Shown here: in pieces, positions 1 through 64,000 of the stretch | How the letters are laid out: the number at the start of each line of letters is the position of its first letter | How positions within the stretch are numbered: position 1 is the first letter of the stretch | Source: Phycisphaerales bacterium | GTDB taxonomy: Bacteria; Planctomycetota; Phycisphaerae; Phycisphaerales; UBA1924 | DNA: 64,000 nucleotides | NCBI GenBank assembly: GCA_036823255.1 | Contig: DAISGC010000001.1 | Span: forward strand, 18,836 to 82,835 | Direction of reading: 5' to 3' | Notes under the pieces: model-generated | What the model saw: only the letters and a program-made list of their open reading frames with translations | Database searches by the model: none | Told to the model about the DNA's origin: nothing | Position numbers and translations under genes: made by a program

Positions 1-724
1 GGAGTTCCAGGAACCGGTCCTGCAGGGCGGGTCCGCCCGGTGTTCGCGACGCCCCGGTGCGCTGCCACGATCCGCACAACGCGGAGATCTCCTCGACGGC
101 GCGATCGAAGTCGACCCGCCCGGCGAGAGCCACCACCGTGTTGTCCGCCGAGTAGCGCCGCTGGAAGTAGTCGCGCATCTGCTCGATCGAGAGATCGGTG
201 ATCGTCTGCTTGGTCCCGAGCACCCGGTGCGCCAGCGGATGCGACGCGTTGGCTCCCGACGGCCCGGCGAAATGCTCCTCCACCACCCGCTCATAGAGGA
301 CCCAGAACGGGTTGTCCTCGTACATCGCGATCTCTTCAAGGATGACGTTCTTCTCGGTGTCGAAGTCCTCCTTCCGCAGCGCGGGCCGGAGCATGTCGGC
401 CAGGATCTCGTTGGCGCCGCCATCGCCGAAGGCATGCTCGGCGAGCACGGTCGCGTGAAAGCACGTCATCTCGCTCGACGTGTACGCGTTGTTCTTGGCC
501 CCGATGCGGTCGAAGTCGCGGTTGATCTGCTCCGCCGAACGCTTCGGCGTGCCCTTGAACATCATGTGCTCGAGGAAGTGGCTCACGCCCATGACCCGGG
601 CGTCCTCGTCCCGTGCGCCGGTCTTCACGAAGTACCCGATCGCCGCCGAGTGCGCCGACGGATCGCACTCGGCGATGATGGTCAGGCCGTTGCCCAGCAC
701 GTGCTTCTTGAAATCGACGTCCAT
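1..724 (-). CDS. M16 (pitrilysin/insulinase) family zinc peptidase, N-terminal part; the gene runs off the left edge
   Basis: Not in the ORF track because it is open to the window edge. My own translation of the minus strand from the ATG at 724-722 gives MDVDFKKHVLGNGLTIIAECDPSAHSAAIGYFVKTGARDEDARVMGVSHFLEHMMFKGTPKRSAEQINRDFDRIGAKNNAYTS... It contains the inverted zinc motif HxxEH (HFLEH) typical of M16. Third-position GC is high. Confidence 0.8.
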   Translation of the reverse strand, partial: MDVDFKKHVLGNGLTIIAECDPSAHSAAIGYFVKTGARDEDARVMGVSHFLEHMMFKGTPKRSAEQINRDFDRIGAKNNAYTSSEMTCFHATVLAEHAFGDGGANEILADMLRPALRKEDFDTEKNVILEEIAMYEDNPFWVLYERVVEEHFAGPSGANASHPLAHRVLGTKQTITDLSIEQMRDYFQRRYSADNTVVALAGRVDFDRAVEEISALCGSWQRTGASRTPGGPALQDRFLEL

Positions 725-971
725 GATGCCGCATCCTACGTCCGAGAATGACCGCACACGCGTCGCCGCGGGCTTCAGCCGGCCGGGTTCAGGCGGGATT
801 CCGCCCGCACAGGCCGCACGCGCCGCGCCCCGGCGCGCTCCACGCCCGGTCGGCGTGGTGCCGGCCGTCGGACGTGTCACACTTGGTCTGCCGGGTCCCG
901 GGCACGGACTCACGCCGGTCTGGACTCAGGACCCCGGTCGACGACTGGACAAACCAAGAACGGAGACGACC

Positions 972-1586
972 ATGACCATCGGCCATCGCACTCGCGGCCA
1001 CGTTCACTCGCTCGGTGTGTTCGAAGCGCTCGAGTCCCGCTCGCTGCTGAGCGGCGATCCGCTTGCCGCAACGCCCGCCGCCGACCCCGCGCCCGCCGTG
1101 CAGATCGCCGATGCCGACTTCCTGAACGCCCAGTCGGATCCCATCGCCCAGCCCGATCACGCGGGGCACGGCTCCGACGCCGACATGTACGATTTCGGCG
1201 GGGTCTGGGGGAGCGGCTCGGGGTCGCACGCCGACAACGCCGTGGGCGAGGTGTTCAGCGATCTGGAGGTCATGGACGGACGCAGCTCGTGGACACGCAC
1301 CCCCGCCGACGTGCTCGCCACGCCCGGCGGCACGCACGAGCAGTCGCTCGCACTCCGCGATCCCTCCGAGGATCACGACCTCCCCGCCGACTTCTCCGGC
1401 GATGCCGGTGCGACCGACGCCGAACTCGCCCAGGATCTGGGCACGATCCTCGTCTCGCCCACGTTCACGCCAGCGACGGCGTCCTCGTCGTTCGTCTGGA
1501 TCGGCGACACCGCTGGCGACGTGGCGGGCATCGACTCGACCACCATCGACTTCGGCGAGGTCGCGATCGAGGCGAGCTTCGTCTGA
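972..1586 (+). CDS. Hypothetical acidic secreted protein with planctomycete-type N-terminal 'LE.R.LLS' motif
   Basis: This is the 3' part of track ORF 480..1586. The 5' part of that ORF is antisense to the M16 gene, so I trimmed to the ATG at 972 (MTIGHRTRGHVHSLGVFEALESRSLLSGDPL...). Third-position GC is high through to the stop. I recognise no catalytic motif. Confidence 0.5.
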   Translation: MTIGHRTRGHVHSLGVFEALESRSLLSGDPLAATPAADPAPAVQIADADFLNAQSDPIAQPDHAGHGSDADMYDFGGVWGSGSGSHADNAVGEVFSDLEVMDGRSSWTRTPADVLATPGGTHEQSLALRDPSEDHDLPADFSGDAGATDAELAQDLGTILVSPTFTPATASSSFVWIGDTAGDVAGIDSTTIDFGEVAIEASFV

Positions 1587-1592
1587 TCGATC

Positions 1593-2672
1593 TCAGCCGA
1601 GGCGGCTGACGATCTCTCTCGCCGCCGCCTCCGGGTCCGCCGCGCCGCACACGGAGCTCGACACGGCCACGCCCCGGCATCCCGCCTCTGCAAGCGTTGC
1701 GACGTTGGCCGCCGAGATTCCGCTGATCGCCAGGTGCGGGATGCGGGCCGTGCGATCATCGGCGAGATACGCCCGCAGATACTCCGGCCCGCTGAGCGCG
1801 GGCTTGGCCTTGGTCGTGCTGGGGAACATCGGCCCGCAGCCGCAATAGTCCGCGCCATCCGCCGCGGCTTGCAGCGCCTGGGTCATGTTCGCCGTCGACA
1901 CCCCGACGATCAGCCCGCGTCCGGCGAGTCGACGGACATCCGCGACGCCTAGATCCTCCTGGCCAAGATGCACCCCGTCGGCCCCGCTGAGCAGCGCGAT
2001 GTCGGGGCGATCGTTCACGATGCACACACCCCCGTGCACGCGGCACACATCCACCAGCGTCCGCGCCCGCCGCAGCAACTCCGCGTCCGAGAGATCCTTC
2101 TCGCGGAGTTGCAGGCACTCGGCTCCGCCTCGCAGGGCCCGTGCCGCTACGTCCGTCCAGGGCCTGCCGGCACACTGGCTCTCGGTGATGAGGACGCACA
2201 ACCGCCACTGGCGGACCCGCCCGTCGGTTGTGCCCATGGTCAGAAGCAGCCGACGTTCCAGTTCGTACACGCGGTATCGAAGAGCTTTGGCCAGTGCCGC
2301 CGGGTCGGTCGGCTCCGATCGGGCGGACGCCGCGTTCACGGCCAGCGTCTTGGCGACCTCCTCGATGACGCGCAGCGCTTCCCCCGCGCGTTTGCCCGCG
2401 GCGATCGCCACATCCAGCAGCCCCACACGCTGCGTCTCCGCGTCGGTCGTCACGCCGGTCCCGACGTCTCCCGGAGTATCACGCCAGGCAGCCAGTTCGA
2501 CGGCGCTCAGCCCAGCGGTCTCCGCGATGCGGCGCAGATCGTGCCGAGCCGCCTTCAGATCCCCCGAGAGCGACCCGCTGGAGAGCACGAACCGTGCCAG
2601 ATCCTCCATCACCCGCAGGGCCTCCCGGGCGCGATTGAGGTTGGCGTCAAGGATGCGTCTGGCGTCTGGCAT
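1593..2672 (-). CDS. thiE: Thiamine-phosphate synthase with N-terminal extension domain
   Basis: The C-terminal half reads LCVLITE...ALRGGAECLQLREKDLS...IVNDRPDIALLSGADGVHLGQEDL...IVGVSTAN...ADYCGCGPMFPSTTK...HLAISGI, which matches the ThiE TIM-barrel motifs. The N-terminus (ILDANLNRAREALRVMEDLARF) resembles the extension seen in long ThiE forms. Confidence 0.85.
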   Translation of the reverse strand: MPDARRILDANLNRAREALRVMEDLARFVLSSGSLSGDLKAARHDLRRIAETAGLSAVELAAWRDTPGDVGTGVTTDAETQRVGLLDVAIAAGKRAGEALRVIEEVAKTLAVNAASARSEPTDPAALAKALRYRVYELERRLLLTMGTTDGRVRQWRLCVLITESQCAGRPWTDVAARALRGGAECLQLREKDLSDAELLRRARTLVDVCRVHGGVCIVNDRPDIALLSGADGVHLGQEDLGVADVRRLAGRGLIVGVSTANMTQALQAAADGADYCGCGPMFPSTTKAKPALSGPEYLRAYLADDRTARIPHLAISGISAANVATLAEAGCRGVAVSSSVCGAADPEAAAREIVSRLG

Positions 2673-2790
2673 GGGTGTCTGGCGGGCCGACCGTTGGCGT
2701 GATTGTTGGCTCCCGGCGGGCGGCCATCATCGGCCCCCGCCCGTCAGGCGATTCTCCACTCCGGATTCCCAAACCCGTTACCATGCGCCC

Positions 2791-4389
2791 ATGTCCGGCA
2801 TCACCACACCCATGAACGGCCAACATCTCGCCGAGCCCTGCGTCGTCGTCATCTTCGGCGCTTCCGGCGATCTCACCCACCGCAAGCTCATCCCCTCGCT
2901 CTACGACCTCTTCCGCGAGCGCGTCCTGCCCGAGGGCTCGTGCGTCGTGGGTGTCTCGCGCACGCCCATGTCCGACGAGGACTTCCGCGCCAAGCTCATG
3001 CCCAGCGTGCAGAAGTTCAGCGCACGCTTCGACCCGGAGACCTGGCAACGCTTCGCGCAGTTCGTGCACTACCAGCCCGGCGATGCCGCACAGATGGTCC
3101 CCGGCGACCCGATCACGTCCCGCATCAACGCCCTTGCCAAGCAGCGCGGCATCCTCAAGCCCAGCGGCTCGCCCAACATCCTCTTCTACCTCTCCGTCTC
3201 GCCCAATCTGTACGAGCCGATCATCGCCGCCATCGGCGGGGCGGGCCTGGTCGCCGAGGGCAAGCGGTGGTGCTCCATCAACCCGCAGGACTCCTCCTGG
3301 CAGCGCATCATCGTCGAGAAGCCCTTCGGGTGGGATCTGCCATCGGCCGCGTCCCTGAACCGCGCCCTGGGGCGGGTCTTTGAGGAGGAGGCGATCTACC
3401 GGATCGATCACTATCTGGGCAAGGAGCTGGTGCAGAACATCGCCGTGCTCCGTTTCGCCAACGCGATCTTCGAGCCGCTCTGGAACCGCACGCACGTCGA
3501 TCACGTGCAGGTCACCGCTGCCGAGACCGTCGGCGTCGGCTCCCGGGCCGCGAACTACTACGACTCCGGCGCCGGCGGCGCGCTCCGCGACATGGTCCAG
3601 TCGCACCTGCTGCAGGTCCTGGCCCTGGTCGCGATGGAGTGCCCGAGCCGCTTCGAGGCCGACGCCATCATGCGGGAGAAGATCAAGCTCTTCAACTCCG
3701 CCATCGTCGCGACCACCGCCGAGGCCGCCCAGCTCGGGGTCTTCGGCCGCTACGACGCCGATCCCAAGACCAAGGAGCCCGCGTACGTCACCGAGCAGGG
3801 CGTCGACCCCGCCCGCAACACCGAGACCTACGCCGCCATCCAGCTCCAGTTCGACAACTGGCGATGGAACGGCGTCCCGTTCTACCTCCGCTCCGGCAAG
3901 AAGATGGCCTCCAAGCTCACCGAAGTCGTCGTCACCTTCAAGAGGCCGCCCACACACGTCTTCCGTGGGCTCGATCTCGACCCCGGCTCCAGACCCAACA
4001 ACCGCATCGTCATCAACATCGCCCCAAGCGAGGGCATCTCCCTCCGCGTGGATGGCAAAGTCCCCGGCGGCGCGCTCGGCGGGTCCGGCGGCTTCAAGAT
4101 CGCCTCCGCCAAGCTCGACATGGACTATCAGAAGACCTTCGGCGGCGAGGCCGTCGAGGCCTACGCCCCCCTCATCTTCGACGCCATCCGTGGCGATCGC
4201 ACCCTCTACAAGCACCGCGACGAGGTCGAGTCCAGTTGGAAGATCTGCCAGCCCTTCCTCGACTCCGCCGCCCTCCGCTCGGGCATCGAGACCTATCCCG
4301 CCGCCTCCTGGGGGCCCCCAGGCGCCGACGCCCTGCTCGCCAGGACCGGCAGGCGCTGGCATAACCCCGCGCCCAACGACGTCCGGTAG
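2791..4389 (+). CDS. zwf: Glucose-6-phosphate 1-dehydrogenase
   Basis: Motifs present: VIFGASGDLTHRKLIPSLY (NADP site), EKPFG, and RIDHYLGKE (active-site signature). The track ORF starts at 1885 but is antisense to thiE until about 2672, so I trimmed to the ATG at 2791 (MSGITTPMNG). Confidence 0.9.
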   Translation: MSGITTPMNGQHLAEPCVVVIFGASGDLTHRKLIPSLYDLFRERVLPEGSCVVGVSRTPMSDEDFRAKLMPSVQKFSARFDPETWQRFAQFVHYQPGDAAQMVPGDPITSRINALAKQRGILKPSGSPNILFYLSVSPNLYEPIIAAIGGAGLVAEGKRWCSINPQDSSWQRIIVEKPFGWDLPSAASLNRALGRVFEEEAIYRIDHYLGKELVQNIAVLRFANAIFEPLWNRTHVDHVQVTAAETVGVGSRAANYYDSGAGGALRDMVQSHLLQVLALVAMECPSRFEADAIMREKIKLFNSAIVATTAEAAQLGVFGRYDADPKTKEPAYVTEQGVDPARNTETYAAIQLQFDNWRWNGVPFYLRSGKKMASKLTEVVVTFKRPPTHVFRGLDLDPGSRPNNRIVINIAPSEGISLRVDGKVPGGALGGSGGFKIASAKLDMDYQKTFGGEAVEAYAPLIFDAIRGDRTLYKHRDEVESSWKICQPFLDSAALRSGIETYPAASWGPPGADALLARTGRRWHNPAPNDVR

Positions 4390-4441
4390 GTCTCTGGGCC
4401 TCGCGGCAGCACCCGCCATTCAGCCCCAGGCCCCCCGAAAT

Positions 4442-4478
4442 GGCCCAGCTCCGGGCCCAGCTCCGGGCCCAGCTTCCG
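4442..4478. repeat. 12-bp microsatellite, 3 copies (GGCCCAGCTCCG x2, then GGCCCAGCTTCCG)
   Basis: Read directly from the sequence in the zwf/dockerin-gene spacer: ggcccagctccg ggcccagctccg ggcccagcttccg. Confidence 0.7.
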
Positions 4479-4680
4479 GCTCGCTCTGGCCCTGTTGGGG
4501 GATCTGCGGCGTCGAGTTGCGGGGGCATTTTGCCGCTTTGCCCAGCTCCTCGGACCTGTTCGACTTGCCGTTCGTATGGGTTTGAGGCACACTTGCCGAT
4601 TGCCGTTCGTGGTTTGATCGAGTCGATACGTCCGGCGTGCTCCTTTCCCGTCCAGTTGCCCGTCGTCGCGGAGTGCTCAG

Positions 4681-6633
4681 ATGCGCATGTTCAACGGTCG
4701 TTGTGCGGGTCGTGGTCTGTCCGTTGCCGCGCTGCTCGTGGGCGCTGCGCTCGGGTCCGCGGTCGCCTCCCCCGACGCTCGTGCCGCTGACGCCGCAAAG
4801 AGTGTCTCCGCGCGCGTCGAGTCCTTCGCCACGCAGCGCATCGTCTACAACCCCACCACACGCACCACCTCGAGCACGATTCGTCCCGTCGGCCCGCGCG
4901 GCCCGGGCGGATGCCCATCCGTGGTCCAGTCCGTGGCCAACTGCTTCGACTCCATCAACGTGGGATCCGAGGTCACCCTGCAGCTCGGCATGGTCGAGGG
5001 CGAGGGATTCGGATCCACCTACGCCATCGCCGACCCAAACCCCGGCACCCCGCAGAACGAGGCCTTCCCCATCGAGGTGCAGGTCGTCGAGTTCTTCGCC
5101 GCCACCCCGGCCACCGGCATCGGGGCCAACGTCGACATGGGCTACACCATCGAGGTTTGGGACGGCGAACCGGGTCAGTCCGGTTCGTCGCTCGTGTTCA
5201 CCGTCACCAGCGCGGATCCGAATGTCGATCCCGGCCTTCCCCCCGACATCTCTCTGCCGCGCGTCACCGGCGTTCAGCCCTGCGATGACCTCACCCTCCT
5301 CCTGGGGGGCGCGCCCAACGCCTCCGCCGTCAAGGTCCAGTTCTCCGTCGATGCGACCGCCGACCCCGTCGACCGCATGATCGTGAACGGCACCAGCGGC
5401 ACGGGGCTGGTGAGCATCGTGGTCAAGATCGATCGGCACAACCAGCCCGGCGCGACCGCCTGCTCCACCGTCAGCTTCTGCAACAACGCCTTCCTCTGCA
5501 CCGAGGGCTCCACCGTCTCGCCCTGCTCCACCGGCACCTCCAACCCCGCCACGCCCACCTTCCTGTCGCGCAACTGGCTCTCGGCCATCGCCTGCGCCGG
5601 CGGGTGCCCCTCCGGCTTCACCCGCTTCAGCAATCTCTCCACCGGCTTTGGCGGTTGCCGACCCAGCCGAGATGTCCTCCAGCAGATCACCACCGTCGCC
5701 AGCGTCTGCGCGGGCGTCTTCCAGGGCGCCTGCTGCGTCGCCTCCACCGGCGGGTGCACGCTCCAGACCACCAGCAACTGCACCGCCGCCGGCGGCACGT
5801 ACCAGGGCGACAACACCGTCTGCTCTCCGAATCCCTGCCCGCAGCCCACCGGAGCCTGCTGCAACACCACCACGGGGGCCTGCACCATCACCACCAGCGC
5901 GTCCTGTGCCGGCGGCTCCTTCCAGGGAAACGGGTCGTCGTGCACCCCAAGCCCCTGCCCCGAGCCCTCGGGGGCCTGCTGCACCGGCACAGGCGGATGC
6001 GCCACCCTTGAGCAGTCCACGTGCATCCAGCTTGCGGGATCCTTCATCCCCGGCGTCGCCTGCACCGTCAATAACACCTGCCCGCTCGGGGCCTGCTGCC
6101 TCCCCAGCGGGGCCTGCGTTGCCAACCTCAGCTCTCCCGCCTGCGTCGCCCAGGGCGGCACCTTCCAGGGCGTCAGTTCGTCCTGCGGCAGCGTCTCCTG
6201 CCCCCAGCCCGTCGGAGCCTGCTGCACCACCACCGGCTCCTGCACGAGCGTGACCCAGGCCGTCTGCCAGCTCTTCGGCGGCACCTGGCAGGGGGCCTTC
6301 AGCGCCTGCTCCGGTGCGTGCGCCCCCACGGCTGGTGTCTGCTGCCGAGGAGCCACCTGCGCTCAGAGCGTCCCCCAGGCAAGTTGCAGCCCCTTGAGTG
6401 GCGTCGGAGTGGTCTTCTCCACCGCCACTTCCTGCGGCACCAGTTCCACCACGCCCTGCTGCTTCGCCGACTTTGACAAACTGGGCGGCATCGACGTCGG
6501 CGACGTCTTTGCCTATCTCAACGCCTGGTTCGCAAACAGCCCCTACGCCAAGTTTGCAGGCGACGGAGTGGCCTCGCCGCAGGTTGGAGATATCTTCTCC
6601 TTCCTGAACGCGTGGTTCGCGGGCGGTTGCTGA
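4681..6633 (+). CDS. Secreted Cys-rich repeat protein with C-terminal dockerin-like duplicated segment ending in Gly-Gly-Cys (GC-type dockerin-anchored class)
   Basis: It has a signal peptide (MRMFNGRCAGRGLSVAALLVGAALGSAVASPDARA). There are six repeats of about 37-42 aa of the form GACC-x(4-6)-C-x(7-9)-C-x(8-12)-C-x(4-5)-C at 5725-6456. The C-terminus is PCCFADFDKLGGIDVGDVFAYLNAWFA...VGDIFSFLNAWFAGGC*. A GGAG lies 9 nt upstream of the ATG. The 753-aa ORF on the opposite strand (4420..6681) is Gly/Ala/Arg-rich low-complexity sequence and I rejected it. Confidence 0.8.
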   Translation: MRMFNGRCAGRGLSVAALLVGAALGSAVASPDARAADAAKSVSARVESFATQRIVYNPTTRTTSSTIRPVGPRGPGGCPSVVQSVANCFDSINVGSEVTLQLGMVEGEGFGSTYAIADPNPGTPQNEAFPIEVQVVEFFAATPATGIGANVDMGYTIEVWDGEPGQSGSSLVFTVTSADPNVDPGLPPDISLPRVTGVQPCDDLTLLLGGAPNASAVKVQFSVDATADPVDRMIVNGTSGTGLVSIVVKIDRHNQPGATACSTVSFCNNAFLCTEGSTVSPCSTGTSNPATPTFLSRNWLSAIACAGGCPSGFTRFSNLSTGFGGCRPSRDVLQQITTVASVCAGVFQGACCVASTGGCTLQTTSNCTAAGGTYQGDNTVCSPNPCPQPTGACCNTTTGACTITTSASCAGGSFQGNGSSCTPSPCPEPSGACCTGTGGCATLEQSTCIQLAGSFIPGVACTVNNTCPLGACCLPSGACVANLSSPACVAQGGTFQGVSSSCGSVSCPQPVGACCTTTGSCTSVTQAVCQLFGGTWQGAFSACSGACAPTAGVCCRGATCAQSVPQASCSPLSGVGVVFSTATSCGTSSTTPCCFADFDKLGGIDVGDVFAYLNAWFANSPYAKFAGDGVASPQVGDIFSFLNAWFAGGC

Positions 6634-6707
6634 TCCGGTCTGTCCTGATGTGCGTGAGGACTCGTGGACCTCATGCGCCAAGGTCCGCCGACCAGCAGAC
6701 GCACCGC

Positions 6708-7700
6708 ATGGTCGCCAAGATGCGGTCTCTGCTTCGATTCGTCCTGGTTCTCGGACCGCTGGTCCTGATGGCGGCCCGCTGTCCCGCGCAGTCCGGGGCC
6801 TGCTGCGGCCCGGCCGGCATCTGCACCCTGAGTTCCCAGGCCGCCTGCATCGGCGCGTTCCTCGGCAAGGGCACCACGTGCACTCCGAACGCGTGCGATC
6901 CCGTCACCGGCGCATGCTGCAATCCCAGCGGGGCATGCACCATCTCCACCCTGGCGCTCTGCAAGGCCGCCGACGGCGTCTATTTCGGGGACGGTTCTCT
7001 GTGCTCGGACGTGGCCTGCGTACAGCCCACCGGCGCGTGCTGCAACGCCGGCAGCCATCAGTGCCTGAACCTCGACCAGGGCGACTGTCTCTCTCTTGGT
7101 GGCACGTTCTACAAGGCCGTGGCCTGCACCGCCGTCGGCTCCTGCCCGCTTGGGGCCTGCTGCCTGCCCGAGGGTGTCTGCACCGCCGGCATCACCGAGC
7201 CGGGGTGCATCGCCTGGCGCGGCACGTTCCGAGGCGTCGGAACCACCTGCGTTGGCGTTTCCTGCCCCATGCCTCTCGGCGCCTGCTGTTCGGTGACCGG
7301 CGCGTGCTCGCTGTTGCCCGCGAACATCTGCACGCTCTTTGGTCAGTGGCGCGGTCCGGGCACGCTCTGCCCCGCCGCCTGTCTCCCGCCCGGGGTCTGC
7401 TGCCGAGGGAGCACCTGCGCCACGGGCGTGGCCGCGACCGACTGCGTCCCCCAGGGGGCGGCCGGGGCCGTGTTCATCTCCGGCACGCAGGCCTGCAACA
7501 TCTCCGGGTCGCGGTCTTCGCCGTGCTGCCTCGCCGACTTCAACAAGCTTGACGGGATCGACATCCAGGACATCTTCGACTTCCTGAACGCCTGGTTTGC
7601 CCAGAACTCGCTGGCCAACTTTGGCGGCCAGCCCGGCGCAGCCCTGACCATCCAGAACATCTTCGACTTCCTGAACGCCTGGTTCGTCGGCGGATGCTGA
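6708..7700 (+). CDS. Secreted Cys-rich repeat protein, tandem paralog of the preceding gene, GC-terminal dockerin-like anchor
   Basis: It has a signal peptide (MVAKMRSLLRFVLVLGPLVLMAARCPAQS). Six colinear GACC-type repeats lie at 6795-7523. The C-terminus is PCCLADFNKLDGIDIQDIFDFLNAWFA...IQNIFDFLNAWFVGGC*. The start was trimmed from 6612 because that ORF overlaps the upstream stop; an alternative ATG lies at 6720. Confidence 0.8.
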   Translation: MVAKMRSLLRFVLVLGPLVLMAARCPAQSGACCGPAGICTLSSQAACIGAFLGKGTTCTPNACDPVTGACCNPSGACTISTLALCKAADGVYFGDGSLCSDVACVQPTGACCNAGSHQCLNLDQGDCLSLGGTFYKAVACTAVGSCPLGACCLPEGVCTAGITEPGCIAWRGTFRGVGTTCVGVSCPMPLGACCSVTGACSLLPANICTLFGQWRGPGTLCPAACLPPGVCCRGSTCATGVAATDCVPQGAAGAVFISGTQACNISGSRSSPCCLADFNKLDGIDIQDIFDFLNAWFAQNSLANFGGQPGAALTIQNIFDFLNAWFVGGC

Positions 7701-7733
7701 TCGCCGCCGACGCGCCGCTCGGCCCCGCCTGCG

Positions 7734-9341
7734 CTAGCGCCGCCCCGCCTGCACCGCCTGCCCGATCTGGCGGACGAGCACGGAGAGGGTCCTGGCCTCG
7801 GGCGCGCCGGGCGCGTCCACGGGTTCGTCGATCTCGAGCTGCTTGGCAAAGCGCTGGAACGCCGTGATCACCGTCGAGTGATTGGGCCGACCGATCGCGC
7901 GGGCGATCTCGGGATACGACAGCGTCGTCATCTGCCGGGAGAGATGGGTGATGATCGCCCGCGCCAGCACCACCCGGGGGTGGCGCGTCTTGCCCGAGAG
8001 CTCGTTGGTCTCGATGCCCATGGCCGCCGACGTGTGCGCGATGATCGCCTCGATCCGCACGGGGCGGCTTGGCCTCTGCGTCGCGGCGGGGTCGGTGACG
8101 GTCGATCCCCCCGGTCCGCCCAGGGCTCGCTCCACGACCAGTGCGCCGACGCTTGCCGAGTCGCCCTCCCCGCCGACGCGATACTCCGGCACCAGCCGAT
8201 GCAGCGCGTCGATCCGCGTGATCAGCCCCTCGATGTCCCGGACCGAGGTCGGATCCTGCCCGGGGAGCTGCCCGGTGCGCTCCACCAGCAGTCTGATCCC
8301 CGGCTCGTCCACGCTCAGCCCGCGGAGCTTCGCGAACATCCGCACGCACTTCTCGCGAAGCTCCGGATCCGGCGCACCGATCTCGGCGACCATCCCGGAC
8401 ATGAACCGCGACACCAGCGCCGCCGAGAACTGCTTGATCTGCCTCGGGTGCTCGTCACTGGCCAGCACGATGCGGGCTCCGGCCCGCTGCAACTCGTCGA
8501 GCGTGTGCAGCAACTCGCCCTGCGTGCTCTGCTTGTTGGTCAGGAAGTGCACGTCGTCGATGCACAGCAGGTCCACGCGCCGGCAGGCCCTGCGGAACTT
8601 CTCCACGTCCCCGGCGCGCACCGCCGAGACGTACTCGTTCACGAACGCTTCCCCACCCGTCACCCGCACCGACGAGCCGGGGTGCCGCTCCTTGAACCGC
8701 TGCGCGATCCCGCACAGCAAGTGCGACTCCCCCACCCCGCACGGGCCGGGGAGGATCAGCGGGCTGTAGCCGGCGCTCGCCGGCCCGGCGGCGGCCATCG
8801 TCAGCGCGGCGTTGTACGCCAGCCGGTTGCTCTCGCCGACGATGAACGTCTCCAGTCGATACCGCTCGCCCGCCGTGCTCGATGGCGTTGCCTTGGATCG
8901 GGCCCCGGCAACCGCGCCGGGCTTCAAGTCCACCGCCGATCCCGGCAGAATCCGCTGCTCGACCGCCGCCTCGGCTCGCGGTCCGAACAGGTCCGGCGCG
9001 ACCACAAACCGCACCGCGCGACGCCCGATCTCTTCGGCTGCCAGCTCCCCGATCAGCCCCCCGAAACGCCGCTCCAACAGCCCGCACAGCACCTTGTTGG
9101 GCGCGGCGACCTCGAGTGTCCCGTCATCGACCCGCAGGATCGCCTTGTTCTCAAATGAAGCCGAGTAGCGCTCCTGACCGATCGCGGCCCGCAAACGTGC
9201 CGCGATCCGCGAGGCCGACTCTCCGGCGAGCCCGGCGGACTTGCCCGCTCGGTGCATGGGCTGGGCCAGCACCCGCCGACCGACGCCGTCGGCGAGCCCC
9301 GCTCTCGAGAGAGCATCCTCGCCCGGCTTGGCGCCGGACAT
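7734..9341 (-). CDS. dnaA: Chromosomal replication initiator DnaA (atypical Walker A: GPCGVGES)
   Basis: AAA+ motifs present: Walker B DLLCIDDVHFL, sensor I IVLASDEHP, box VII LVSRFMSGMVAEIGAPD, and SVRDIEGLITRI. Domain IV is present (HPRVVLARAIITHLSRQMTTLSYPEIARAIGRPNHSTVITAFQRF). The track ORF begins at a GTG at 9458, but codons 9458-9342 have visibly lower third-position GC, so I prefer the ATG at 9341. The ATG at 9257 is another option. Confidence 0.85.
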   Translation of the reverse strand: MSGAKPGEDALSRAGLADGVGRRVLAQPMHRAGKSAGLAGESASRIAARLRAAIGQERYSASFENKAILRVDDGTLEVAAPNKVLCGLLERRFGGLIGELAAEEIGRRAVRFVVAPDLFGPRAEAAVEQRILPGSAVDLKPGAVAGARSKATPSSTAGERYRLETFIVGESNRLAYNAALTMAAAGPASAGYSPLILPGPCGVGESHLLCGIAQRFKERHPGSSVRVTGGEAFVNEYVSAVRAGDVEKFRRACRRVDLLCIDDVHFLTNKQSTQGELLHTLDELQRAGARIVLASDEHPRQIKQFSAALVSRFMSGMVAEIGAPDPELREKCVRMFAKLRGLSVDEPGIRLLVERTGQLPGQDPTSVRDIEGLITRIDALHRLVPEYRVGGEGDSASVGALVVERALGGPGGSTVTDPAATQRPSRPVRIEAIIAHTSAAMGIETNELSGKTRHPRVVLARAIITHLSRQMTTLSYPEIARAIGRPNHSTVITAFQRFAKQLEIDEPVDAPGAPEARTLSVLVRQIGQAVQAGRR

Positions 9342-9932
9342 GGGCTGATTCAAGGGACTCAGACTCTCGGTGAGAGCCGACGTGCCCCGGTCATCCGCTT
9401 GATCGTGTCCAAGGCGATTGTGGGCATAGGACAACTCCGAAGCGTGACGTGTCTCCACAGGTCACACCTTTCGCTCGCGAAGATCGATTTGTCTATCCCC
9501 AAGCCGGTGGGGCTGGTTGGGACGAATCGAAGGGTGAAGGACGCTGCCATCGTCCGTGGTCCCACACCAATCGGTGACCACGAACGATTGCCCGAATCCG
9601 TTCAACTCGGTTGTGTCCTGCGATCTCCCGCGAACATGTGGCGAATCGCTGCGATTCGGCCTCAATCATCCGCTGGACAACCCACAACACAGACCGTCGG
9701 TCGCTCCCTGACCTGGATCAGAAATGTATCGCAATCTGACGCTCTGCTCAACACAGTCTTTGCGCTCAACGCGTTTGAGAGCACTCGCATGTGCGGCAAA
9801 AACAGGCAGTTGAGCGTGCCAAAAAAAACTTTCCCACCACGACCAACCCGATGCGCATGGCTTGTGGAGAACTTGGGCGGGCTCTCGCTCCCTGCGGCAT
9901 TCATCCGCCCGCCTTGTGGAAACGCCGAGGGT
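9342..9932. promoter_or_regulatory. dnaA upstream spacer with DnaA-box-like 9-mers; candidate dnaA promoter/oriC region
   Basis: This is a lower-GC, non-coding-looking stretch. T(C/T)TCCACA cores occur at 9452-9459 (+), 9862-9870 (TTGTGGAGA, 8/9 to TTATCCACA on the minus strand) and 9914-9922 (TTGTGGAAA, 7/9). TGTGGCGAA lies at 9637-9645. The palindrome CGAATCGC-T-GCGATTCG lies at 9642-9658. The inverted repeat CGCTCAAC/GTTGAGCG lies at 9763-9770/9809-9816. An A8 tract lies at 9821-9828. Confidence 0.3.
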
Positions 9933-11078
9933 TCACGAGGTTCCAAGACGTCGAACCATCGGCACGCGAGTCGCGAAGCGCTCGAACCCGGCCTTGCGAT
10001 ACAGTCGCATCGCCGCGGCGTTGCGCGTGTCGACCGCACAGGTCAGCCCGCCGCTCCCGCTCACGCTTGGATGCCCCGGTTCAGGTGGGAGTGCACCGAC
10101 GGCGGGTTCAACGGCCATTGCGTGCACGCGTCGGACGCCGAAGTCCAGAAGCGCTGACCCCAGACCCTGTCCGCGGATCTCTGGACCGAGCCCGAGGTAG
10201 ACGAGTTCGACGGACTGATGCTCTGGACAGACGGCAAACAGCATGCATCCCACCGGACGATCATGGAGCGTGACCAGCCACCACAGCGCCGGGTCGTGGA
10301 TTCCCACTGCCCGATGGGATTCCAGAACGTCCCCGATCTGGCGCAGTCCGCACAACTCGGGGCAGTCGCGAGTCTCGATGTAGGACTGTTCCAGTGCGGT
10401 GGAGAGCCAAGAGTCGATCTCCGCGGGTGTGTGCCCCTGGTTGGAGAGCTCGCTGAGCGAGCGCACACGCACGCCGCTGGGCCATGTCGGCGTGGCGGGT
10501 GCGTCAGACATGGCCCCGGGACCGGTTCTGGGGAGTCGTCGGCGCAGATACGCCAGATCGCCGAGCTTCATGAATCCCGCATCGATAAACGCCTTCGCGG
10601 CCTCGGACTCCTTGGGTTCCAGGAGCGATTGGGCAAGCCGAGCGCCGGGTGCCGAACCGACGCCGCCAGCGACGCCCTCGCAGGCGTGGAGGATCACGGC
10701 GACGCGTTCGGCATGGTCGAGGGCGGCGGGCTTGGCGCCGAGCAGAGAGGTGCGAAGACCGCGCCGGGCTGGGCCGGAGACAAACAGCATCGCCGTGCGT
10801 CCGGTGCCCAGCACGGCCAGGCAGACGTTTCGGATGATCGGGGAACGCCCGCGGGCGGGTGTGTCCAGGACGCACCACATGCGGTCGAGGTCGATGCCGA
10901 GTTCGGGGGCCGACTCCAGGAACCGCTGAGCCGCGGCGAGCGGATCGGGGGTCTGCTCGCCCAATAGACGAGCGGCGGCGGCAAGCCGCAGATCCGCGGG
11001 CACAGGGACCACGCTGACGCCCGCCCCGGGTCGAGGATCAGGTGAGCCGAGGCCGGGCATTCCGAAGACTGTGGCCAT
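9933..11078 (-). CDS. GNAT family N-acetyltransferase with about 200-aa N-terminal domain of unknown function
   Basis: The C-terminal acetyl-CoA binding core reads VELVYLGLGPEIRGQGLGSALLDFGVRRV ... VDTRNAAAMRLYRKAGFERF. It starts with an ATG. Confidence 0.75.
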   Translation of the reverse strand: MATVFGMPGLGSPDPRPGAGVSVVPVPADLRLAAAARLLGEQTPDPLAAAQRFLESAPELGIDLDRMWCVLDTPARGRSPIIRNVCLAVLGTGRTAMLFVSGPARRGLRTSLLGAKPAALDHAERVAVILHACEGVAGGVGSAPGARLAQSLLEPKESEAAKAFIDAGFMKLGDLAYLRRRLPRTGPGAMSDAPATPTWPSGVRVRSLSELSNQGHTPAEIDSWLSTALEQSYIETRDCPELCGLRQIGDVLESHRAVGIHDPALWWLVTLHDRPVGCMLFAVCPEHQSVELVYLGLGPEIRGQGLGSALLDFGVRRVHAMAVEPAVGALPPEPGHPSVSGSGGLTCAVDTRNAAAMRLYRKAGFERFATRVPMVRRLGTS

Positions 11079-11230
11079 GGGCGCAAAGGCAGGAGACGCG
11101 AGGGGTGAGCGGGAGGGGACCGGGGACGGGATGGGGGGAAGGTGACGGGAGGGGGCGATGGGCTTTCCAGCGTGGGTTGTCGGCTGTACACTCCGGACCC
11201 GGTTCGCTGGTCCAACGATTGAGGAGCCCC

Positions 11231-11887
11231 ATGACTGATTCTACGTCGACTGCTGGTCGCACCACGTGCTTTGCACCGGCACCTGCCCTTCGGTGGGTGG
11301 CGGCAGGGCTGACCGCGCTTGGCGCGGCGGGTTCGCTGGGGATGGCTCCCGAGCCGGATCCGGTGCCGCAGCGCTGGGAGTTGCAGGTGGATGTCGGTGA
11401 GCTTCGGCTGTCGACGATCGATGTGCCGAACGTTGGGCCGCGGAAGTACTTTTCGCTCACGTACCGAGTGACGAACAACTCGGGCCAGGATCTGCTGTTT
11501 GCTCCGGCGTTTGAGCTTGCCGACGGGGAGGGCGGGGTGGTTCGTTCGGGTCGGGACGTGCCGCTGACGGTGACGCAGCAGCTTCTGGCCCAGACGCAGA
11601 ACGTGTTCATCCAGGATCAGATCTCGATCATCGGGGAGCTTCTGCAGGGCTCTGAGAACGCCCGTGACGGGCTGGTGATCTGGCCGGCGAACAATCTGAG
11701 CCCCGACGAGGTCGTGGTGTACGCGGCGGGCTTCAGCGGGGAGACGGCGACGGTCGTGGGGACCGATGGCAAGACCAAGTTCGTGCTTCGGAAGACGCTT
11801 CGGCTGGAGTACACGCCCCCCGGGGATCTGTCCGGGGTCGCGGCCCGGGGGATGTCGCTGGCCGACCGCAAGTGGATCATGCGATAG
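11231..11887 (+). CDS. Hypothetical exported protein
   Basis: A GAGGAG lies 5 nt upstream of the ATG at 11231. The N-terminus is hydrophobic (ALRWVAAGLTALGAAGSLG). Third-position GC is high. The upstream part of track ORF 11042.. overlaps the divergent GNAT gene and was trimmed. Confidence 0.6.
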   Translation: MTDSTSTAGRTTCFAPAPALRWVAAGLTALGAAGSLGMAPEPDPVPQRWELQVDVGELRLSTIDVPNVGPRKYFSLTYRVTNNSGQDLLFAPAFELADGEGGVVRSGRDVPLTVTQQLLAQTQNVFIQDQISIIGELLQGSENARDGLVIWPANNLSPDEVVVYAAGFSGETATVVGTDGKTKFVLRKTLRLEYTPPGDLSGVAARGMSLADRKWIMR

Positions 11888-11959
11888 GTCAGGCCTAGAG
11901 TCTTGGCCCTGCCGGGCGACCCGGTGGGCTTATTGAGAGCAGTTTCGGAGATTTTCGCC

Positions 11960-12238
11960 ATGGCGCACAAGAAGGGTCAGGGCTCGACCAAGAACGGCCG
12001 CGACTCGAATCCGCAGTATCTGGGTGTGAAGCTCTACGGCGGCGAGCAGGCCAAGGCCGGCTCGGTGATCGTCCGTCAGCGCGGCACGCCTCTGCGTCCG
12101 GGCTTCATGGTGGACATCGGCCGGGACGACACGCTGTTTGCCCTGTGCGAGGGCACGGTGGTGTTCCAGGGGTCGAAGGTGAGCATCAACCCGAGCGACC
12201 CGAAGACGCCGCGGCCGACGTGGCTGGTTGCGAACTGA
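11960..12238 (+). CDS. rpmA: 50S ribosomal protein L27
   Basis: The sequence [48 protein letters not shown] is the canonical L27 N-terminus. I trimmed to the ATG at 11960. There is no rplU immediately upstream. Confidence 0.95.
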
Positions 12239-12267
12239 GCGCGGCCGATCACGTGGATCAGATGATG

Positions 12268-12296
12268 AACGCGGTCCCCTGTGGGCCGCGTTTTTT
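12268..12296 (+). terminator. Rho-independent terminator downstream of rpmA
   Basis: AACGCGG-t-CCC ctgt GGG CCGCGTT followed by a T-run (ttttttc). The stem is about 10 bp with one bulge and is followed by T6. Confidence 0.65.
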
Positions 12297-12341
12297 CATG
12301 GGCTCGCGCAGCAAGAGTCGCTGGGGGGGATGGGGGGGTCG

Positions 12342-13031
12342 TCATCGAGCGTCATTGAGCATGCCGCGGACCTCGGGGCTGAGGGTCTGCACAAGCAAGG
12401 CAACGCGGCTGAGGAGCGCGTCGATCTCGGCCGGCTTGGTGCCCTTCTTCCAGCAGCAGGCGATGAACCCTCTGCCGATGCTCCACCACTCTTCGGGCGG
12501 GGCCTCCTGCAAGGCGGCCTGGACTTCGGGGGTGAGGATGACGAGGGCGGTGGAATCGTCGTGCTCGCACTTCAGCCGCCACTTGGCGTTGAAGGCGGGG
12601 TTCTCGAGGTTGGTGTCCTTGGTCAGGCCCCAACTGTCGCCCAGGCGCTGGAAGAAGTTCTCTGGGGTGAGCGTGAAGCGGTGCCAGTCCTTGGGGCAGA
12701 CGGTGGCGGCGATGGTGTGGTAGTGGATCTGGGTGCTCTTGCCGGTGCCGGTGGTGAAGCGGTGTTCGAGAAGGATGGTGGGCAGGCCGCGATCGGGGGT
12801 GGCGGTGGCGTTCCAGATGAGCCCGGTGACGCCGTTGCGGAGCATGGGGAGTGTGGCGAGCAGCTCGGCGACACCGGGGAGCGGGATCTTCTCGCCGAAG
12901 GTGAAGCCGCGGGTTTGGAGTGCGGCGGCGATGGCGGCCTTGCGGGCCTTCTCGGCTTTGTGGGCGAAGGCGCCGATGATGAACACCCCGACGATGATCG
13001 CGCCGATGACGATGAACGGGAGATACTGCAT
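12342..13031 (-). CDS. Hypothetical single-pass membrane protein
   Basis: I trimmed to the ATG at 13031 (MQYLPFIVIGAIIVGVFIIGAFAHK...). The 50 codons upstream in the track ORF are a read-through of the 42-bp repeat array and are not plausibly coding. Confidence 0.6.
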   Translation of the reverse strand: MQYLPFIVIGAIIVGVFIIGAFAHKAEKARKAAIAAALQTRGFTFGEKIPLPGVAELLATLPMLRNGVTGLIWNATATPDRGLPTILLEHRFTTGTGKSTQIHYHTIAATVCPKDWHRFTLTPENFFQRLGDSWGLTKDTNLENPAFNAKWRLKCEHDDSTALVILTPEVQAALQEAPPEEWWSIGRGFIACCWKKGTKPAEIDALLSRVALLVQTLSPEVRGMLNDAR

Positions 13032-13088
13032 CGAGTGAGATATCGGCGAAGGGTGTCGGGGTGTTCGAGAGAATGGGGCAGGGGGTTC

Positions 13089-13206
13089 GAAGCACACAGG
13101 CGGGACGCCTGTGCCACCAAAGGCAGGTTGAAGGCACGCAGGCGGGAGACCTGTGCCACCAGAGGCATGTTGAAGGCACACAGGCGGGAGGCCTGTGCCA
13201 CCAGAG
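13089..13206. repeat. Tandem array of 3 copies, 41-42 bp unit with internal hairpin (degenerate copies)
   Basis: The unit is approximately GAAGGCACACAGGCGGGA(C/G)GCCTGTGCCACCAGAGGCATGTT. Copies start at 13089, 13130 and 13172. The array abuts the kdsA stop codon (13207-13209). Confidence 0.85.
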
Positions 13207-14073
13207 TCAGTGTGAGGTCAGCGCGGCGCGGATGGCTGCGACGTCGCGGAGCACGGCGGGCATGTCGTCGAGTTGGATCATGGTCGCGGCGTCGGAGAGC
13301 GCGGACTTTGGGTCTGGGTGGCACTCGATGAAGAGCGCGTGCACGCCGGCGGCGGTGGCGGCGCGGGCGAGCATGGGGGCGAGGTCGGCGCGGCCGCCGG
13401 TGACTTTGCCGCCTTCGCCCTTGCCGGGCTGCTGGGTGGAGTGGGTGCAGTCGAAGCAGACCGGGACGCGTCCGCCGGGGTGGTCATGTTCCATGAGTTC
13501 GGCGACCCCGAGGAAATCGTTGACGAGGCGCCCGTAGCCGAAGAACGTGCCGCGTTCGGTGAGCATGACGTTGGTGCAGCCGGCCTGAGCGAGCTTCTTG
13601 ACCGGACCGCGCATCTCGTCGGGAGAGATGAACTGGCCTTTCTTGACGTTAACGGCGCGGTTGTGGGCGGCGGCGGCGCGGCCGGCGGCGACGAGCAGGT
13701 CGGTCTGGCGGCAGAGGAATGCGGGGATCTGGAGGAGATCGACGTGCCTGGCGGCGGGCTCGGCCTGCGCGGGCTCGTGGATGTCGGTGGTGACGGGGAC
13801 GTTCAGATCGCGGCCGATGCGGGCGATCCATTCGAGGCCTTGAGTGAGGCCCGGGCCGCGGGGAGAGTCGATGGAGGAGCGGTTGGCCTTGTCGAAGGAG
13901 GCCTTGAAGATGTATGAGAGACCGAGGGGTCTGCAGAGGTCCTTGAGGCGCGAGCCGATGGCGACGCCGAGCTCATAGGACTCCAGGACGCAGGGGCCGG
14001 CGATGATGCACAGAGGCTGGGATGGGCCGATGCGAAGATTGGCGGCGGAGCAGAGGCGGGATTGGGCGGGCAT
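13207..14073 (-). CDS. kdsA: 3-deoxy-8-phosphooctulonate (KDO8P) synthase
   Basis: Motifs present: PLCIIAGPCVLES, YIFKASFDKANRSS, NVKKGQF, MLTERGTFFGY and FDCTHSTQQPG. I trimmed to the ATG at 14073 (MPAQSRL...), because the upstream 39 codons of the track ORF are the repeat array. Confidence 0.9.
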   Translation of the reverse strand: MPAQSRLCSAANLRIGPSQPLCIIAGPCVLESYELGVAIGSRLKDLCRPLGLSYIFKASFDKANRSSIDSPRGPGLTQGLEWIARIGRDLNVPVTTDIHEPAQAEPAARHVDLLQIPAFLCRQTDLLVAAGRAAAAHNRAVNVKKGQFISPDEMRGPVKKLAQAGCTNVMLTERGTFFGYGRLVNDFLGVAELMEHDHPGGRVPVCFDCTHSTQQPGKGEGGKVTGGRADLAPMLARAATAAGVHALFIECHPDPKSALSDAATMIQLDDMPAVLRDVAAIRAALTSH

Positions 14074-14096
14074 GATGGCGGAGGGTAGGTGAATGT

Positions 14097-14217
14097 GAAG
14101 GCCCACAGGCGGGACGCCTGTGCCACCAGAGGTGTGTTGAAGGCCCACAGGCGGGACGCCTGTGCCACCAGAGGTGTGTTGAAGGCCCACAGGCGGGACG
14201 CCTGTGCCACCAGAGGG
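14097..14217. repeat. Tandem array of 3 near-perfect copies of a 42-bp unit with 8-bp stem / 3-nt loop hairpin
   Basis: The unit is GAAGGCCCACAGGCGGGACGCCTGTGCCACCAGAGGTGTGTT, starting at 14097, 14139 and 14181 (the last copy is truncated). The internal hairpin is CACAGGCG-GGA-CGCCTGTG. It has the same orientation as the 13089-13206 array. Confidence 0.9.
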
Positions 14218-14237
14218 CAGAGGGACCGAAGGTGGGC

Positions 14238-14414
14238 TCAGGACGCGCGGGTCTGGGCGACGTTGCTGAGCCAGCTCTCTGCGGAGTCGATCCAGCCGAC
14301 GATGGTTCGGCGCTGCACGATGACGAGCAGGACGACGAGAAGGGTGACGAGCACCCGATAGGTGTTGACCTTCTTCTCGAGGATGTCGATGCGTTCGTTG
14401 GGGTCCTTGGGCAT
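14238..14414 (-). CDS. Small (58 aa) single-TM protein, below the ORF-track length cutoff
   Basis: My translation is MPKDPNERIDILEKKVNTYRVLVTLLVVLLVIVQRRTIVGWIDSAESWLSNVAQTRAS*. A GGAGGA lies 6 nt upstream of the ATG at 14414. Third-position GC is high, and there is one clear hydrophobic helix. Confidence 0.5.
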   Translation of the reverse strand: MPKDPNERIDILEKKVNTYRVLVTLLVVLLVIVQRRTIVGWIDSAESWLSNVAQTRAS

Positions 14415-14650
14415 GGGTTTGTCCTCCGCGTCAGCCGACCGGGCGGACGAGAGCCGCGGGCGGTCGATCGGATTGAGCGGGAGAAATCGGCGCGCAGCGG
14501 CGTGGATCGTGAAATCACGAAGAGTTCGATCAAACGCGCGGCGTGAAGGTCTGGATAACCGGCGAATGCTGCGCGAGCCGGCGCGAAAAGTGCGCCGGCG
14601 ATCGGGAGCTCCGGGCGCGGGCTCACGGGCGGGGGTTCACGGCCGGGGGG

Positions 14651-17206
14651 TCACGGGCGGGTCGGCACGGCGTTCTGGGCGCGCTTCTGCGCCTCGGCGA
14701 ACCAGCGGGCGGCATCGTCGGCGCGACCCTGTTCGCGGAGCAACTCGGCGTAGCGCTGCGCGAGCAGCGCGCTCTTTGGCGCGAGCTCCGCGGCGGCGAG
14801 CATCTCCGGGAGCGCATCGGCCCGCTTGCCCGAGGCGTAGAGGGCGATGGCCAGATCGTGGCGGATGGTCGGGGCGGCGGGCTCGGCGTCGCGAGCGAGT
14901 CGGAGGATGCGGGCACCCTCTTCGATGAGGGCGGCGTCCTGGCGCTGCATGCCGGTGGAGACGAGCCCCGCGCCGAGCTTGGCGAGGTCCCACGGGTGGT
15001 CCCGGATGAAGGCCAGTGCCTCGGTGATGAGCTGCACGCCGCGGTCCCGGCGGTTGAGGTTGATGTTGAGAAGCGCGGCGGAGACGAGCGCGCCGGCCTT
15101 GCCCGCGTACACGCCGCGCTTGTCGGAGAGTTCCACGGCCTTGTCGGCGGCGGCGAGGGCCTGCTCGGGGAGCTGCATCTGGGCGAGCATCATCGCGGCG
15201 GTGAGCCGCGGGGAGGAGTCGCGCTGGGCGAGGGTTTTGGCGCGCTCGGTGAGCTCGAGCGCACGATCGCGCTTGTTGAGCGAGGCGAGGACGCCGGCGG
15301 CGCGGAGCAGATGATCGGGGGACGGGCCGTGGCGTGCGAGCGCGGTGTCCACGAGCGCGAGGGCGTCATCGGGCTTGCCCGCGTCGCGCATGAACCCGGC
15401 GGCGATGAGCGGGCCGTCGATGGAGAGCGGGTGGCGGGCGAGGGCCTGCGTGAGGGTCTCGATGGCTTTGGGAAGATCGGCGGCCGCGGACTGGCGGAGG
15501 AGGCGATCGCGGACGCCGAAGAGATCATCGTGGCGTGCGAGGGCGCGCTGGAAGAGCGCGGTGATGTCGGCGTCGGTCGCGCCGCGCGAGCGCATGATGG
15601 CTTCGAGCTGGAACAGGAGCGAGTCGCGGGGCTTGCCGTCGTCGATGACGCGCTGCAGCGCGCTCTCGGCGGCGGGAGCATCGCCCAGGAGCAGCCGGAG
15701 GTAGGCGATGTTCACCCAGTCGTCGGGGCGCAGGCCCCAGCCGATGCCGCCGTCGCGCGGGGCGGTGACGCGGGCGTAGAACGCGAGCGAGCGTTTCGCG
15801 GCGTCGAGATCTCGGGGCGTGGGGGCGTAGTCTGGGCGGAGGATGACGTCGATGGGGGTTTCGAGCTTCTGATACGCGAGCTGGGCGCGATAGGTGGTGA
15901 ACCGGACGAAGCCGCTCCACCCGGCGGTGAGCACGCCGACGAGCGTGAGGGCGAGGAGCACGAGGCCCGCCGGCCGGAGCTTGCCCCGGAGCTTGAACTG
16001 CCAGGCGTGCAGGCGGCTGTTGTCTTCCTTGAAGAGTCTCCAGGACTTCCACAGGGCCCAGGTCATGATTCCGGCCATGGCGACGGCCATGAGCATGGGC
16101 ACCTGGTTGAGCAGCCCGCGGTAGGACATGAAGAAGCCGAGGAAGCAGAGCCCGAAGACGAGTTCTTCGGCGCGGGTGAAGTCGTAGCGTGCCTCGCGCA
16201 TGACGCGGGCCTTGGCGGCGGCTTCTTCACGGCCGGGCTTTGGCTTGGCGAGGATGGTGGGCTTGCCCATGGCGAACGAGAGCGCGTTGTTCGGGCAGAC
16301 GCTCACGCAGTCGAGGCACTTCATGCACCCGGGGTCGACGACCATGCCATAGGTGTGGACTTCTTCGTGGACGCGGACGTTGGAGGTGCAGACGGCGGTG
16401 CAGTGTCCGCACTGGTGGCAGTTGTCGTTGACGCGGATCTTGCCCGGGGCGACGAGGTCGGCGGGGCCGAAGAACCCGCCGTAGGGGCAGCCATAGGTGC
16501 AAAAGCCCTTGGAGCCGAGGAAATAGACGGTGGCAAAGCCGCAGACCAGGAGGAAGGGGATGGCGACGTACCACGGGGGAAAGGTGGCCCAGTAATCGCG
16601 GACGATGAAGTCGGTGTGGATGCCGGCGAGGGGTTCGATCTGGCCCATCCAATCCGGGAGTCGGCCCGAGGCGTCGGCCAGGAGCGGGCGGAGGACCTCT
16701 CGCGCGACGACGGGCCAGACGAACATGTACAGCGCGAGCAGGAGGGGGACGTAGATGAGCAGGCGCGAGCGGAAGGGCTTTGGGCGGACGCCGAGCTTGC
16801 CCATGAGCCATGCGCAGAGATCCTGCAGGGCGACGACGTGGCATCCCCACCCGCAGAAGAATCGGCCGAGGATGAGCGTGGAGGCGATGGCGAGGAGGAA
16901 GAAGACGAAGCCAGCGTTGACGACGCCGTCGCGGAGCGTGTGCATGCTCTCGCTGGGCTCAACGGGAGAGAGGGTGAGCCCGGTGATGAGCCACTGGATG
17001 ATGTGCGCGATCATGACGACGTGCACGAGGATGAGCACGGCGGCGCGCCACTTGCCCATGCGGGAGTGCTTGATCTGCGCGTGTCCCTGGCTCCAGGCGT
17101 GGCGATTGGATCGATTGCCGGAGGGCAGGACGGGAAGCGCGAGCGTCCGTGCGGGTGCGGCGGCGCTGGCGCAGCGATCGGAGGATCGGTTCTCAAGCTC
17201 GGGCAT
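14651..17206 (-). CDS. Membrane 4Fe-4S cluster-binding protein (NapH/MauN/CcoG-like polyferredoxin core) fused to a C-terminal TPR-repeat region
   Basis: Motifs present: RFFCGWGCH, GFCTYGCPYGG, CHQCGHCTAVCTSNV and CMKCLDCVSVCPNNA (two CxxCxxCxxxCP ferredoxin motifs). It has multiple TM helices. The C-terminal roughly 400 aa are Ala/Leu-rich TPR-like repeats. An alternative start is the ATG at 17059 (MGKWRAAVLILV). Confidence 0.75.
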   Translation of the reverse strand: MPELENRSSDRCASAAAPARTLALPVLPSGNRSNRHAWSQGHAQIKHSRMGKWRAAVLILVHVVMIAHIIQWLITGLTLSPVEPSESMHTLRDGVVNAGFVFFLLAIASTLILGRFFCGWGCHVVALQDLCAWLMGKLGVRPKPFRSRLLIYVPLLLALYMFVWPVVAREVLRPLLADASGRLPDWMGQIEPLAGIHTDFIVRDYWATFPPWYVAIPFLLVCGFATVYFLGSKGFCTYGCPYGGFFGPADLVAPGKIRVNDNCHQCGHCTAVCTSNVRVHEEVHTYGMVVDPGCMKCLDCVSVCPNNALSFAMGKPTILAKPKPGREEAAAKARVMREARYDFTRAEELVFGLCFLGFFMSYRGLLNQVPMLMAVAMAGIMTWALWKSWRLFKEDNSRLHAWQFKLRGKLRPAGLVLLALTLVGVLTAGWSGFVRFTTYRAQLAYQKLETPIDVILRPDYAPTPRDLDAAKRSLAFYARVTAPRDGGIGWGLRPDDWVNIAYLRLLLGDAPAAESALQRVIDDGKPRDSLLFQLEAIMRSRGATDADITALFQRALARHDDLFGVRDRLLRQSAAADLPKAIETLTQALARHPLSIDGPLIAAGFMRDAGKPDDALALVDTALARHGPSPDHLLRAAGVLASLNKRDRALELTERAKTLAQRDSSPRLTAAMMLAQMQLPEQALAAADKAVELSDKRGVYAGKAGALVSAALLNINLNRRDRGVQLITEALAFIRDHPWDLAKLGAGLVSTGMQRQDAALIEEGARILRLARDAEPAAPTIRHDLAIALYASGKRADALPEMLAAAELAPKSALLAQRYAELLREQGRADDAARWFAEAQKRAQNAVPTRP

Positions 17207-17301
17207 CCGTGCTCACATCGTACAGCCGCTCTGGAGTGCGGAGGGCCGGGCATTCCCGAAGCGGGAGAGTTGAACGGTCCTGCGGGCTGGGCGACGGCGG
17301 G

Positions 17302-18051
17302 TCAGTGGCGGCGCGGTTGTCGGCGTGTCAGCAGCGTCATCGCCGCCAGGGCCGCGAGCGAGGCAGGGGCCGGAATGGTGGAGGTGCTGTCCACATCGAA
17401 GACGAACTGATCGTTGGCGGTGAGGGTGAAGTCGAGGACGAGGGTCTTGGTTCCGCTCAGATCGGCCATGGGATCGGACTGGATGTCGTTGCGAGAGGAC
17501 TCGTTGCCGGCATCGGCGGAGTAATCCGGGAGCGCGGCGAGGGCGATCGCGCTGTTCCAGCGGGTGGAGGCGATGCCGGCGGCGGGCGCAACGGCGGAGA
17601 CCGTCGCGCCGGGGGCTCCGCCGAGGTCGCGGAGAGAGCTTTTGACTTCGAGCACCTCCGCGCCGGCGGAGCGGGCGTTGATCAGGGACGAGGAGGTGAT
17701 GGTGATGCGGACGTCCTCGCTGGCGGCGAGGATCGAGAAGCTGGCGCCGATGGCGTCTGTGGCGGTGTCGTAGAGCACCGTGCCGGACACAAAGGCGATC
17801 GGGCGGCCCTGGATGTCAACCAGGGGCTGTGCGGTGCCGGTGTCCCACTGGAATCGGCCCCCGGCGAGGATCGCGAGCGCCGACTTGGGAATCTGCAGCA
17901 GGCCCTGCCCGGTGGGGGTCTGGGCGCGGACTTCGAGGGCGGGTTCGGTGAGGCGATCGATGGGATCGGCGGACGCGGTCGGCGCGATCACCAGGGCGGC
18001 GACCAGGAACGCAGGCAGGGCGGCCGAACGGAACAGATGCGAGATGGACAT
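17302..18051 (-). CDS. Secreted protein with PEP-CTERM-like C-terminal sorting tail
   Basis: It has a signal peptide (MSISHLFRSAALPAFLVAALVIAPTASA). The C-terminus is IPAPASLAALAAMTLLTRRQPRRH*, that is, a Pro-x-Pro motif, a hydrophobic helix and a basic tail. I trimmed to the ATG at 18051. Confidence 0.65.
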   Translation of the reverse strand: MSISHLFRSAALPAFLVAALVIAPTASADPIDRLTEPALEVRAQTPTGQGLLQIPKSALAILAGGRFQWDTGTAQPLVDIQGRPIAFVSGTVLYDTATDAIGASFSILAASEDVRITITSSSLINARSAGAEVLEVKSSLRDLGGAPGATVSAVAPAAGIASTRWNSAIALAALPDYSADAGNESSRNDIQSDPMADLSGTKTLVLDFTLTANDQFVFDVDSTSTIPAPASLAALAAMTLLTRRQPRRH

Positions 18052-18132
18052 GATGGAACCCAGAGAAGGCAGACGCGGTCGCCGCGGCTGAACGTCACGC
18101 CAGCGGACCTCTCGGGCTCCAACCTGCACACC

Positions 18133-18161
18133 ACTATAAGTGGGTGTGTTCTCGGACGCAA
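18133..18161 (-). promoter_or_regulatory. Sigma70-like promoter candidate for the 17302-18051 gene
   Basis: The minus strand reads TTGCGT - 17 nt - TATAGT (-35 at 18161-18156, -10 at 18138-18133). This lies about 80 nt upstream of the ATG at 18051. An AT-containing hexamer like this is conspicuous in such GC-rich DNA. Confidence 0.35.
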
Positions 18162-18189
18162 TACCGAACTTGATGCGAATACGGAGTGG

Positions 18190-19056
18190 TTATCGGGCGT
18201 AGGCGGCACCCCCGCCGAGGCGATCGCGGACGGCCCAGATGTCGGGGAAGAAGGAACGGGCGAGGGTGCTGGCGAGGTACTTGGCTCCGCTGGAGCCGCC
18301 GGTGCCCATGCCGGAGCCGATCATGCGTTCGACCATCTTGACGTGGTGGAAGCGCCAGATGGAGAACTTTTCATCGAACTCAAGCAGGTGCTCGGCGACG
18401 CGGAACTGGGCGTAGTAGCGCTCGCCGGTGTTGTGCTCGTCCTGTTTGCGGTAAAGGACTTCGAGGGCGGAGACGAGCTCCTCGTCGCGTTCGTGAGGCT
18501 GGGAGGTGTCGCGGGTGAGGGCGCGGGGGGGAATCGGGAAGACGCTGTTGTCCTCGCGGGCGAGGTGGCGGATGAAGTGGTCGTAGGGGGTGGGCTTGTC
18601 GAGAAAGGCGGCCATCTCGGCCTTGGCGGCGTCGTCCTCGCCGACGAGCTGGAGCATTTTGGGGTTCTTGTTGCCGCAGATGAACTCGAGGATGCGGAAC
18701 TGGACGCTCTGGAAGCCGCTCGCCGGGCGGAGGGAATCGCGGAACTTCGCGAACTCGGTGGAGAACATGGTCTCCATCATGGGAATCTGCTCGATGAGCA
18801 GGTGCTGGATCTTGTGGATGCGGTCCAGGAGCTGGGCGGCGCGGAGGGGCTGGTCGCGGTCGAGGAACTCCATGTCGCCGGTCATCTCGTGGAGGATCTG
18901 CTTGAACCAGAGCTCGTAGACCTGGTGCATGATGATGAACAGGAGCTCGTCGCGATGTCCGGTGCGCGGGTGCTGGAGATTGAGCAGCTCGGGAACCTTG
19001 AGATAGCTGCCGTAGGTGAGGTGCGTGCTGTGATAGATGGGGTTTTCGGCGGCCAT
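18190..19056 (-). CDS. kynA: Tryptophan 2,3-dioxygenase
   Basis: Motifs present: LTYGSYLKVPELLNLQ, HRDELLFIIMHQVYELWFKQILHE, FRDSLRPASGFQSVQFRILEF and GTGGSSGAKYL. The longest ORF starts at the ATG at 19122. However, those 22 extra codons are the complement of a G-run tract and use rare A/T-ending codons (AGA, CTA, CGA, AAA). I therefore prefer the ATG at 19056 (MAAENPIYH). Confidence 0.85.
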   Translation of the reverse strand: MAAENPIYHSTHLTYGSYLKVPELLNLQHPRTGHRDELLFIIMHQVYELWFKQILHEMTGDMEFLDRDQPLRAAQLLDRIHKIQHLLIEQIPMMETMFSTEFAKFRDSLRPASGFQSVQFRILEFICGNKNPKMLQLVGEDDAAKAEMAAFLDKPTPYDHFIRHLAREDNSVFPIPPRALTRDTSQPHERDEELVSALEVLYRKQDEHNTGERYYAQFRVAEHLLEFDEKFSIWRFHHVKMVERMIGSGMGTGGSSGAKYLASTLARSFFPDIWAVRDRLGGGAAYAR

Positions 19057-19130
19057 GGGGGAGGGTAGGGGGAGAACGTCGGGTCTTGGGTTTCGGGTTC
19101 GGGAGTCGGGTTTGGGAGTCATGAGTCGGG
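19057..19130 (+). other. Dense G-run tract (G-quadruplex-forming motif) on the + strand
   Basis: GGGGG A GGG TA GGGGG agaacgtc GGG tctt GGG tttc GGG ttc GGG agtc GGG ttt GGG agtcatgagtc GGG. There are ten runs of G3 or longer, most separated by loops of 1-4 nt (two longer gaps of 8 and 11 nt). The tract starts immediately 5' of the kynA start codon, on the opposite strand. Confidence 0.5.
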
Positions 19131-19288
19131 AGTGGACACAGGGCGTGCTGGGTCTGCGTCGTCTGAGAGTGCCGATTCCCGCATCCCCGCGATCGAAACC
19201 CGAAACCCGGGACCGGCAACCCGATCCCTCCTTTGCTCACAAGTCCCACCCCCTTCTGGCCGATAACCTCGGTCGAGGTGTTTGCCCC

Positions 19289-20476
19289 ATGTCGCATGAG
19301 ATTCCGCTCAGTCGTCCGGACATCACGGATCTGGAGATCGAGCTTGTGGTGCAGTCGCTGCGCTCCGGGCGGCTGTCGATCGGGCCGATGGTGGAGCAGT
19401 TCGAGAAGCTGGTGGCGACGCGGTGCGATCGTCGGCACGGGATCGCGGTGAACAGCGGGACGTCGGGGCTGCACCTGGCGCTTCTGGCGATGGGGATCGG
19501 TCCCGGGGATGAGGTGATCACCACGCCGTTCTCGTTCATCGCGAGCGCGAACGTGATGCTGATGGTGGGTGCGAGGCCGGTGTTCGTGGACATCGATCCC
19601 AAGACGCTGAACATGGACCCGGAGAAGGTCGAGAGGGCGATCACGCCGCGGACGCGGGCGATCCTGGCGGTGGAGTGCTTCGGAAATCCGGCGCACATGG
19701 ACGCGTACGAATCGATCGCCAAGCGGCACGAGATCCCGCTCATCGAGGACTGCTGCGAGGCGCTCGGGAGCGTGCACGCGGGTCGCAAGGCGGGGTCGTT
19801 CGGACGCATCGGGGTGTTCGCGTTCTATCCGAACAAGCAGATCACCACCGGCGAGGGCGGGGTGATCGTGACCGATGACAAGCGGCTGGCGGACCTGTGC
19901 CGATCCATGCGGAACCAGGGTCGCCCGATTCCGATGAGCAGCGTCGAGACCGGCGTGGCGGCCCAGGGGGCGACGCCCGGCGCGGCGTGGCTGAGCCACG
20001 AGCGGCTGGGGTACAACTACCGACTTGCGGAGATGAACGCCGCGCTCGGCGTGGCGCAGATGCGTCGGCTGGACGAGATCATCGCCAAGCGGCAGCGGGT
20101 CGCCGAGACGTACATGTCCCGGCTGATGGCGAATCACGACATCATCCTGCCGACGGTGCACGAGCTGACGGCGATGAGCTGGTTCGTGTTCGTGGTTCGG
20201 CTTGCGGGCACGTACTCGCGGGAGGAGCGGGACCGGATCATCGCGGGGCTGCTTCGGCACGACGTTGGCGCGAAGGACTATTTCCCGTGCATTCACCTGC
20301 AGCCGTTCTATCGGGAGCGGTTCGGGTATGCGACGGGGGACTTTCCGATCGCCGAGAGCGTGAGCGGTCGGACGATCGCGCTTCCGTTCCACAACGATCT
20401 GCATGAGCACGACGTGGACATCGTGTGCCGAACGCTCGCGCTCATGATCGAGCGTGAGAACATCAAGCGCGGATAG
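19289..20476 (+). CDS. DegT/DnrJ/EryC1/StrS family PLP-dependent aminotransferase (sugar aminotransferase)
   Basis: The sequence reads IPLSRPDITDLEIELVVQSLRSGRLSIGPMVEQFEKLVA...GIAVNSGTSGLHLALLAMGIGPGDEVITTPFSFIASANV...FYPNKQITTGEGG (PLP lysine)...GYNYRLAEMNAALG. I trimmed to the ATG at 19289. Confidence 0.85.
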   Translation: MSHEIPLSRPDITDLEIELVVQSLRSGRLSIGPMVEQFEKLVATRCDRRHGIAVNSGTSGLHLALLAMGIGPGDEVITTPFSFIASANVMLMVGARPVFVDIDPKTLNMDPEKVERAITPRTRAILAVECFGNPAHMDAYESIAKRHEIPLIEDCCEALGSVHAGRKAGSFGRIGVFAFYPNKQITTGEGGVIVTDDKRLADLCRSMRNQGRPIPMSSVETGVAAQGATPGAAWLSHERLGYNYRLAEMNAALGVAQMRRLDEIIAKRQRVAETYMSRLMANHDIILPTVHELTAMSWFVFVVRLAGTYSREERDRIIAGLLRHDVGAKDYFPCIHLQPFYRERFGYATGDFPIAESVSGRTIALPFHNDLHEHDVDIVCRTLALMIERENIKRG

Positions 20477-20492
20477 CGAAGCGGCCGGGGCT

Positions 20493-21191
20493 TCAGGGCC
20501 AGAGGCGGGTGGACTCCCAGCGTGCCGGGGCGCCGATCGGCGTGGTACGGACCCAGCGGGCGCGGTCGTGCAGTCGCCCGCTGCCGCCCATCCACAGTTC
20601 GACCGCTTGGGCGTGCACGCGGTATCCGCCCCAGTTGGGCGGGCGCGGGATGGTGTGCTGGCCAGAGGGCTTGAGCAGGTCCACGCCGAACCGCATCGCC
20701 TGCTCGGCGACGGCCCTAAGCAGGTCGGCTCTGGAATCCAGAGGGCGGCTCTGTCGGCTTGCCCAGGCGCCCAATCGGCTGAGCACGGCGCGCTGTGCGA
20801 AGTAGGCATCGCTCTCGTCGTCGCTCAGCCGCTCAACCGATCCCTCGATGCGGGTCTGGCGCTGCTCGTTGGGCCAGTGCAGAACGCACGCAGCTCGGCG
20901 GGAGGCGTCGAGCTCCTGTCCCTTTCGGCTTTCGCGATTGGTGAAGAACCCGATCGACGGCGGGTCGTTCCAGACGCGGCGGCAGAGGACGATCCGTGCC
21001 GAGGGATTGCCGGCTGGATCGACGGTGCAGAGCGTCATGGCGTCGAAGTCGGCGTATTTGCCGCTGGCCTTGGCCTCGTCATACCAGGAGCGGACGATTG
21101 GCATCGGGTCGGCGGGCAGGGGCTCGCCCAGACCCTCGCCGCAGAGCGTGCGCGAGGCGGCGGAGACGATGGCATCCAGTACGGGGTTCAT
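20493..21191 (-). CDS. pdxH: Pyridoxamine 5'-phosphate oxidase
   Basis: Motifs present: MTLCTVDPAGNPSARIVLCR, FFTNRESRKGQEL, QTRIEGSVERLSDDESDAYF, SRLGAWASRQS, PPNWGGYRV, ELWMGGSGRLHDR. Confidence 0.9.
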   Translation of the reverse strand: MNPVLDAIVSAASRTLCGEGLGEPLPADPMPIVRSWYDEAKASGKYADFDAMTLCTVDPAGNPSARIVLCRRVWNDPPSIGFFTNRESRKGQELDASRRAACVLHWPNEQRQTRIEGSVERLSDDESDAYFAQRAVLSRLGAWASRQSRPLDSRADLLRAVAEQAMRFGVDLLKPSGQHTIPRPPNWGGYRVHAQAVELWMGGSGRLHDRARWVRTTPIGAPARWESTRLWP

Positions 21192-21260
21192 GCTGAAGGA
21201 TTCGCGGGTCGCGGGTCTGGCGATGCCGCGGCAAAGCGGGAGTGGGGGAGTGGGGGGAGA

Positions 21261-23135
21261 TCAGAGGTGCGGGATGGCGTCGGCCTTGGGCGCGAAGCGC
21301 TTGTTGAGCTCGAGCATGACCTTGGAGGCCATGTCCTGTGCGGTGGCGACCTCTTCGATGGTGACGTGGTCGGCGCCGAGCTCGTGAGCGGCGATGGCGC
21401 GGCTCAGAAAGCTCGTGCGCACCGCGATGAAGATGTCGTCGCGAATCTCGCGAATGGACCGGCAGGCCCGGAGCGAGGCGTCGTCATCGGGGATGGTCAG
21501 CACGATCGCCTCGGCCCGGCGAATCCCTGCGGACTCCAGCACGTCCTTGTTGGTCGCGTCGCCGAAGACCGCGTGCTTGCCCAGCCGGTGCTGGCGGGCC
21601 ACGGTGTCGGAGTTCAGGTCGATGAGCGTGTAGGAGATGCCGGCGGCGGCGAAGTGCTCGGCGAGATTGCGCCCGACGATGCCGAAACCGGCGATGATCA
21701 CGTGGCGCGGCTTGGGTGGTGGCGGTGTCGCGGACGGCGCGGGGTCCTCAGTCGCGGACCCGTGATCGCCGGGTGTGGAGGCCGACGCCGAGGCGACTGC
21801 GGGGGCCTCGTGACCCTCGGCGTGCGATTCGACGGGTTGCGGCATCGGGGATGGTGAACCGCGCAGGGCCGGGCTGGCGAACCATCGCACCGGCTTGATG
21901 AACGCGACGCGCGCGGTGTTGAGCTTGGCATAGTCGTAGAGCGTGCCGGTGAGCATGAGCGAGACGACCACCAGCGCGATGGCCACGCCCTGCTCGCGCT
22001 CCCCGACGAGGCCGGCCCGCTGCGCTTCGCTCAGCACGACCAGACTGAACTCGCCGGCCTGAGCCAGCAGCGTCCCCGCGACCAGCGCGGCGGCGGCGGT
22101 CGAGCCCCCGGCCCAGATGGTCGCGCCGATGACGCCTGCCTTGACGATGATCACCAGGGGCACGGCGATGAGAATGACCCACCAGTACTGGAGCGCCTCC
22201 ACGACATTCAGATTAATCCCGACCGCGGTGAAGAAGACGGCCATGAACAGATCACGCATCGGGCCCAGTTGCCCCGTGAGCTGGAACCGGAAGGGCGTGT
22301 TGCTGAGCATGAACCCGGCCAGGAAGGCCCCGAGGGCCGGTCCGAAGCCCAGCCAGCCGGACAGCATCGCGGCGGCGAGTCCGGCCCCGGCGGAGGCGAC
22401 CAGCAGCCCCTCGGTGTTGCCGCCCCAGGCCGCTTCCTTCAGGAGCTTGGGCAGGAGGTAGCGTGCAAAGCCCAGCATGGCGAGGATGCCCCCGACGCCG
22501 AGCGAGGCGTTGGCGACGATCCGCGTGATGCCGGCGACCTGATCGACCTCGCCTTCGGCCGCGGGACCAGCGCCATGCCACGCGCCCAGGAGCGGCATGG
22601 CGGCGAGGATCCCGATCGAGAGCAGGTCCTGCATGATGGAGATGCCGACGCCGAGGCGACCCTGAAGGAGGTGAATCTCGCGGTGTCTGTGCAGGATCCC
22701 AAGGATCACCGCCGTCGAGGACATGCTGAAGGCCATCGCGATGGCCAGGGCCGCCGGGGCCGAGAGTCCGAAGGCCATGCCCGCGGGCCAGAGCGCGAGC
22801 GTCACGGCGACGGTGGAGACCGCCCCGACGATGAGGATCGGGACCATGCCCGTGCGGATGGAGTCCAGATCGAGGTGCAGCCCGATCGTGAACATGAGCA
22901 GGATGATGGCGATGTCCTGGATCTGGGCGACGTTGCCGGCGTCGCTGATGATCCCGAAGGGCAGCGATCCCAGGATTGCGCCCATGATGAGGTAGCCGGG
23001 GATCGACGCCAGATGCAATCGCCGAAGCAGGATGGAGATGACCGCCGCGGCACCGAGGATGACGAGCATGTCCAGCACGAGCTTGGCGGGCTGAGAGCTG
23101 GAGGCGAGCGTGAGGATGGCAAGCGGATCGGTCAC
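21261..23135 (-). CDS. CPA2-family monovalent cation:proton antiporter with C-terminal RCK/TrkA-N domain (Kef-like)
   Basis: It has about 12 TM helices of Na+/H+ exchanger type. These are followed by a Rossmann motif (HVIIAGFGIVGRNLAEHFAAAGISYTLIDLN) and DATNKDVLESAGIRRAEAIVLTIPDD. Confidence 0.85.
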   Translation of the reverse strand: MTDPLAILTLASSSQPAKLVLDMLVILGAAAVISILLRRLHLASIPGYLIMGAILGSLPFGIISDAGNVAQIQDIAIILLMFTIGLHLDLDSIRTGMVPILIVGAVSTVAVTLALWPAGMAFGLSAPAALAIAMAFSMSSTAVILGILHRHREIHLLQGRLGVGISIMQDLLSIGILAAMPLLGAWHGAGPAAEGEVDQVAGITRIVANASLGVGGILAMLGFARYLLPKLLKEAAWGGNTEGLLVASAGAGLAAAMLSGWLGFGPALGAFLAGFMLSNTPFRFQLTGQLGPMRDLFMAVFFTAVGINLNVVEALQYWWVILIAVPLVIIVKAGVIGATIWAGGSTAAAALVAGTLLAQAGEFSLVVLSEAQRAGLVGEREQGVAIALVVVSLMLTGTLYDYAKLNTARVAFIKPVRWFASPALRGSPSPMPQPVESHAEGHEAPAVASASASTPGDHGSATEDPAPSATPPPPKPRHVIIAGFGIVGRNLAEHFAAAGISYTLIDLNSDTVARQHRLGKHAVFGDATNKDVLESAGIRRAEAIVLTIPDDDASLRACRSIREIRDDIFIAVRTSFLSRAIAAHELGADHVTIEEVATAQDMASKVMLELNKRFAPKADAIPHL

Positions 23136-23191
23136 TGGTCAAAAGGCCTCTGGGGGCGGATGGTACGGTGCAACAAGGCACGCCAAGGGAA

Positions 23192-25132
<1,941 letters not shown>

Positions 25133-25228
25133 CGCAGAAGCAACGATATTCGCGCGGAAAACACAGCGGGCCGTCCGAGGACGGCCCGCCGGGGAGAATC
25201 ATGTGCTGGCGAACTGGAGGAACGCGGA

Positions 25229-26332
25229 TCAGCGGTTGCCGGTGGCGACCACGTCGTACCCCTTCAGGCCCTGAGCAGTCCAGCGGAAGTAGCCCTTGAC
25301 GCGGTCAGAGACGCGGCCGGAGAGCGTCGGGTGGTCGTATCCGCGGAAGCCGGTGGACGGGTTGTAGTCGTACGTCGTCCAGGCGTACACGCGCTGCCCG
25401 TTCCGCGGGTCGAGCGCGGCGGTCGGGGAGCCCGGGTTGTCCGGACGCCATCCGTACTGAACGTTCTGGTTCTTTGTGAAGCGAACCGAGGTATCGATAA
25501 AGGCCAGCGGCTGGGCCGCCTGGTCGTAGGCGTGCCAGATGGGAACCTTGCAGCCGCGACTGTGCCGGTCAAACACGTCGAACATGAGCACCTTTTGCGA
25601 GGGGAAGTTCACCTCGTCAAAGCGGCGCTTACCGATCGGGAAGCTGGCGTTCTGGAAGATGTGGTGGAAGTTGTCGTACGCGAAGGCCGGGAAGATCGTT
25701 GTCCCCTGCCGCCTGTCAACGGAGAAGGCAACCGGGACGAGCTGGTAGGTGGACCAGAATGGGCGGTACATCTCATACGCGCCGTTGGGAATCGCCGAGG
25801 TCTCAGGCCCGGCGCCCATGAGCACGGCACGGTTGCCGACGTTGCGCTGCCAGAGGTTGACCCAGCTATCCGACGGGCAGCCCACGGCGGGGACGACCGC
25901 GTTGGTCCCGCCGAGGTACCAGCCGTCGACCAGCGGGAGGTGCCAGTAGTTCCGGTTGAAGTACCGATTCTGGACGAGGGTGAGGTTCTGGCTCGATCGG
26001 CGATCGAGAATGTCCTTGGCCTGCTTGCCCTGGATCAGCAGGATGCCGTCACCCCCGATGACGCTCAGCGGCGTGTCGCCGTTGACGAAGGGTCGGCCGG
26101 CGGTGCCGGGCGTCCAGTTCAGTGCGGCGATCTGGCCTTTGGAGTCCGAGCCATAGGTGAAGGACGCGGTGACGAGCTGCCGCATGTTGGACATGCACAC
26201 CGACGTGCGGGCTGCGTTTCGTGCGTTGCACATTCCCGGCAGGAGCAGCGAGATGAGCAGCGCGATGATCGCAAGCACCAGCAGCAGCTCGATGAGCGTG
26301 AACGCCCGGCGAATCGTTGCAGTTCGGTTCAT
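25229..26332 (-). CDS. Prepilin-type N-terminal cleavage/methylation domain protein, DUF1559-like
   Basis: The N-terminus is [32 protein letters not shown], followed by a conserved [10 protein letters not shown]. The C-terminus has H...FIDTSVRF. An AGGAGG lies about 12 nt upstream of the ATG at 26332. Confidence 0.8.
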
Positions 26333-26450
26333 GGCTGACTCCAACCTCCTTGCGCCCCCCAGAATGTCCAAGTATCGCACACACTCCGGCCATCGGCTGC
26401 ACAACTTGGCCAAAAGACAATAATCCGCAAGAAATGCCGTCTGGGACGTG

Positions 26451-27506
26451 TTAGCGTCGGACTTCGCCGCCGCCGAAGTCGATTCCGCGGATTCCCCCGC
26501 GGGTCCAGCGGAACATGCCGATCATGGGGTCCTGCGCCGCACCGCTGAGGGTTCTGGGTTCCTGGCCGGGGACGGGGTAGTAGGTGTAGCTGGTGACGGG
26601 GGCGGTGGGGGCGGCGGCCTGGGTGTTGGGCGGGCGCCAGCCGCGGTTCGCCGCACCGGTGCGACGCAGGCCCACCGAGCCGTCGAACATGATGAGGGGC
26701 TGCCAGGCCGAGTTGTACGCGTGCCAGATGGTCCGCTTGGCGTAGTGCCGATCGAACAGGTCGAACATCCAGACCTTCTGAGACGGAAACGCGACGTCAT
26801 CGATGAATCTGGACGTGAAGGGCGTCAGGCCGGGGAAGACCTCATAGAGCATGTGGTATCCGGGTGCTCCGCTGGCCTGGCGGATGACGTAGGGGCCGAT
26901 CTCCGGAGACCAGGCGTTGGGGACGTACTGGTAGGTCATCCAGAATGGGTAGATCTTCTTGTAGTTCACCTCGGAGGGGGGGTCGATGTCCCCGACCTGG
27001 GCGATGGCTCGCTGATAGTTCTCAACGTTTCGCTGGTAGACCAGGGTCTGGCGATCTTCCGGGCAGGCGGCGACGGGGTCAGGGAGTTTCTCGGTGAGGT
27101 AGCCGCCGTCGAGCAACGGGAGGTGGCCGAAGTTCCGATCGACCATGCGGTTGTTGATGACGCCGTAGTACGTGGAGTTGCCGGTGCGCCGGCGCACGAT
27201 GTCGACGGCCTGGTTGGCGTGGGCCTGGATGAAGTCGCCGGTGTGGGCGTTGAGATCGCCCCAGTTGCTGACGTTGGTGGTGGGGCCCCAGGTGTACGCG
27301 CAGAGCCGGCCCTTCCACTCACTGGCATAGTTGTGGTTGCCGGCGGCGACCTGGCGTTGGTTGCTCATGCAGATGGAGACGCGGGCGGCCTTGCGGGCCT
27401 TGCCCAGGGAGGGGAGCAGGATGGAGATCAGCAGCGCGATGATCGCCACAACGAGCAGGAGCTCGATGAGGGTGAACGCGCGACGAGCCAGAGCGATGCG
27501 AGCCAT
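26451..27506 (-). CDS. Prepilin-type N-terminal cleavage/methylation domain protein, DUF1559-like (paralog)
   Basis: The N-terminus is [53 protein letters not shown]. The C-terminus has [19 protein letters not shown]. Confidence 0.8.
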
Positions 27507-27680
27507 GCAACGCCTCCCATGCCAACGACGGATCTTCCAGAATCAGAACGATCTGGAGGCACCCAACCCGGACGACACCGAGAACCGATGCCGTATCCAA
27601 GGGAGTAGTTTGCAGGATTTTGCAAGGGCGTGCAAGTTCGCCGCAGCGAAATCCGTGGAAAACTCACCTAAAGGTCTTTG

Positions 27681-28550
27681 TTAGGGAGTGCCCGAGTCCG
27701 CGCCGGAGGACTTGAACGGATCAGGCGGGAGGGTTTCCGGGAGCTGGAAGACCTCCACGCGTTGATTGCCGGCGTGTTCCTGTGCGGTCCTGGCTCTCGG
27801 GGTGGGCAGATCGGAGTCGCCCATCGAGACAACGCGGATCTGCCGCCATTCGACGCCCTTCTCGGCGAGCGCTTGAGCGACGGCAAATGCCCGCTCAAAC
27901 GAGAGCATGCGGGACTCGGCGATGTCGCGAGTGGCTTCCAGCCGGCTGGCGTGCCCTCGGACTTCGATGATCCATCGCGTGCCCACGAACTTCTTGGCAA
28001 CGTCGGCGATGGCATCCCTGGAACTGGTGGAGAGTTCGGACGAGCGATCGTCGAAGTCGACATAGGCGGCGGGCGTGCGCATGTCGGTTGCGCGGATGCT
28101 CTGGGCGCTCTTGTCGTCGCCGGTGACACCTTTTTCGGGGCTCTGACCCTGCCCCTCCATCTCGGCCCGTTTCTCGAAGATGCGCTTGATGAGCGGCAGG
28201 TCTTCGGGTTTGGTCGAGGAGAGATCGACTGGGGAGTTGAAGGCCTCGCGAACGGCGATGGCGAAGTCGATGAGGGCTGCGTCCTGGGCTTTGGCGCTGG
28301 TTTTGTCGCCCTCGTCGGTGGGGCCCTTGGCCTTGACGCCCATGTTCATGGCGAGGAGGATGACGAAGAAGCCCATCTGCAGGAGCACGTTGTCGGCGAA
28401 GGAGACGACCCACTCCGGGACGCCTTCCTCGTGCTCTTCGTGTCCGCCGTGGCCCCCGTGGTGCTTGTGCTTTTTGTGGGCGTGGCCATCGCCGTGACCG
28501 CCGCCGCCGCCACCGCCACCGCCGTGATCATCTTTGTGTTCTTCGGCCAT
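27681..28550 (-). CDS. motB: MotB/OmpA-family stator protein with His/Gly-rich N-terminus
   Basis: The sequence WVVSFADNVLLQMGFFVILLAMN is the MotB plug/TM segment with the conserved Asp. The C-terminus is OmpA-like (IIEVRGHAS...SFERAFAVAQALAEKG...RVVSMGDSDL...NQRVEV). Confidence 0.7.
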   Translation of the reverse strand: MAEEHKDDHGGGGGGGGGHGDGHAHKKHKHHGGHGGHEEHEEGVPEWVVSFADNVLLQMGFFVILLAMNMGVKAKGPTDEGDKTSAKAQDAALIDFAIAVREAFNSPVDLSSTKPEDLPLIKRIFEKRAEMEGQGQSPEKGVTGDDKSAQSIRATDMRTPAAYVDFDDRSSELSTSSRDAIADVAKKFVGTRWIIEVRGHASRLEATRDIAESRMLSFERAFAVAQALAEKGVEWRQIRVVSMGDSDLPTPRARTAQEHAGNQRVEVFQLPETLPPDPFKSSGADSGTP

Positions 28551-28607
28551 TGGGCGACTCTCTGGCGTGCACGGGTGGTGGGCCCGTGGCTGTGGTCATG
28601 AGGGAGA

Positions 28608-29387
28608 TCAGGCGGCGACCTTGATCTTGGAGCGTTCCTTGGGTGCGGCGAAGGCGGCCATCTTGTCGAGGGTGGCGCGTGGGTTGTCTCCGGCCTGGAT
28701 GGAGAGGATGCCCTGGATCATCATCTCGCGGCTGAGGATCTCCTCCCCGGAGCGCATGGCGAGCTTGTCGCCGATCGGTCCGGCGATGCAGTTGGCCATG
28801 ACGGTGCCGTACATGGTGGCGACGACGGCGACGGCGAGCATCTTGCCCATGAGCTCGATGGAGCCGCCGAGTGCCTGGAACATGCCGATCTGGCCGATGA
28901 GCGTGGCGGTGAGGGCGATGCCAGGGCCGTAGACCTTGATGATGTCGAAGAACTTCTTGCCGGCCTTGTGGCGGTCCTGCATGGCCATGACCTGCATGCG
29001 GAGTGTGGCCTCGATGGTGTCCGGGTCGGATCCGTCGACGGCCATCTTGAGGCCCTGAGCGAGGAACTCGTCGTTGATCTTCTGCAGCTCGGTCTCGAGT
29101 GCGAGGATGCCGTCGCGGCGGGCCTTCTCGGCGAGGGCGTACATGATCTCGGCGATCTCGGCGGGCTCCTTGCCGTTGTAGAAGAAGTAGCGTCGGCAGT
29201 ATCCGGGGACCTTGGCGATCTTCTTCATGGGCATGGCCATGAAGATGGCGGCGAGGGTGCCGCCGACGACCATGATGGCGCCCTTCTCAGACCAAAGGGC
29301 TTGCAGTTGCCCGTGCGTGGCCATCCAGAAGACGACGGCGCAGCAGACGGTCATGACGACTGAACCGATGACGCTGGCCTTGTCCAT
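28608..29387 (-). CDS. motA: MotA/TolQ/ExbB-family proton channel protein
   Basis: It has a 4-TM layout with a cytoplasmic loop (ARRDGILALE...) and a C-terminal channel helix pair (YGPGIALTATLIGQIGMF...LAVAVVATMYGTVMANCIAGPI). A GGAGG lies upstream of the ATG at 29387, and motB is immediately downstream. Confidence 0.75.
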   Translation of the reverse strand: MDKASVIGSVVMTVCCAVVFWMATHGQLQALWSEKGAIMVVGGTLAAIFMAMPMKKIAKVPGYCRRYFFYNGKEPAEIAEIMYALAEKARRDGILALETELQKINDEFLAQGLKMAVDGSDPDTIEATLRMQVMAMQDRHKAGKKFFDIIKVYGPGIALTATLIGQIGMFQALGGSIELMGKMLAVAVVATMYGTVMANCIAGPIGDKLAMRSGEEILSREMMIQGILSIQAGDNPRATLDKMAAFAAPKERSKIKVAA

Positions 29388-29588
29388 CCGGGCCTCCGAG
29401 GAGCCGAACGCGTGCGCGAGCTTCGCGCGACGCCGTCGGCGGAGGGAGATCGACGCTCGGAGCAACTGGATTGATCAGAGGCCAATGGCCCGGCGGGAAG
29501 CGGTCAGAATGGGCTCGGCATAGACGGGATGCGCGGACTTTTTGCGGTGGCGAGCGGGCGTTATGGGGCCTGTGGGCGCCGGGCGTGA

Positions 29589-30818
29589 TCAGGGCACGAG
29601 AGTCATGACCGGCACGCGGAGGTCGACGCGCCTGCGGTCTCGGATGACGGAGACGTCGATGGCCTCGCCGGTCTCGAAGAGTTCGGTGGGCCGGGTGCAG
29701 GAGAGTTCGCGGAGGCGGCGTCCGCCGAGGCGGATGACGATGTCGCCCGGGGTGAGACCTCCGGCGTCGGTGGGAACGTCCGGAAAGATGCGGTCGACGG
29801 TCCACATGCCCTCGCCATAGGCGAAGCCGACGCCGATGCCGCGGACAGGGGCGGAGGTGATGACCGGTCCGGATGCGGAGGGTGTGAAGCGGACGCGTTT
29901 GGATCGCGCGTCGAAGGTGATGACCAGGGACTTGAGGGCGTCGGCGCCGACGAGGTCGGAGGACTCGGAGCGTTCGACGACGGGCTTTGGGAAGGTGATT
30001 CCGCCGAGGGAGAGGTCGTCGGCGAGACGGGCGGCCTTGAGTTCGAATGGTCCGCCGATGGCGACGCCCATGGCGACGGTGGATGGCGGGCTGCTGAAGT
30101 TCTGGTCGTCAAAGTCAGCGAAGGTGAAGCCGCCGGCCTTGCCAGTGTCCAGGAGCAGACGCTTGGTGCGTGCCGAGGGGCCCGAGCCGATGCGTGCGCG
30201 GACCTCGGGTCGGTCGGATCGGATGAGCGGGAGGATGAACTGATCATCGGCCGGCGGGAGGGATCCGCCGGCGACGCGAACGGCGGCGCCGGGATAGTCG
30301 ATGGTGAGCAGGACCTCGCGGAAGGCGTCGAAGCCGAGGATGCCGTCGACGCGCGTGCCGAGGACCGCCTGGATGGACGAAAGGTCGAGCACGATGGCCT
30401 CGAAGCCCATGAACGTCACGTCACCGGCGGTCAGGGACTCGATGCGGATGACGCGATCGATGGGCTGGCGTCGGCCTTGCGAGCCGATGGCGTAGCCGTC
30501 GCTGGGGCGTGAGAAGTCGGTGAGTCGGCCGCCGGCCTGCTGGGAAAGGACGGTGGCCGCCGCGCCGGTGTCCAGGAGCAGGGTGAACGGGCCACGATCG
30601 TTGATGCGGGTGGTGATGAGGAAGTAGTTCCCGCAGCGTCGCGTGGGCAGTGCGTGCTCTTTGTCGCCCGGCGGGAGCAGGACGCGGTCGGCAACGCGAT
30701 CGAGCCCGGAGGATGATGGCGACCCGGACGCGCACCCACCCAGCAGGCCCATGGCGATGGCGAAGCCCGCGGCGAGGATTGGGAGGGCGGAGGGGCGGCC
30801 GAGGCGGGGAGGATGCAT
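29589..30818 (-). CDS. Lipoprotein with two retropepsin-like aspartyl protease domains and a C-terminal PDZ domain
   Basis: It has a lipobox (AMGLLGGCAS). Two DTG motifs are present (FTLLLDTGAAATVLS and KRLLLDTGKAGGFTF). The PDZ-like C-terminus reads GIGVGFAYGEGMWTVDRIFPDVPTDAGGLTPGDIVIRLGG. Confidence 0.7.
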   Translation of the reverse strand: MHPPRLGRPSALPILAAGFAIAMGLLGGCASGSPSSSGLDRVADRVLLPPGDKEHALPTRRCGNYFLITTRINDRGPFTLLLDTGAAATVLSQQAGGRLTDFSRPSDGYAIGSQGRRQPIDRVIRIESLTAGDVTFMGFEAIVLDLSSIQAVLGTRVDGILGFDAFREVLLTIDYPGAAVRVAGGSLPPADDQFILPLIRSDRPEVRARIGSGPSARTKRLLLDTGKAGGFTFADFDDQNFSSPPSTVAMGVAIGGPFELKAARLADDLSLGGITFPKPVVERSESSDLVGADALKSLVITFDARSKRVRFTPSASGPVITSAPVRGIGVGFAYGEGMWTVDRIFPDVPTDAGGLTPGDIVIRLGGRRLRELSCTRPTELFETGEAIDVSVIRDRRRVDLRVPVMTLVP

Positions 30819-30924
30819 GGGCGATGGTACCGACGGGGCCCGCTACAGTGGCGGGAGTTGTGAGCGTCGTCGACCCCCGGTGGATCTGGCCGCCGGGGGC
30901 GCGCCTGCGCGTTGGTTGTCAAGC

Positions 30925-33900
30925 ATGAACCTGATCGAGCACTTTGCACGAGATGAGCGTGTTCGAGCGTCGGCGGAGGACGCGGCGCGTGGGAAGCGCG
31001 TGCTGCTGCGCGGCTCGCAGGGGTCATCGGGTTCGCTTGTGGCGGCGGCGCTCGGGCGTGTGCGCGTGCGGATGGTCGTGCTGGTTGTCGGGCACTTGGA
31101 TGAGGCCGACGAGGCTCTGGACGAGCTGAACGCCGCGGGTGTGCGTGCGGTGCGATTGCCGGCCATGGAGGTGCTGCCCGGAGAGACGGGCGTGAGCATG
31201 GAGCTGTTCGTGGAGCGGCTTGGGGTCGTGCGCACGCTCGGTGCGATGGATCGCGGCGGGCCAGAGGGCTCGGCGCCCGGGGCGATCGACGTGCTCATCT
31301 GTCCGGTGCAGGCGCTCATGCAGCCGGTGCCGGGCCCGGAGACCATCGATCTGCTGGCGCGGACGGTGAGCGTGGGCGATCAGGTCAGCCCGGCCGATCT
31401 GGCCGCGTGGCTCGCCGGGGCCGGATACGACCGTGTCGAGACGATCGAGGAGCCGGGAGAGTTTGCGGTGCGCGGCGGGATCATCGACGTCTTCCTGCCG
31501 CCGGGTGCGGCGAAGGAGATCGGGGGATCGCTCGGCGCAGGGGCAGGGGTTCGTCTGGACTTCTTCGGCGACGAGGTGGACAAGATCACCGAGATCGATC
31601 TTGACACGATGGGTTCGGATCGCGCGCTGGACCGAGTTGAGCTGGTGTGTGCGGCGATCGAGCGGGTGATGCCGGCCCCCGCGCGGCCTTCGGGGGAGAG
31701 TCGCGCGGGGGCCCGTGTGCGACGGCCCGGTCGGACCGAGGGCGGAGTCGAGACGCTGGAGGCGGGCGCGATCGATGCCACCGGCGGGAGCGGGTCGTGC
31801 TCGGCTCTTGCGTATGTGCCGCGGTCGGCGATGGTGGTGCTGCATGAACCGCTGGAGGTGGTGGAGCAGGCCCGCGGGTACTACGAGCGGCTGACGGATC
31901 CGAGGATCTATGGCCCGCCGGCGGTGCTGAAGGAGCTGCAGGAGCGGTTTGCCGCAGGTGCGCGCGGGGGCGATCGCGGTGGGGGAGAGGGCGGCGGGTA
32001 CATGGAGATCGCGCAGTTCTCAGGAGCGCGTGCGAGCGGGGATGTGGAGGTCGAGCTGCCGATCAGGCCGCTGCCAGAGCTTCCGAGGGACGCCGCCGAG
32101 GGCGTCCGGGAGCTGGCCCGGATCGCGACCGACGATCAAGAGCCGTCGCGAGTGTGCGTGTACTGCGACAACGCGGCGGAGCTGTCGCGTTTCGGCGAGC
32201 TGATGGACGAGCACGCGCCCGGGGCGAAGTCGAGGGTGGACGCGGGAGTCGCGTACGTGCATCGGGGGTTCATCTGGGGCGAACCGGGCGATGCGGGCGG
32301 CGTGCTCGTGATCGTGCCGTACCACGAGCTGCTGCACCGATTCGAGACTCGGCGGCGTTTCGGATCGGCGCGGCGCGGTCGAGAGAGCGGTGCGGAGTCG
32401 CGGCTGAAGGCGGCGCGGGCGATGGACAGTTTCCTGGACTTTGGTCCCGGGGACTATGTCGTGCACCGCGATCATGGAATCGCGATCTTCCGCGGGCTGA
32501 TGGTGCAGAAGCCCCGGGAGATCAAGCGTGACGGGCCGGTGGTGCTGCCGGGCGAGAAGTCGGCGAAGAAGAGGGCAAGAGCGCGAGCGGAGCGGGACGT
32601 CGATCCGGATGAGGGGATGGAGGAGTATCTGACGCTCGAGTTCGCGGGCGGCTCGAAGCTGCACGTGCCGGCGACGAAGATCGACCATGTGCAGAAGTAC
32701 GTGGGCGGGTTCCGCGGGCAGCCGACGCTCTCGGCGCTCGGGGGGACGCGGTGGAAGAAGCAGAAGCAGAGCGTCGCCGAGAGCGTGAAGGACCTCGCGG
32801 GGGAGCTGCTGAGAATCCGGGCCGCGCGGGAGAGCATGCCGGGTGTCCGGTATCCGGGGGACACGGCGTGGCAGAGAGAGTTCGAGGAGGAGTTTCCGTT
32901 TCCGCCGACGGACGACCAGGTGGCCGCGATCGGGGAGATCAAGAAGGACATGCAGTCGGATCGCCCGATGGATCGCCTGCTGTGCGGGGATGTCGGGTAC
33001 GGGAAGACGGAGGTGGCGATCCGGGCGGCGTTCAAGGCGATGGAGTTCGGGAAGCAGGTGGCGGTGCTGGTGCCGACGACGGTGCTCGCCGAGCAGCATG
33101 ATCGGACGTTTCGCAGCCGCCTGGCCGACTATCCGTTCCGCGTGGAGAGCGTGTCGCGGTTCAAGGGGAGCAAGGAGATCAACGACACCCTCGCGGCGGT
33201 GCGCAAGGGGCAGGTGGACGTGATCATCGGGACGCATCGCCTGCTCAGCAAGGACGTGCAGTTTGCCGACCTGGGGCTGGTGATCATCGACGAGGAGCAG
33301 CGATTCGGCGTGGAGCACAAGGAGCGGCTGCTGTCGCTCCGGCTGACGGTGGACGTTCTGACCTTGAGCGCGACGCCGATCCCGCGGACGCTGCACCTGT
33401 CGATGCTGGGGCTGCGCGACATCTCGTCGCTGGCGCAGGCGCCGATGGATCGGCGGGCGGTGGTGACGGAGGTGATTCCGTACAACACGAGGCGCATCGA
33501 GCAGGCGATCAAGCGGGAGCTTGCGCGGGACGGGCAGGTGTTCTTCGTGCACAACCGCGTGCACAACATCCAGAGCGTCGCCGACGACATCCAGAAGCTG
33601 GCGCCGGATGCGAAGATCGTCATCGGGCACGGGCAGATGCCCGACGGCGAGCTGGAAGACGTGATGCTCACGTTCATGCGGCGGCAGGCCGACATCCTGG
33701 TGAGCACGACGATCATCGAGAGCGGGATCGACATCCCCACGGCGAACACGATGTTCATCAACGACGCCGACCGCTTCGGGCTCGCCGAACTGCACCAGTT
33801 GCGCGGGCGCGTGGGGCGATACAAGCACCGTGCGTATTGCTACATGCTGCTCTCGCCGGAGCGGACGGTGACCGACAAGGCGGTGAAGCGGCTGAAGGCG

Positions 33901-34590
33901 ATCGAGGAGTTCAGCATGCTGGGGGCGGGGTTCAAGATCGCGATGCGCGATCTGGAGATCCGCGGCGCGGGCAACATCCTGGGGCCGGAGCAGAGCGGGC
34001 ACATCGCGGCGGTCGGATACGAGATGTACTGCCAGTTGCTCGATTCGGCGGTGAAGGAGCTGCGTCATGAGCCGACGCAGGTGGCCAGCGAGACGAGCGT
34101 GGAGATCGGGCTCAGCGGGATGATCCCGAAGCGGTACATCTCCTCGGACGCGCGGCGCATGGGCGCGTACAGGCGCATCGCGGTGGCCCAGACGGGCGCG
34201 GAGCTTGACAGGATCGAGACGGAACTGAAACAGGCGTATGGGGACGAGCTCCCGCAGGCGACGCGCCGGTTGATCGACTTGGCGGCGCTGCGTGTGGCGG
34301 GGATGTCGCTGGGGGTTCGATCGATCGCGGTGAGGGGTCCGGACGTGCTGCTGCGGGCCAGGCCGGGGGATGCGCCCGCGGTGTACGAGCGATTGTCGCG
34401 CTCGCCCGCTGGCGAGCCTGCGCGGGGGCCGCAGCACGCCCCGCAGCGAGGGGCGGTGCAGGAGTTCCATGTGACGCTGCTGGAGCCCAGGAGCGGGGAG
34501 GAACTGGCGGAGGTCTACTTCAGGCCGCCGCCGGGATACATGGAGCCGACGACGCTGCTGCGCGTGCTTCGCGATCGGCTTGCGGGTTGA
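30925..34590 (+). CDS. mfd: Transcription-repair coupling factor
   Basis: It has an UvrB-homology N-terminus, a CarD/RID region (DYVVHRDHGIAIFRG) and SF2 helicase motifs (LLCGDVGYGKTEVAIRAAF, VIIDEEQRFGV, LTLSATPIPRTL, QLRGRVGR). The TRG motif and C-terminal domain are present. I trimmed to the ATG at 30925. Confidence 0.95.
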   Translation: MNLIEHFARDERVRASAEDAARGKRVLLRGSQGSSGSLVAAALGRVRVRMVVLVVGHLDEADEALDELNAAGVRAVRLPAMEVLPGETGVSMELFVERLGVVRTLGAMDRGGPEGSAPGAIDVLICPVQALMQPVPGPETIDLLARTVSVGDQVSPADLAAWLAGAGYDRVETIEEPGEFAVRGGIIDVFLPPGAAKEIGGSLGAGAGVRLDFFGDEVDKITEIDLDTMGSDRALDRVELVCAAIERVMPAPARPSGESRAGARVRRPGRTEGGVETLEAGAIDATGGSGSCSALAYVPRSAMVVLHEPLEVVEQARGYYERLTDPRIYGPPAVLKELQERFAAGARGGDRGGGEGGGYMEIAQFSGARASGDVEVELPIRPLPELPRDAAEGVRELARIATDDQEPSRVCVYCDNAAELSRFGELMDEHAPGAKSRVDAGVAYVHRGFIWGEPGDAGGVLVIVPYHELLHRFETRRRFGSARRGRESGAESRLKAARAMDSFLDFGPGDYVVHRDHGIAIFRGLMVQKPREIKRDGPVVLPGEKSAKKRARARAERDVDPDEGMEEYLTLEFAGGSKLHVPATKIDHVQKYVGGFRGQPTLSALGGTRWKKQKQSVAESVKDLAGELLRIRAARESMPGVRYPGDTAWQREFEEEFPFPPTDDQVAAIGEIKKDMQSDRPMDRLLCGDVGYGKTEVAIRAAFKAMEFGKQVAVLVPTTVLAEQHDRTFRSRLADYPFRVESVSRFKGSKEINDTLAAVRKGQVDVIIGTHRLLSKDVQFADLGLVIIDEEQRFGVEHKERLLSLRLTVDVLTLSATPIPRTLHLSMLGLRDISSLAQAPMDRRAVVTEVIPYNTRRIEQAIKRELARDGQVFFVHNRVHNIQSVADDIQKLAPDAKIVIGHGQMPDGELEDVMLTFMRRQADILVSTTIIESGIDIPTANTMFINDADRFGLAELHQLRGRVGRYKHRAYCYMLLSPERTVTDKAVKRLKAIEEFSMLGAGFKIAMRDLEIRGAGNILGPEQSGHIAAVGYEMYCQLLDSAVKELRHEPTQVASETSVEIGLSGMIPKRYISSDARRMGAYRRIAVAQTGAELDRIETELKQAYGDELPQATRRLIDLAALRVAGMSLGVRSIAVRGPDVLLRARPGDAPAVYERLSRSPAGEPARGPQHAPQRGAVQEFHVTLLEPRSGEELAEVYFRPPPGYMEPTTLLRVLRDRLAG

Positions 34591-34686
34591 TCGCGCGTGC
34601 TCGGTCGGTCCACGATCACCTCCCGGGAAAGCGGCTTCGGATCAACGGGCTGAGACCGGACCGGGCGATTTCCCATAGACTCAGCC

Positions 34687-35469
34687 GTGGCCTTCGCCCC
34701 TCCAGGCATCCCGGTCGGCGCGCCGTACTGCGGCTATTGCGGGTACGCGCTTGCGAATCTGAATGATGCTTCCCGGTGTCCGGAGTGCGGTCGCCCCCTG
34801 GTCGAGGTGCTGGTGCGCAAGACCGCCGCGTTCAACACCGTGCGCGCGGTCCGCATCAGGTCCGAGGTGACTGTGTTTGGTCTGCCTCTGTATCACGTTG
34901 CGTTCGGGCCGCGACTGGAGCATGGTGAGCGTTTCGGACTGGCACGCGGCGTGGTCGCGCTCGGGGATGTTGCCGTCGGCGGGGTGGCGATCGGCGGATC
35001 GGCGTTCGGGGTGATCGCGCTCGGCGGCGCAGCGTTCGGACTGGCCTCGATCGGGGGGATGTCCGTCGGGCTGCTTGGTGCGCTCGGCGGGTGCGCGATC
35101 GGCGGCGTCGCCGTCGGGGGCGGCGCGGTCGGGGTGTGCGCCAGCGGTGGAGGAGCCGCCGGCATCGTCGCGCAAGGAGGTGGGGCGTATGGCATCTACG
35201 CGCGTGGACCTGGCGCGTCTGGTACGCACGTGATCGCGCCGAATCGCGGGATCAACGACCCGGCTGCGGTCGAGATGTTCAAGAGTCTTGCGCCGATCAT
35301 GGGCTCGGCCCCGCCGACCGGTCTACAGGGGATTGCGCAGATCGCGATCGTCCCGCTCTCGATCGGTTTCGTGCTGCTGATCCTGATGGCGATGCTCGTG
35401 CTCGCGTTTCGGAGAACCCCGGGCAACCCGTACGCGACTCCGGAGCAGAGACGGAGCATGATCCCATGA
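34687..35469 (+). CDS. Hypothetical membrane protein: N-terminal zinc-ribbon (CxxC...CxxC) plus Gly/Ala-zipper repeats and C-terminal TM
   Basis: It has a GTG start. The zinc ribbon reads YCGYCGYALANLNDASRCPECGRPL. Gly-zipper-like repeats follow (GDVAVGGVAIGGSAFGVIALGGAAFGLASIGGMSVGLLGALGGCAIGGVAVGGGAVG), then the TM helix IAIVPLSIGFVLLILMAMLVLAF. Its stop overlaps the kynB start (ATGA). Confidence 0.5.
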   Translation: MAFAPPGIPVGAPYCGYCGYALANLNDASRCPECGRPLVEVLVRKTAAFNTVRAVRIRSEVTVFGLPLYHVAFGPRLEHGERFGLARGVVALGDVAVGGVAIGGSAFGVIALGGAAFGLASIGGMSVGLLGALGGCAIGGVAVGGGAVGVCASGGGAAGIVAQGGGAYGIYARGPGASGTHVIAPNRGINDPAAVEMFKSLAPIMGSAPPTGLQGIAQIAIVPLSIGFVLLILMAMLVLAFRRTPGNPYATPEQRRSMIP

Positions 35470-36104
35470 TCTATGACATCACTCCGCCCATCACAGATGC
35501 GCTCGCCGTCTGGCCCGGCGACACGCCGATGTCGCGCGAGGTGCTCTGCGACATGGCCACAGGCGCCCCGATCACGCTGTCGACGCTGCGCTCGACGGTG
35601 CACCTGGGGGCCCATGCCGACGGGCCGAATCACTATGCGCACCCGGCCGCGGGCATCGGCGAGCGTCGCCTGGAGCACTATCTCGGTCCGTGCGTGCTGA
35701 TCGATGCCGACGTTCCAAGAGGAGGCCGCGTCGGGGTCGAGCATCTTCGGCTTCCGCCTCGGGGCAGCGGGCTGGTCGTGCAGCCGCGGGTGCTCATCCG
35801 GACCGGGACGTTTCCCGACCCTCGCTCGTGGAATGCGGACTTTGCGGGTCTGGAACCGGCGCTGGTCGACTGGCTCGCGGGGCAGCGGGTGATCACCGTC
35901 GGCATCGACACGCCGAGCGTCGATCTGCAGGACTCGAAGGACCTGCCGGCCCACACCGCGATCGCGCGTCATGACATGGCCATACTGGAGGGGCTTGCGC
36001 TCTCGGGCGTGCCCGCGGGCGTGTACGAGCTCATCGCGCTGCCGCTGAGACTCATGGGCTTTGACGCCAGCCCGGTGCGGGCCGTTCTGCGAACGCTCGA
36101 CTAG
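35466..36104 (+). CDS. kynB: Cyclase-family protein / kynurenine formamidase
   Basis: Motifs present: DITPPI...WPGD, STVHLGAHADGPNHY (the HxGTHxDxPxH-type metal site), ITVGIDTPSVD, AHTAIARHDMAILEGL. Confidence 0.75.
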   Translation: MIYDITPPITDALAVWPGDTPMSREVLCDMATGAPITLSTLRSTVHLGAHADGPNHYAHPAAGIGERRLEHYLGPCVLIDADVPRGGRVGVEHLRLPPRGSGLVVQPRVLIRTGTFPDPRSWNADFAGLEPALVDWLAGQRVITVGIDTPSVDLQDSKDLPAHTAIARHDMAILEGLALSGVPAGVYELIALPLRLMGFDASPVRAVLRTLD

Positions 36105-37120
36105 TGGGCGTTCGCGTCGATCTTGGCGGGGGAGAACGTCTGCCCGCCGGCGCCGAGTGCGGAGCCGACCAGTCGGAGTTCGACGCTCACGCGCGGATCC
36201 GCTGGGTTGCGTCCGGTGGCGCGCAGCAGCCCGCCGCACAGACTCAGCGGCGCGAGCGGCTCGCACGCGATCATCTCGCCGACGAGCGCCGGCTGGTCGG
36301 CGATGCGCAGTTGCAGCGGCACGCGGATCACGCGCACGCTCTTGCCCGCCTCGGTCCAGTCCGGCAGAAAGGCCGGCCAGTCATTCTCGCCGAAGGTCAC
36401 CTGCACGGTTGGTCTGAGCACCATTGCCAGAAGCGAAGGCCGTGCGATCAGCCCTTTGAGGAGATCCTTGAACGGTCCGCGGCGATTCATCGAGCCGCTG
36501 AATCCGAAAAGGGCCATCCAGCCGCGCATCATCCGCTCATGCTCCTGCTCGGGCAGATCGGGCATGACGATGCTCTGCTGGCCACGCAGCTCCGGGCGAT
36601 TCGCGATCGGTGCGGAGCCGTCGTACGGGCCATACCCGAGCAGCTTCAGCGGAAAGCGTCCGGTGGATCTGTCGATGATTGCTCCCAGATCGTCGTACAC
36701 GGTGATCCGCGTTGCGACCGTCGGGGAGCTGAACGCGAAGGGTCGCTTGCCCGCCGAGCTCCTGGTCTGGAACGCCTTCGGATCGGCGTCGGCGAACTCG
36801 GGCAGCAGTTCGATGTGCAGGTATCGCCGGGTCGAACTCGTCGCCGAGTTCGAGACGATCTCGATGAGCACGCGGTCTCCGATGTTCCAGGCATCCCGCG
36901 CCGCCGCCACGTCAAGACTCGGGAGCACGTCGCGCACGGCTGCCGAGGTGGGCCGCCACTCCGCGACCGGGGCCCGATCCGCGGTGGCCTCGATCGAACC
37001 TGTCGACGTGGCGATGGCCGGTCGCTGAGCGCAGCCGGTCGCACACGCGCTCGCGGTCGCCGCGCACAGTCCGATCGTGCGGAGGATCCGGGACCATGGG
37101 CCTGATGCGCTCATGAGCAT
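36101..37120 (-). CDS. Hypothetical lipoprotein
   Basis: The signal/lipobox reads ILRTIGLCAATASACATGCAQ. Its ATG at 37120 overlaps the RidA stop (TGATG), implying co-translation with the two upstream genes. I recognise no catalytic motif. Confidence 0.55.
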   Translation of the reverse strand: MLMSASGPWSRILRTIGLCAATASACATGCAQRPAIATSTGSIEATADRAPVAEWRPTSAAVRDVLPSLDVAAARDAWNIGDRVLIEIVSNSATSSTRRYLHIELLPEFADADPKAFQTRSSAGKRPFAFSSPTVATRITVYDDLGAIIDRSTGRFPLKLLGYGPYDGSAPIANRPELRGQQSIVMPDLPEQEHERMMRGWMALFGFSGSMNRRGPFKDLLKGLIARPSLLAMVLRPTVQVTFGENDWPAFLPDWTEAGKSVRVIRVPLQLRIADQPALVGEMIACEPLAPLSLCGGLLRATGRNPADPRVSVELRLVGSALGAGGQTFSPAKIDANAH

Positions 37121-37536
37121 CAGGGTAGCGTCGCGATTGCCTTGACCTCGAACGCGATCGGCGCGCTCCCGCCCTGGGGGAGCGAGGAGATGCCCACGGT
37201 CGTTCGGCACGGCTGATTCGGCCCCGGCGGAAAGTACTCCGCGTACACGCGGTTGTACACGCCAAAGTCGCGCTGCATGTCCGTCAAGAAGCACGTCATG
37301 TCCACGATGCGATCCCACGACGAGCCGTTCTCTTCGAGGATGTACCGCAGGTTCTGAAAGACCGCACGAACCTGGGCTTCCATGTCATAGCTGACCATTC
37401 GGCCATCCGGGCCGAGCACGACGCCCGGGATGTCCTTGCTCCCGCGCTGCCGCGGCCCCTGGCCGGAGATGAACAGCAGGTTGCCGACTGTGCGGCATGG
37501 GGGGTATGCGCCGACGGGTTCGGGGGCTTTGGTCAT
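37120..37536 (-). CDS. RidA/YjgF/TdcF family protein (possible 2-aminomuconate deaminase-type enzyme)
   Basis: Motifs present: PVGAYPPCRTVGNLLFISGQGP, VFQNLRYILEENGSSWDRIVDMTCFLTDM, NQPCRTTVGISSLP. I trimmed to the ATG at 37536. Confidence 0.8.
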   Translation of the reverse strand: MTKAPEPVGAYPPCRTVGNLLFISGQGPRQRGSKDIPGVVLGPDGRMVSYDMEAQVRAVFQNLRYILEENGSSWDRIVDMTCFLTDMQRDFGVYNRVYAEYFPPGPNQPCRTTVGISSLPQGGSAPIAFEVKAIATLP

Positions 37537-37683
37537 GGGAGAAGTCTCAACGATGGATCTCTCGGCGTCGCAGAGCGTACGGCCTCTGGCCCGGGTCACG
37601 CCGGCGTGGAGCTTGCCGCGCCGTGCCGCCCGTGCGCGATCACCGGGCGGCGTGATCGAATGAGCATCCGATGCGTTCGTGAG

Positions 37684-39156
37684 TCAGTGCCTGATGCACA
37701 CGTTCTTCGGCTCGGTGAAGAACCGCATCGCCTCGAGTCCGCCCTCGCGTCCCACCCCGCTCTGCTTCATCCCGCCAAACGGCGTCCGCAGATCCCGCAC
37801 CATCCAGCAGTTCACCCACACGATGCCGCACTGCAGCAGATCGGCGTATTGCTGCACGCGTGCGACGTCGCGAGCGAAGACCGTCGCCGCGAGCCCGTAT
37901 CCTGTGCCGTTGGCGATGTTGATGGCCTGGCCATCATTCGCGAATCGCTGCACCGTAACGACCGGCCCGAAGATCTCTTCGGTCTCGACCCGGCACGCCG
38001 GATCAAGCCCGTCGATCACCGTCGGCTGGTAGAACAGTCCCTCGCGGCAGCGAGCGGGCAGAAGAGACTGCTCGACGCGAGAGCCCCCGACGAGCACCCG
38101 GCCCCCGAGCTCGCGGGCGAGCTGCACGAAGGACTCGATCTTGCGCATGTGCTCGGGGCTGGTGACGGCGCCGAAGCGCGTCGCCGGGTCGCGTGGGTCG
38201 CCGATGGGCAGGGCACGCACGCCCGCGAGGAATCGCTCCAGGAAGACGTCGGCGATCGACTCGTGCAGCAGCAGCCGCGAACCGCACAGGCAGATCTGGC
38301 CCTGATTGGTGAACCCCGCACGGATGGCGGTGCTCACGGCCTGGTCGATGTCGGCGTCGGCGCAGACGATGAACGGGTTCTTCCCGCCCAGCTCAAGCGA
38401 GACGCGCTTGAGTTGATCCCCGCACTCGCGGGCGATCCAGCGCCCCACGGCGGTCGAGCCGGTGAAGCTCACCGTCGGCACGTCGGGATGCGTGACCAGC
38501 GCGGCGCCAGCCGACGCGCCCCGCCCGTGCACGATGTTCAGAACGCCCGGCGGCAGACCGGCCTCGAAGCTCAGCTCGCCGAGTATCGCCGCAGTCATCG
38601 GTGTGATCTCGCTTGGCTTGCACACCGCGGTGTTGCCCGTCGCCAGCGCCGGGGCGATCTTCCAGGTGAGCAGATAGAGCGGCAGGTTCCACGGAGCGAT
38701 CAACCCGGCGACGCCGCGAGGGCGGCGCAGCGTGAGGTTCAGAGCCCGTACACCGCCCGGCACGCCCCCGCCGTCGAACTCTTGCATCTCTCCGGTCGTG
38801 TGCAGGATCGCGGTGGCAAAGAACCGCAGGTTCGCGGCCGACCTCGGGATATCCACCTCGCGGGCGAGTGTGATGGGCTTGCCGGTGTCGTCGCTCTCGG
38901 CCCTTGCGAGGCGGTCGGCGTGCGCGTCGATCGCGTCGGCCAGTCGAAGCAGGTACCGGGACCGCTCGCTCGCGGGCAGGCCGGACCACCCCTCGAAGGC
39001 GTGAGCAGCGGCTTGAACCGCCCGGTCCACCTCGATCGAACCGGAGTCCGGCACGCGAGCGTGCACCGCCGAGGTCGCCGGCTCGAGGACGTCGATGAAC
39101 GCGCCCGAGGCCGGAGGAGTGACCTTGCCGTCGATGAGATTGCCGAGCACGTTCAT
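37684..39156 (-). CDS. NAD-dependent aldehyde dehydrogenase, 2-hydroxy/2-aminomuconate-6-semialdehyde dehydrogenase-like (XylG/AmnC/ALDH8 type)
   Basis: The catalytic motifs LELGGKNP and NQGQICLCGSRLLL are present. The family-typical segment AESDDTGKPITLAREVDIPRSAANLRFFA resembles the DTGKP...DIPR.A.NFRFFA signature of the muconic semialdehyde dehydrogenase subgroup. Confidence 0.8.
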   Translation of the reverse strand: MNVLGNLIDGKVTPPASGAFIDVLEPATSAVHARVPDSGSIEVDRAVQAAAHAFEGWSGLPASERSRYLLRLADAIDAHADRLARAESDDTGKPITLAREVDIPRSAANLRFFATAILHTTGEMQEFDGGGVPGGVRALNLTLRRPRGVAGLIAPWNLPLYLLTWKIAPALATGNTAVCKPSEITPMTAAILGELSFEAGLPPGVLNIVHGRGASAGAALVTHPDVPTVSFTGSTAVGRWIARECGDQLKRVSLELGGKNPFIVCADADIDQAVSTAIRAGFTNQGQICLCGSRLLLHESIADVFLERFLAGVRALPIGDPRDPATRFGAVTSPEHMRKIESFVQLARELGGRVLVGGSRVEQSLLPARCREGLFYQPTVIDGLDPACRVETEEIFGPVVTVQRFANDGQAINIANGTGYGLAATVFARDVARVQQYADLLQCGIVWVNCWMVRDLRTPFGGMKQSGVGREGGLEAMRFFTEPKNVCIRH

Positions 39157-39281
39157 GACCAGAGTGTACGGAATGGCTCAAGTCGACCCGGGTTCAGGGG
39201 CGCGGACGGAGTTTGGCTTGCAGGCCCGCCGCAGTCGCGGCATACTCGCGTTGTCGAGTGCTCGAGCAGAGGAGTTGCACC

Positions 39282-39533
39282 ATGGGCAAACGCATCGGCC
39301 TGGGAGCGTTCGTCATCGGGCTGTGTGCATCGGGCGCGGGCGTGCTTGCGGGGGCGGCATGGCTGATCTCTTCAACCGAGTGGCCCATCTGGGCCAAGGT
39401 TGTGGTCGGTCTGGCGGCGTTTCCTGTCGGTGCCGCGGCGATGGGCGCGTATCTGCTGATCGCGGCTCTGATCGCGTTCCGCCGCGAGTTGGCGGAGAGT
39501 TTCCGTGGCGCGTGCGCCGACGGCCGATGCTGA
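39282..39533 (+). CDS. Small (83 aa) hypothetical membrane protein, about 3 TM
   Basis: AGAGGAG lies 7 nt upstream of the ATG at 39282. The sequence is MGKRIGLGAFVIGLCASGAGVLAGAAWLISSTEWPIWAKVVVGLAAFPVGAAAMGAYLLIAALIAF... Confidence 0.5.
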   Translation: MGKRIGLGAFVIGLCASGAGVLAGAAWLISSTEWPIWAKVVVGLAAFPVGAAAMGAYLLIAALIAFRRELAESFRGACADGRC

Positions 39534-39629
39534 GGGGCGATCGCCGCACCGGTCCGCAGGCGAGGCGGTTCACCGCGGACCGGGGCCAACCCCGATGGAC
39601 TCAGCACATGTCCAGCACGACGCGGACGA

Positions 39630-40964
39630 TCAGCACCCGGCGAACCACAGGTTCAGATAGTCGAAGATGTCGTTCACATCCAGGATGCCGCCGTTGATGT
39701 TCGCGCTGGGCAGCCCGGCGAACCACGCGTTGAGGAACGCAAACAGGTCGGTGGTGGTGATCTGGCCGTCGTTGTCGAAGTCCGCGACGCAGGGCCGGGC
39801 GTAGAAGAGTGCCTGTCGCGCCACCACGGGGAACGTTGCGGTCTTGGCGAACAGGACGGTCTCGCCCGGATCGTTGAACCTGCCGTCCCCGTTGGTGTCG
39901 GTCGCCACGACGACTTCAGCGGCGCTGTTGCCCGAGACCGAGCCGTTGGAGCACAGCGCGATGCGTCCCGGGCCGATGGCAAAGCCCTGCGAGGTGGCGA
40001 AGAAGGTGCCCATGGGCATGTTGGCCTCTGACCAGAGCACCGTGACCTCGCTGGCCTGATCGATGCTGGAGCTGAGGTTGTCGTCGCTCAGGCGGACGGC
40101 GAGCTGGGGATTGATCGAGGACGTGCGATCGTGCGTGAAGATCGCCACGCCGTCGGTGACGCACGACTGCACGAACCCGGACGTGCCCCCGAAGCTCCCG
40201 GAGGTGTGGAAGACCGCCAGTTCGCCGGCGTCGATCGCGCCGCTGGAGTTGGTGTCGAACGCGCGATAGATCGCATCCGGCGTGGCCGAGTCGCGGTTGT
40301 CGGCGATGTACACCGCGCCGTTGAGCACGCAGATGTCAAAGGGCGAGCTGATCGCGCTCCCGATGATGGTGTTGAAGTCGATGTACAGCGAGCTCTCGCC
40401 GGCGTCGTCGGCGTCCCCGTCGGCGTTGAGATCGCGCACGCGATAGACCGCGTCCTGCGGGAGGGCCGCGCCCGAGCCGGCGTTGCAGACATAGATCGAG
40501 CTTGCGTCTCCGGCCAGCCCGTTGGGCGTGGGCAGGAAGAAGAAGCCCGCGTTGAACTCGGTGAAGAACGCCCGGAGCTCGCCCGGGTCGTTGGCATCGT
40601 TATCGCCGTTGAGGTCCTTGGCGGCGTAGATCGCCCGCGAGTCGCCGTCCCCGAAGTACACCGTGCCGTCGATCGACTGGTACATGCTGAACACGCCTCC
40701 GGTGCAGTTCAGCCCGGCGGCGTTGGAGCCGTCAACGAACACCGTGGTCTCCCCCGGATCGTTGGCGTTGCCGTTGGAGTTGAGATCGCGGCAGAGGAAG
40801 ATGGCGTTGAGCGAGAGGTCGGCGACCAGCAGCCCCGCCGTCCGCCGAGCAACGGGCATGGGCGCCGTTGCCTGAGCCCACACGCCCGGGCACGCGGCGC
40901 CGACGGCGAGCACCAGGGCGGTCAGAGCGAGCCGGTTGGAACGCGAGCGATCGGACGCGAGCAT
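39630..40964 (-). CDS. Secreted repeat protein (Ca-binding-loop/propeller-like repeats) with GC-terminal dockerin-like anchor
   Basis: A GGAGG lies 5 nt upstream of the ATG at 40964. The signal peptide is MLASDRSRSNRLALTALVLAVGAACPGVWAQA. DxNxDGxxxDxGE-type loops recur (DLNSNGNANDPGE, DLNGDNDANDPGE, DLNADGDADDAGE, DTNSSGAIDAGE, DTNGDGRFNDPGE). The C-terminus is PCVADFDNDGQITTTDLFAFLNAWFAG...LDVNDIFDYLNLWFAGC*. Confidence 0.75.
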   Translation of the reverse strand: MLASDRSRSNRLALTALVLAVGAACPGVWAQATAPMPVARRTAGLLVADLSLNAIFLCRDLNSNGNANDPGETTVFVDGSNAAGLNCTGGVFSMYQSIDGTVYFGDGDSRAIYAAKDLNGDNDANDPGELRAFFTEFNAGFFFLPTPNGLAGDASSIYVCNAGSGAALPQDAVYRVRDLNADGDADDAGESSLYIDFNTIIGSAISSPFDICVLNGAVYIADNRDSATPDAIYRAFDTNSSGAIDAGELAVFHTSGSFGGTSGFVQSCVTDGVAIFTHDRTSSINPQLAVRLSDDNLSSSIDQASEVTVLWSEANMPMGTFFATSQGFAIGPGRIALCSNGSVSGNSAAEVVVATDTNGDGRFNDPGETVLFAKTATFPVVARQALFYARPCVADFDNDGQITTTDLFAFLNAWFAGLPSANINGGILDVNDIFDYLNLWFAGC

Positions 40965-41066
40965 GGAAACCTCCGCAGGGACAACCCCCGCCCCGATCCG
41001 CCCCGCCCCAGATGGTAGAGCGTAAGAAAGATAATCCGGTCTGCAATGCCCGCCACCACCAACGGC

Positions 41067-41105
41067 AAAAAACGCCACGCCCCCGGTCAAACAGACCCGG
41101 GGGCG
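41067..41105 (-). terminator. Rho-independent terminator downstream of the 41151-41909 gene
   Basis: The minus strand reads CGCCCCCGG gtctgtttga CCGGGGGCG tggcg TTTTTT. This is a 9-bp GC stem followed by a T6 run, about 45 nt after the stop. Confidence 0.55.
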
Positions 41106-41150
41106 GAGCGCACATCTGGATCGTGGAATCGGTTCGATGCTCGGGCGGGT

Positions 41151-41909
41151 TCAGCGGCGACGCCGAGATCCGGCAAAGGCCAGGCCCGCGAGCAGCATCG
41201 CAGAAACGCCCGGGGTGGGGATCTGCCCGAACTTGATGTTGTCGATGCCGACGCGATCGACCTTGGAGCCGCCCACGGTGATGAGCTGGGTCAGGTCGAT
41301 CCGGATGCGGATCTGCTGAGCGCACAGCGGGCTGCTGGTGAAGTCGAACGTGCGGTGCCGCAGCGGGAGGGTGCCGGGAATGAGCGTCGACGGCGGATTG
41401 TTGATGTCGTAGTCGATTCGGTAGAGCTCGGTGCCGGCGCCATCGGTCACGGTGATCGAGCGGGCCGGGAGGTCTTCGCCGAAGCCGGTCACGGAGTTGT
41501 ACACGGCGGCGAGATCAAAGCTGTACAGGCAGACCAGGAAGCCCGCATCCGCGAAAAGATTGATCTCCAGAATGCCGGGGGAGAAACCGGGAGCATTCCG
41601 GTCGCGGTAGAGCACGTTGTTCAGGTCTCCAAAGACCCGCGTCGGGTCGGCGGGGTTGCTCGCGCCGCCAAGACGCAGCACCGGCTTGTAGTCCACGAGC
41701 ACGTTGGGCGTGATGCCATATTCGGTGCCGTATGAGAATCCGGGGGGCTGGAACGTGTTGGGATCACCGACACGATCGCCGTAAGAGTCCAGGATCTGCG
41801 AGCCGTTCGACCCGCCGAAGTCAAAGGTGAGCACGGTTCCCGCGGCTTGGGAGACCAGACCCGCCGAGACCGTCAGAACAGAAATCAACCCAAGAGAACG
41901 AAAGGACAT
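41151..41909 (-). CDS. Secreted protein with PEP-CTERM-like C-terminal sorting tail
   Basis: AAGGAGG lies 7 nt upstream of the ATG at 41909. The signal peptide is MSFRSLGLISVLTVSAGLVSQAAG. The C-terminus is IPTPGVSAMLLAGLAFAGSRRRR*. Confidence 0.7.
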   Translation of the reverse strand: MSFRSLGLISVLTVSAGLVSQAAGTVLTFDFGGSNGSQILDSYGDRVGDPNTFQPPGFSYGTEYGITPNVLVDYKPVLRLGGASNPADPTRVFGDLNNVLYRDRNAPGFSPGILEINLFADAGFLVCLYSFDLAAVYNSVTGFGEDLPARSITVTDGAGTELYRIDYDINNPPSTLIPGTLPLRHRTFDFTSSPLCAQQIRIRIDLTQLITVGGSKVDRVGIDNIKFGQIPTPGVSAMLLAGLAFAGSRRRR

Positions 41910-42185
41910 GAGACCGCCTCCTTCGCACGCGGCGGACATGCCAACAGACGGCAGGCCCATCGCGAGCGCGATGTGCAACGACACGGTCTCTCTCAAAATG
42001 TTCCCCCTCCCTCTCTCCCCCGAAACCGGGCACACGCCCGAGCCGATAACGTATCACGTTTCCAAACACGATCAAGGGGGTAGCGGGAAATTCCTGCGCC
42101 CGAGGTCCCCTTTTTGGATGTTTCCAAGCGAGCTCAGGCCGCACGCGGCTGAGTTGGGGGCAGATCGTCAGAAATCACCCCTATC

Positions 42186-43406
42186 ATGACCGCAATGCCG
42201 CTCGCACCCCTTCCGGAACTGCTTGAAGAGTTGCGTCAGGGACGGATGATCATCCTGACGGACGACGAAAATCGTGAGAACGAGGGGGATCTGGTCGTCG
42301 CCGCACAGTTTGCGACGCCCGAAGTCATCAACTTCATGCTGCAGCAGGCGCGCGGCTACTTGTGCCTGTCGTTGACGGAGGCGGACTGCGATCGGCTGGA
42401 CCTGCATCCGCAGGCGGCCACGAACACGTCTGTCCGAGGGACGCCGTTTACCGTTTCGATCGACGGGCACCCGAAACATGGGTTCACCACCGGGGTGAGC
42501 GCTCGGGAGCGGGCCAAGTGCATCGCCATGGCCATCGATCCCGGCACTGGTCCTGGCGACTTCGTGCGACCCGGGCACATCAATCCGTTGCGATCGAGGG
42601 AAGGCGGCGTGCTGGTCCGGGCGGGGCAGACGGAGGGATCGGTGGACCTGTGCCGATTGGCGGGGCTGCAGCCCGCCGCGGTCATCATCGAGGTCATGCG
42701 TGATGACGGCGAGATGGCCCGCATGCCGGATCTGGAAGTGCTGGCTCAGCGGCACGGCATCAAGATCGGGACGGTGGCCCAGATCATCGAACATCGCGTT
42801 GCGCGCGAGACGCTGGTTCGCCGGGTGGAACCTGCGGGGGGAACCCCGATCCGAACGCCCTTTGGCACTTTCAATCTCATCGCCTTCCGGACCTTTGTGG
42901 ACCCTCTGCCGCATGTGGTGCTCACCGCCGGCGGCGTCGGATCGCTCGACGAACGTGGGCGTCCGCGGGTGGTGGAGGCCCCGACGCTCGTGCGCATGCA
43001 CCGCCGGCATCTGCTTGGGGACGTGTTTCTCGACCTCGATGCGTCACCGGAGGGCCCGACGGCGAGCACGCTGCACCAGTCGATGCGCATGATCCAGGAG
43101 GCGGGGGCCGGGGCGATCGTGTACCTTCGGCCGGAGGGAGCCCCGGACCAGATCGGGGGGGCGTCTGGAGGGTTGGAGCAGCGGTTGCAGACGATCTTCA
43201 AGCAGGGGATCGAGAGTGCGCCGGGAACCGACTCACCTATTGCGGGGATCAGTGGTCCAATGCGGGATTACGGGATCGGGGTGCAGATCGTGCGCGAGCT
43301 GGGGCTGAGGAACTTGAAGCTGATCAGCAATCACCAGCGCGAGCTGCCAGGCCTGGAGGCCTTCGGGCTGCGAGTGAGCGGGTATGTCCCGCTGACCGGC
43401 GGATGA
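42186..43406 (+). CDS. ribB: 3,4-dihydroxy-2-butanone-4-phosphate synthase fused to a degenerate GTP cyclohydrolase II-like domain
   Basis: The N-terminal half matches RibB (GRMIILTDDENRENEGDLVVAAQ, ARGYLCLSL, FTVSIDG, TGVSARERA, RPGHINPL, GGVLVRAGQTEGSVDL). The C-terminal half aligns with RibA only at its end (RDYGIGVQIVRELGLRNLKLISNH...). It lacks the CxGxxxxxxxxxxCxC zinc-site cysteines. Confidence 0.85.
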   Translation: MTAMPLAPLPELLEELRQGRMIILTDDENRENEGDLVVAAQFATPEVINFMLQQARGYLCLSLTEADCDRLDLHPQAATNTSVRGTPFTVSIDGHPKHGFTTGVSARERAKCIAMAIDPGTGPGDFVRPGHINPLRSREGGVLVRAGQTEGSVDLCRLAGLQPAAVIIEVMRDDGEMARMPDLEVLAQRHGIKIGTVAQIIEHRVARETLVRRVEPAGGTPIRTPFGTFNLIAFRTFVDPLPHVVLTAGGVGSLDERGRPRVVEAPTLVRMHRRHLLGDVFLDLDASPEGPTASTLHQSMRMIQEAGAGAIVYLRPEGAPDQIGGASGGLEQRLQTIFKQGIESAPGTDSPIAGISGPMRDYGIGVQIVRELGLRNLKLISNHQRELPGLEAFGLRVSGYVPLTGG

Positions 43407-43498
43407 CCCGACCATGTTCCGAACATTCAGGAAAGCAGAGTGGTGAGGAGCTACCGTTGGCCCACGGTTGAGACGGGGCTGGGAGCATTGGAGCGACG

Positions 43499-44941
43499 AT
43501 GCTTGGCAAGGTCTTCAAGGCGTACGACGTCCGCGGCACGTATCCGGATCCGCTGGACGAGAAGATGGCATGGCAGATCGGCTATGGGGTGAGCCGATTC
43601 CTGTTGTCGGACGCGGCCCAGGCGGGCGAGACCAGTCCGATGATGCACAACATCGTGGTCGGGCGGGACATGCGGAAGAGTTCCCCGTCATTGTGCAAGT
43701 CGCTGATCCAGGGGATCTGCGATCAGGGGGGGAATGTGATCGATGTGGGGCTGGTGGACACGAGTTTCATCTACTTTGCGGTGAACCATCTGGATTGCGC
43801 CGGCGGGGTGATGTGCACGGCGAGCCACAATCCGCCGCAGTACAACGGGTTCAAGGTTTCGAAGCGGAAGGCCAAGCCGGTTGGTGAGGCGACGGGGCTG
43901 GCGGAAGTGCGGAAGCACGCGGCGATGGTGGACAAGCAGACGATGACGCCGCTGGGCGGGCGGTGCGAGCCGCGGAACCTGTGGGAGGCGTATGCGCGGC
44001 ACGTGCGGCAGTTCCTGGACCTCTCGCCGGATTGGGAGAAGCGTGGGAAGCTGAAGGTGGTGATCGACGCGAGCAACGGGATGGCGGGGACGATGATCCC
44101 GATGGTCTTCGGGAAGAAGTCGCCGCTGGGCCCGGTGAGCGGGCTGGAGATCATCGAAATCAACTTCGACAACAGCAAGGGCGAGTTTGTTCATGAGCCC
44201 AACCCGCTGGTGGCGGCGAACCTGCAGCAGGTGCAGCAGAAGGTGGTCGAGGTCGGCGCGGACATCGGGTTCTGCTATGACGGGGACGCCGACCGGTGCG
44301 TGGTGATCGACGAGACGGGCGCGGCGATCGGGTGCGACCATCTGACGGGCGTGCTGGCGCCGTACTTCGTGAAGCGGCACGGGAAGGGCTCAGGTGTGGT
44401 GTTCGACCTGCGTTCGACCAAGGCGGTGGCCGAGGAGATCACGCGGGTCGGGGGTGTGCCTTATCGCTCGCGGGTGGGGCATGTGTTCATGAAGGCGATG
44501 ATGGCGGAGAAGAAGTGCGTGTTCGGCGGGGAGCTGAGCGGGCACTTCTACTTCCAGGACAACTTCAACGCCGACAGCGGCGCGATCGCGATGTGCGTGG
44601 TGCTGACGCTGCTCAAGAGCAGCGGGAAGACCATGAGCCAGCTCGCGGCGCCGATGAAGCGGTACGCGCAGAGCGGGGAGATCAACTTTCAGATCGAGGA
44701 CAAGGACGGCGCACTGGCCACGCTGCGTCGTCAGTCGCAGACCTGGGCCCCGAACGCGGAGATGGACGAGCTTGACGGCGTGACCATCGACGCGTTTGAG
44801 AAGCACGGGTGGTGGTGCAACGTCCGCAAGAGCAACACCGAACCGCTGCTGCGGCTGAACCTGGAAGCCAAGGACAAGAAGACGCTGGACATGATGCTGG
44901 CGAAGATCTCGCCGCTGCTTGGGGTGAAGGTGGATCATTGA
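43499..44941 (+). CDS. Phosphomannomutase/phosphoglucomutase (alpha-D-phosphohexomutase family)
   Basis: Motifs present: FKAYDVRG, the active-site loop CTASHNPPQYNGFK, the metal loop YDGDADRCVVIDE, GGELSGHF and RKSNTEP. A GGAG lies 6 nt upstream of the ATG. Confidence 0.9.
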   Translation: MLGKVFKAYDVRGTYPDPLDEKMAWQIGYGVSRFLLSDAAQAGETSPMMHNIVVGRDMRKSSPSLCKSLIQGICDQGGNVIDVGLVDTSFIYFAVNHLDCAGGVMCTASHNPPQYNGFKVSKRKAKPVGEATGLAEVRKHAAMVDKQTMTPLGGRCEPRNLWEAYARHVRQFLDLSPDWEKRGKLKVVIDASNGMAGTMIPMVFGKKSPLGPVSGLEIIEINFDNSKGEFVHEPNPLVAANLQQVQQKVVEVGADIGFCYDGDADRCVVIDETGAAIGCDHLTGVLAPYFVKRHGKGSGVVFDLRSTKAVAEEITRVGGVPYRSRVGHVFMKAMMAEKKCVFGGELSGHFYFQDNFNADSGAIAMCVVLTLLKSSGKTMSQLAAPMKRYAQSGEINFQIEDKDGALATLRRQSQTWAPNAEMDELDGVTIDAFEKHGWWCNVRKSNTEPLLRLNLEAKDKKTLDMMLAKISPLLGVKVDH

Positions 44942-45060
44942 TGGCGGAAGGCACTTGGCACTGGTGCAAGAACAGAGAGCAGAATCTCAAACTGCCTTGA
45001 TGCCTTGATGACCAAGCGCCTTTGTGCTTCGATGCCTGCCGAGTGCCCAGCGCCTCACTT

Positions 45061-46698
45061 ATGAATCTCCAACAGTTTCTCGATCACTGGAAGATTGCCG
45101 AGAACCCCTTTCGGGGCGAGGAAGCTCGGCAGGATCCGGTGTTTCTGCGGCTGGAGGCGGTGAGCCAGGGGGGTGTGGCGGGGAATGCGCCGGCGGCGGC
45201 GATCTCGGGGGTCATCAAGCCCGGCGCGACGACGCACTCGGACTTTGAGAAGATCGCGGGGGACTTTTCCCAGCCGTCGACGGCGATCGTGTTCGGCGAG
45301 AAGGGGAGCGGCAAAACGGCGATCCGGCTGCAACTGGCAGATCGGCTGAACGCGTACAACGCGGCACATCCCGAAGCGCGATGCCTGTGGATCGGGCTGG
45401 ATGATCTGAACCCCGTGCTGGCGAGGTTCGTCGAGCGGACCAAGGTGGAGCGCAAGGCCACGGTCGCGGACACGCTGGCGAAGTTCCGCCTGGTGGACCA
45501 CATCGACGCGATTCTCGCATCGGGAGTTGCGGCGGTGGTGGATGTGATCATCAAGGAGCGGTCGCCGACGGTCGGGGCGGGGCCCGCGGCGGTGGGCGAG
45601 GCGCGCGAGGACGTGCGGAAGATCATCAAGCGGATGGACGGATCGACGCGGCGGGACGTTCTGGCCCTGCAGGCCGCGTATGACGGCGCGTGGGCCGCGA
45701 GCGGGGGCGAGCAGCGCACCCGGAAGCTCCGTCGCGCGCTGCGCATCGCGCCCCCGATCGGGGGCCTGGTCTGGTCGCTTCTGGCCTATCTCGGGTGGAT
45801 TCCGGCGGTGGCGGTCGCCGTGATGCAATGGCGCGGCGGCCAGATCACGACCGATCCGATGCAGTTCACCAGGGCCGAGAGCCCGGTGTGGGTGGTGGCG
45901 GGACTCTTGGCGGCGTGGCTGATCGTGCTGGTGAAGCGGTCGGTGTATGACCGCGTGAAGTACCTGACGCTCGGGCATCGATTGCGGAAGCAGGTGCGTG
46001 TGAGCGCGCGGAGCGACACGAGCTTTGGCCGGTCGCTGCGGGCGATTCCGCAGGCCCTCCTGGACCCGGCGGTCCTGCCGATCACGGGTGCGGATGAGAC
46101 GCGGTACGCGATGCTGGATCGGCTCAAGCGCGTGCTGAAGCACTTCGGATACTCGAGCGTGCTGGTGGTGGTGGACCGGGTCGATGAGCCGACGCTCATC
46201 AGCGGCGATCCCGAGCGGATGAAGAGCGTGGTGTGGCCGATGCTCAACAACAAGTTCCTGCAGCAGCCGGGGCTTGGCGTGAAGATGCTCCTGCCGATGG
46301 AGCTGCGGCATGCGCTGTTCAGAGAGAGCGCGTCGTTCTTTCAGGAGGCTCGGCTGGACAAGCAGAACCTGATCGAGCGATTGAACTGGACAGGTGCGAT
46401 GCTGTACGACCTGTGCGACGCTCGATTGCGCGCGTGCCGAGGGCCGGGGGCGGAGCCGATCTCGCTGCTGGACCTATTCGCGGAAGATGTGACGAAGCAG
46501 GACGTGATCGACACGCTGGATCAGATGCACCAGCCGCGGGATGCGTTCAAGCTGCTGTATCAGTGCTTCACCGAGCACTGCGCGAGCGTGACGAGCGATC
46601 AGGCGCAGTGGCGGATTCCGCGGTTGACGCTGGAGAGCGTGAAGAAGGCGCAGGTGGAGCGGGTGAAGCAGTTGTATCGGGGGATACGGCCGGCGTAG
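45061..46698 (+). CDS. P-loop NTPase with two TM helices inserted between Walker A and Walker B (KAP-family-like architecture)
   Basis: Walker A is IVFGEKGSGKTAI. Predicted TM helices are GGLVWSLLAYLGWIPAVAVAVMQW and VWVVAGLLAAWLIVLV. Walker B-like sequence is SSVLVVVDRVDEP. I trimmed to the ATG at 45061 (MNLQQFLDHWKIAENPF). Confidence 0.65.
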   Translation: MNLQQFLDHWKIAENPFRGEEARQDPVFLRLEAVSQGGVAGNAPAAAISGVIKPGATTHSDFEKIAGDFSQPSTAIVFGEKGSGKTAIRLQLADRLNAYNAAHPEARCLWIGLDDLNPVLARFVERTKVERKATVADTLAKFRLVDHIDAILASGVAAVVDVIIKERSPTVGAGPAAVGEAREDVRKIIKRMDGSTRRDVLALQAAYDGAWAASGGEQRTRKLRRALRIAPPIGGLVWSLLAYLGWIPAVAVAVMQWRGGQITTDPMQFTRAESPVWVVAGLLAAWLIVLVKRSVYDRVKYLTLGHRLRKQVRVSARSDTSFGRSLRAIPQALLDPAVLPITGADETRYAMLDRLKRVLKHFGYSSVLVVVDRVDEPTLISGDPERMKSVVWPMLNNKFLQQPGLGVKMLLPMELRHALFRESASFFQEARLDKQNLIERLNWTGAMLYDLCDARLRACRGPGAEPISLLDLFAEDVTKQDVIDTLDQMHQPRDAFKLLYQCFTEHCASVTSDQAQWRIPRLTLESVKKAQVERVKQLYRGIRPA

Positions 46699-46917
46699 CC
46701 AGGCACGGCGTCGGGCTGCGGATCGCTGCCTTCCGCGTCCGGATCCGGATGCTGGCTGGGTGGTCCGAGTATTCGAGCGGCACGTGACGGCTGTGCAGGA
46801 TGTGTGGGAAGCGCAGAACGGTTGGGGGGGTGGTGGCGGGGGCGGCAAGCGTCGTGGTGATGGGCCCGTGTGCGATGGGCGATATGGCGTGGGATGGTCT
46901 CCAGGCCACCAGACGCC

Positions 46918-47760
46918 ATGGTCACACGTGCGACAAACCTCTGGAAACGTGCAGGGATCGCCGCGGTCGGCGTGATCGCGGCGGCTGCATATGCGCCGCG
47001 GGCCGAGGGCGTGGTGGTGACGGGCCTGTCGCCGATGGCGCGGCCTGCGGATGGGTGGGTGGGGAGCTGGAACGGGTCCTCGTGCGTGGCGGTGGGGCGG
47101 TACTGGTTTGTCACGGCTAAGCACGTGGGTGGGAGCGTGGGGCAGAATGTGACGATGCGCGGGGTCGAGTATCGGAGCGTGGAGGTCCGGCCACACCCGA
47201 TGTATGACGTGCAGCTCATCCGCGTTGCGGAGGAGGTGCCTGGGTATCACAAGCTGGCGATGAACGTCGGGGTTGGGGATCCCGTGGTGATCGGTGGGCA
47301 CGGGGTGACGGGTGCGGCCGCTCTTCCGTCATACGCCGGCTATGACTGGAACGGTCCGCGGCAGGAGGCGTGGGGCGCGAACGTGATCGAGGGAGATGGA
47401 AACCTGCTGGCGATCCGCTTCGACGCGCCGGTGTCATCGAGCGCGGTGCCGAGCGAGGCGATCTTCGCGGTGAACGACTCGGGGGGCGGGCTGTTCACAT
47501 TCGGTGCCGACGGGTCGCTGGAGCTGGCGGGGATCGCGGTGAGCGTGACGAACTTCGGGGCCTCGCCGTGGAGCACGACGGGGTTTGCGCTGAACATCGA
47601 CATGTACCGGTTGTGGATGCAGCCGATCGTGGATCCGACGGCGCCGATCAGTTCGGGCACGGGCGCGCCGCGGGCGATGATGGGCGTGCCGGGGCTGCCG
47701 GGGTGGGCCGGGGGCATGATCGTGTGCTGTGTGCTGGCGGGTCTGCGGCGTCGGCGATGA
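46918..47760 (+). CDS. Trypsin-like (S1) serine protease with PEP-CTERM-like C-terminal tail
   Basis: The signal peptide is MVTRATNLWKRAGIAAVGVIAAAAYAPRAEG. The catalytic triad context is FVTAKHVGG (His), YDVQLIRV (Asp) and VNDSGGGLF (Ser). The C-terminus is VPGLPGWAGGMIVCCVLAGLRRRR*. Alternative starts are the GTG at 46870 and the ATG at 46894. Confidence 0.7.
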   Translation: MVTRATNLWKRAGIAAVGVIAAAAYAPRAEGVVVTGLSPMARPADGWVGSWNGSSCVAVGRYWFVTAKHVGGSVGQNVTMRGVEYRSVEVRPHPMYDVQLIRVAEEVPGYHKLAMNVGVGDPVVIGGHGVTGAAALPSYAGYDWNGPRQEAWGANVIEGDGNLLAIRFDAPVSSSAVPSEAIFAVNDSGGGLFTFGADGSLELAGIAVSVTNFGASPWSTTGFALNIDMYRLWMQPIVDPTAPISSGTGAPRAMMGVPGLPGWAGGMIVCCVLAGLRRRR

Positions 47761-47766
47761 GCCGAG

Positions 47767-49770
47767 CTACTGCCCGGGCAGGTGCTTGTCGATCCAGTCA
47801 TCCTGACGGAGGACTTCGGCGCGGCTGACGCGGGCGCGGTGCTCGGCGCGGCGCTGGGCGTAGGTGAACAGGGCGAGGGCCGTCGCTCTGGAGGAGCCGG
47901 CGAGCTCGCCGGAGGCAAAGCCGGGTGTGGAGCGGAACGCGACGCCCAGAGAGCGTGCGTAGAGGCGGATGAGCTCGTCCTCGAGCGAGATGAAGGTCTG
48001 GGACGAGCCGGGATCGCCTTGGCGGCCGGCGCGACCGATGAACTGGCGATCGATGCGACGCGCGCTGTGCATCTCCGAAAGGATGACGTGAAGCCCTCCG
48101 GCTGCGCGGGCGTCTGGATCGAGCTTGATGTCGGTCCCGCGGCCGGCCATGTTGGTGGCGACCGTGATGGCGGAGGCGCGGCCGGCGTCGGAGACGAGGT
48201 CGGCCTCGTCCTTGTCGAAGTTCGCGTTGAGGACGCGATGGGGGAGATTCCTGGCGGCGAGCTTCTGGCTGAGCAGCTCGCTGGCCTCGATGGACCTGGT
48301 GCCGACGAGGATCGGGCGCTTCAGAGCGTGGATCTGGCGGATGCTCTCGACGATGGCGGACCACTTGGCGTCGAGATTGGCGAAGACCCGCGGGGCCCAC
48401 TTCTCACGGATGACGGGGCGATTGGTGGGGATGACGGAGATGGGCCGCTGATAGACGCGGGACATCTCGCCGGCGGCGTCGGCGGCGGTGCCGGTCATTC
48501 CGCCAAGGTGGGGATACGAGCGGAAGAAACGCTGGAAGCTCATCCGGGCGAGGGTCTCGCGGTCGGCGGTGACCTCGAGCCCTTCCTTTGCTTCGACGGC
48601 CTGGTGCAGGCCGTGCTCCCAGGAGCGATCGGGAAGGAAGCGGCCGGTGTACTCGTCGACGATGACGATGCGTCCGTCGACGATCTGGTACTGGTGCCCG
48701 TGGAGATAACAGTGGCGAGCGACCAGCGCCTGGCGGACGAGTTCTTCCGCGCGGCGCGTGGCCCGCCAGATCGGCTGCTCGAGCCCGGAAGAGAGCTCGG
48801 CGATGCGGTGGCGGCCGCGGCGGGTGAGCTCGGCCTTGCGGCGCATGTGATCCATGACGTAGTCGGCGCGCTCGTCGAGTTTCTGCGCGAGCCAGCAGGC
48901 GTCCTTGTAGACCAGCGCCATGTCGTCCTCGCGACGGGAGCGAGCGATGATGAGCGGAACGACGCCCTCGTCGATGAGCACGGCGTCGGCCTCGTCGACC
49001 AGGGCGGCGTGCAGGCCGGGGATCATGGGACCAGAGCCCATGCCGGCGGCGGGGCCGAGGGATCCGCCAAGCAGCCGTCGACCTGCCCAGGGGGTGTTGA
49101 GCTGGCCCAGGCGGATCTGATCGCGGAGCCAGTCGGCGGTGATCTGCTTGGGCGTGCCGTAGACGATCGGACGGGCGTAGACCTCGAAGCGGGCGGGCTC
49201 TTCAAGAGATTGCACGATCGCGCCGACATCGCACCCGCAGCGGCGGTAGATGCACGCTCGGCTGTCGGCGTCGCGCTGCGCGAGATAGTCGTTGACCGTG
49301 AGGATGTGCAGGTAGCGATGTCGCCAGGCCAGCAGGGGCGCGGCGAGGGAACCGGTGAGGGTCTTTCCCTCGCCGGTGACCATCTGGACGATGCGCCCGT
49401 GATACAACGCCAGTGCGCCCATGAGCTGTACGGGATAGGCCTCCTCGCCGGTCTCTCGGCGGGCGACCTCGCGGATGGCGGCAAGTGCGCGCTGGATCGT
49501 TGACTCATCCTCGCGACCGCGCATGAAGAGCTCTCGCAACTCGCGGACGTGTTCGTTGAGGGCGGCGTCTGAGTGGGTGCGCAGATCCTTGGCGTGGGTG
49601 GTGACGATCTGGGCCTGGGAGCGAAGCCAGGAGAGCGTGTGCCGCGCGTGCTTGAGCTTGGTGCGCGCCATGCTCGCCACGATGTCCAGTCCGCGCGGAT
49701 TCTCCGGCTTGCGTCGGCGGGCCCGCAAGGACTCGAAGAGGGCGTGGTATCGGGTGACCGTGGAGGACAT
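47767..49770 (-). CDS. SecA-like ATPase, C-terminally truncated (about 667 aa; motor domains plus short PPXD, no HWD/C-terminal regions)
   Basis: SecA motifs appear in order: MVTGEGKTL (Walker A), ILTVNDYLAQRDA, ALVDEADAVLIDEGVVPLII (DEAD), IVDEYTGRFLPDRSWEHGLHQAVEAKEG, QRFFRSYPHLGGMTGTA, VATNMAGRGTDIKL and IGRAGRQGDPGSSQTFISLEDELI. The protein ends about 60 aa later. I trimmed to the ATG at 49770, 17 nt after the upstream gene's stop. Confidence 0.8.
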   Translation of the reverse strand: MSSTVTRYHALFESLRARRRKPENPRGLDIVASMARTKLKHARHTLSWLRSQAQIVTTHAKDLRTHSDAALNEHVRELRELFMRGREDESTIQRALAAIREVARRETGEEAYPVQLMGALALYHGRIVQMVTGEGKTLTGSLAAPLLAWRHRYLHILTVNDYLAQRDADSRACIYRRCGCDVGAIVQSLEEPARFEVYARPIVYGTPKQITADWLRDQIRLGQLNTPWAGRRLLGGSLGPAAGMGSGPMIPGLHAALVDEADAVLIDEGVVPLIIARSRREDDMALVYKDACWLAQKLDERADYVMDHMRRKAELTRRGRHRIAELSSGLEQPIWRATRRAEELVRQALVARHCYLHGHQYQIVDGRIVIVDEYTGRFLPDRSWEHGLHQAVEAKEGLEVTADRETLARMSFQRFFRSYPHLGGMTGTAADAAGEMSRVYQRPISVIPTNRPVIREKWAPRVFANLDAKWSAIVESIRQIHALKRPILVGTRSIEASELLSQKLAARNLPHRVLNANFDKDEADLVSDAGRASAITVATNMAGRGTDIKLDPDARAAGGLHVILSEMHSARRIDRQFIGRAGRQGDPGSSQTFISLEDELIRLYARSLGVAFRSTPGFASGELAGSSRATALALFTYAQRRAEHRARVSRAEVLRQDDWIDKHLPGQ

Positions 49771-49787
49771 GTGTGGCGGGGGCCGGG

Positions 49788-51986
49788 CTAGATGTTCACC
49801 CGGCCCTGGATCTCCTTTCGGAGGCGATCGATCCACTGAGACAGCAGGGGGCGAGTGGGAAGCTTGAACCGGACGAGGACGCGCTCGCCGGGAAGAACGC
49901 TCGTCGCGAGCGCGCTGGAGGCATCGGGGTAGATGTACACGTTGAACTGCGGACGTTTGGCGACGCGTCCGGACTGGTCCTGTGGGTCGATCTCGAATCG
50001 CCCGCCGCCGCCGAAGCCCAGCGCGGCGCTTGGGAGGAGGCGTTGTCCGGCGAGCACGGGCTCGAAGCGTTCGGCGTTGACGATGGTGCTGACGTTGGAG
50101 AGCAGGCGGATCTGGCAGGCCGGGGGTTCGCCGCGCTGGTCGGCGCGGGTGAGGATCCACTCGGCCTGTTGCTGGTCGAAGGTGGCGGCGATGCGGATGG
50201 AGTCGGGATCGACGACGGTGCAGACGGGATCGCCGCGCTTGACGAAGCCGCCGAGTTTCTGGGCCGGGTCATCGCCGGCGACCACGCCGTCATGAGGGGC
50301 GAGGATGACGAGATCGGCGATTCGGCGTTCGATCTCCGCGAGGTTGTCGAGTCCGACACGGAGGCGTTCGCTTGCCAGCGCGGTGACGGCGGGATCGCCC
50401 TTGGCGACGCCGTCGCGGACCATGACGCGAATCTCATCGACCTGCGCGAGGAGCCCGGCCCGCTGTTCCACCAGGTCGCGATTCTCGACGGTGACGATGG
50501 GCTCGCCCTTGAGGACGCGCTCGCCCGGGCGCTTGTGGACCTGGGCGACGAACCCCTCGGTGCCGAAGTAGATGTTCGTCTTGGCGAGACTGTCGACGAC
50601 TCCGGAACCGTGCCGACGATCGGGCATGGGGATGAATCCCACGACGCCCAGCAGAAGGACGACCATGGCGATGGTGATGGCGACGGTGCGTGCCCTGTGC
50701 TCGCTGAGCATGGGGCTGGAGGCGAGCCAGTGCACGAGCTTGCCCAGGGGCATCAGGAACCACGCCGCGGCGGTCCAGACGGCGAGGACGAGCCCGATGG
50801 CGAAGAACTGTCCGAGGACAAAGAGCGTGATGGTGATGAACAGGAAGATGCGGTAGGCGAACGCGAGGATGCCGTAGACGATGAGAATCGTGCGCTCGTC
50901 GGCCTGGGTGGTGGGGGCCGTCAGGTTCTTCAGCCGGTAGATGAACCGCTGAATGAGATGCAGGAGCATCTTGTTGGAGCGGTTGGCGAGATTGGGGACT
51001 TCAAGAAGGTCGGCGAGCATGTAGTAGCCGTCGAACCGCATGAGCGGGTTGGCGTTGAACAGGATGGTGGAGATGCCGCTGGTGACCATGATGTTGAAGC
51101 AGAACCGCGCCAGAACGCTTCCGCCCTGCCCGGATTCCTGCTGGGCGATCCAGACGAACGCCGCGCTCGCGGCGACGACGCGCTCGAACATCATGCCGGC
51201 GGCGCCGACGGCGACGCGTCGCCACTTGCTCGTGAACGCCCACGCGCTTGAGGCGTCGACATATGGCGATGGGAAGAGGACCAGGAGCATCACCCCGAAC
51301 TCGGGCACCTGCCCGCCGAAACGCTTGCAGACCACGCCGTGCCCGAACTCGTGGATGGCCTTGGTGACAACGAAGGCCAGGGGGATGAGCCAGAGGAACT
51401 GGGGGTCGAAGATGTGCTGCTGGTTGAAGTCGCTGGCGAGCTTGCCCCAATGGGGGATGATGCTGATAAGCGCCCAGAGGATCAGCGCGCACCAGGCGAG
51501 GAAGCCCCAGCGGTTGAGGATGGGTCGAAGGATGGGCTCGGCGGCGGTGAGGAAGCGATCCGGATTCAGCAAGCGGATCTTCAGGTACATGATGCCGATC
51601 GCCTGCGCGATGGCCTTCTTCTTCACGCGTTCGCGGCCTCGGCGGAGGAGTTGCTCGGTCTCCGGCGAGGCGTCGCAGGAGAGCAGATTGGACTGATAGA
51701 GCTGGCTGATGAGCTGGATGATCTCGTTCTGCGTGGGGGCCAGGTCGCCGAACTTCTCGAGCGAGGCGTGCCAGGCGGCCTCGATCTCGCGCTGGCCGTC
51801 GAGCATCCCGACAAAGTCGTACGCGACGGGGTTGAGCCGGAAGAACTGGTTGCTGGTGGGATCATGCACGACGTGCCAGCGTCGCCCGCGGTAGTGCTGG
51901 CGGGTGATCTGCACGTGCGGGCGGAGCTTCGGGCGCATGGTCCGCACGCGGTGCCAGAAGGGGCTGAATGTGGGGCGTTCGTTCAT
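49788..51986 (-). CDS. M50 (site-2 protease) family membrane metalloprotease fused to a C-terminal HlyD-type membrane-fusion domain
   Basis: The HExxH motif is in a TM helix (FVVTKAIHEFGHGVVCKRFG). The second S2P motif is FNANPLMRFDGYYMLADLL. It has multiple TM helices, followed by lipoyl-like, coiled-coil and beta-barrel MFP segments (...RPGERVLKGEPIVTVEN...ILAPHDGVVAG...VKRGDPVCTVV). I trimmed to the ATG at 51986 (MNERPTFSPFWHRV), because the longer track ORF overlaps the upstream gene. Confidence 0.75.
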   Translation of the reverse strand: MNERPTFSPFWHRVRTMRPKLRPHVQITRQHYRGRRWHVVHDPTSNQFFRLNPVAYDFVGMLDGQREIEAAWHASLEKFGDLAPTQNEIIQLISQLYQSNLLSCDASPETEQLLRRGRERVKKKAIAQAIGIMYLKIRLLNPDRFLTAAEPILRPILNRWGFLAWCALILWALISIIPHWGKLASDFNQQHIFDPQFLWLIPLAFVVTKAIHEFGHGVVCKRFGGQVPEFGVMLLVLFPSPYVDASSAWAFTSKWRRVAVGAAGMMFERVVAASAAFVWIAQQESGQGGSVLARFCFNIMVTSGISTILFNANPLMRFDGYYMLADLLEVPNLANRSNKMLLHLIQRFIYRLKNLTAPTTQADERTILIVYGILAFAYRIFLFITITLFVLGQFFAIGLVLAVWTAAAWFLMPLGKLVHWLASSPMLSEHRARTVAITIAMVVLLLGVVGFIPMPDRRHGSGVVDSLAKTNIYFGTEGFVAQVHKRPGERVLKGEPIVTVENRDLVEQRAGLLAQVDEIRVMVRDGVAKGDPAVTALASERLRVGLDNLAEIERRIADLVILAPHDGVVAGDDPAQKLGGFVKRGDPVCTVVDPDSIRIAATFDQQQAEWILTRADQRGEPPACQIRLLSNVSTIVNAERFEPVLAGQRLLPSAALGFGGGGRFEIDPQDQSGRVAKRPQFNVYIYPDASSALATSVLPGERVLVRFKLPTRPLLSQWIDRLRKEIQGRVNI

Positions 51987-52083
51987 GGGGGAAGGCGCCG
52001 TGCGCTTGAAACTGGGCACTGCAAAGAGACAGGAGAACTGGTTCTCACGAGTGCCCAACGCCTCGTGCCCAGCGCCCGGGCGC

Positions 52084-54084
52084 TCACCACCACAGCCACA
52101 ACCTTGCCTGGTCGATGATCCGACGCGAGCCGATCCACAGCAGGCTGCGCTCCACCGTGTCGAACTTGGCGATGCCCTCGACGCCCGGGCTGAACCAATC
52201 GGGTCGGCCCTTGAGCGAAGCCCGGACTTCGAACACGTTCTTTCCCTCGGCCGCCGACGCCAGGGGCACGATCCGCTCGATGGTGACGGGCTGCGGCTCA
52301 TCGGGCTTGGCCTTGCTTGCGACCATGCCTTGCCCCTTGCCGCTGTCGAACGCCTGCTTGATGAGTCCGATGTCGCGCTCGTCGACCTGGGCGACGACGA
52401 TGATGTCATCCAGCGGCGCAACCTGCATCAGCAGATCCCCGGTCTTGACGGTCGAGCCGATGCGATCCTTCACATCCCCGGAGATGATCGTGCCGCCGAT
52501 CGGGGCGAGAATCCGAGACTTGTCGATGCGGAATCGATAGCGCTCGGCTTCGGTGGCGGCCCTGACCTCCTGCTGCTCGGCCTGGGCGACCTTGGACTGG
52601 TCCTTGGCCTTGCGTGCGGCGGCGGCCTGGGTGCGGGCCTGTTCGATGCGTCCCTGGGCATCCTTGAGCGCCAGCTCCAGCTCGCTGGTGTCCAGCTCAA
52701 CCAGCAGATCGCCCTCCTTGACGACGCAGCCGGGAGCGATGCACGGGCCGACGGCGCTCACCACGCCCTCGAACGGGGCGGAGACAAAGCGCCGGACGCG
52801 CGGCTCCAGCGTCGCCTCCGCAGACGGGCGGTACGTGGTCGTGTAGAACGTGACAAAGAGCATCAACGCCAGGGCCGCGATCCCGACGACCTTCCAGACG
52901 GTGTGCTTGGTCCCCACGAACCATGCGGCGGCGTTTCTCGTCGAATCCCAGGCGCGGAGCGGGAGCATGCGGTCGTCGGACCGCCTGATCTTGAGCACCG
53001 GGGCGATCAGGTCCATCGCAGCCTGGATGAGCTCGATGGTCGAGAGGTCGACCGAGCCGTCGGCGGACGTCTCGAACGTGAGCACCCCGATCACGTCGTC
53101 GCCGTCGCGCAGCGGAAGGGAGCAGACCTTGAGCTTGGCGTTGCCCGCGGCGAGCTCGCGATGGGCGTGGACGATCGCCTGGCTGAGCAGCATGTCCGAC
53201 CCTTCGCCGCTGGAGGGCGGCTGGGGAAAGAGCACGGGCTGCTCCTGGTCCAGGCACTCGTCCATGGCGGTGGCGAGCTTCTGCACCATGTTCGTGCGAT
53301 GGTCGAAGTGCTCGATGTCGCTGATGGCGCGGACCTTGACAACGTCGCTCTGCACCCAGCCAAGCGCGACCCGGTCCAGGGCGAACTGCTTGGCCAGGTC
53401 GTTGCAGAGCTGCAGGCACGCGCCCTTGAAGTTCGGCGCGGTGTTCACGCTGGCGATCAGCCGCGTGGCCAGATCAAAGGAGAAGCTCGCCGCCTGGGTC
53501 TTGCGGAGCGCCACGCGCGCGTGGTGCCCGCCGACATATCCGGCGAGCACCTCGGCCATGGCCAGCGTTGATCGGATCGCGTCCTTGGCTCGCGGCTCGA
53601 TGAGCAGGGTGATGGCGGCAAAGGGCACCTCTCGCGTCGGCGAGCCCGACGAGTGCGGCACGGCCTGAGCCCGCTGCCCGAGTGGGATCGCCAGAATGAA
53701 CCCGCTCTGCGACCCCTCGCCGTAATAGAGCTCTTCCTTGTCAAGCCCGAAGGCCCGGGCCTGCCCGGTGGCAAACGCTCCGCGTGCCGCCGTGCGAGAC
53801 TCGTTCCCGAACAGCACCTGTGAGGCCTGCGGCGCAACGGCCCTGGCGGCTTGCTCGGCGTCCTTGTCGAGTTCCGGCGGGGGCCAGATCAGGTCGATGC
53901 GCGGGTCGACGTCCTCGCCGTCGGTCCGGTCCGGAAGGTACAGCACCGCCTGTCTCGCGGCGCTGACCTGGGCCATGACTCGGAGCAGCCGCTCAAAGTA
54001 CACGCGGTCGTCTGGAGCGGAGGCGTTGAGCTCCGCGACGACGCGCTGCCAGCCGGAGGCCTTGAGCTGCGACAGGTCGATCAC
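52084..54084 (-). CDS. Tandem GAF-like domains + TM + HlyD-type membrane-fusion protein
   Basis: The GTG start at 54084 overlaps the upstream stop (GTGA), with a GGAGGA 7 nt upstream. Two GAF-like segments are present (...AARQAVLYLPD...FILAIPLG... and LCNDLAKQFALDRVALGWV...DVIGVLTFET...). The TM helix is VWKVVGIAALALMLFVTFY. MFP motifs are APFEGVVSAV...VKEGDLLVELD, a coiled coil, and ILAPIGGTIISGDV...GDLLMQV. Confidence 0.7.
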   Translation of the reverse strand: MIDLSQLKASGWQRVVAELNASAPDDRVYFERLLRVMAQVSAARQAVLYLPDRTDGEDVDPRIDLIWPPPELDKDAEQAARAVAPQASQVLFGNESRTAARGAFATGQARAFGLDKEELYYGEGSQSGFILAIPLGQRAQAVPHSSGSPTREVPFAAITLLIEPRAKDAIRSTLAMAEVLAGYVGGHHARVALRKTQAASFSFDLATRLIASVNTAPNFKGACLQLCNDLAKQFALDRVALGWVQSDVVKVRAISDIEHFDHRTNMVQKLATAMDECLDQEQPVLFPQPPSSGEGSDMLLSQAIVHAHRELAAGNAKLKVCSLPLRDGDDVIGVLTFETSADGSVDLSTIELIQAAMDLIAPVLKIRRSDDRMLPLRAWDSTRNAAAWFVGTKHTVWKVVGIAALALMLFVTFYTTTYRPSAEATLEPRVRRFVSAPFEGVVSAVGPCIAPGCVVKEGDLLVELDTSELELALKDAQGRIEQARTQAAAARKAKDQSKVAQAEQQEVRAATEAERYRFRIDKSRILAPIGGTIISGDVKDRIGSTVKTGDLLMQVAPLDDIIVVAQVDERDIGLIKQAFDSGKGQGMVASKAKPDEPQPVTIERIVPLASAAEGKNVFEVRASLKGRPDWFSPGVEGIAKFDTVERSLLWIGSRRIIDQARLWLWW

Positions 54085-55118
54085 GGGCTGGTCCTCCCCG
54101 CACCGGAGGCGGTCTTGAACGTCGGGGCGGGCTCGGTGAAACGCACACGGGCCTGCGTGCCCGCCGGCCAGTTCTGGACGTTGGCGATCTCGACGCGGAC
54201 GCGGCGGGTCTGGCTCACGCTGTCTGCGACCGGCGAGACGTACAGCACCGTGCCGCGGACGACCTTGGCCTCCCCGGGAAGGTCCAAGAGCACCCACGCC
54301 GGGCTGCCCTCGCGGAGATTGAGCGTGAGCGTCTCATGGGTGTCGGCGTAGGGGTCGAGCCACAGCTTCTCGGTGTTCACAAGCCGGAGGACGTCCTCCT
54401 GCTCGGTGACGCCCTTGCCGACTTCGACGAGCACTTCTTCGATGACCCCGTCGAATGGGGCCTCCAAGTAGTACCTCTCGTACTGCCCTTCAAGCTGCTT
54501 GAGCCGAAAGCCCTGCTGTTCCAGGTTCTTCTTGGCCTGGTCGCGCTGCACCCGTGCGGTCTCGGCCTCGATCCGGAGCTGCTCGAACTCCGTTGGCGAG
54601 AAGACCTTGCCGCTCTTGAGCTGATTGAACTTGAACTCGGCGAGCTCCAGGGCCTTCTCCGAACCCTGAACCTCGAGGGTGTTCTCCGCAAGGGCGCGCT
54701 GCTGGTCCACAGCGGCCTTGATCTCGGCGTCCCGGGCACGCACGAGCACGTCCCCGCGCTTGACACGCTGTCCGCCGACCACGTTGATCTCGCGCACCTC
54801 CGTGGAGAACGAGAACTTCATGGTGACGTCGTTGCGCGGCTTGGTGTCGGCCTTGTACCCCCCGAACTCGCTGGCGATGGCCTCCCACGCCGAGAACCCG
54901 GCCAGAGGCGTCGAAGACGCCGCGTTCGCCGAGGGCTCGGCCGGAGCCGATCGGTTCGCCGGGGCCGACTGACCCGCGGCGATCGCCACGCCGATGGTCG
55001 ACTGAGCGATCAGGAACAGGATCGCCGGGGTTCGGCCAAACGCCGGGCGGAACAGGAAGGGCCGGTCGGCATCGGCCGTCCCGATCAGAGCGAGAGCGCG
55101 ACTCGTCATATTCACCAT
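54081..55118 (-). CDS. HlyD/efflux-adaptor family membrane-fusion protein (periplasmic adaptor)
   Basis: The N-terminal TM helix is AILFLIAQSTIGVAIAAG. The lipoyl-like motif is VREINVVGGQRVKRGDVLVRARD. It has a coiled-coil hairpin, then LEAPFDGVIEEVLVEVGKGV and a C-terminal beta-barrel. I chose the ATG at 55118; an alternative ATG lies at 55109, and the track ORF starts at 55166. Confidence 0.7.
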   Translation of the reverse strand: MVNMTSRALALIGTADADRPFLFRPAFGRTPAILFLIAQSTIGVAIAAGQSAPANRSAPAEPSANAASSTPLAGFSAWEAIASEFGGYKADTKPRNDVTMKFSFSTEVREINVVGGQRVKRGDVLVRARDAEIKAAVDQQRALAENTLEVQGSEKALELAEFKFNQLKSGKVFSPTEFEQLRIEAETARVQRDQAKKNLEQQGFRLKQLEGQYERYYLEAPFDGVIEEVLVEVGKGVTEQEDVLRLVNTEKLWLDPYADTHETLTLNLREGSPAWVLLDLPGEAKVVRGTVLYVSPVADSVSQTRRVRVEIANVQNWPAGTQARVRFTEPAPTFKTASGAGRTSP

Positions 55119-55515
55119 CGTAGATGCGTTTCCGTCAGCGGTTCCGGCATGTGCACATGCGGTCATGGTGTGATCGGCGTTTGGTCGGTGTGGGGTTGGG
55201 GCGTTTCGGTCGTCGGGCAGTCCGAAGGGTGCTGGGCGTCGAGCGCAGAAGTTGCGTGCACGCCGCCCTGAGATGTACGAAGTGCGCCGGCCGGCGATGC
55301 GCCAATCGGAGATTGTGGGTTTGACCCGTCACAAGCCGAAAAACGCATGTCCGACGGTCCGCCCGGATCGGTCGACCAAGCGGGCGGAGTCCCGCCAAGA
55401 CGTCTGTACGCCAAAAGCGATGCGGCGGTTGAGGTATCCGTGTTCGGCGTGGAGCGGCCGACGGACGTGCAATCGGGCCGTCGCGGGCCCGGATCAAGCC
55501 CAGCGAGTCGCCACC

Positions 55516-57003
55516 ATGACCACACGCTCTCCGCTGACGTTTCAGCCCGTCGATCCGCCCGTGGCCACCAGGCCGTCCTCCGGGGCGCGTCGGGCGCCCC
55601 GGGCGCTGAAGATCGATCTGACCCCGCCGCACGCGGGTGATCCGCTGGCGCCGATCGCGCCCTGGGGTGTGCAGCCGACCTGGCCGAACCCGGATCCGGC
55701 AGCGTCGCAGGGCGGGTCTCCGACGCTGAGCGAGATGGTGGACCGGGCCTCGGCCCAGTTGGTGATCCTGCGCAAGGCCGTCGAGGAAGCGGGGGTCGCC
55801 GACCGTTCCGTGCGTCAGCACGCGCTCGAGCTGGCGCAGCGCGTTCAGCAGGGGCAGCGCTTTGCGCAGGAGTTGGACCAGCGGCTGTCGGCGGCCGGGC
55901 GTGCGGCGGGCATGCTGGAGAAGGCCACCGGCGCGCTCACGGCACTGGAGAAGGTGCTGGAGCAGATGCGCTCGGCTCAGGCCGCGGTGAGCCGCGGAAT
56001 CGAGCAGCGCCTGGAAAAGCAGCAGCAGGAGTTCGATCGACTGCTGCGCGAGCAGCAGGCCCGATTCCAGAGACGATTGTCGGAGATCGAGTCGGCGAGC
56101 GAGCAGGCCGTTCGCGCGTCGCACGAGCGGGCCGAGCGGACCATCGCCGAGGCCGAGCGTCGAGGGGAGGACATCGCTCGGAAGCTGGACGAGCTGTCCC
56201 GGGACGCCGAGGCGGTGATCGAGGAGCGGCGTCGGGCGATCCAACAGCAGGTTGACCAGGCCGTCGCCGCGGCCGATCGACAGGCGGCCCAGGTGCAGGC
56301 CCGAGTCTCGCTCGTGCTGGATGGAGCGTCCGAGCGGCTGGATCTGCTGGAACAGCAGGGCAAACGTCTCGGCGTGGACGCGCAGGAGGCCATCGACGCG
56401 CTCTGCGAACGCGCGGCGCTGGTGCTCGGCCATGATCCGCGATCGAGTTTCTCGACTCCGCCAAGGCCCGGATCGCTCGCCGATGCCGTCAGCAAGGGCG
56501 AGAGCGTGGTCCGCGAGGTCGACGACGCGGGCCTTCGCATCGCGGCCTGCCGGGGTGAGGCGATGAGCGTGATGGATCGCCTTCTGGACGCGGTGCAGCA
56601 GGGTCGTCAGGTTGTCGAACTGGGCGAGCCCGCGCTCGCCGAGCTGCGTGCCAGCATGGAACGGGCGATGATCGAGGGCCAGCGGGCGTGCGACGCTCTG
56701 GGCGAATCCACCCGGGCTCAGCGGCACGCCGCGGAACAGGCCGACCGGGCGAGCGAACTGCTCTCACGCCAGCGCGACGATCTGTCGGCCGTTGCCGAGG
56801 CGAGCCGCTACCACGTTGAGCAGTGCCGGGCGGCGGAAGTCACGCTGCGCGCGACCCTCGCCGACGCCGAGGCCCGGGGCCCGGACCTTGAGCGGTCGGC
56901 CCGCGAGGTGCGCCGCGAGGCGGAGCGGCTGGTGCAACTGGCGCGGGAGGCGGCGGAGATCGCCCGCCGGGCGTCGGCGGAACTCGGCGACGACGCGCAG
57001 TGA
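55516..57003 (+). CDS. Hypothetical coiled-coil protein (Ala/Glu/Arg/Gln-rich)
   Basis: I trimmed to the ATG at 55516 (MTTRSPLTFQPVD...). It has long heptad-like stretches (LEKQQQEFDRLLREQQARFQRRLSEIESASEQAV...). The antisense 530-aa ORF is a Leu/Arg-rich shadow. It is divergent from the MFP operon. Confidence 0.6.
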   Translation: MTTRSPLTFQPVDPPVATRPSSGARRAPRALKIDLTPPHAGDPLAPIAPWGVQPTWPNPDPAASQGGSPTLSEMVDRASAQLVILRKAVEEAGVADRSVRQHALELAQRVQQGQRFAQELDQRLSAAGRAAGMLEKATGALTALEKVLEQMRSAQAAVSRGIEQRLEKQQQEFDRLLREQQARFQRRLSEIESASEQAVRASHERAERTIAEAERRGEDIARKLDELSRDAEAVIEERRRAIQQQVDQAVAAADRQAAQVQARVSLVLDGASERLDLLEQQGKRLGVDAQEAIDALCERAALVLGHDPRSSFSTPPRPGSLADAVSKGESVVREVDDAGLRIAACRGEAMSVMDRLLDAVQQGRQVVELGEPALAELRASMERAMIEGQRACDALGESTRAQRHAAEQADRASELLSRQRDDLSAVAEASRYHVEQCRAAEVTLRATLADAEARGPDLERSAREVRREAERLVQLAREAAEIARRASAELGDDAQ

Positions 57004-57123
57004 TCGTGGCTGGCCCCTTAAGCCGGAAGAACTTCGGGGTTTGTGCGAACCTCGAACAAGTGAGCCGAACAAAGCACGATCAAAGCGTGCGGATGTCTGT
57101 GGAGCGGGCCTATCATCGCGGGT

Positions 57124-58323
57124 ATGACCACCGCTGCCGTGTCTCCGTCTGCGTCGATGTCTGGTCGGACAAGTCACCTCGCCATCAACGGCGGCACGCC
57201 GGTCAGCCCGACGCCGATCCCGTTCATGCACACGGCCCTGGCGCAAGCGGACATCGATGCCGCCACGGCGGTGCTCAAGAGCGGGATGCTCCGGGCCGCG
57301 ACTCGGTGCGAAGAGCTCGAGAAGCGGTTTGCGGCGATGACGGGCGCCCGGCACATGATGACCTGCGCCAACGGGACGTGCGCCCTGCAACTGGCCTATG
57401 AGCCACTGTTCAAGGCCGGCGACGACGTGCTCGTCCCGGCGTGGAGCTACATCGCCACCGTGAGCATGGTCGTCGCCCGCGGGGCCAATCCGATCTTTGT
57501 CGACGCGCTCCCGGACACCATGCAGATCGACATGGCCGACGCGGCCCGCAAGGTCACGCCCAGGACCACCGCCATCGCCGCGACGCACCTGTATGGATGC
57601 CCGGTGGACATCGACGCGGTGCAGGCCCTGGCGGCTCAGAAGGGCCTGAAGGTGATCTATGACTGCGCCCAGGCCCACCTGAGCACGTACAAGGGCAAGG
57701 GCGTCGGCGCCTTCGGCGACGCCGTGACGTACTCGTTCTACGCCACCAAGAACCTTGGCACCGGCGAGGGCGGGGCCATCAGTTGCAACGACGACGCCCT
57801 GGCCCGACAGATCAAGCTCCTGCGATCGCACGGCGAGACGGACAAGTACCTGCACGAGCAGGTCGGGTACAACTACCGGATGAATGACATCACGGGGGCC
57901 ATCGGGCTGAGCAAGCTCGATCGTCTTCCGGCCGAGACAAGCAGCCGCAGAGAGATCGCCAGGAAGTTCGACGCGGCGATCGCGAAGATCCCGGGGCTGA
58001 CGGCGCCCGCGACCACTCCGGGCGCCGAGGCGGTCTATCACCTGTATGTGGTGCAGCTTGATCCATCCCGGTTCTCGTGCACGCGGGATGTGTTCTGCGA
58101 GGCGCTCAAGGCCGAGGGCGTGCCGACGGCCATCCACTATCCGCGTTCGCTCACCCGCCAGCCGGCGTTCGCGGCCCAGGCGGCCAAGCAGGGGCATCCG
58201 CCGGTTGCCGATGGGCTGAGCAAGCGTGTGTTCGCGTTGCCGATGCACCACATGCTGTCGCCTGAGCAGGTTTCCAGGATCGCCGAGGCCCTGGACAAGG
58301 TCGCTCGCGCGTTCCGCGTGTGA
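57124..58323 (+). CDS. DegT/DnrJ/EryC1/StrS family PLP-dependent aminotransferase (second copy)
   Basis: Motifs present: TCANGTCALQLAYEPLFKAGDDVLVPAWSYIATVS, IYDCAQAH, SFYATKNLGTGEGG (PLP lysine), GYNYRMNDITGAIG. Confidence 0.85.
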   Translation: MTTAAVSPSASMSGRTSHLAINGGTPVSPTPIPFMHTALAQADIDAATAVLKSGMLRAATRCEELEKRFAAMTGARHMMTCANGTCALQLAYEPLFKAGDDVLVPAWSYIATVSMVVARGANPIFVDALPDTMQIDMADAARKVTPRTTAIAATHLYGCPVDIDAVQALAAQKGLKVIYDCAQAHLSTYKGKGVGAFGDAVTYSFYATKNLGTGEGGAISCNDDALARQIKLLRSHGETDKYLHEQVGYNYRMNDITGAIGLSKLDRLPAETSSRREIARKFDAAIAKIPGLTAPATTPGAEAVYHLYVVQLDPSRFSCTRDVFCEALKAEGVPTAIHYPRSLTRQPAFAAQAAKQGHPPVADGLSKRVFALPMHHMLSPEQVSRIAEALDKVARAFRV

Positions 58324-58411
58324 GCGCGGGAACACGGGTGGATTCGGCGAGCCGACCGTCCGCGAAACTCTGCCCGTCCTGGCGTGCGATCGTCGATATC
58401 GTTGCGTGAAG

Positions 58412-59938
58412 ATGTCCAAACTCACGCGCGCAATTCTTGGTCAGGGTTCAATGGTCGCCACCGGCTTTGCTGGGCTGGTCGGCGCTGTGGGCGTCCTGGT
58501 GGCGGTCACCATGACCTCCTGCGAGCTGGCCGAGTCCAGCGCGAGGGCGCGGCGGGCCCAGCCCGGTGAGCGGGCGGCGACGACCGCCAGTGAGCCCCCG
58601 TCGCGCGGCGCCATCCGATCAAGCGGCGAGCCGGAGATGCGTGTTCGCATCCTTGCCGGCGCGGAGACGATTCGGCTGAGCGCTCCATCCGGGATGCTCG
58701 TTGGTCAAGGCGATCCCCGCGGCGTCACGCTTCCGACACTCGTCGAGAACGCCCCCGGCGTCTTTGCCGTCGCGGGACAGGTGACCGTCGCGCTGCGAGC
58801 GGGACAATGGTCGCTGACCGATGCCCGGGGCGAACGCACGCTTCCCGCCGCAAACGCGCTGGTGTTCACGCTCCCGCCCTCGGCCGCTGCATCGGCGATG
58901 ATCGCCGTGAACGGCCAGCCCTATCCCGGATCGCTTCGGCTGAGCGCTCGAACCGACGCCCGGGACACCGCGTTCGACGTGGTCGAGTTCGTCGGCGTCG
59001 AGGACTATCTCGCCGGCGTGGTCGCCAAGGAGATGCTCGCGGGCTGGCCGCTGGCGGCCTATCAGGCCCAAGCCGTCGCCGCCAGGAGTTACGCCCTCCA
59101 GGAGCGTGACCGCAGCATCAAGCTCAATCAACCCTTCGATGTCGAAAGCAGCGAACGCGACCAGGTCTACGCCGGCGCGAGCGCCAATCCGCTTGTTCTG
59201 CAGGCCGTTCGATCCACCCGCGGCGTCGTGCTCAAGACCGGGTCGGACATGCTCCGAGCATACTTCTCAAGCACCTGCGGCGGGCGGACGGCCTCGGCCA
59301 AGGACACCTGGCCCACCGGCCCCGGCTTCGAGTTCAACCTCGCTCCGCCCATCCAGGCGTCCACACGCGCGTTCTCCTGCGAGTCTTCGCCCCTGTTTCG
59401 ATGGACCGTCGAGCGTCCCAGGGCCGAACTTGTGCAACGCCTTCGGCTGTTTGGCGAACGCAACCAACTCGCCATCCGGCGATTGCGAGATCTGGCCGCC
59501 ATCGAGCCCATGACCCAGACCGACGACGGCAGGCCCTCGCGATACAAGATCATCGAGCCCGGAGGGGCCTGGTACCAGTTGTCTGCCGAGGAGCTCCGCC
59601 TCGCCAGCAACACCGGCTCCGGCACGCCCGCCCTGCCCACGACGGCATCGACCGGTCCGAGTTCGACGGTGCTGGCCACCGCCCACACGCCGCCGCGCAC
59701 CGGCAAAGCCGCGCCGACGGCAAGCCCGCTCCCGGAGATCACCCGCGCAACCCGCGTGAACTCCAGCGACTTCCGCGTCGAGGTGCGCGGGGACAGGGTC
59801 GTGTTTACCGGCCGCGGGTTCGGGCACGGCGTGGGCCTCTGCCAGTACTGCGCTCGTGGATTCGCCGCCCGAGGCGAGGACTGGCGAACCATGATCGAGC
59901 GCTTCTACCCCGGCGTGCGCATCGTGAACATGTACTGA
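58412..59938 (+). CDS. SpoIID/LytB domain-containing protein
   Basis: Motifs present: VEDYLAGVVAKEMLAGWPLAAYQAQAVAARSYAL, DQVYAG, YFSSTCGGRTAS, GRGFGHGVGLCQYCARGFAARG. It has an N-terminal TM/lipobox-like segment. I trimmed to the ATG at 58412. Confidence 0.8.
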   Translation: MSKLTRAILGQGSMVATGFAGLVGAVGVLVAVTMTSCELAESSARARRAQPGERAATTASEPPSRGAIRSSGEPEMRVRILAGAETIRLSAPSGMLVGQGDPRGVTLPTLVENAPGVFAVAGQVTVALRAGQWSLTDARGERTLPAANALVFTLPPSAAASAMIAVNGQPYPGSLRLSARTDARDTAFDVVEFVGVEDYLAGVVAKEMLAGWPLAAYQAQAVAARSYALQERDRSIKLNQPFDVESSERDQVYAGASANPLVLQAVRSTRGVVLKTGSDMLRAYFSSTCGGRTASAKDTWPTGPGFEFNLAPPIQASTRAFSCESSPLFRWTVERPRAELVQRLRLFGERNQLAIRRLRDLAAIEPMTQTDDGRPSRYKIIEPGGAWYQLSAEELRLASNTGSGTPALPTTASTGPSSTVLATAHTPPRTGKAAPTASPLPEITRATRVNSSDFRVEVRGDRVVFTGRGFGHGVGLCQYCARGFAARGEDWRTMIERFYPGVRIVNMY

Positions 59939-59964
59939 TCCGGCCGACCTCGGCTCACCGAGGG

Positions 59965-60390
59965 CTAGAGCCCCGCAAGCTCGCGGATGATCCCGTCGAG
60001 CTCGGTGGGCACAGGCATCACGCTCAGCCGAGACTGCTTGACCAGGGCGAACTCCGCGAAGCGCCTGTCACCCTTGATCATCTTGAGCGTGAGCGGCGTT
60101 TTCAAGGCCCGAACGGGGGCGAGATCGACCACCGCGAACTTCGGTTCCCCTTCGGGAGTCCGGCCCGGCCTCTCCGGATCCTCGTACGGCTCCCGCTTCA
60201 CGATCGCCAGACCAGCGATGGCCTTGTCATCTCCTGTGTGATAGACAAAGCACTCGTCACCGGCACGCATCTGTCTGAGGTGGATGAGCGCGGCGGGATT
60301 GCTCACGCCTGTCCATGCCGTCCGCTTATCTCGGATGAGATCAGCAAAGGCATACGTCGATGGCTCGGTCTTGACGAGATAGGTCGTCAC
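59965..60390 (-). CDS. EVE (PUA-like) domain protein
   Basis: The sequence is YLVKTEPSTYAFADLIRDKRTAWTGVSNPAALIHLRQMRAGDECFVYHTGDDKAIAGLAIV...DLAPV..LK.PLTLKMIK. It has a GTG start and a typical EVE length of about 140 aa. Confidence 0.8.
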   Translation of the reverse strand: MTTYLVKTEPSTYAFADLIRDKRTAWTGVSNPAALIHLRQMRAGDECFVYHTGDDKAIAGLAIVKREPYEDPERPGRTPEGEPKFAVVDLAPVRALKTPLTLKMIKGDRRFAEFALVKQSRLSVMPVPTELDGIIRELAGL

Positions 60391-60622
60391 ACCACAAGCG
60401 TATCGGACCTGACTCCAGCCGAGCGCGACACCACCGATCCAGGTGGGGGCGCGTCACGACTTGCCCATCTCTCCGCATGGTCGGTTCATTCGGACGTGGC
60501 CGGCGTTCCGGCCCGGCGGGATCGCCGCGGGCGATGAAGACCCGGCGCGGGGGGGCCGATGGAGCGATATCCGCGCTTCGGCGCGGCGAGTCGTGAGTTT
60601 CCAGCCCGTCCGCGGAGCCGAC

Positions 60623-63600
60623 ATGTCGCAAGAACCGAACTCCACTCCCGCCGCTCAGCCCCACACGCCCGCGCCCGCGGGCTCGGACGGCTTCCTGGCC
60701 TCGCTCTCGGATCTGGAGTCGCGGATCAACGCGCTCAAGGCGTTGCACGAGGAAGCCGCCAGCCGCGACGCGGGACTCTCCACACGCGAGCAGCAGGTGG
60801 CGATGCGCGAGCAGCAGGCCGCGGCTCAGATCCAGCGGCTGGAGTCCCGGCAGAAGGAACTCGAGCAGCAGCGTGCCGAACTCGAACAGGCCAGACGCGA
60901 GCAGGATGAGGCGATGGCCAAGCTGCGCGCCCAGATCGAGGAGCGGCAGGCCGACTTGGCCAGAGAGGTGCAGCAGCTTCGGGATCAGGCCCGCCAGGAC
61001 GCCGAGCGCCGCACCGAGATCGAGTCGAGCGAGAAACGGCTGCAGGAGCTCTCTGCCCGTCTGGAACAGCAGAAAGCCGAGTCCGAGCGTCTTGCCCGCG
61101 AGCTTGCCGGCAAGACCACAGATGCGCAGCGGGAGCTTGAGAAGCGCGAGCGCGATCTGGTTCGACGCGAGGAGAGCGTCTCGGCGAAGCTCGCGAAGCT
61201 CGAGTCCGACCTCGACAGGCTGCAGCGCGACCGGACGGAGACCGAGTCGCTGCGCAAGAACCTGGGCGACCTGGAGCAGGTGGTTGCCGATCGCGAGAGG
61301 TCCCTCGCCGAGCGCGAGAAGCTCATCACCAGCGAACGCAAGCAGATGAACGACGATCGGCAGTCGCTGGAAGCCCTGCAGGAGGAGTCCAGGGCGGCGA
61401 TCGAGGCGCGGCAGCATGAGCTGGAGGAACGCGAGTTCGATCTCAAGCGGCAGGCCGAGGAGATCGCCCGCGAACGGGCCAGCGTGACCGAACACGCCCG
61501 TACGCTCGCCGAGCAGATGAAGTCCAACGACGCCGAGCACCAGGCGGCGATCTGGAACAACCGGCTTGAATCGCTCCAGCTCCAGCTCGGTGAGCAGAGC
61601 GCGGCCCGGGCACGGCTGGAGACCGAGCTGGCCCAGAGCAAGGACGACATCGAGTCGCTGACGCAGGAGCTCATCGAGGCCAACTCGGCCAAGGGCGTCC
61701 CTCAGGAGGAGATCGATCGCCGCGAGCGAACCATCGCCGAACTCACCGCCCAGGCCGAGGAAGCGCAGGCGACGATCCAGATGCTGCAGCAGCATCTGGA
61801 GGCCTCGATGCGAAGCACCCGGGCCGCGGAAGAGGCCCGCGCCAAGGAGCAGGGCGAGCGGGACGCGATCGCCAAGGCGGCGTCGGACAGCATGTCGGCC
61901 AAGCTCCGCGAACTCGAGGAGCAGGCGGCACTTCTGGCCGACCAGCGTCGCGAGCTGGAAGAGTCCAGGCGCGAGCAGCAGCGGATCAGCGCCGAGTGCG
62001 ACGAGATGCGTCGGGAGATGGGCGAGCTCGTCGTTCGAGCCCAGAGCGCCGAGCGCACGCTGGAGCGGATGGTGCCCAGGGAGCGGCTGCAGCAGGTCGA
62101 GAGCGAACTCGCCGCCGCACGCGAGCTCCTGGATCAGGCCGAGAATGCCGCCCGGGATCAGGTTCCGGCATCGCAGGTGCGCGAGTGCGAGGCGCTCATC
62201 GCGGGCATGCAGAAGGCCATGGATGAGGCCGACCGCAACGCCAGGGAGCTGCTGGACGAGCAGACGGCGTCGCGCGACCAGATGATCGCGACCCTCAAGG
62301 TGCAGCTCGAGGCCGCCGCCGCTCGAAGCGCAAGCACCCTCAGTGACGAGGTGCACCGGTGCGAGGCGACCATCGCCGAGCTCAAGCAGCGTTTGCACGA
62401 GGCCGAAGCCGGCGGTGCGGGAACCGGCGCGGCCGCCGCGGCTGCCCTGGCCCAGGTTGCGCAGCGCGACGAGGAGATCGCCGAGCTTCGCAGACAGATC
62501 GAACAGGCCGCGGCCGACGGGGCCGCCGACCAGCGAGCCGAGATCGAGCTGCGCGACGAGCGCATCGCGGCACTGGAAGCGCAGCTCGTCGAGCTCTCGG
62601 CCAAGGTCGAAGAGGCCCAGGGCGTGCCCCCTGAAGAGATCATGAAGCGCGACGAGGCCATCATGGTCCTGAAGGAACGGCTGGACCAGATGACGCTGGA
62701 GCGCGACGAACTGGTCCGCGCCGCCGACGATGCTCGCGCCGGCGCAAGCACGCCAGCGGAGCACGACGGCCGACCGACGGATCAGGATCTGCGGCGTCGC
62801 GATCGATTGCGAAGGTACAAGCACCTGCTGCAGGCCCAGGCACGCAAGATCGTGGCGGCCCAGAACGCGATCCAGAAGCGGCACGTGGAGTGCGAGATGG
62901 TGCTGCAGCAGCGGCACAAGCTCGCCCAGATGGCTCAGCAGCTTGCCAAGGTGGAGAAGCGCGTCGGCGGGGCCAAGGCCAGGACGGGAGCCGCGGCGGC
63001 GGTGCTGTACATGGCCGCCACGCTCGGAATCCTCGCGGTCATGAGCTGGCACATCTCCTCGAAGATCTGGCCCGGAACGTTCATCGCCAAGGCCGTCGTC
63101 GAGGCCGACAGCGGCCGCCGGACGCCGCCGCCCGATGACCTGGCTGCGTGGAAGAGCGACCACGAGCAGATGCTGAAGGACCCGCGATTCATGGAGTTTG
63201 CCGCCGAACGCATGTTCCGGCGCGGACTCACGCCCTCACCGGCGCCCGCGGAGCTCTCGTCCCGGCTGCAGACGGACTTGTATGTGCAGAGCACCAAGCC
63301 CGGAGCGATCACCGTCGAGCTTCGGGGCGAGGGCGCGGAGCGCACCGCATTGACCCTCGACACACTCATGACCGCGCTCAAGTCCTTCAGCGACACCGGA
63401 CGCGATCAGCGGGCCAACGACATCGGGCTCACCATCGCCCAGGCCGCCACCGCCGGCAGCGAGCCTCTGCTGGACAAGCGTCTGGAGAAGGCCGGTGGAG
63501 TCTTCGGCGGAGCCGCGCTCGCCGCGGGTCTGGCCGGACTCATCATCTGGAGCCGACTGGTGAGGGCCAAGCGGAAGTTCGACCAGGCCGCCGCGGTCGA

Positions 63601-63691
63601 CGCGGCCATGGCCGAGGTGGACTGGGGCACGCTCGAGGCCTCGATCAAGAAGAACCCGACGCGTCAGGGCAAGAGCGGCGGGCCGGAATGA
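60623..63691 (+). CDS. Giant coiled-coil protein (about 1020 aa) with C-terminal two-TM, Wzz/PCP-like module
   Basis: I trimmed to the ATG at 60623. About 780 aa form E/R/Q/A-rich coiled coil. These are followed by TM1 (AAAVLYMAATLGILAVMSWHI), a segment of about 140 aa (FIAKAVVEA...ITVELRGEGAERTALTLDTLMTAL...) and TM2 (GGAALAAGLAGLIIWSRLV). The antisense 940-aa ORF was rejected. Confidence 0.7.
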   Translation: MSQEPNSTPAAQPHTPAPAGSDGFLASLSDLESRINALKALHEEAASRDAGLSTREQQVAMREQQAAAQIQRLESRQKELEQQRAELEQARREQDEAMAKLRAQIEERQADLAREVQQLRDQARQDAERRTEIESSEKRLQELSARLEQQKAESERLARELAGKTTDAQRELEKRERDLVRREESVSAKLAKLESDLDRLQRDRTETESLRKNLGDLEQVVADRERSLAEREKLITSERKQMNDDRQSLEALQEESRAAIEARQHELEEREFDLKRQAEEIARERASVTEHARTLAEQMKSNDAEHQAAIWNNRLESLQLQLGEQSAARARLETELAQSKDDIESLTQELIEANSAKGVPQEEIDRRERTIAELTAQAEEAQATIQMLQQHLEASMRSTRAAEEARAKEQGERDAIAKAASDSMSAKLRELEEQAALLADQRRELEESRREQQRISAECDEMRREMGELVVRAQSAERTLERMVPRERLQQVESELAAARELLDQAENAARDQVPASQVRECEALIAGMQKAMDEADRNARELLDEQTASRDQMIATLKVQLEAAAARSASTLSDEVHRCEATIAELKQRLHEAEAGGAGTGAAAAAALAQVAQRDEEIAELRRQIEQAAADGAADQRAEIELRDERIAALEAQLVELSAKVEEAQGVPPEEIMKRDEAIMVLKERLDQMTLERDELVRAADDARAGASTPAEHDGRPTDQDLRRRDRLRRYKHLLQAQARKIVAAQNAIQKRHVECEMVLQQRHKLAQMAQQLAKVEKRVGGAKARTGAAAAVLYMAATLGILAVMSWHISSKIWPGTFIAKAVVEADSGRRTPPPDDLAAWKSDHEQMLKDPRFMEFAAERMFRRGLTPSPAPAELSSRLQTDLYVQSTKPGAITVELRGEGAERTALTLDTLMTALKSFSDTGRDQRANDIGLTIAQAATAGSEPLLDKRLEKAGGVFGGAALAAGLAGLIIWSRLVRAKRKFDQAAAVDAAMAEVDWGTLEASIKKNPTRQGKSGGPE

Positions 63692-63751
63692 CAGGACGCG
63701 ATCGGCAAGCCGATCGCGCCCGTCCGGTGGTGTTCGAAGGTTCGATGAATC

Positions 63752-64000
63752 TCAGAGACTGCCAAGCAGCAGGGGCTTGCTCGCGCCCTGCAAGCGGATG
63801 ACCACCTGCTTGGCCCTGTCGACGTCCAGAGCCGGGATCGACGCGGTGCGGATGCCGGCTTCACGAGCGAAGAACGTCACCTTGGCGCCGAGGGGGATCT
63901 CGTTCCCCGCCGCGTCGTAGACGACGACTTCATACTCGCCCTCTGCGGGCAGATCCTTGACGTAGATCTCGGCGCGCCTGTTCTGCGGATCGAGCATGAG
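63752..64000 (-). CDS. Hypothetical protein, C-terminal fragment (gene continues beyond the right edge)
   Basis: The frame is open to the window end with high third-position GC. It reads ...AEIYVKDLPAEGEYEVVVYDAAGNEIPLGAKVTFFAREAGIRTASIPALDVDRAKQVVIRLQGASKPLLLGSL*. I recognise no motif. Confidence 0.4.
   Translation of the reverse strand, partial: LMLDPQNRRAEIYVKDLPAEGEYEVVVYDAAGNEIPLGAKVTFFAREAGIRTASIPALDVDRAKQVVIRLQGASKPLLLGSL

Follow-up and report, generated by a model that had tools for sequence, protein, structure and literature searches.

Four consecutive minus-strand genes in the stretch of Phycisphaerales DNA analysed here (64,000 nt; hereafter the window) are, more probably than any other reading we considered, the Phycisphaerales version of a module described in 2015, and as judged from sequence comparison they would encode an envelope-spanning, type-I-like secretion system in which a shortened SecA replaces the ABC component and LEPR-XLL proteins are the cargo class. 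Kamneva, Poudel and Ward (PLoS One, PMC4452313) described this module from genomes and proposed it as an export machine; its members are a secondary SecA_DEAD protein without wing and scaffold, a peptidase_M50-HlyD protein, a GAF-HlyD protein and an HlyD protein, the SecA_DEAD protein being put forward in place of the ABC ATPase in a T1SS-like system. It was reported in Planctomycetes, including Phycisphaera mikurensis (PSMK_16490/16500 in the S2 table), Verrucomicrobia and Proteobacteria, where SecA_DEAD coexists with canonical SecA and an OEP gene is occasionally found nearby. Our operon shares the four protein types, the taxa and the ATPase proposal, and differs in no respect of kind. The novelty suggested by the first-pass annotation is thus not upheld, since the same gene set and the same functional idea were already published, whereas its view of the genes as one unit, a machine dedicated to processing proteins and exporting them across the envelope, is retained as the best, sequence-based interpretation. 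The 2015 paper contains no PqqD/RRE (0 occurrences), no named cargo and no association with LEPR-XLL, DUF3467 or SapC; no experimental follow-up of the module was found in the literature.

Table 1. Positions of the operon features in the window.
Feature	Position	Strand	Basis
MFP1, short membrane-fusion (periplasmic adaptor) protein, 345 aa	54081..55118	-	Pfam, NCBIfam
GGAGGA ribosome-binding site of gene 2 (GAF-GAF-TM-MFP)	54092..54097	-	read from sequence
GAF-GAF-TM-MFP (gene 2), 666 aa	52084..54084	-	Pfam, AF2, Foldseek
97-nt spacer between GAF-MFP and M50 genes	51987..52083	-	intergenic
RRE-M50-MFP, whole gene (gene 3)	49788..51986	-	Pfam, NCBIfam, AF2
PqqD-like RiPP-recognition element (RRE), cytoplasmic, residues ~19-105 of gene 3	51672..51932	-	Pfam PqqD
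M50 site-2-protease-type intramembrane metalloprotease core, residues ~156-452	50631..51521	-	Pfam, motifs
HEFGH, residues 212-216	51339-51353	-	M50 motif
NANPLMRFDG, with N311-x2-P314-x4-D319-G320	51027-51056	-	M50 motif
C-terminal periplasmic MFP module of gene 3, residues ~453-732	49788..50630	-	HlyD_3, AF2
SecA-like ATPase, 667 aa	47767..49770	-	Pfam, NCBIfam, PDB SecA alignment

The genes follow one another, 5' to 3' on the minus strand, in the order MFP1, GAF-GAF-TM-MFP, M50-MFP and SecA-like (Table 1). Their existence at the positions first assigned is borne out by the open reading frames and by GC3 values of 0.81-0.86, the signature of real genes, in a window of ~67% G+C; a separate gene call elsewhere gave an identical 667-aa SecA-like product. 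The junctions were recovered on the sequence as previously read: the GTG start of gene 2 (54084-54082) overlaps the TGA stop of MFP1 (54083-54081) as GTGA and has its own GGAGGA, an arrangement which indicates translational coupling, the 97-nt spacer holds no terminator-like site, and 17 nt separate the M50 gene from the SecA-like gene. Terminator-like sites elsewhere in the region occur at chance level (three, versus 2.9 in shuffled sequences). Plus-strand genes flank the operon on either side, so that it consists of exactly four genes. Among the Pfam families earlier proposed for a check of the four proteins, HlyD, GAF, Peptidase_M50 (below its cut-off), SecA_DEAD and SecA_PP_bind were matched and SecA_SW was not.

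MFP1 carries a single N-terminal hydrophobic anchor (residues 31-49) and matches HlyD_D23 (1.5e-14), HlyD_3 (9.7e-14) and Biotin_lipoyl_2. The GAF-GAF-TM-MFP protein consists of a cytoplasmic tandem GAF region (~1-365), a long helix, a transmembrane segment (395-413) and a periplasmic MFP part (~420-666), with Pfam matches to GAF (1.5e-8, residues 225-361), HlyD_3 (2.2e-14) and HlyD_D23 (1.4e-10). The original reading of two GAF domains is confirmed by the AF2 model of residues 1-392 (pLDDT 80.7), whose best Foldseek matches in the PDB are the tandem GAF structures of PDE5A, CyaB2 and PDE6 (3lfv, 1ykd, 8ulg). Taken with the MFP module of gene 3, the operon thus holds three adaptors, all of which have an inner-membrane anchor and a periplasmic module of MexA/MacA type. 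It is barely plausible that these are ordinary efflux adaptors handling small molecules for an unlinked ABC, RND or MFS pump, with the SecA-like protein as an unrelated passenger, even though MFP1 exceeds the cut-off of the NCBIfam RND_mfp subfamily (103.6 bits against 94.9) and PGAP uses the name 'efflux RND transporter periplasmic adaptor subunit'. The supposed passenger follows the M50 gene in 51/51 informative metagenome loci (those with at least 1.5 kb beyond the M50 gene) and, at 46-74% identity, is the best conserved of the four genes; no ABC, RND or MFS gene recurs in the neighbourhood over ~170 loci, in keeping with the first-pass annotation; and RRE-M50 and tandem-GAF fusions are foreign to efflux adaptors.

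The neighbourhood comparison which had been proposed as a check found the association of the SecA-like gene with the MFP and M50 genes to be conserved: of 80 related genome loci, 61 show the full gene order, and the incomplete cassettes are mostly interrupted by contig ends. In Thalassospira the cluster lacks a SecA-like gene in line with the others. Apart from OEP and the core genes, the flanks have just two recurring members, DUF3467 and SapC. These data support the four genes as a self-contained, strongly conserved functional unit. The further claim that no TolC belongs to it stands for the window and its relatives, no pump or TolC gene being present in the cassette or within 10 kb of it at 77 Phycisphaerales loci, and no OEP, DUF3467 or SapC gene in the window or in those loci (1.35 Mb), but fails for other lineages: in 28 of the 45 informative metagenome loci outside Phycisphaerales the cassette has a TolC-family OEP gene next to it. 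In Limisphaera the OEP gene overlaps the MFP1 start and is translationally coupled to it, at loci L083, L085, L088 and L092 it follows the cassette immediately or stands next to it, and the Methylosinus and Thalassospira clusters end with a TolC gene. This adjacency is new relative to the 2015 description.

Also new in that respect is a link to giant genes (about 4,000-13,000 aa) whose products bear an N-terminal LEPR-XLL motif, and which adjoin the cassette in 13 of 45 metagenome loci as well as on four alphaproteobacterial plasmids. The N-terminal orphan motif reads F-x-LE-x-LEPR-x-LLSAD, and the giants beside L083 and L088 match NF012209 (LEPR-XLL) with 21.3 and 24.0 bits, above the 17-bit cut-off. 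A strict motif scan of 80 metagenome loci returned 13 N-terminal matches in long ORFs, all 13 no more than 2.8 kb away from the cassette (P = 1.7e-4 if they were distributed uniformly) and six directly downstream of the SecA-like gene on the same strand, while a reversed-motif control gave 0 matches; the regular expression was built from the first two matches, the later ones and the PGAP names being independent of it. On the PGAP-annotated plasmids the order is giant gene, (DUF3467), cassette. PGAP names a 'LEPR-XLL domain-containing protein' of 12,918 aa in Pseudosulfitobacter and one of 4,033 aa in Thalassospira, and the motif is also found in the giants of M. ciceri (10,518 aa) and Methylosinus (8,847 aa). 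In Chlorobium chlorochromatii, LEPRxLL giants have been reported to adjoin SapC and TolC and, according to the authors, to be without known export signal. About two thirds of the informative loci elsewhere have no adjacent LEPR gene, and no LEPR-XLL ORF was found in the window or in the 77 Phycisphaerales loci (1.35 Mb). Judging from these positions, LEPR-XLL giants, regarded as surface proteins of 4,000-13,000 aa or more, are probably the cargo of related cassettes; the same cargo class may be served in this genome, encoded elsewhere.

Gene 3 had been described as an M50-MFP fusion. Both parts are there, but an N-terminal PqqD/RRE domain had been overlooked, and it changes the picture of substrate recognition. 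PqqD (PF05402) is matched at residues 38-102 (2.8e-6; 28.0 bits, cut-off 23.4), the AF2 model shows three strands followed by three helices (residues 26-98), the domain can be aligned across 8 distant orthologues, and PGAP labels orthologues 'PqqD family'. In the protease core, hydrophobic helices are seen both in sequence analysis and in the AF2 model. Peptidase_M50 lies just under its cut-off (1.4e-5; 25.0 bits against 27.2), yet the claim of intact HExxH and NxxPxxxxDG motifs proved correct: H212, E213, H216, N311, P314, D319 and G320 are invariant across 72 homologues, and in 8 distant homologues H, E, H, P and D are also kept, N311 being variable there. The MFP module (HlyD_3, 6.2e-10; AF2 pLDDT 83) has a helix hairpin (503-529/532-557) with helices of 26-27 residues; its best Foldseek matches are the adaptors MexA, MacA, AcrA and EmrA (E ~1e-11), and profile matches in the PDB are MacA, EmrA and LipC. 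The M50 core is no known protein-conducting channel, and the inner-membrane route of the proposed exporter is not explained by the cassette.

An RRE joined to an M50 protease also calls to mind RiPP- or bacteriocin-type maturation and export of a small peptide, in which the RRE would bind the leader, the M50 protease would remove it and the adaptors would work with an unlinked TolC. M50 leader peptidases of this sort belong to daptide (MpaP) and epipeptide (YydH) clusters. The best NCBIfam match of gene 3 is indeed the daptide_HExxH model (RRE plus M50; residues 19-410, 6.6e-52), with the YydH/LiaK epipeptide protease next (3e-10), PqqD exceeds its Pfam cut-off, and orthologues are annotated by JGI as 'putative peptide zinc metalloprotease'. 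We nonetheless regard this explanation as unlikely: the scores fall far under the equivalog cut-offs (177 bits versus 300; 40 versus 225), no conserved small ORF occurs in or around the cassette at 81 loci, enzymes of peptide modification such as radical SAM or YcaO proteins do not recur near it, and a polypeptide-threading SecA motor and adjacent giant genes suit protein cargo better. Apparent small-ORF clusters were rejected as shadow frames of a DegT aminotransferase gene.

The SecA-like protein runs from NBD1 through the PPXD (preprotein clamp) and NBD2 into the scaffold helix, of which it has the first part, and is without helical wing domain, two-helix finger and C-terminal tail, according to a domain map reportedly based on Hunt et al. 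2002. Pfam recognizes SecA_DEAD (5.1e-79), SecA_PP_bind (2.7e-22) and P-loop_SecA (2.9e-54), and finds no SecA_SW match. Its PDB matches include B. subtilis SecA (E 1e-116) and a SecA2 (E 2e-109); the alignment covers residues 18-606 of 841-844 in B. subtilis SecA and then stops, NBD2 being followed by ~60 residues. This end, at B. subtilis ~606-613, together with the missing SecA_SW means that the two-helix finger and helical wing domain are lacking. NCBIfam scores stay below the cut-offs of SecA equivalogs (509-521 bits; 800-814) and of SecA2 equivalogs (352-452 bits; 725-1100). The Walker A (GEGKT), DEAD-type (VDEAD) and arginine-finger motifs are intact. The best 120 homologues are 653-703 aa long; of the top 150 representatives at 50% identity, almost every one that is full-length measures ~590-720 aa. 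The earlier call of a truncated SecA-like ATPase is therefore confirmed by the Pfam domains and the alignment end. A SecA-type motor as the only ATPase of the unit is likewise upheld.

It is quite unlikely, in our view, that this protein acts as a SecA2-type motor feeding SecYEG, with the M50 protease clipping the leader and the adaptor/TolC conduit crossing the outer membrane in a second step. Canonical SecA and SecA2 keep the two-helix finger and the helical wing domain for SecY coupling, and the protein ends short of both. LEPR-XLL N-termini are basic, without a classical hydrophobic signal core, and neither secY2 nor accessory sec genes are found repeatedly near the cassette. In favour of the two-step route, it would supply the channel that is otherwise missing, periplasmic substrates are handled by MacAB-type systems, and the protein is by its E-values and its NBD1, PPXD and NBD2 a true SecA homologue, of a clade placed as sister to actinobacterial SecA2 in the 2015 phylogeny (PMC4452313).

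We therefore favour a putative exporter that is driven by the SecA-like protein and also acts as leader peptidase, with LEPR-XLL proteins as substrates, and its operation can be pictured as follows. The three adaptors would build a periplasmic conduit docking to a TolC-family channel, which is encoded beside the cassette in most other lineages and would have to be unlinked here. The RRE would capture an N-terminal cargo leader, to be cut at the M50 site during or after translocation, a role that would be comparable to that of the C39 domain in peptidase-containing ABC exporters. The SecA-like protein would dock in the cytoplasm on the RRE and the GAF domains, threading unfolded polypeptide into the membrane assembly, and the tandem GAF domains may gate export upon a small ligand. 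Ligand sensing is equally implied by GAF domains in a signalling device, in which the M50 protease would perform GAF-controlled regulated intramembrane proteolysis of a membrane regulator and the adaptors would be periplasmic scaffolds or sensors. M50 site-2 proteases have a classical role in anti-sigma-factor cascades. The sole published expression data, on M. extorquens and reanalysed in PMC4452313, show in exponential phase the GAF gene alone of the module expressed, with M50, SecA and HlyD silent, which fits such a device and tells against the exporter. Signalling is nevertheless very improbable, for the neighbourhood has no conserved regulator such as a sigma or anti-sigma factor, and three MexA/MacA-like adaptors, an often-linked TolC and a translocation motor have no role there.

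Among known systems, the proposed exporter shares with peptidase-containing ABC exporters (PCAT) and the T1SS of giant adhesins (LapA/LapBCE with LapD/LapG) the tripartite plan of energiser, HlyD-type adaptor and TolC, the handling of very large repetitive surface proteins, a leader-cleaving protease in the inner-membrane component and cytoplasmic control of second-messenger type. SapC is also an accessory of the Campylobacter fetus S-layer T1SS. The T1SS, however, rely on an ABC transporter, absent here, where the motor is a SecA homologue; the PCAT protease is C39 rather than M50, one adaptor stands against three different ones, and a C-terminal signal against a putative N-terminal one (LEPR-XLL). 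Like SecA2 of Gram-positives and mycobacteria, the motor is a second SecA paralogue for a subset of cargo, which for SecA2 sometimes includes very large serine-rich adhesins; but SecA2 keeps scaffold and two-helix finger, works with SecY or SecY2 and is linked to SecY2/Asp genes, whereas the SecA-like protein stops soon after NBD2 and is linked to adaptors and TolC. With the RiPP M50 leader peptidases (daptide MpaP, NF041824; YydH/LiaK, NF058609) gene 3 has in common a PqqD-like domain followed by an HExxH protease, and it aligns to 362 of 379 positions of the daptide model, yet below equivalog cut-offs; it is fused to a periplasmic adaptor and partnered by a SecA-like motor instead of an ABC exporter, and the precursor-peptide and modification genes of RiPP clusters are absent at the cassette. 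Finally, West-Roberts et al. 2023 (bioRxiv 10.1101/2023.11.21.568195) described SecA_DEAD and PPXD embedded in giant proteins of Omnitrophota and Actinobacteria, which share with the cassette a SecA motor and clamp without scaffold and wing, a canonical SecA alongside and a proposed export of giant proteins; there the SecA-like domains lie inside the giant protein, whereas here they form a free-standing 667-aa motor in an adaptor/protease operon.

The window carries on its minus strand a cassette of four genes encoding, in this order, a membrane-fusion protein of the HlyD type (MFP1), a protein with GAF domains and a membrane-fusion module (GAF-MFP), an M50 protease with such a module (M50-MFP) and a SecA-like ATPase. 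Our reading of the sequence agrees with the gene limits and junctions that the first-pass annotation had claimed (see the table): the start codon of gene 2 (GTG) and the stop codon of gene 1 (TGA) share bases in the sequence GTGA, with a GGAGGA upstream of this start, and spacers of 97 nt and 17 nt precede genes 3 and 4. Long spurious ORFs are common at the G+C content of the window (~67%); the four minus-strand ORFs display the codon-position signature of real genes (GC3 of 0.81-0.86) and coherent translations, and the same 667-aa SecA-like product is also given by an independent gene call in a public collection. Since both flanks are occupied by plus-strand genes, the operon consists of exactly four genes. 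Scans for promoters and terminators returned nothing exceeding shuffle expectation.

Positions of the cassette genes, their neighbours and comparable features in related loci (L numbers label the loci compared with the window)
Feature	Locus	Position	Strand	Remark
Gene 1, MFP1	window	54081-55118	-	
GGAGGA	window	54092-54097		upstream of gene 2
Gene 2, GAF-GAF-TM-MFP	window	52084-54084	-	GTG start at 54084
Gene 3, M50-MFP	window	49788-51986	-	
Gene 4, SecA-like ATPase	window	47767-49770	-	
296-aa ORF	window	46870-47760	+	convergent with the SecA-like gene
583-aa ORF	window	55252-57003		between DegT gene and cassette
DegT/DnrJ/EryC1-type aminotransferase	window	57124-58323	+	divergent, upstream of the cassette
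DegT/DnrJ/EryC1-type aminotransferase	L008	5514-6779	-	example from a related locus
1,082-aa ORF	window	60443-63691	+	
ribBA, phosphoglucomutase, DegT-type aminotransferase, SpoIID-domain protein, several ORFs without Pfam match	window		+	flanking genes; unrelated housekeeping/unknown
DUF3467 protein	L174	12726-13046		~95-106 aa
DUF3467 protein	L176	8784-9089		~95-106 aa
DUF3467 protein	L177	9681-9977		~95-106 aa
DUF3467 protein	L087	12043-12327		~95-106 aa
DUF3467 protein	10 metagenome loci			~95-106 aa
SecA-like protein	L173	18059-20083		alphaproteobacterial plasmid
SecA-like protein	L174	17204-19120		alphaproteobacterial plasmid
SecA-like protein	L176	14177-16138		alphaproteobacterial plasmid
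SecA-like relative, 1,240 aa	L086	3656-7378		SecA_SW match
Autotransporter-type protein	L087	1-4335	+	
Giant gene and cassette cluster	L177	193606-212571		Thalassospira marina plasmid NZ_CP024200.1; coordinates of the record

The DegT/DnrJ/EryC1 gene is the sole other gene linked to the cassette within Phycisphaerales, being divergently upstream in ~48 of 81 loci, an adjacency that probably reflects lineage synteny. A first clustering of the flanks, which suggested that only the four genes are conserved, was partly misleading, the DegT gene having been merged into a cluster of minus-strand shadow ORFs. Likewise, three clusters of 25-120-aa ORFs found in 43-48 loci, candidates for small precursor peptides beside the cassette, were dismissed as off-frame shadows of the same gene. 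The window and its two closest relatives, L003 and L004, share the 583-aa ORF as an extra insertion between this gene and the cassette; it has no Pfam match. On the other side of the cassette, the 296-aa ORF is devoid of Pfam matches; a hydrophobic segment is present near its N-terminus, and its C-terminal end (…GGMIVCCVLAGLRRRR) resembles a PEP-CTERM-like membrane-anchor/sorting tail; its position beside the SecA-like gene is conserved only in the identical contigs L001 and L002. The 1,082-aa ORF has good coding statistics (GC3 of 0.86), no Pfam match and no LEPR motif.

A profile of the M50-MFP run against one genome per GTDB species retrieved 80 loci (76 Phycisphaerales/Planctomycetota, 4 Verrucomicrobiota), in 61 of which all four genes are present with order and orientation unchanged; contig ends cut most of the remaining 19. 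MFP1 escaped tblastn in L069, L081 and L082; phmmer recovered it in L081, and in L082 and L069, where the upstream ORFs are not detectably MFP1, it may be encoded elsewhere in the genome. A more distant sample came from looking up representatives of the SecA-like protein at 38-46% identity, and a profile of eight distant M50-MFPs searched against metagenome contigs added 80 more loci, to which the synteny extends. The SecA-like protein is the best conserved of the four, and its gene follows the M50 gene in all 51 metagenome loci with at least 1.5 kb of sequence beyond the latter. Such an invariant partner would be left unexplained if the cassette served signalling by regulated intramembrane proteolysis, and equally if its membrane-fusion proteins were ordinary efflux adaptors. 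In the T. marina plasmid the line reads LEPR-XLL giant, DUF3467, GAF-MFP, M50-MFP, MFP1 and TolC, with no SecA-like gene in it; the gene for the motor may lie at another site, or a cluster of this type may function without one.

The SecA-like protein aligns with residues 18 to ~606 of B. subtilis SecA and then ends; its ATPase motifs are intact, and Pfam detects SecA_DEAD, SecA_PP_bind and P-loop_SecA with no SecA_SW. Placed on the published SecA domain map, reportedly that of Hunt et al. 2002, the product of gene 4 has NBD1, the preprotein-crosslinking clamp and NBD2, but of the scaffold helix only the beginning; the helical wing domain is missing, and so are the C-terminal tail and the two-helix finger, the part of SecA that enters SecY. 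Short length is typical of the family and no artefact of truncation: the 120 closest homologues measure 653-703 aa, and lengths of ~590-720 aa are found for nearly all full-length members of the best 150 representatives at 50% identity. The module has a wide distribution: those 150 representatives spread the short architecture over Planctomycetota, Verrucomicrobiota and Alphaproteobacteria, and further phyla with the module have been reported (PMC4452313). With 667 aa and no SecA_SW match, the protein scores far below the equivalog cut-offs of canonical SecA (TIGR00963, 508.8 vs 800 bits; PRK12904, 521.4 vs 814) and of accessory SecA2 as well (TIGR03714, 422.5 vs 930; TIGR04221, 398.8 vs 725; TIGR04397, 452.4 vs 1085; NF012136, 352 vs 1100). 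No second SecA was found in the 64-kb window or any locus compared. A SecA2-like route through SecYEG, followed by transport from the periplasm to the outside, would solve the problem of the channel, but it would have to operate with a motor devoid of finger and wing and with LEPR leaders that are unlike Sec signals. In L086 a 718-aa M50-MFP-like gene is directly followed by the gene of the 1,240-aa relative, which may represent an intermediate or re-fused form of the motor.

Database names conceal this family. Phycisphaerales members are called 'hypothetical protein' by PGAP, and RefSeq lists those of alphaproteobacterial plasmids as 'prepilin peptidase' or 'DEAD/DEAH box helicase'; the Pfam matches of these plasmid proteins are SecA_DEAD, SecA_PP_bind and P-loop_SecA. 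The RefSeq/PGAP naming is thus a systematic misannotation that hides the system.

Gene 3 opens with a region matching PF05402 at residues 38-102 (28.0 bits vs a cut-off of 23.4), for which AF2 (pLDDT 83) predicts a winged-helix fold made of a three-stranded sheet (26-32, 35-42, 47-51) and three helices (53-60, 68-82, 86-98); the predicted fold and the domain match identify it as a PqqD-type RiPP recognition element (RRE). In the model the RRE is followed by a helical membrane core and a MexA/MacA-like adaptor. Peptidase_M50 scores 25.0 bits in gene 3, against a Pfam gathering threshold of 27.2, alongside HlyD_3, and PF02163 is matched by seven of eight distant orthologues at E up to 0.01. The zinc-site motifs HExxH and NxxPxxxxDG, described as intact in the first-pass annotation, are invariant in 72 homologues; the eight distant orthologues likewise show no variation at the HExxH residues or at P and D of the second motif. 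Searches of the PDB by sequence and profile for a solved RRE-M50 structure matched only adaptor proteins, and Foldseek results for the full gene 3 model were likewise dominated by the adaptor module. The first 410 residues give an end-to-end alignment with the NCBIfam model of the daptide RRE-M50 leader peptidase (6.6e-52); export of small RiPP peptides is the function with the best sequence match to this part of the protein. Both daptide NF041824 (176.9 vs 300) and epipeptide NF058609 (40.1 vs 225) nevertheless stay under their equivalog cut-offs, no conserved small ORF or modifying enzyme of a daptide/epipeptide-type cluster was found around the cassette loci, and a RiPP exporter would leave the SecA motor without a role.

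All three membrane-fusion proteins carry HlyD_3 or HlyD_D23 by Pfam, a feature of the HlyD-family adaptors of type I secretion. MFP1 is a plain adaptor that passes the NCBIfam RND_mfp cut-off. The adaptor module of gene 3 is MexA/MacA-like in the AF2 model, with a hairpin of two 26-27-residue helices, and Foldseek matches the model to MexA, MacA, AcrA and EmrA. In gene 2, Pfam and NCBIfam recognize GAF and HlyD domains; the two successive GAF domains proposed earlier are upheld by a model of residues 1-392 (pLDDT 80.7), which matches the tandem-GAF structures of PDE5A, CyaB2, PDE6 and PDE2A over ~410-450 aligned columns.

The absence of an ABC, RND or MFS pump, also claimed in the first-pass annotation, holds throughout: on clustering all flanking ORFs no such pump recurs, and in particular no ABC transporter, the energiser of type I secretion, is present in the operon or recurring in ~170 related loci. 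Its companion claim, that TolC is missing, stands for the window and 77 Phycisphaerales loci, which have no TolC-family outer-membrane protein (OEP), but not for other lineages, where an adjoining OEP is frequent: one lies in the cluster in 28 of the 45 metagenome loci with at least 3 kb of flank, the OEP stop overlaps the MFP1 start in Limisphaera, and two plasmid clusters also contain a TolC gene. Only two small accessory families recur in the flanks, DUF3467 (12-14 loci), which lies within the cassette, usually placed between the giant gene or MFP1 and the GAF-MFP, and SapC (7 loci). Neither family occurs in the window or in any of the Phycisphaerales loci.

Genes for giant proteins with LEPR-XLL, an orphan N-terminal motif (NCBIfam NF012209), are the other recurrent neighbours. 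The family model scores above cut-off on the N-termini of the giants beside L083 (5,481 aa) and L088 (3,549 aa). We searched the 120 residues next to each ORF start for LE[PEDAQSTN]R.[LMV][LMF][SAFT], requiring a long ORF to follow, and obtained 13 ORFs in the 80 metagenome loci and five in the look-up loci, the latter amounting to four distinct genes (L089 and L090 hold the same one); there was none in the window plus 76 Phycisphaerales loci (1.35 Mb), and the reversed-motif control gave no matches. Each of the 13 metagenome ORFs starts no more than 2.8 kb from the edge of the cassette, a distance beyond which half of the flanking sequence lies (P = 1.7e-4), and six are directly downstream of the SecA-like gene on the same strand, exceeding 2,500 aa and running off the contig. 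In alphaproteobacterial plasmids the recurrent order is giant gene, DUF3467 (in some cases), GAF-MFP, M50-MFP and SecA-like, the positions of MFP1 and TolC being variable. There PGAP names the giants of Pseudosulfitobacter (12,918 aa) and Thalassospira (4,033 aa) 'LEPR-XLL domain-containing protein', and the same N-terminal motif occurs in the differently named ones of Mesorhizobium ciceri (10,518 aa; ...HFEALEPRLLLSADF...) and Methylosinus (8,847 aa; ...IFDTLEPRVLLNADV...). These annotated plasmids independently confirm the adjacency of giant gene and cassette, and outside Phycisphaerales candidate cargo genes are thus on record in 13 metagenome loci, four look-up loci and four plasmids.

Several other candidates were not counted. 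A relaxed expression gave nine matches in Phycisphaerales loci, judged to be chance from their unlike motif context; the neighbour of L082 (2,106 aa) has a classical signal peptide, those of L092, of the beta-helix and Big_5 types, have ordinary signal peptides too, and the 4,359-aa giant of L087, an autotransporter, has its N-terminus beyond the limits of the locus. This last protein contains PATR repeats and, at its C-terminal end, an EprS-like barrel; its gene stops 22 nt short of a 206-aa ORF, which is located ahead of the cassette and on the strand of both.

The cassette thus brings together, in four genes whose co-occurrence is obligatory, three adaptors that are anchored in the membrane and have periplasmic modules of the MexA/MacA type, a probable M50 metalloprotease with intact motifs and a cytoplasmic RRE fused to it, tandem GAF domains on the cytoplasmic side and a SecA motor having the clamp without the SecY-engaging parts; in other lineages TolC and LEPR-XLL giant genes are often linked to it. 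It can be envisaged that the adaptors would form a conduit to TolC, that the RRE would bind the LEPR leader and the M50 site cut it off, and that the SecA-like motor would dock on the cytoplasmic domains and thread the unfolded chain, with the GAF domains gating export and DUF3467 and SapC, where present, possibly acting as accessory or chaperone factors. The weakest step of this mechanism is the inner-membrane path, which is without precedent. We regard it as an evenly balanced proposition that the cassette with TolC, and often with DUF3467/SapC, constitutes a distinct, unnamed secretion system for LEPR-XLL giants, in which the RRE reads the leader, the M50 protease removes it and the SecA motor threads the protein N-terminus first. 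Outer-membrane partner and cargo are both unlinked to the cassette in the window, and for this genome they are predictions.

Were the cargo link true, it would explain how giant LEPR-XLL surface proteins leave the cell without a known export signal, SecA-type proteins would be a second class of motor in TolC-dependent one-step secretion, and a RiPP-style recognition domain would have been reused for protein sorting. Next to nothing has been published on LEPR-XLL. For Chlorobium chlorochromatii, a preprint of 2026 describes 24-aa LEPRxLL N-termini on symbiosis proteins of 36,806 and 20,647 aa, with SapC and TolC neighbours and no known transport signals. Some of the largest bacterial proteins known, for instance these of 20,000-37,000 aa, are among the proposed cargo. 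A 2023 preprint (bioRxiv 10.1101/2023.11.21.568195) found SecA_DEAD and PPXD without scaffold/wing embedded in giant Omnitrophota proteins and suggested that the embedded SecA domains export them. In the literature searched, these two preprints included, we found no link between LEPR-XLL and the SecA-like/M50/GAF cassette, nor any work joining SecA, HlyD, site-2 protease and PqqD. For the window, our analysis provides a correct annotation and a prediction of what the genome should hold elsewhere; more generally, genome pipelines mislabel cassette genes, 'efflux adaptor' being a further such name, and testable gene sets exist in culturable Methylobacterium, Mesorhizobium, Thalassospira and Pseudosulfitobacter.

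The first-pass annotation had read the operon as a protein export machine and offered its novelty as a hypothesis. The module was already in Kamneva, Poudel and Ward 2015 (PMC4452313) and novelty is therefore not upheld; the export reading itself accords with the hypothesis of those authors and is supported in part. They proposed SecA_DEAD as the ATPase of a T1SS-like system in Planctomycetes, Verrucomicrobia, Proteobacteria, one Nitrospirae and one Chlorobi, with the M50 protein possibly forming the membrane passage, and reported OEP genes sometimes nearby and a canonical SecA elsewhere in those genomes; Phycisphaera mikurensis is represented in their S2 table by PSMK_16490 and PSMK_16500, PqqD is not mentioned and no cargo is named. 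Our searches found no experimental follow-up, and the present system is another member of a kind described computationally and never studied experimentally, to which we add the RRE domain, the TolC linkage in numbers, the lack of a recurring pump gene and the LEPR-XLL giants as a testable cargo hypothesis. The likeness to the published module is close: to its 'secondary SecA_DEAD domain proteins' having lost the wing/scaffold domain corresponds, in the window, SecA_DEAD with PPXD and no wing/scaffold, and to its three co-encoded HlyD-domain proteins (peptidase_M50, GAF and plain secretion protein) correspond the peptidase_M50-HlyD, GAF-HlyD and plain HlyD proteins of the cassette.

Follow-up and report, generated by a model that had tools for sequence, protein, structure and literature searches.

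We found that a minus-strand gene in the window (the whole 64-kb stretch of Phycisphaerales DNA analysed here) encodes a genuine, naturally short relative of SecA, which belongs to the widespread family of secondary SecA_DEAD proteins catalogued in 2015. The gene is the last of a four-gene operon, in which it follows genes for a small HlyD-type adaptor, a GAF-HlyD protein and a PqqD-M50-HlyD fusion (Table 1). Because the operon holds membrane-bridging adaptors and a membrane protease, we propose that the SecA-like protein probably powers a separate secretion machine and not the ordinary Sec pathway.

Table 1. Coordinates of the features discussed, as positions in the window.
Feature	Position	Strand	Remarks
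Small LEPR-XLL ORF, 211 aa	951-1586		The only LEPR-XLL ORF of the window; 46 kb from the module
Convergent gene, outside the module	46870..47760	(+)	Coding GC3; bounds the SecA-like gene on its 3' side
SecA-like ATPase gene	47767..49770	(-)	ORF translates to 667 aa
TAG stop of the SecA-like gene	47767..47769	(-)	Read from the sequence; the convergent gene's stop is 6 nt away
Terminal long helix, residues 625-663	47782..47898	(-)	DSSP on the AlphaFold model; the protein stops 4 residues on
Second motor domain NBD2, ~residues 452-600	47971..48417	(-)	P-loop_SecA; holds TNMAGRGTDIKL and the arginine-finger motif GRAGRQGD
Preprotein cross-linking domain core, residues 287-393	48592..48912	(-)	Full length; SecA_PP_bind matched over 5-110 of 110
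Walker B / DEAD motif, residues 259-262	48985..48996	(-)	VDEAD at 258-262
Walker A GEGKT, residues 133-137	49360..49374	(-)	Motif
N-terminal extension, residues 1-36	49663..49770	(-)	No counterpart in E. coli SecA; the pairwise alignment opens with residue 37 against E. coli residue 7
PqqD (RRE-like) + M50 intramembrane metalloprotease + HlyD/MFP fusion, 732 aa	49788..51986	(-)	Pfam
GAF + HlyD/MFP protein, 666 aa	52084..54084	(-)	Pfam GAF, HlyD_3
Small HlyD/RND-type periplasmic adaptor, first gene of the operon	54081..55166	(-)	Up to 361 aa, start uncertain

The SecA-like protein and the point at which it ends

The start of the gene was placed at the ATG at 49770 because the in-frame stretch extending to 50160 has the codon-position GC of non-coding DNA (GC3 0.49, versus 0.87 within the gene). 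From this start onward, the codon-position GC is strongly coding along the whole length. The product matches the Pfam models SecA_DEAD (266 bits), P-loop_SecA (184 bits) and SecA_PP_bind (79.9 bits), does not match SecA_SW, and has no transmembrane segment predicted by a hydropathy scan. In a pairwise alignment, its residues 37-658 correspond to residues 7-650 of E. coli SecA with 37% identity, and it also aligns to residues 18-606 of B. subtilis SecA. The Walker A and Walker B motifs are followed by TGR...GLHQAVEAKEG (375-397), GMTGTA (424-429), TNMAGRGTDIKL (539-550) and GRAGRQGDPGSS (579-590). An AlphaFold model (pLDDT 74) has the SecA fold, its best TM-scores (0.77) being to the SecY-engaged SecA structures 5eul and 6itc; the N-terminal extension is modelled as two helices, at 2-19 and 28-40.

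The stop lies at the equivalent of about residue 659 of E. coli SecA, inside the long scaffold helix. The terminal helix of the model represents most of this scaffold helix (about residues 625-659 in E. coli), with a pLDDT of 76-88 up to about residue 640, 68 for residues 641-650 and below 50 from residue 653. The helical wing domain, the two-helix finger (IRA1) and the C-terminal tail are absent. A tblastn search of all frames of the 64-kb window with residues 655-901 of E. coli SecA returned nothing (best E 7.4), and a canonical secA was likewise not detected by tblastn within the window.

These results allow several proposals of the first-pass annotation to be judged. It had described a SecA homolog without the helical wing or the C-terminal linker, carrying all of the DEAD-motor motifs in canonical order and an N-terminus longer than that of E. 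coli SecA; the Pfam matches, the translation and the alignments bear this out, the N-terminal excess being about 30 aa. It was also right that there is no room for a missing 3' part, given the empty tblastn search and the convergent ORF, whose TGA ends at 47760. Three details have to be revised. First, the tail after ...PGSS is 77 aa, and not about 60. Second, the protein does not end within the start of the scaffold helix, most of which is kept. Third, the cross-linking domain is not shortened, since SecA_PP_bind is matched almost from end to end and the segment between PLIIA and TGR is about 100 aa both here and in B. subtilis SecA, the E. coli segment being about 15 aa longer.

The convergent gene encodes a secreted product with a PEP-CTERM-like tail, for which searches of the PDB and NCBIfam gave no significant match. 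The earlier reading of this gene as a protease ending at 47760 was correct as to its end; the name "protease" is backed only by a sub-threshold Trypsin match (E 0.033), and the product carries weak trypsin-like motifs only. We rejected the gene as a part of the system because the genes 3' of the module vary among the Phycisphaerales loci (L003, L144 and L145).

Conservation and distribution of the family

Could the short ORF be a housekeeping secA that is truncated or decaying, whether through a break in the assembly, a frameshift or pseudogenisation? It is indeed shorter than all housekeeping SecA proteins, and it scores below the NCBIfam cutoffs for SecA. However, the identical protein occurs in two independent assemblies (a record of the same 667-aa sequence, with 100% identity, is P0001), and hundreds of homologs across phyla share its length and stop position. 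The 120 best 90%-identity clusters (there are at least 120 Phycisphaerae clusters) all have lengths of 653-703 aa; among the 150 best 50%-identity representatives, the median is 663 aa and almost all lengths lie within 640-690 aa; and the ORF stops 0-8 aa past the end of the family profile in every one of 110 C-terminally complete genes from many phyla. In 88 diverse members, T132, G133, G135 and K136 of Walker A, D259, E260 and D262 of Walker B, and R544, G545, D547, R580 and R583 are invariant. Together with the coding codon-position GC and the lack of any remnant of the C-terminal domains in any frame of the window, these observations refute the idea of a decayed copy, to which we assign practically no probability. 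The short ORF is not an assembly or frameshift artefact, and nothing in the window would restore the missing scaffold and wing domains, two points that the first-pass annotation had marked for checking.

From the invariant motifs and the SecA fold, we infer that the protein is an active motor with ATPase activity. A second way of reading it is as a DEAD-box RNA or DNA helicase without a role in protein export: the NCBI annotation pipeline (PGAP) names some members "DEAD/DEAH box helicase", the Walker B motif reads DEAD where the aligned position of E. coli SecA reads DEVD, and the Pfam DEAD model gives a weak match in 49 of 69 members. In all 69, however, SecA_DEAD, the cross-linking domain and P-loop_SecA are matched far more strongly (SecA_SW gives a marginal match in one). 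The best structural matches of the model are all SecA, with helicases appearing only at TM-scores of 0.40 or less, and the operon partners are membrane and periplasmic proteins. A helicase is thus very improbable. The pipeline names family members unevenly in general, as helicase, prepilin peptidase, SecA or hypothetical protein.

The motif [FY]QRFFR (FQNYFR in E. coli SecA) was found at no fewer than 120 genome loci, in Planctomycetota, Verrucomicrobiales, Alpha-, Beta- and Gammaproteobacteria, Desulfobacterota, Myxococcota, Nitrospirota, Fibrobacter, Acidobacteriota and Rokubacteria. These phyla overlap with those reported by Kamneva, Poudel and Ward (PLoS One 2015; PMC4452313), and the operon is the same. 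Those authors named the family "secondary SecA_DEAD domain proteins", tied it to neighbouring HlyD, GAF-HlyD and M50-HlyD genes, and placed its clade beside actinobacterial SecA2 (PMC4452313). Because the family and its neighbourhood were published in 2015 (PMC4452313), the SecA-like protein is less novel than the earlier annotation had assumed. In 12 cases the module is borne on a plasmid or chromid, which would imply that the same cells carry a chromosomal secA.

The operon partners

The gene order of the operon is shared with three other Phycisphaerales chromosomes (L003, L144 and L145), in which the small adaptor sits at the equivalent position. This adaptor matches HlyD_D23, HlyD_3 and Biotin_lipoyl_2 in Pfam and scores above the cutoff for TIGR01730 (103 bits). 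The GAF-HlyD protein consists of a cytoplasmic N-terminal half with the GAF domain, one transmembrane segment and a periplasmic adaptor; its GTG start, set by alignment to the L003 ortholog and preceded by a GGGAGGA Shine-Dalgarno sequence, overlaps the stop of the preceding gene (GTGA). The M50 fusion (100% identical to P0271, of 732 aa) matches PqqD at its N-terminus (28 bits, above cutoff), Peptidase_M50, HlyD_3 and HlyD_D23, has predicted transmembrane segments, and ends 17 nt upstream of the SecA-like start. The association with MFP and M50 neighbours suggested by the first-pass annotation holds widely: of the 60 loci with enough upstream sequence, 55 have a same-strand M50-HlyD fusion gene as their immediate upstream neighbour. 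HExxH and NxNPLxxxD are invariant among 53 diverse M50 fusions, of which only 27 give a PqqD match at E<=0.001.

The N-terminal PqqD domain, of a type that binds peptide leaders, is a new observation for the M50 protein, as is its resemblance to RiPP leader peptidases: in NCBIfam, it comes nearest to the models for the daptide intramembrane metalloprotease (176.8 bits, cutoff 300) and YydH/LiaK (40 versus 225). The four-gene operon encodes no ABC transporter, none of its proteins is an obvious protein-conducting channel, and a TolC/OEP gene was not found among the part of the window's ORFs that was scanned. Kamneva et al. likewise found no ABC transporter, and some of their loci encode TolC; in Methylobacterium extorquens, the module genes other than the GAF gene were barely expressed in exponential growth (PMC4452313).

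Giant genes beside the module

What might such a module export? In 11 of the 12 alphaproteobacterial plasmid or chromid loci, which represent about 5-6 independent lineages, a giant ORF lies directly upstream of the module on the same strand, with annotated gene sizes of up to 38.8 kb. The LEPR-XLL motif is present in all five of the giant-protein N-termini examined, and the Methylosinus locus also encodes TolC. At one Sedimentisphaerales locus and one locus of an alphaproteobacterial MAG, the starts of LEPR-XLL ORFs lie 2-3 kb downstream from the SecA-like gene. The synteny of the module with giant genes in Alphaproteobacteria and the LEPR-XLL motif in the giant N-termini are new here, and they make the giant LEPR-XLL protein of the adjoining upstream gene the most likely cargo in this class. 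A 2026 preprint describes giant LEPRxLL proteins of Chlorobium chlorochromatii for which no export signal is known and whose expression goes together with that of a horizontally acquired "secA". Among the papers searched, none ties the module to LEPR-XLL cargo, and literature searches on PqqD+M50+HlyD, SecA+GAF+HlyD, SecA_DEAD and LEPR-XLL returned no functional study. In the accessible portion of a Chemical Reviews article of 2021 that deals with tripartite and type I systems, the name "Kamneva" is absent, and the few matches to SecA or M50 concern other topics.

In the Phycisphaerales genome of the window, the cargo gene is not adjacent to the module, and a giant or LEPR-XLL gene is found next to the module in none of the four Phycisphaerales loci (the window, L003, L144 and L145). 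We make no claim that the small LEPR-XLL ORF of the window is cargo. It is kept at about 210 aa in close relatives, and no module was found within 10 kb upstream of its homologs, whose contigs break about 110 nt after the gene and thus show the upstream side only.

A proposed exporter

Based on the PqqD domain that the M50 fusion carries, on the likeness of this fusion to RiPP leader peptidases, and on the synteny with giant LEPR-XLL genes, we propose that the four proteins form an envelope-spanning exporter resembling type I secretion, in which the SecA-like motor takes the place of the ABC transporter and which serves leader-bearing cargo. This is the reading that we favour, and we consider it reasonably probable. 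Export would begin in the cytoplasm, where the PqqD (RRE-like) domain of the fusion protein binds the N-terminal leader of the cargo. [quoted passage not shown] The leader could be cut off by the M50 metalloprotease, and the GAF domain may gate or regulate export. Site-2-protease folds are small and the operon holds no obvious channel, so SecYEG could still provide the route across the inner membrane.

A bolder version is more tentative, and we rate it as possible but somewhat short of probable. It holds that the module is a secretion system without an ABC transporter whose signal is the N-terminal LEPR-XLL motif (NF012209), in which PqqD reads the leader, the motor threads the chain from the N- to the C-terminus and M50 cleaves the leader, and that it exports giants of 8,000-37,000 aa, among them the symbiosis proteins of Chlorochromatium, for which no secretion signal is reportedly known.

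Two other explanations also take the SecA-like protein to be an export motor. In the first, the module matures and exports small peptides in the manner of RiPPs: the PqqD-M50 protein trims a leader, and the SecA-like ATPase and HlyD adaptors export the peptide. The PqqD domain itself and the closest NCBIfam models, both of them RiPP metalloproteases, speak for this, as does the name that NCBI gives to the M50 fusion, "PqqD family peptide modification chaperone". Nevertheless, beside the module in the four Phycisphaerales loci, we found neither a radical SAM, YcaO or lanthionine synthetase gene nor a small precursor-like gene, and in Alphaproteobacteria the gene that consistently adjoins the module is giant and not small. 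A SecA-type clamp motor fits long unfolded chains. We consider peptide export of this kind rather unlikely.

In the second, the protein is an accessory motor of the SecA2 type that feeds SecYEG, so that export proceeds in two steps and the HlyD, M50 and GAF proteins act later, in transit through the periplasm and outer membrane and in leader removal. This would agree with the SecA fold, the intact clamp domain, the retention of most of the scaffold helix, the lack of an evident channel-forming protein in the operon, and the position of the clade beside actinobacterial SecA2 (PMC4452313). Every SecA2 model of NCBIfam, however, scores far below its cutoff; the tight operon tie is to adaptor and protease genes and not to Sec genes; and both the two-helix finger and the wing domain are missing from the protein. 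It is with these parts that SecA inserts into SecY or makes contact with it, and known SecA2 proteins retain the scaffold domain. We therefore regard a motor that feeds SecYEG as unlikely and prefer an exporter that may work independently of it.

The family shows that a SecA motor can be separated from its SecY-engaging parts and joined to type-I-style adaptors and an intramembrane protease. If the link to cargo is true, the export of signal-less proteins of at least 10,000 residues becomes testable by ordinary genetics in culturable Alphaproteobacteria, as does the purpose of the LEPR-XLL N-terminal motif. If the LEPR-XLL reading is also true, the module would supply the export route that has long been missing for giant proteins of bacteria.

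Comparison with known systems

The closest counterpart is the family of Kamneva et al. (PMC4452313), in which SecA_DEAD and PP_bind are present, SecA_SW is absent or fragmentary, and the neighbours encode M50/HlyD, GAF/HlyD and HlyD-only proteins. The window protein has SecA_DEAD and lacks SecA_SW, and its operon contains Peptidase_M50/HlyD, GAF/HlyD and HlyD proteins. The phyla in common are Planctomycetes, Verrucomicrobia, Proteobacteria and Nitrospirae, and the 2015 paper is silent on Phycisphaerae, the PqqD/RRE domain, homology to RiPP leader peptidases and cargo (PMC4452313). The position of the small HlyD gene differs, being first in the window and after the SecA-like gene in M. extorquens (PMC4452313) and in the Methylosinus, Pseudosulfitobacter and Pontibrevibacter loci; in the remaining alphaproteobacterial loci, the gene order differs again.

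Like housekeeping SecA, the protein has NBD1 and NBD2, the cross-linking domain, most of the scaffold helix and the full set of ATPase motifs. Absent are the remainder of the scaffold domain (two-helix finger/IRA1), the wing, and the C-terminal linker that carries the zinc-binding tail. Extra residues are found at two places, 30 aa at the N-terminus and about 18 aa in an insertion ahead of the DEAD motif. Its scores fall below the housekeeping cutoffs (NF009538, 521 versus 814 bits; TIGR00963, 509 versus 800) and below those of the SecA2 models TIGR03714, TIGR04221, TIGR04397 and NF012136 (352-452 bits versus cutoffs of 725-1100). The setting also differs from that of SecA2 (SecY2 or accessory Sec, in Gram-positive bacteria and actinobacteria), the neighbours here being HlyD, GAF-HlyD and PqqD-M50-HlyD. 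The E. coli fragment SecA-N68 (PDB 5k9t), a strong match in structure and sequence, likewise consists of the motor and the cross-linking domain without the C-terminal domain. N68 is an engineered laboratory fragment, whereas the natural SecA-like protein is about 50 residues longer and keeps the scaffold helix. The ATPase of N68 is deregulated because IRA1 is missing.

Type I secretion has in common with the module the HlyD-type adaptors (here three proteins with HlyD_3 and HlyD_D23), the occasional presence of TolC in the locus, and giant repetitive or calcium-binding proteins as the likely adjacent cargo. The module differs in having a SecA-type ATPase instead of an ABC transporter, three adaptor paralogs, one of which is fused to an M50 protease and another to GAF, and a candidate signal that is N-terminal (LEPR-XLL), whereas the classical RTX secretion signal is C-terminal. 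As for the RiPP proteases (NF041824 and NF058609), the N-terminal 420 residues of the M50 fusion align to positions 1-362 of 379 of the daptide model, a part that contains PqqD and HExxH; in contrast to these proteases, the fusion scores below the family cutoff, is joined to a periplasmic HlyD adaptor and has no RiPP biosynthetic genes nearby. Finally, the giant proteins of Omnitrophota and Actinobacteria (10.1101/2023.11.21.568195) also combine SecA motor and preprotein-binding domains, without scaffold or wing, with a link to giant proteins. There, the SecA domains are built into the giant protein and make up a fast-evolving clade of their own (10.1101/2023.11.21.568195), whereas the SecA-like motor described here is a free-standing protein of about 660 aa, encoded in an operon with adaptors and a protease.

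Domain content of the SecA-like protein

The first-pass annotation had described a SecA homolog of unusually short length, and our analysis confirms this observation. All of the SecA motifs that it had quoted occur in the protein in canonical order, and a Pfam scan recovered SecA_DEAD (residues 42-436), P-loop_SecA and SecA_PP_bind (residues 287-393, equivalent to model positions 5-110 of 110), with no match to the scaffold/wing domain SecA_SW. All NCBIfam SecA and SecA2 models match the protein strongly, yet far under their curated cutoffs (NF009538, 521 bits; cutoff, 814), and no dedicated NCBIfam model was found that matches it. The 667-codon gene has GC1/2/3 values of 0.70/0.48/0.87, resembling those of the window's other genes (window GC, 67%), and its in-frame extension to 50160 has a GC3 of 0.49, a non-coding pattern by codon-position GC. 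An identical protein of 667 aa (P0001) is present in public collections.

Residues 37-658 aligned with residues 7-650 of E. coli SecA at 37% identity, and residues 45-660 aligned with residues 18-606 of B. subtilis SecA. When 145 sequences are aligned, the final residue falls opposite E. coli residue 659; the family median is 663. In E. coli SecA, the scaffold helix occupies approximately residues 621-668, the wing 669-755 and IRA1 with the two-helix finger 756-830, and the C-terminal tail follows at 834-901. By the alignment and these boundaries, the SecA-like protein retains the two motor domains, the cross-linking domain and about three-quarters of the long scaffold helix, and is devoid of everything C-terminal to it. 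The AlphaFold2 model, with a mean pLDDT of 73.9, finishes in a single long helix (625-663), and its highest Foldseek TM-scores, 0.75-0.77, were with SecY-engaged SecA (5eul, 6itc, 3dl8 and 3din); the engineered E. coli SecA truncation N68 (5k9t) was also matched. The interpretation offered in the first-pass annotation is largely supported, including a longer N-terminus than that of E. coli SecA (an extension of about 30 residues), but not its shortened cross-linking domain, which equals that of B. subtilis in length and falls short of that of E. coli by only about 15 residues. Similarly, the tail after GRAGRQGDPGSS, put at about 60 residues and at the mere start of the scaffold helix, counts 77 residues and spans most of it.

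No membrane segment was predicted in the protein by hydropathy; it is a soluble SecA-type motor in which the clamp domain and the catalytic residues are intact. Compared with E. coli SecA, the protein also carries about 18 inserted residues just N-terminal to the DEAD motif (residues 222-252; window 49015-49107, minus strand), a segment of low model confidence in which W228 is invariant in a 32-sequence Phycisphaerae alignment.

A widespread wingless family

Could the short form have arisen by truncation of an ordinary secA gene? As had been argued earlier, there is no room for a missing 3′ part, the TGA of the convergent ORF ending at 47760 and the TAG of the SecA-like gene lying at 47767-47769. 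The missing C-terminal domains were not found elsewhere in the window, since a tblastn search of all frames with E. coli SecA 655-901 gave no match, and an identical gene with the same stop occurs in two independent assemblies from different sequencing runs. With these two assemblies, a stop conserved among relatives and no C-terminal remnant, a truncation artefact is effectively excluded.

The best 120 clusters at 90% identity, from Phycisphaerae MAGs, comprise proteins of 653-703 aa at 64-77% identity, and SecA_SW was found in none of them; among the best 150 representatives of 50%-identity clusters, the median length is 663 aa. A DNA pattern for the family-specific motif [FY]QRFFRxYxxLxGMTGT, in place of which E. 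coli SecA has FQNYFR, was scanned over one genome per GTDB species. At least 120 loci matched, some in cultured strains; the matches listed include Planctomycetota (Phycisphaerae and Planctomycetia), Verrucomicrobiales, Alpha-, Beta- and Gammaproteobacteria, Desulfobacterota, Myxococcota, Nitrospirota, Fibrobacter, Acidobacteriota, Methylomirabilia and Rokubacteria. In all 110 C-terminally complete genes, the stop comes 0-8 residues (median 2) beyond the end of the family profile. Across 88 members there is no variation in Walker A, in DEAD or at either arginine-finger position. SecA_DEAD, P-loop_SecA and SecA_PP_bind were detected in 69 of 69 members, and SecA_SW in one, marginally. Given these domains and strong Foldseek matches exclusively to SecA structures, a nucleic-acid helicase is effectively excluded. 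Members are named inconsistently in the RefSeq and PLSDB records behind L125-L129, L135 and L138 (alphaproteobacterial plasmid and chromid loci): 'DEAD/DEAH box helicase', 'prepilin peptidase', 'preprotein translocase subunit SecA' and 'hypothetical protein'.

Coordinates of genes discussed in the text
Feature	Location	Coordinates	Strand	Details
LEPR-XLL ORF	window	951-1586	+	211 aa; N-terminus …HSLGVFEALESRSLLSGDP…; NF012209, 20.1 bits (cutoff 17)
mnmG/gidA	window	23192-25198		
SecA-like ORF	window	47767-49770	-	667 residues; N-terminus MSSTVTRYHALF; C-terminus KHLPGQ*
PqqD + Peptidase_M50 + HlyD fusion gene	window	49788-51986	-	732 aa, from the identical P0271
GAF + HlyD gene	window	52084-54084	-	GTG start overlaps preceding stop as GTGA
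Small HlyD/RND-type adaptor gene	window	54081-55166	-	operon member
DUF3467 small gene	L125	3590-3895		between giant gene and module
DUF3467 small gene	L127	15430-15750		between giant gene and module
DUF3467 small gene	L129	15443-15724		between giant gene and module
DUF3467 small gene	L138	7641-7985		between giant gene and module
SapC-family gene	L128	18947-19768		in or beside cluster
SapC-family gene	L134	1858-2655		in or beside cluster

The operon and its surroundings

The SecA-like gene is the last of four genes in a minus-strand operon, tightly coupled to three periplasmic adaptor genes and separated by 17 nt from the fusion gene upstream of it. One adaptor forms a single fusion protein with an intramembrane metalloprotease and a cytoplasmic leader-binding domain, and a second is fused to a cytoplasmic GAF domain. 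By hydropathy, the other two adaptor proteins have one predicted membrane anchor each, the GAF half being cytoplasmic, and the M50 region of the fusion has several predicted membrane segments. The same four genes occur in identical order in three other Phycisphaerales chromosomes, each time with a DegT aminotransferase gene in divergent orientation upstream and with different genes downstream. Among diverse loci, 60 have 2.3 kb or more of upstream sequence, and in 55 of these the gene immediately preceding on the same strand encodes an M50-HlyD fusion; the same holds for 26 of the 33 with partial upstream sequence.

An accessory SecA2-like motor still working through SecYEG is possible but disfavoured. 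First, the two-helix finger and wing are absent, so that the protein is without the elements that are inserted into or set against SecY in canonical SecA. Second, the scores with the SecA2 models are low. Third, the operon partners are not Sec proteins.

A system of exactly this kind has been described. [quoted passage not shown] They suggested that ATPase activity for a type-I-like system comes from the SecA_DEAD protein and that the M50 protein may be a membrane component. Their paper makes no mention of Phycisphaera, PqqD or cargo, and no later functional study of the module was found in the literature searched. Because both family and neighbourhood were described in 2015, the gene studied here is a Phycisphaerales representative of a published family, and its intrinsic novelty is modest.

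Several other features of the window were observed. It appears to span the chromosomal replication origin, because dnaA (7734-9461, minus strand) lies beside a sign change in GC skew, whose cumulative curve reaches its minimum near 10 kb, and because of the position of mnmG/gidA. PEP-CTERM-like anchors (…GLRRRR, …AGSRRRR) end several secreted proteins, among them that of the convergent gene beside the SecA-like gene (46870-47760, plus strand), which has only a sub-threshold Trypsin match; that at 41151-42035 (minus strand); and the products of three paralogs (12223-14877) that follow the module in L003, one of the three orthologous Phycisphaerales loci. A 558-aa P-loop ATPase (45022-46698, plus strand) matched the Sll1717 family and the model of a 'DS41' anti-phage protein, in both cases below threshold, and a secreted repeat protein (39630-41090, minus strand) has a C-terminal dockerin-like segment (…DVNDIFDYLNLWFAGC) recognised by eye alone.

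Leader-peptidase homology and giant LEPR-XLL genes

The homology of the M50 fusion adds to the 2015 description. Its N-terminal 420 residues align with almost all of the NCBIfam daptide-biosynthesis intramembrane metalloprotease model, at 176.8 bits against a cutoff of 300, and the YydH/LiaK epipeptide protease model matches the same region more weakly. The PqqD domain in this region scores 28 bits, over the Pfam cutoff; it was detected in 27 of 53 diverse fusions, with invariant residues throughout the region. Homology identifies the N-terminal region as a leader peptidase preceded by a leader-binding domain (RRE). The protease is likely to be active, because none of the 53 fusions departs from HExxH or from NxNPLxxxD, the second zinc-ligand motif.

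We inspected 12 alphaproteobacterial plasmid or chromid loci with the module and found it syntenic with giant LEPR-XLL genes. In 11 of them (L125-L129, L135, L137, L138 and L141-L143), the module is directly preceded on the same strand by a giant ORF, and the twelfth is cut by the start of its record. The annotated giant genes measure 24.4, 26.5, 31.6, 31.8 and 38.8 kb and encode up to 12,918 aa; the remaining six ORFs, of at least 2,547 aa, extend past the stretch examined. LEPR-XLL is present in all five giant-protein N-termini examined, four exceeding the NF012209 cutoff and the fifth having LEPRLLLAAD just upstream of its annotated start. LEPR-XLL ORFs are also found on the downstream side of the SecA-like gene, starting 2-3 kb away, in a locus from Sedimentisphaerales (class Phycisphaerae) and in one from an alphaproteobacterial MAG. 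DUF3467 and SapC-family proteins, encoded at four and two loci, respectively, may be accessory or chaperone components, and TolC is encoded in one of the module loci examined. The sole LEPR-XLL ORF of the window lies 46 kb from the module; its protein is conserved (204-212 aa in five related clusters), and the module is absent from the 10 kb upstream of its homologs, whose contigs end about 110 nt past the gene.

A system for small-peptide (RiPP) maturation and export would agree with the PqqD-M50 homology, but no modifying enzyme or precursor gene was seen adjoining the module, and the consistently adjacent gene in Alphaproteobacteria is giant. We instead propose export of a larger cargo, whose N-terminal leader would be bound by the PqqD domain and cut off by M50. 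The unfolded chain would be threaded by the SecA-like motor into a conduit of the M50 membrane domain and the adaptors, leading on to a TolC-type channel, and GAF might regulate the process. Against this scheme, the operon has no gene for an obvious inner-membrane channel, the scanned ORFs of the window did not include a TolC, and no cargo gene adjoins the module in the Phycisphaerales loci examined. The link to LEPR-XLL giant proteins, together with the leader-peptidase logic, gives the family a concrete, testable function.

A 2026 preprint on Chlorochromatium reports on Chlorobium chlorochromatii: the giant proteins Cag_663 and Cag_665 begin with LEPRxLL and are stated to lack any known export signal, SapC precedes the giant genes, and a horizontally acquired 'secA' (Cag_1676) shares one co-expression cluster with Cag_663 and Cag_665, although its authors draw no connection to the SecA_DEAD module. 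In the giant proteins of Omnitrophota, by contrast, wingless SecA domains are embedded within the giant protein itself.
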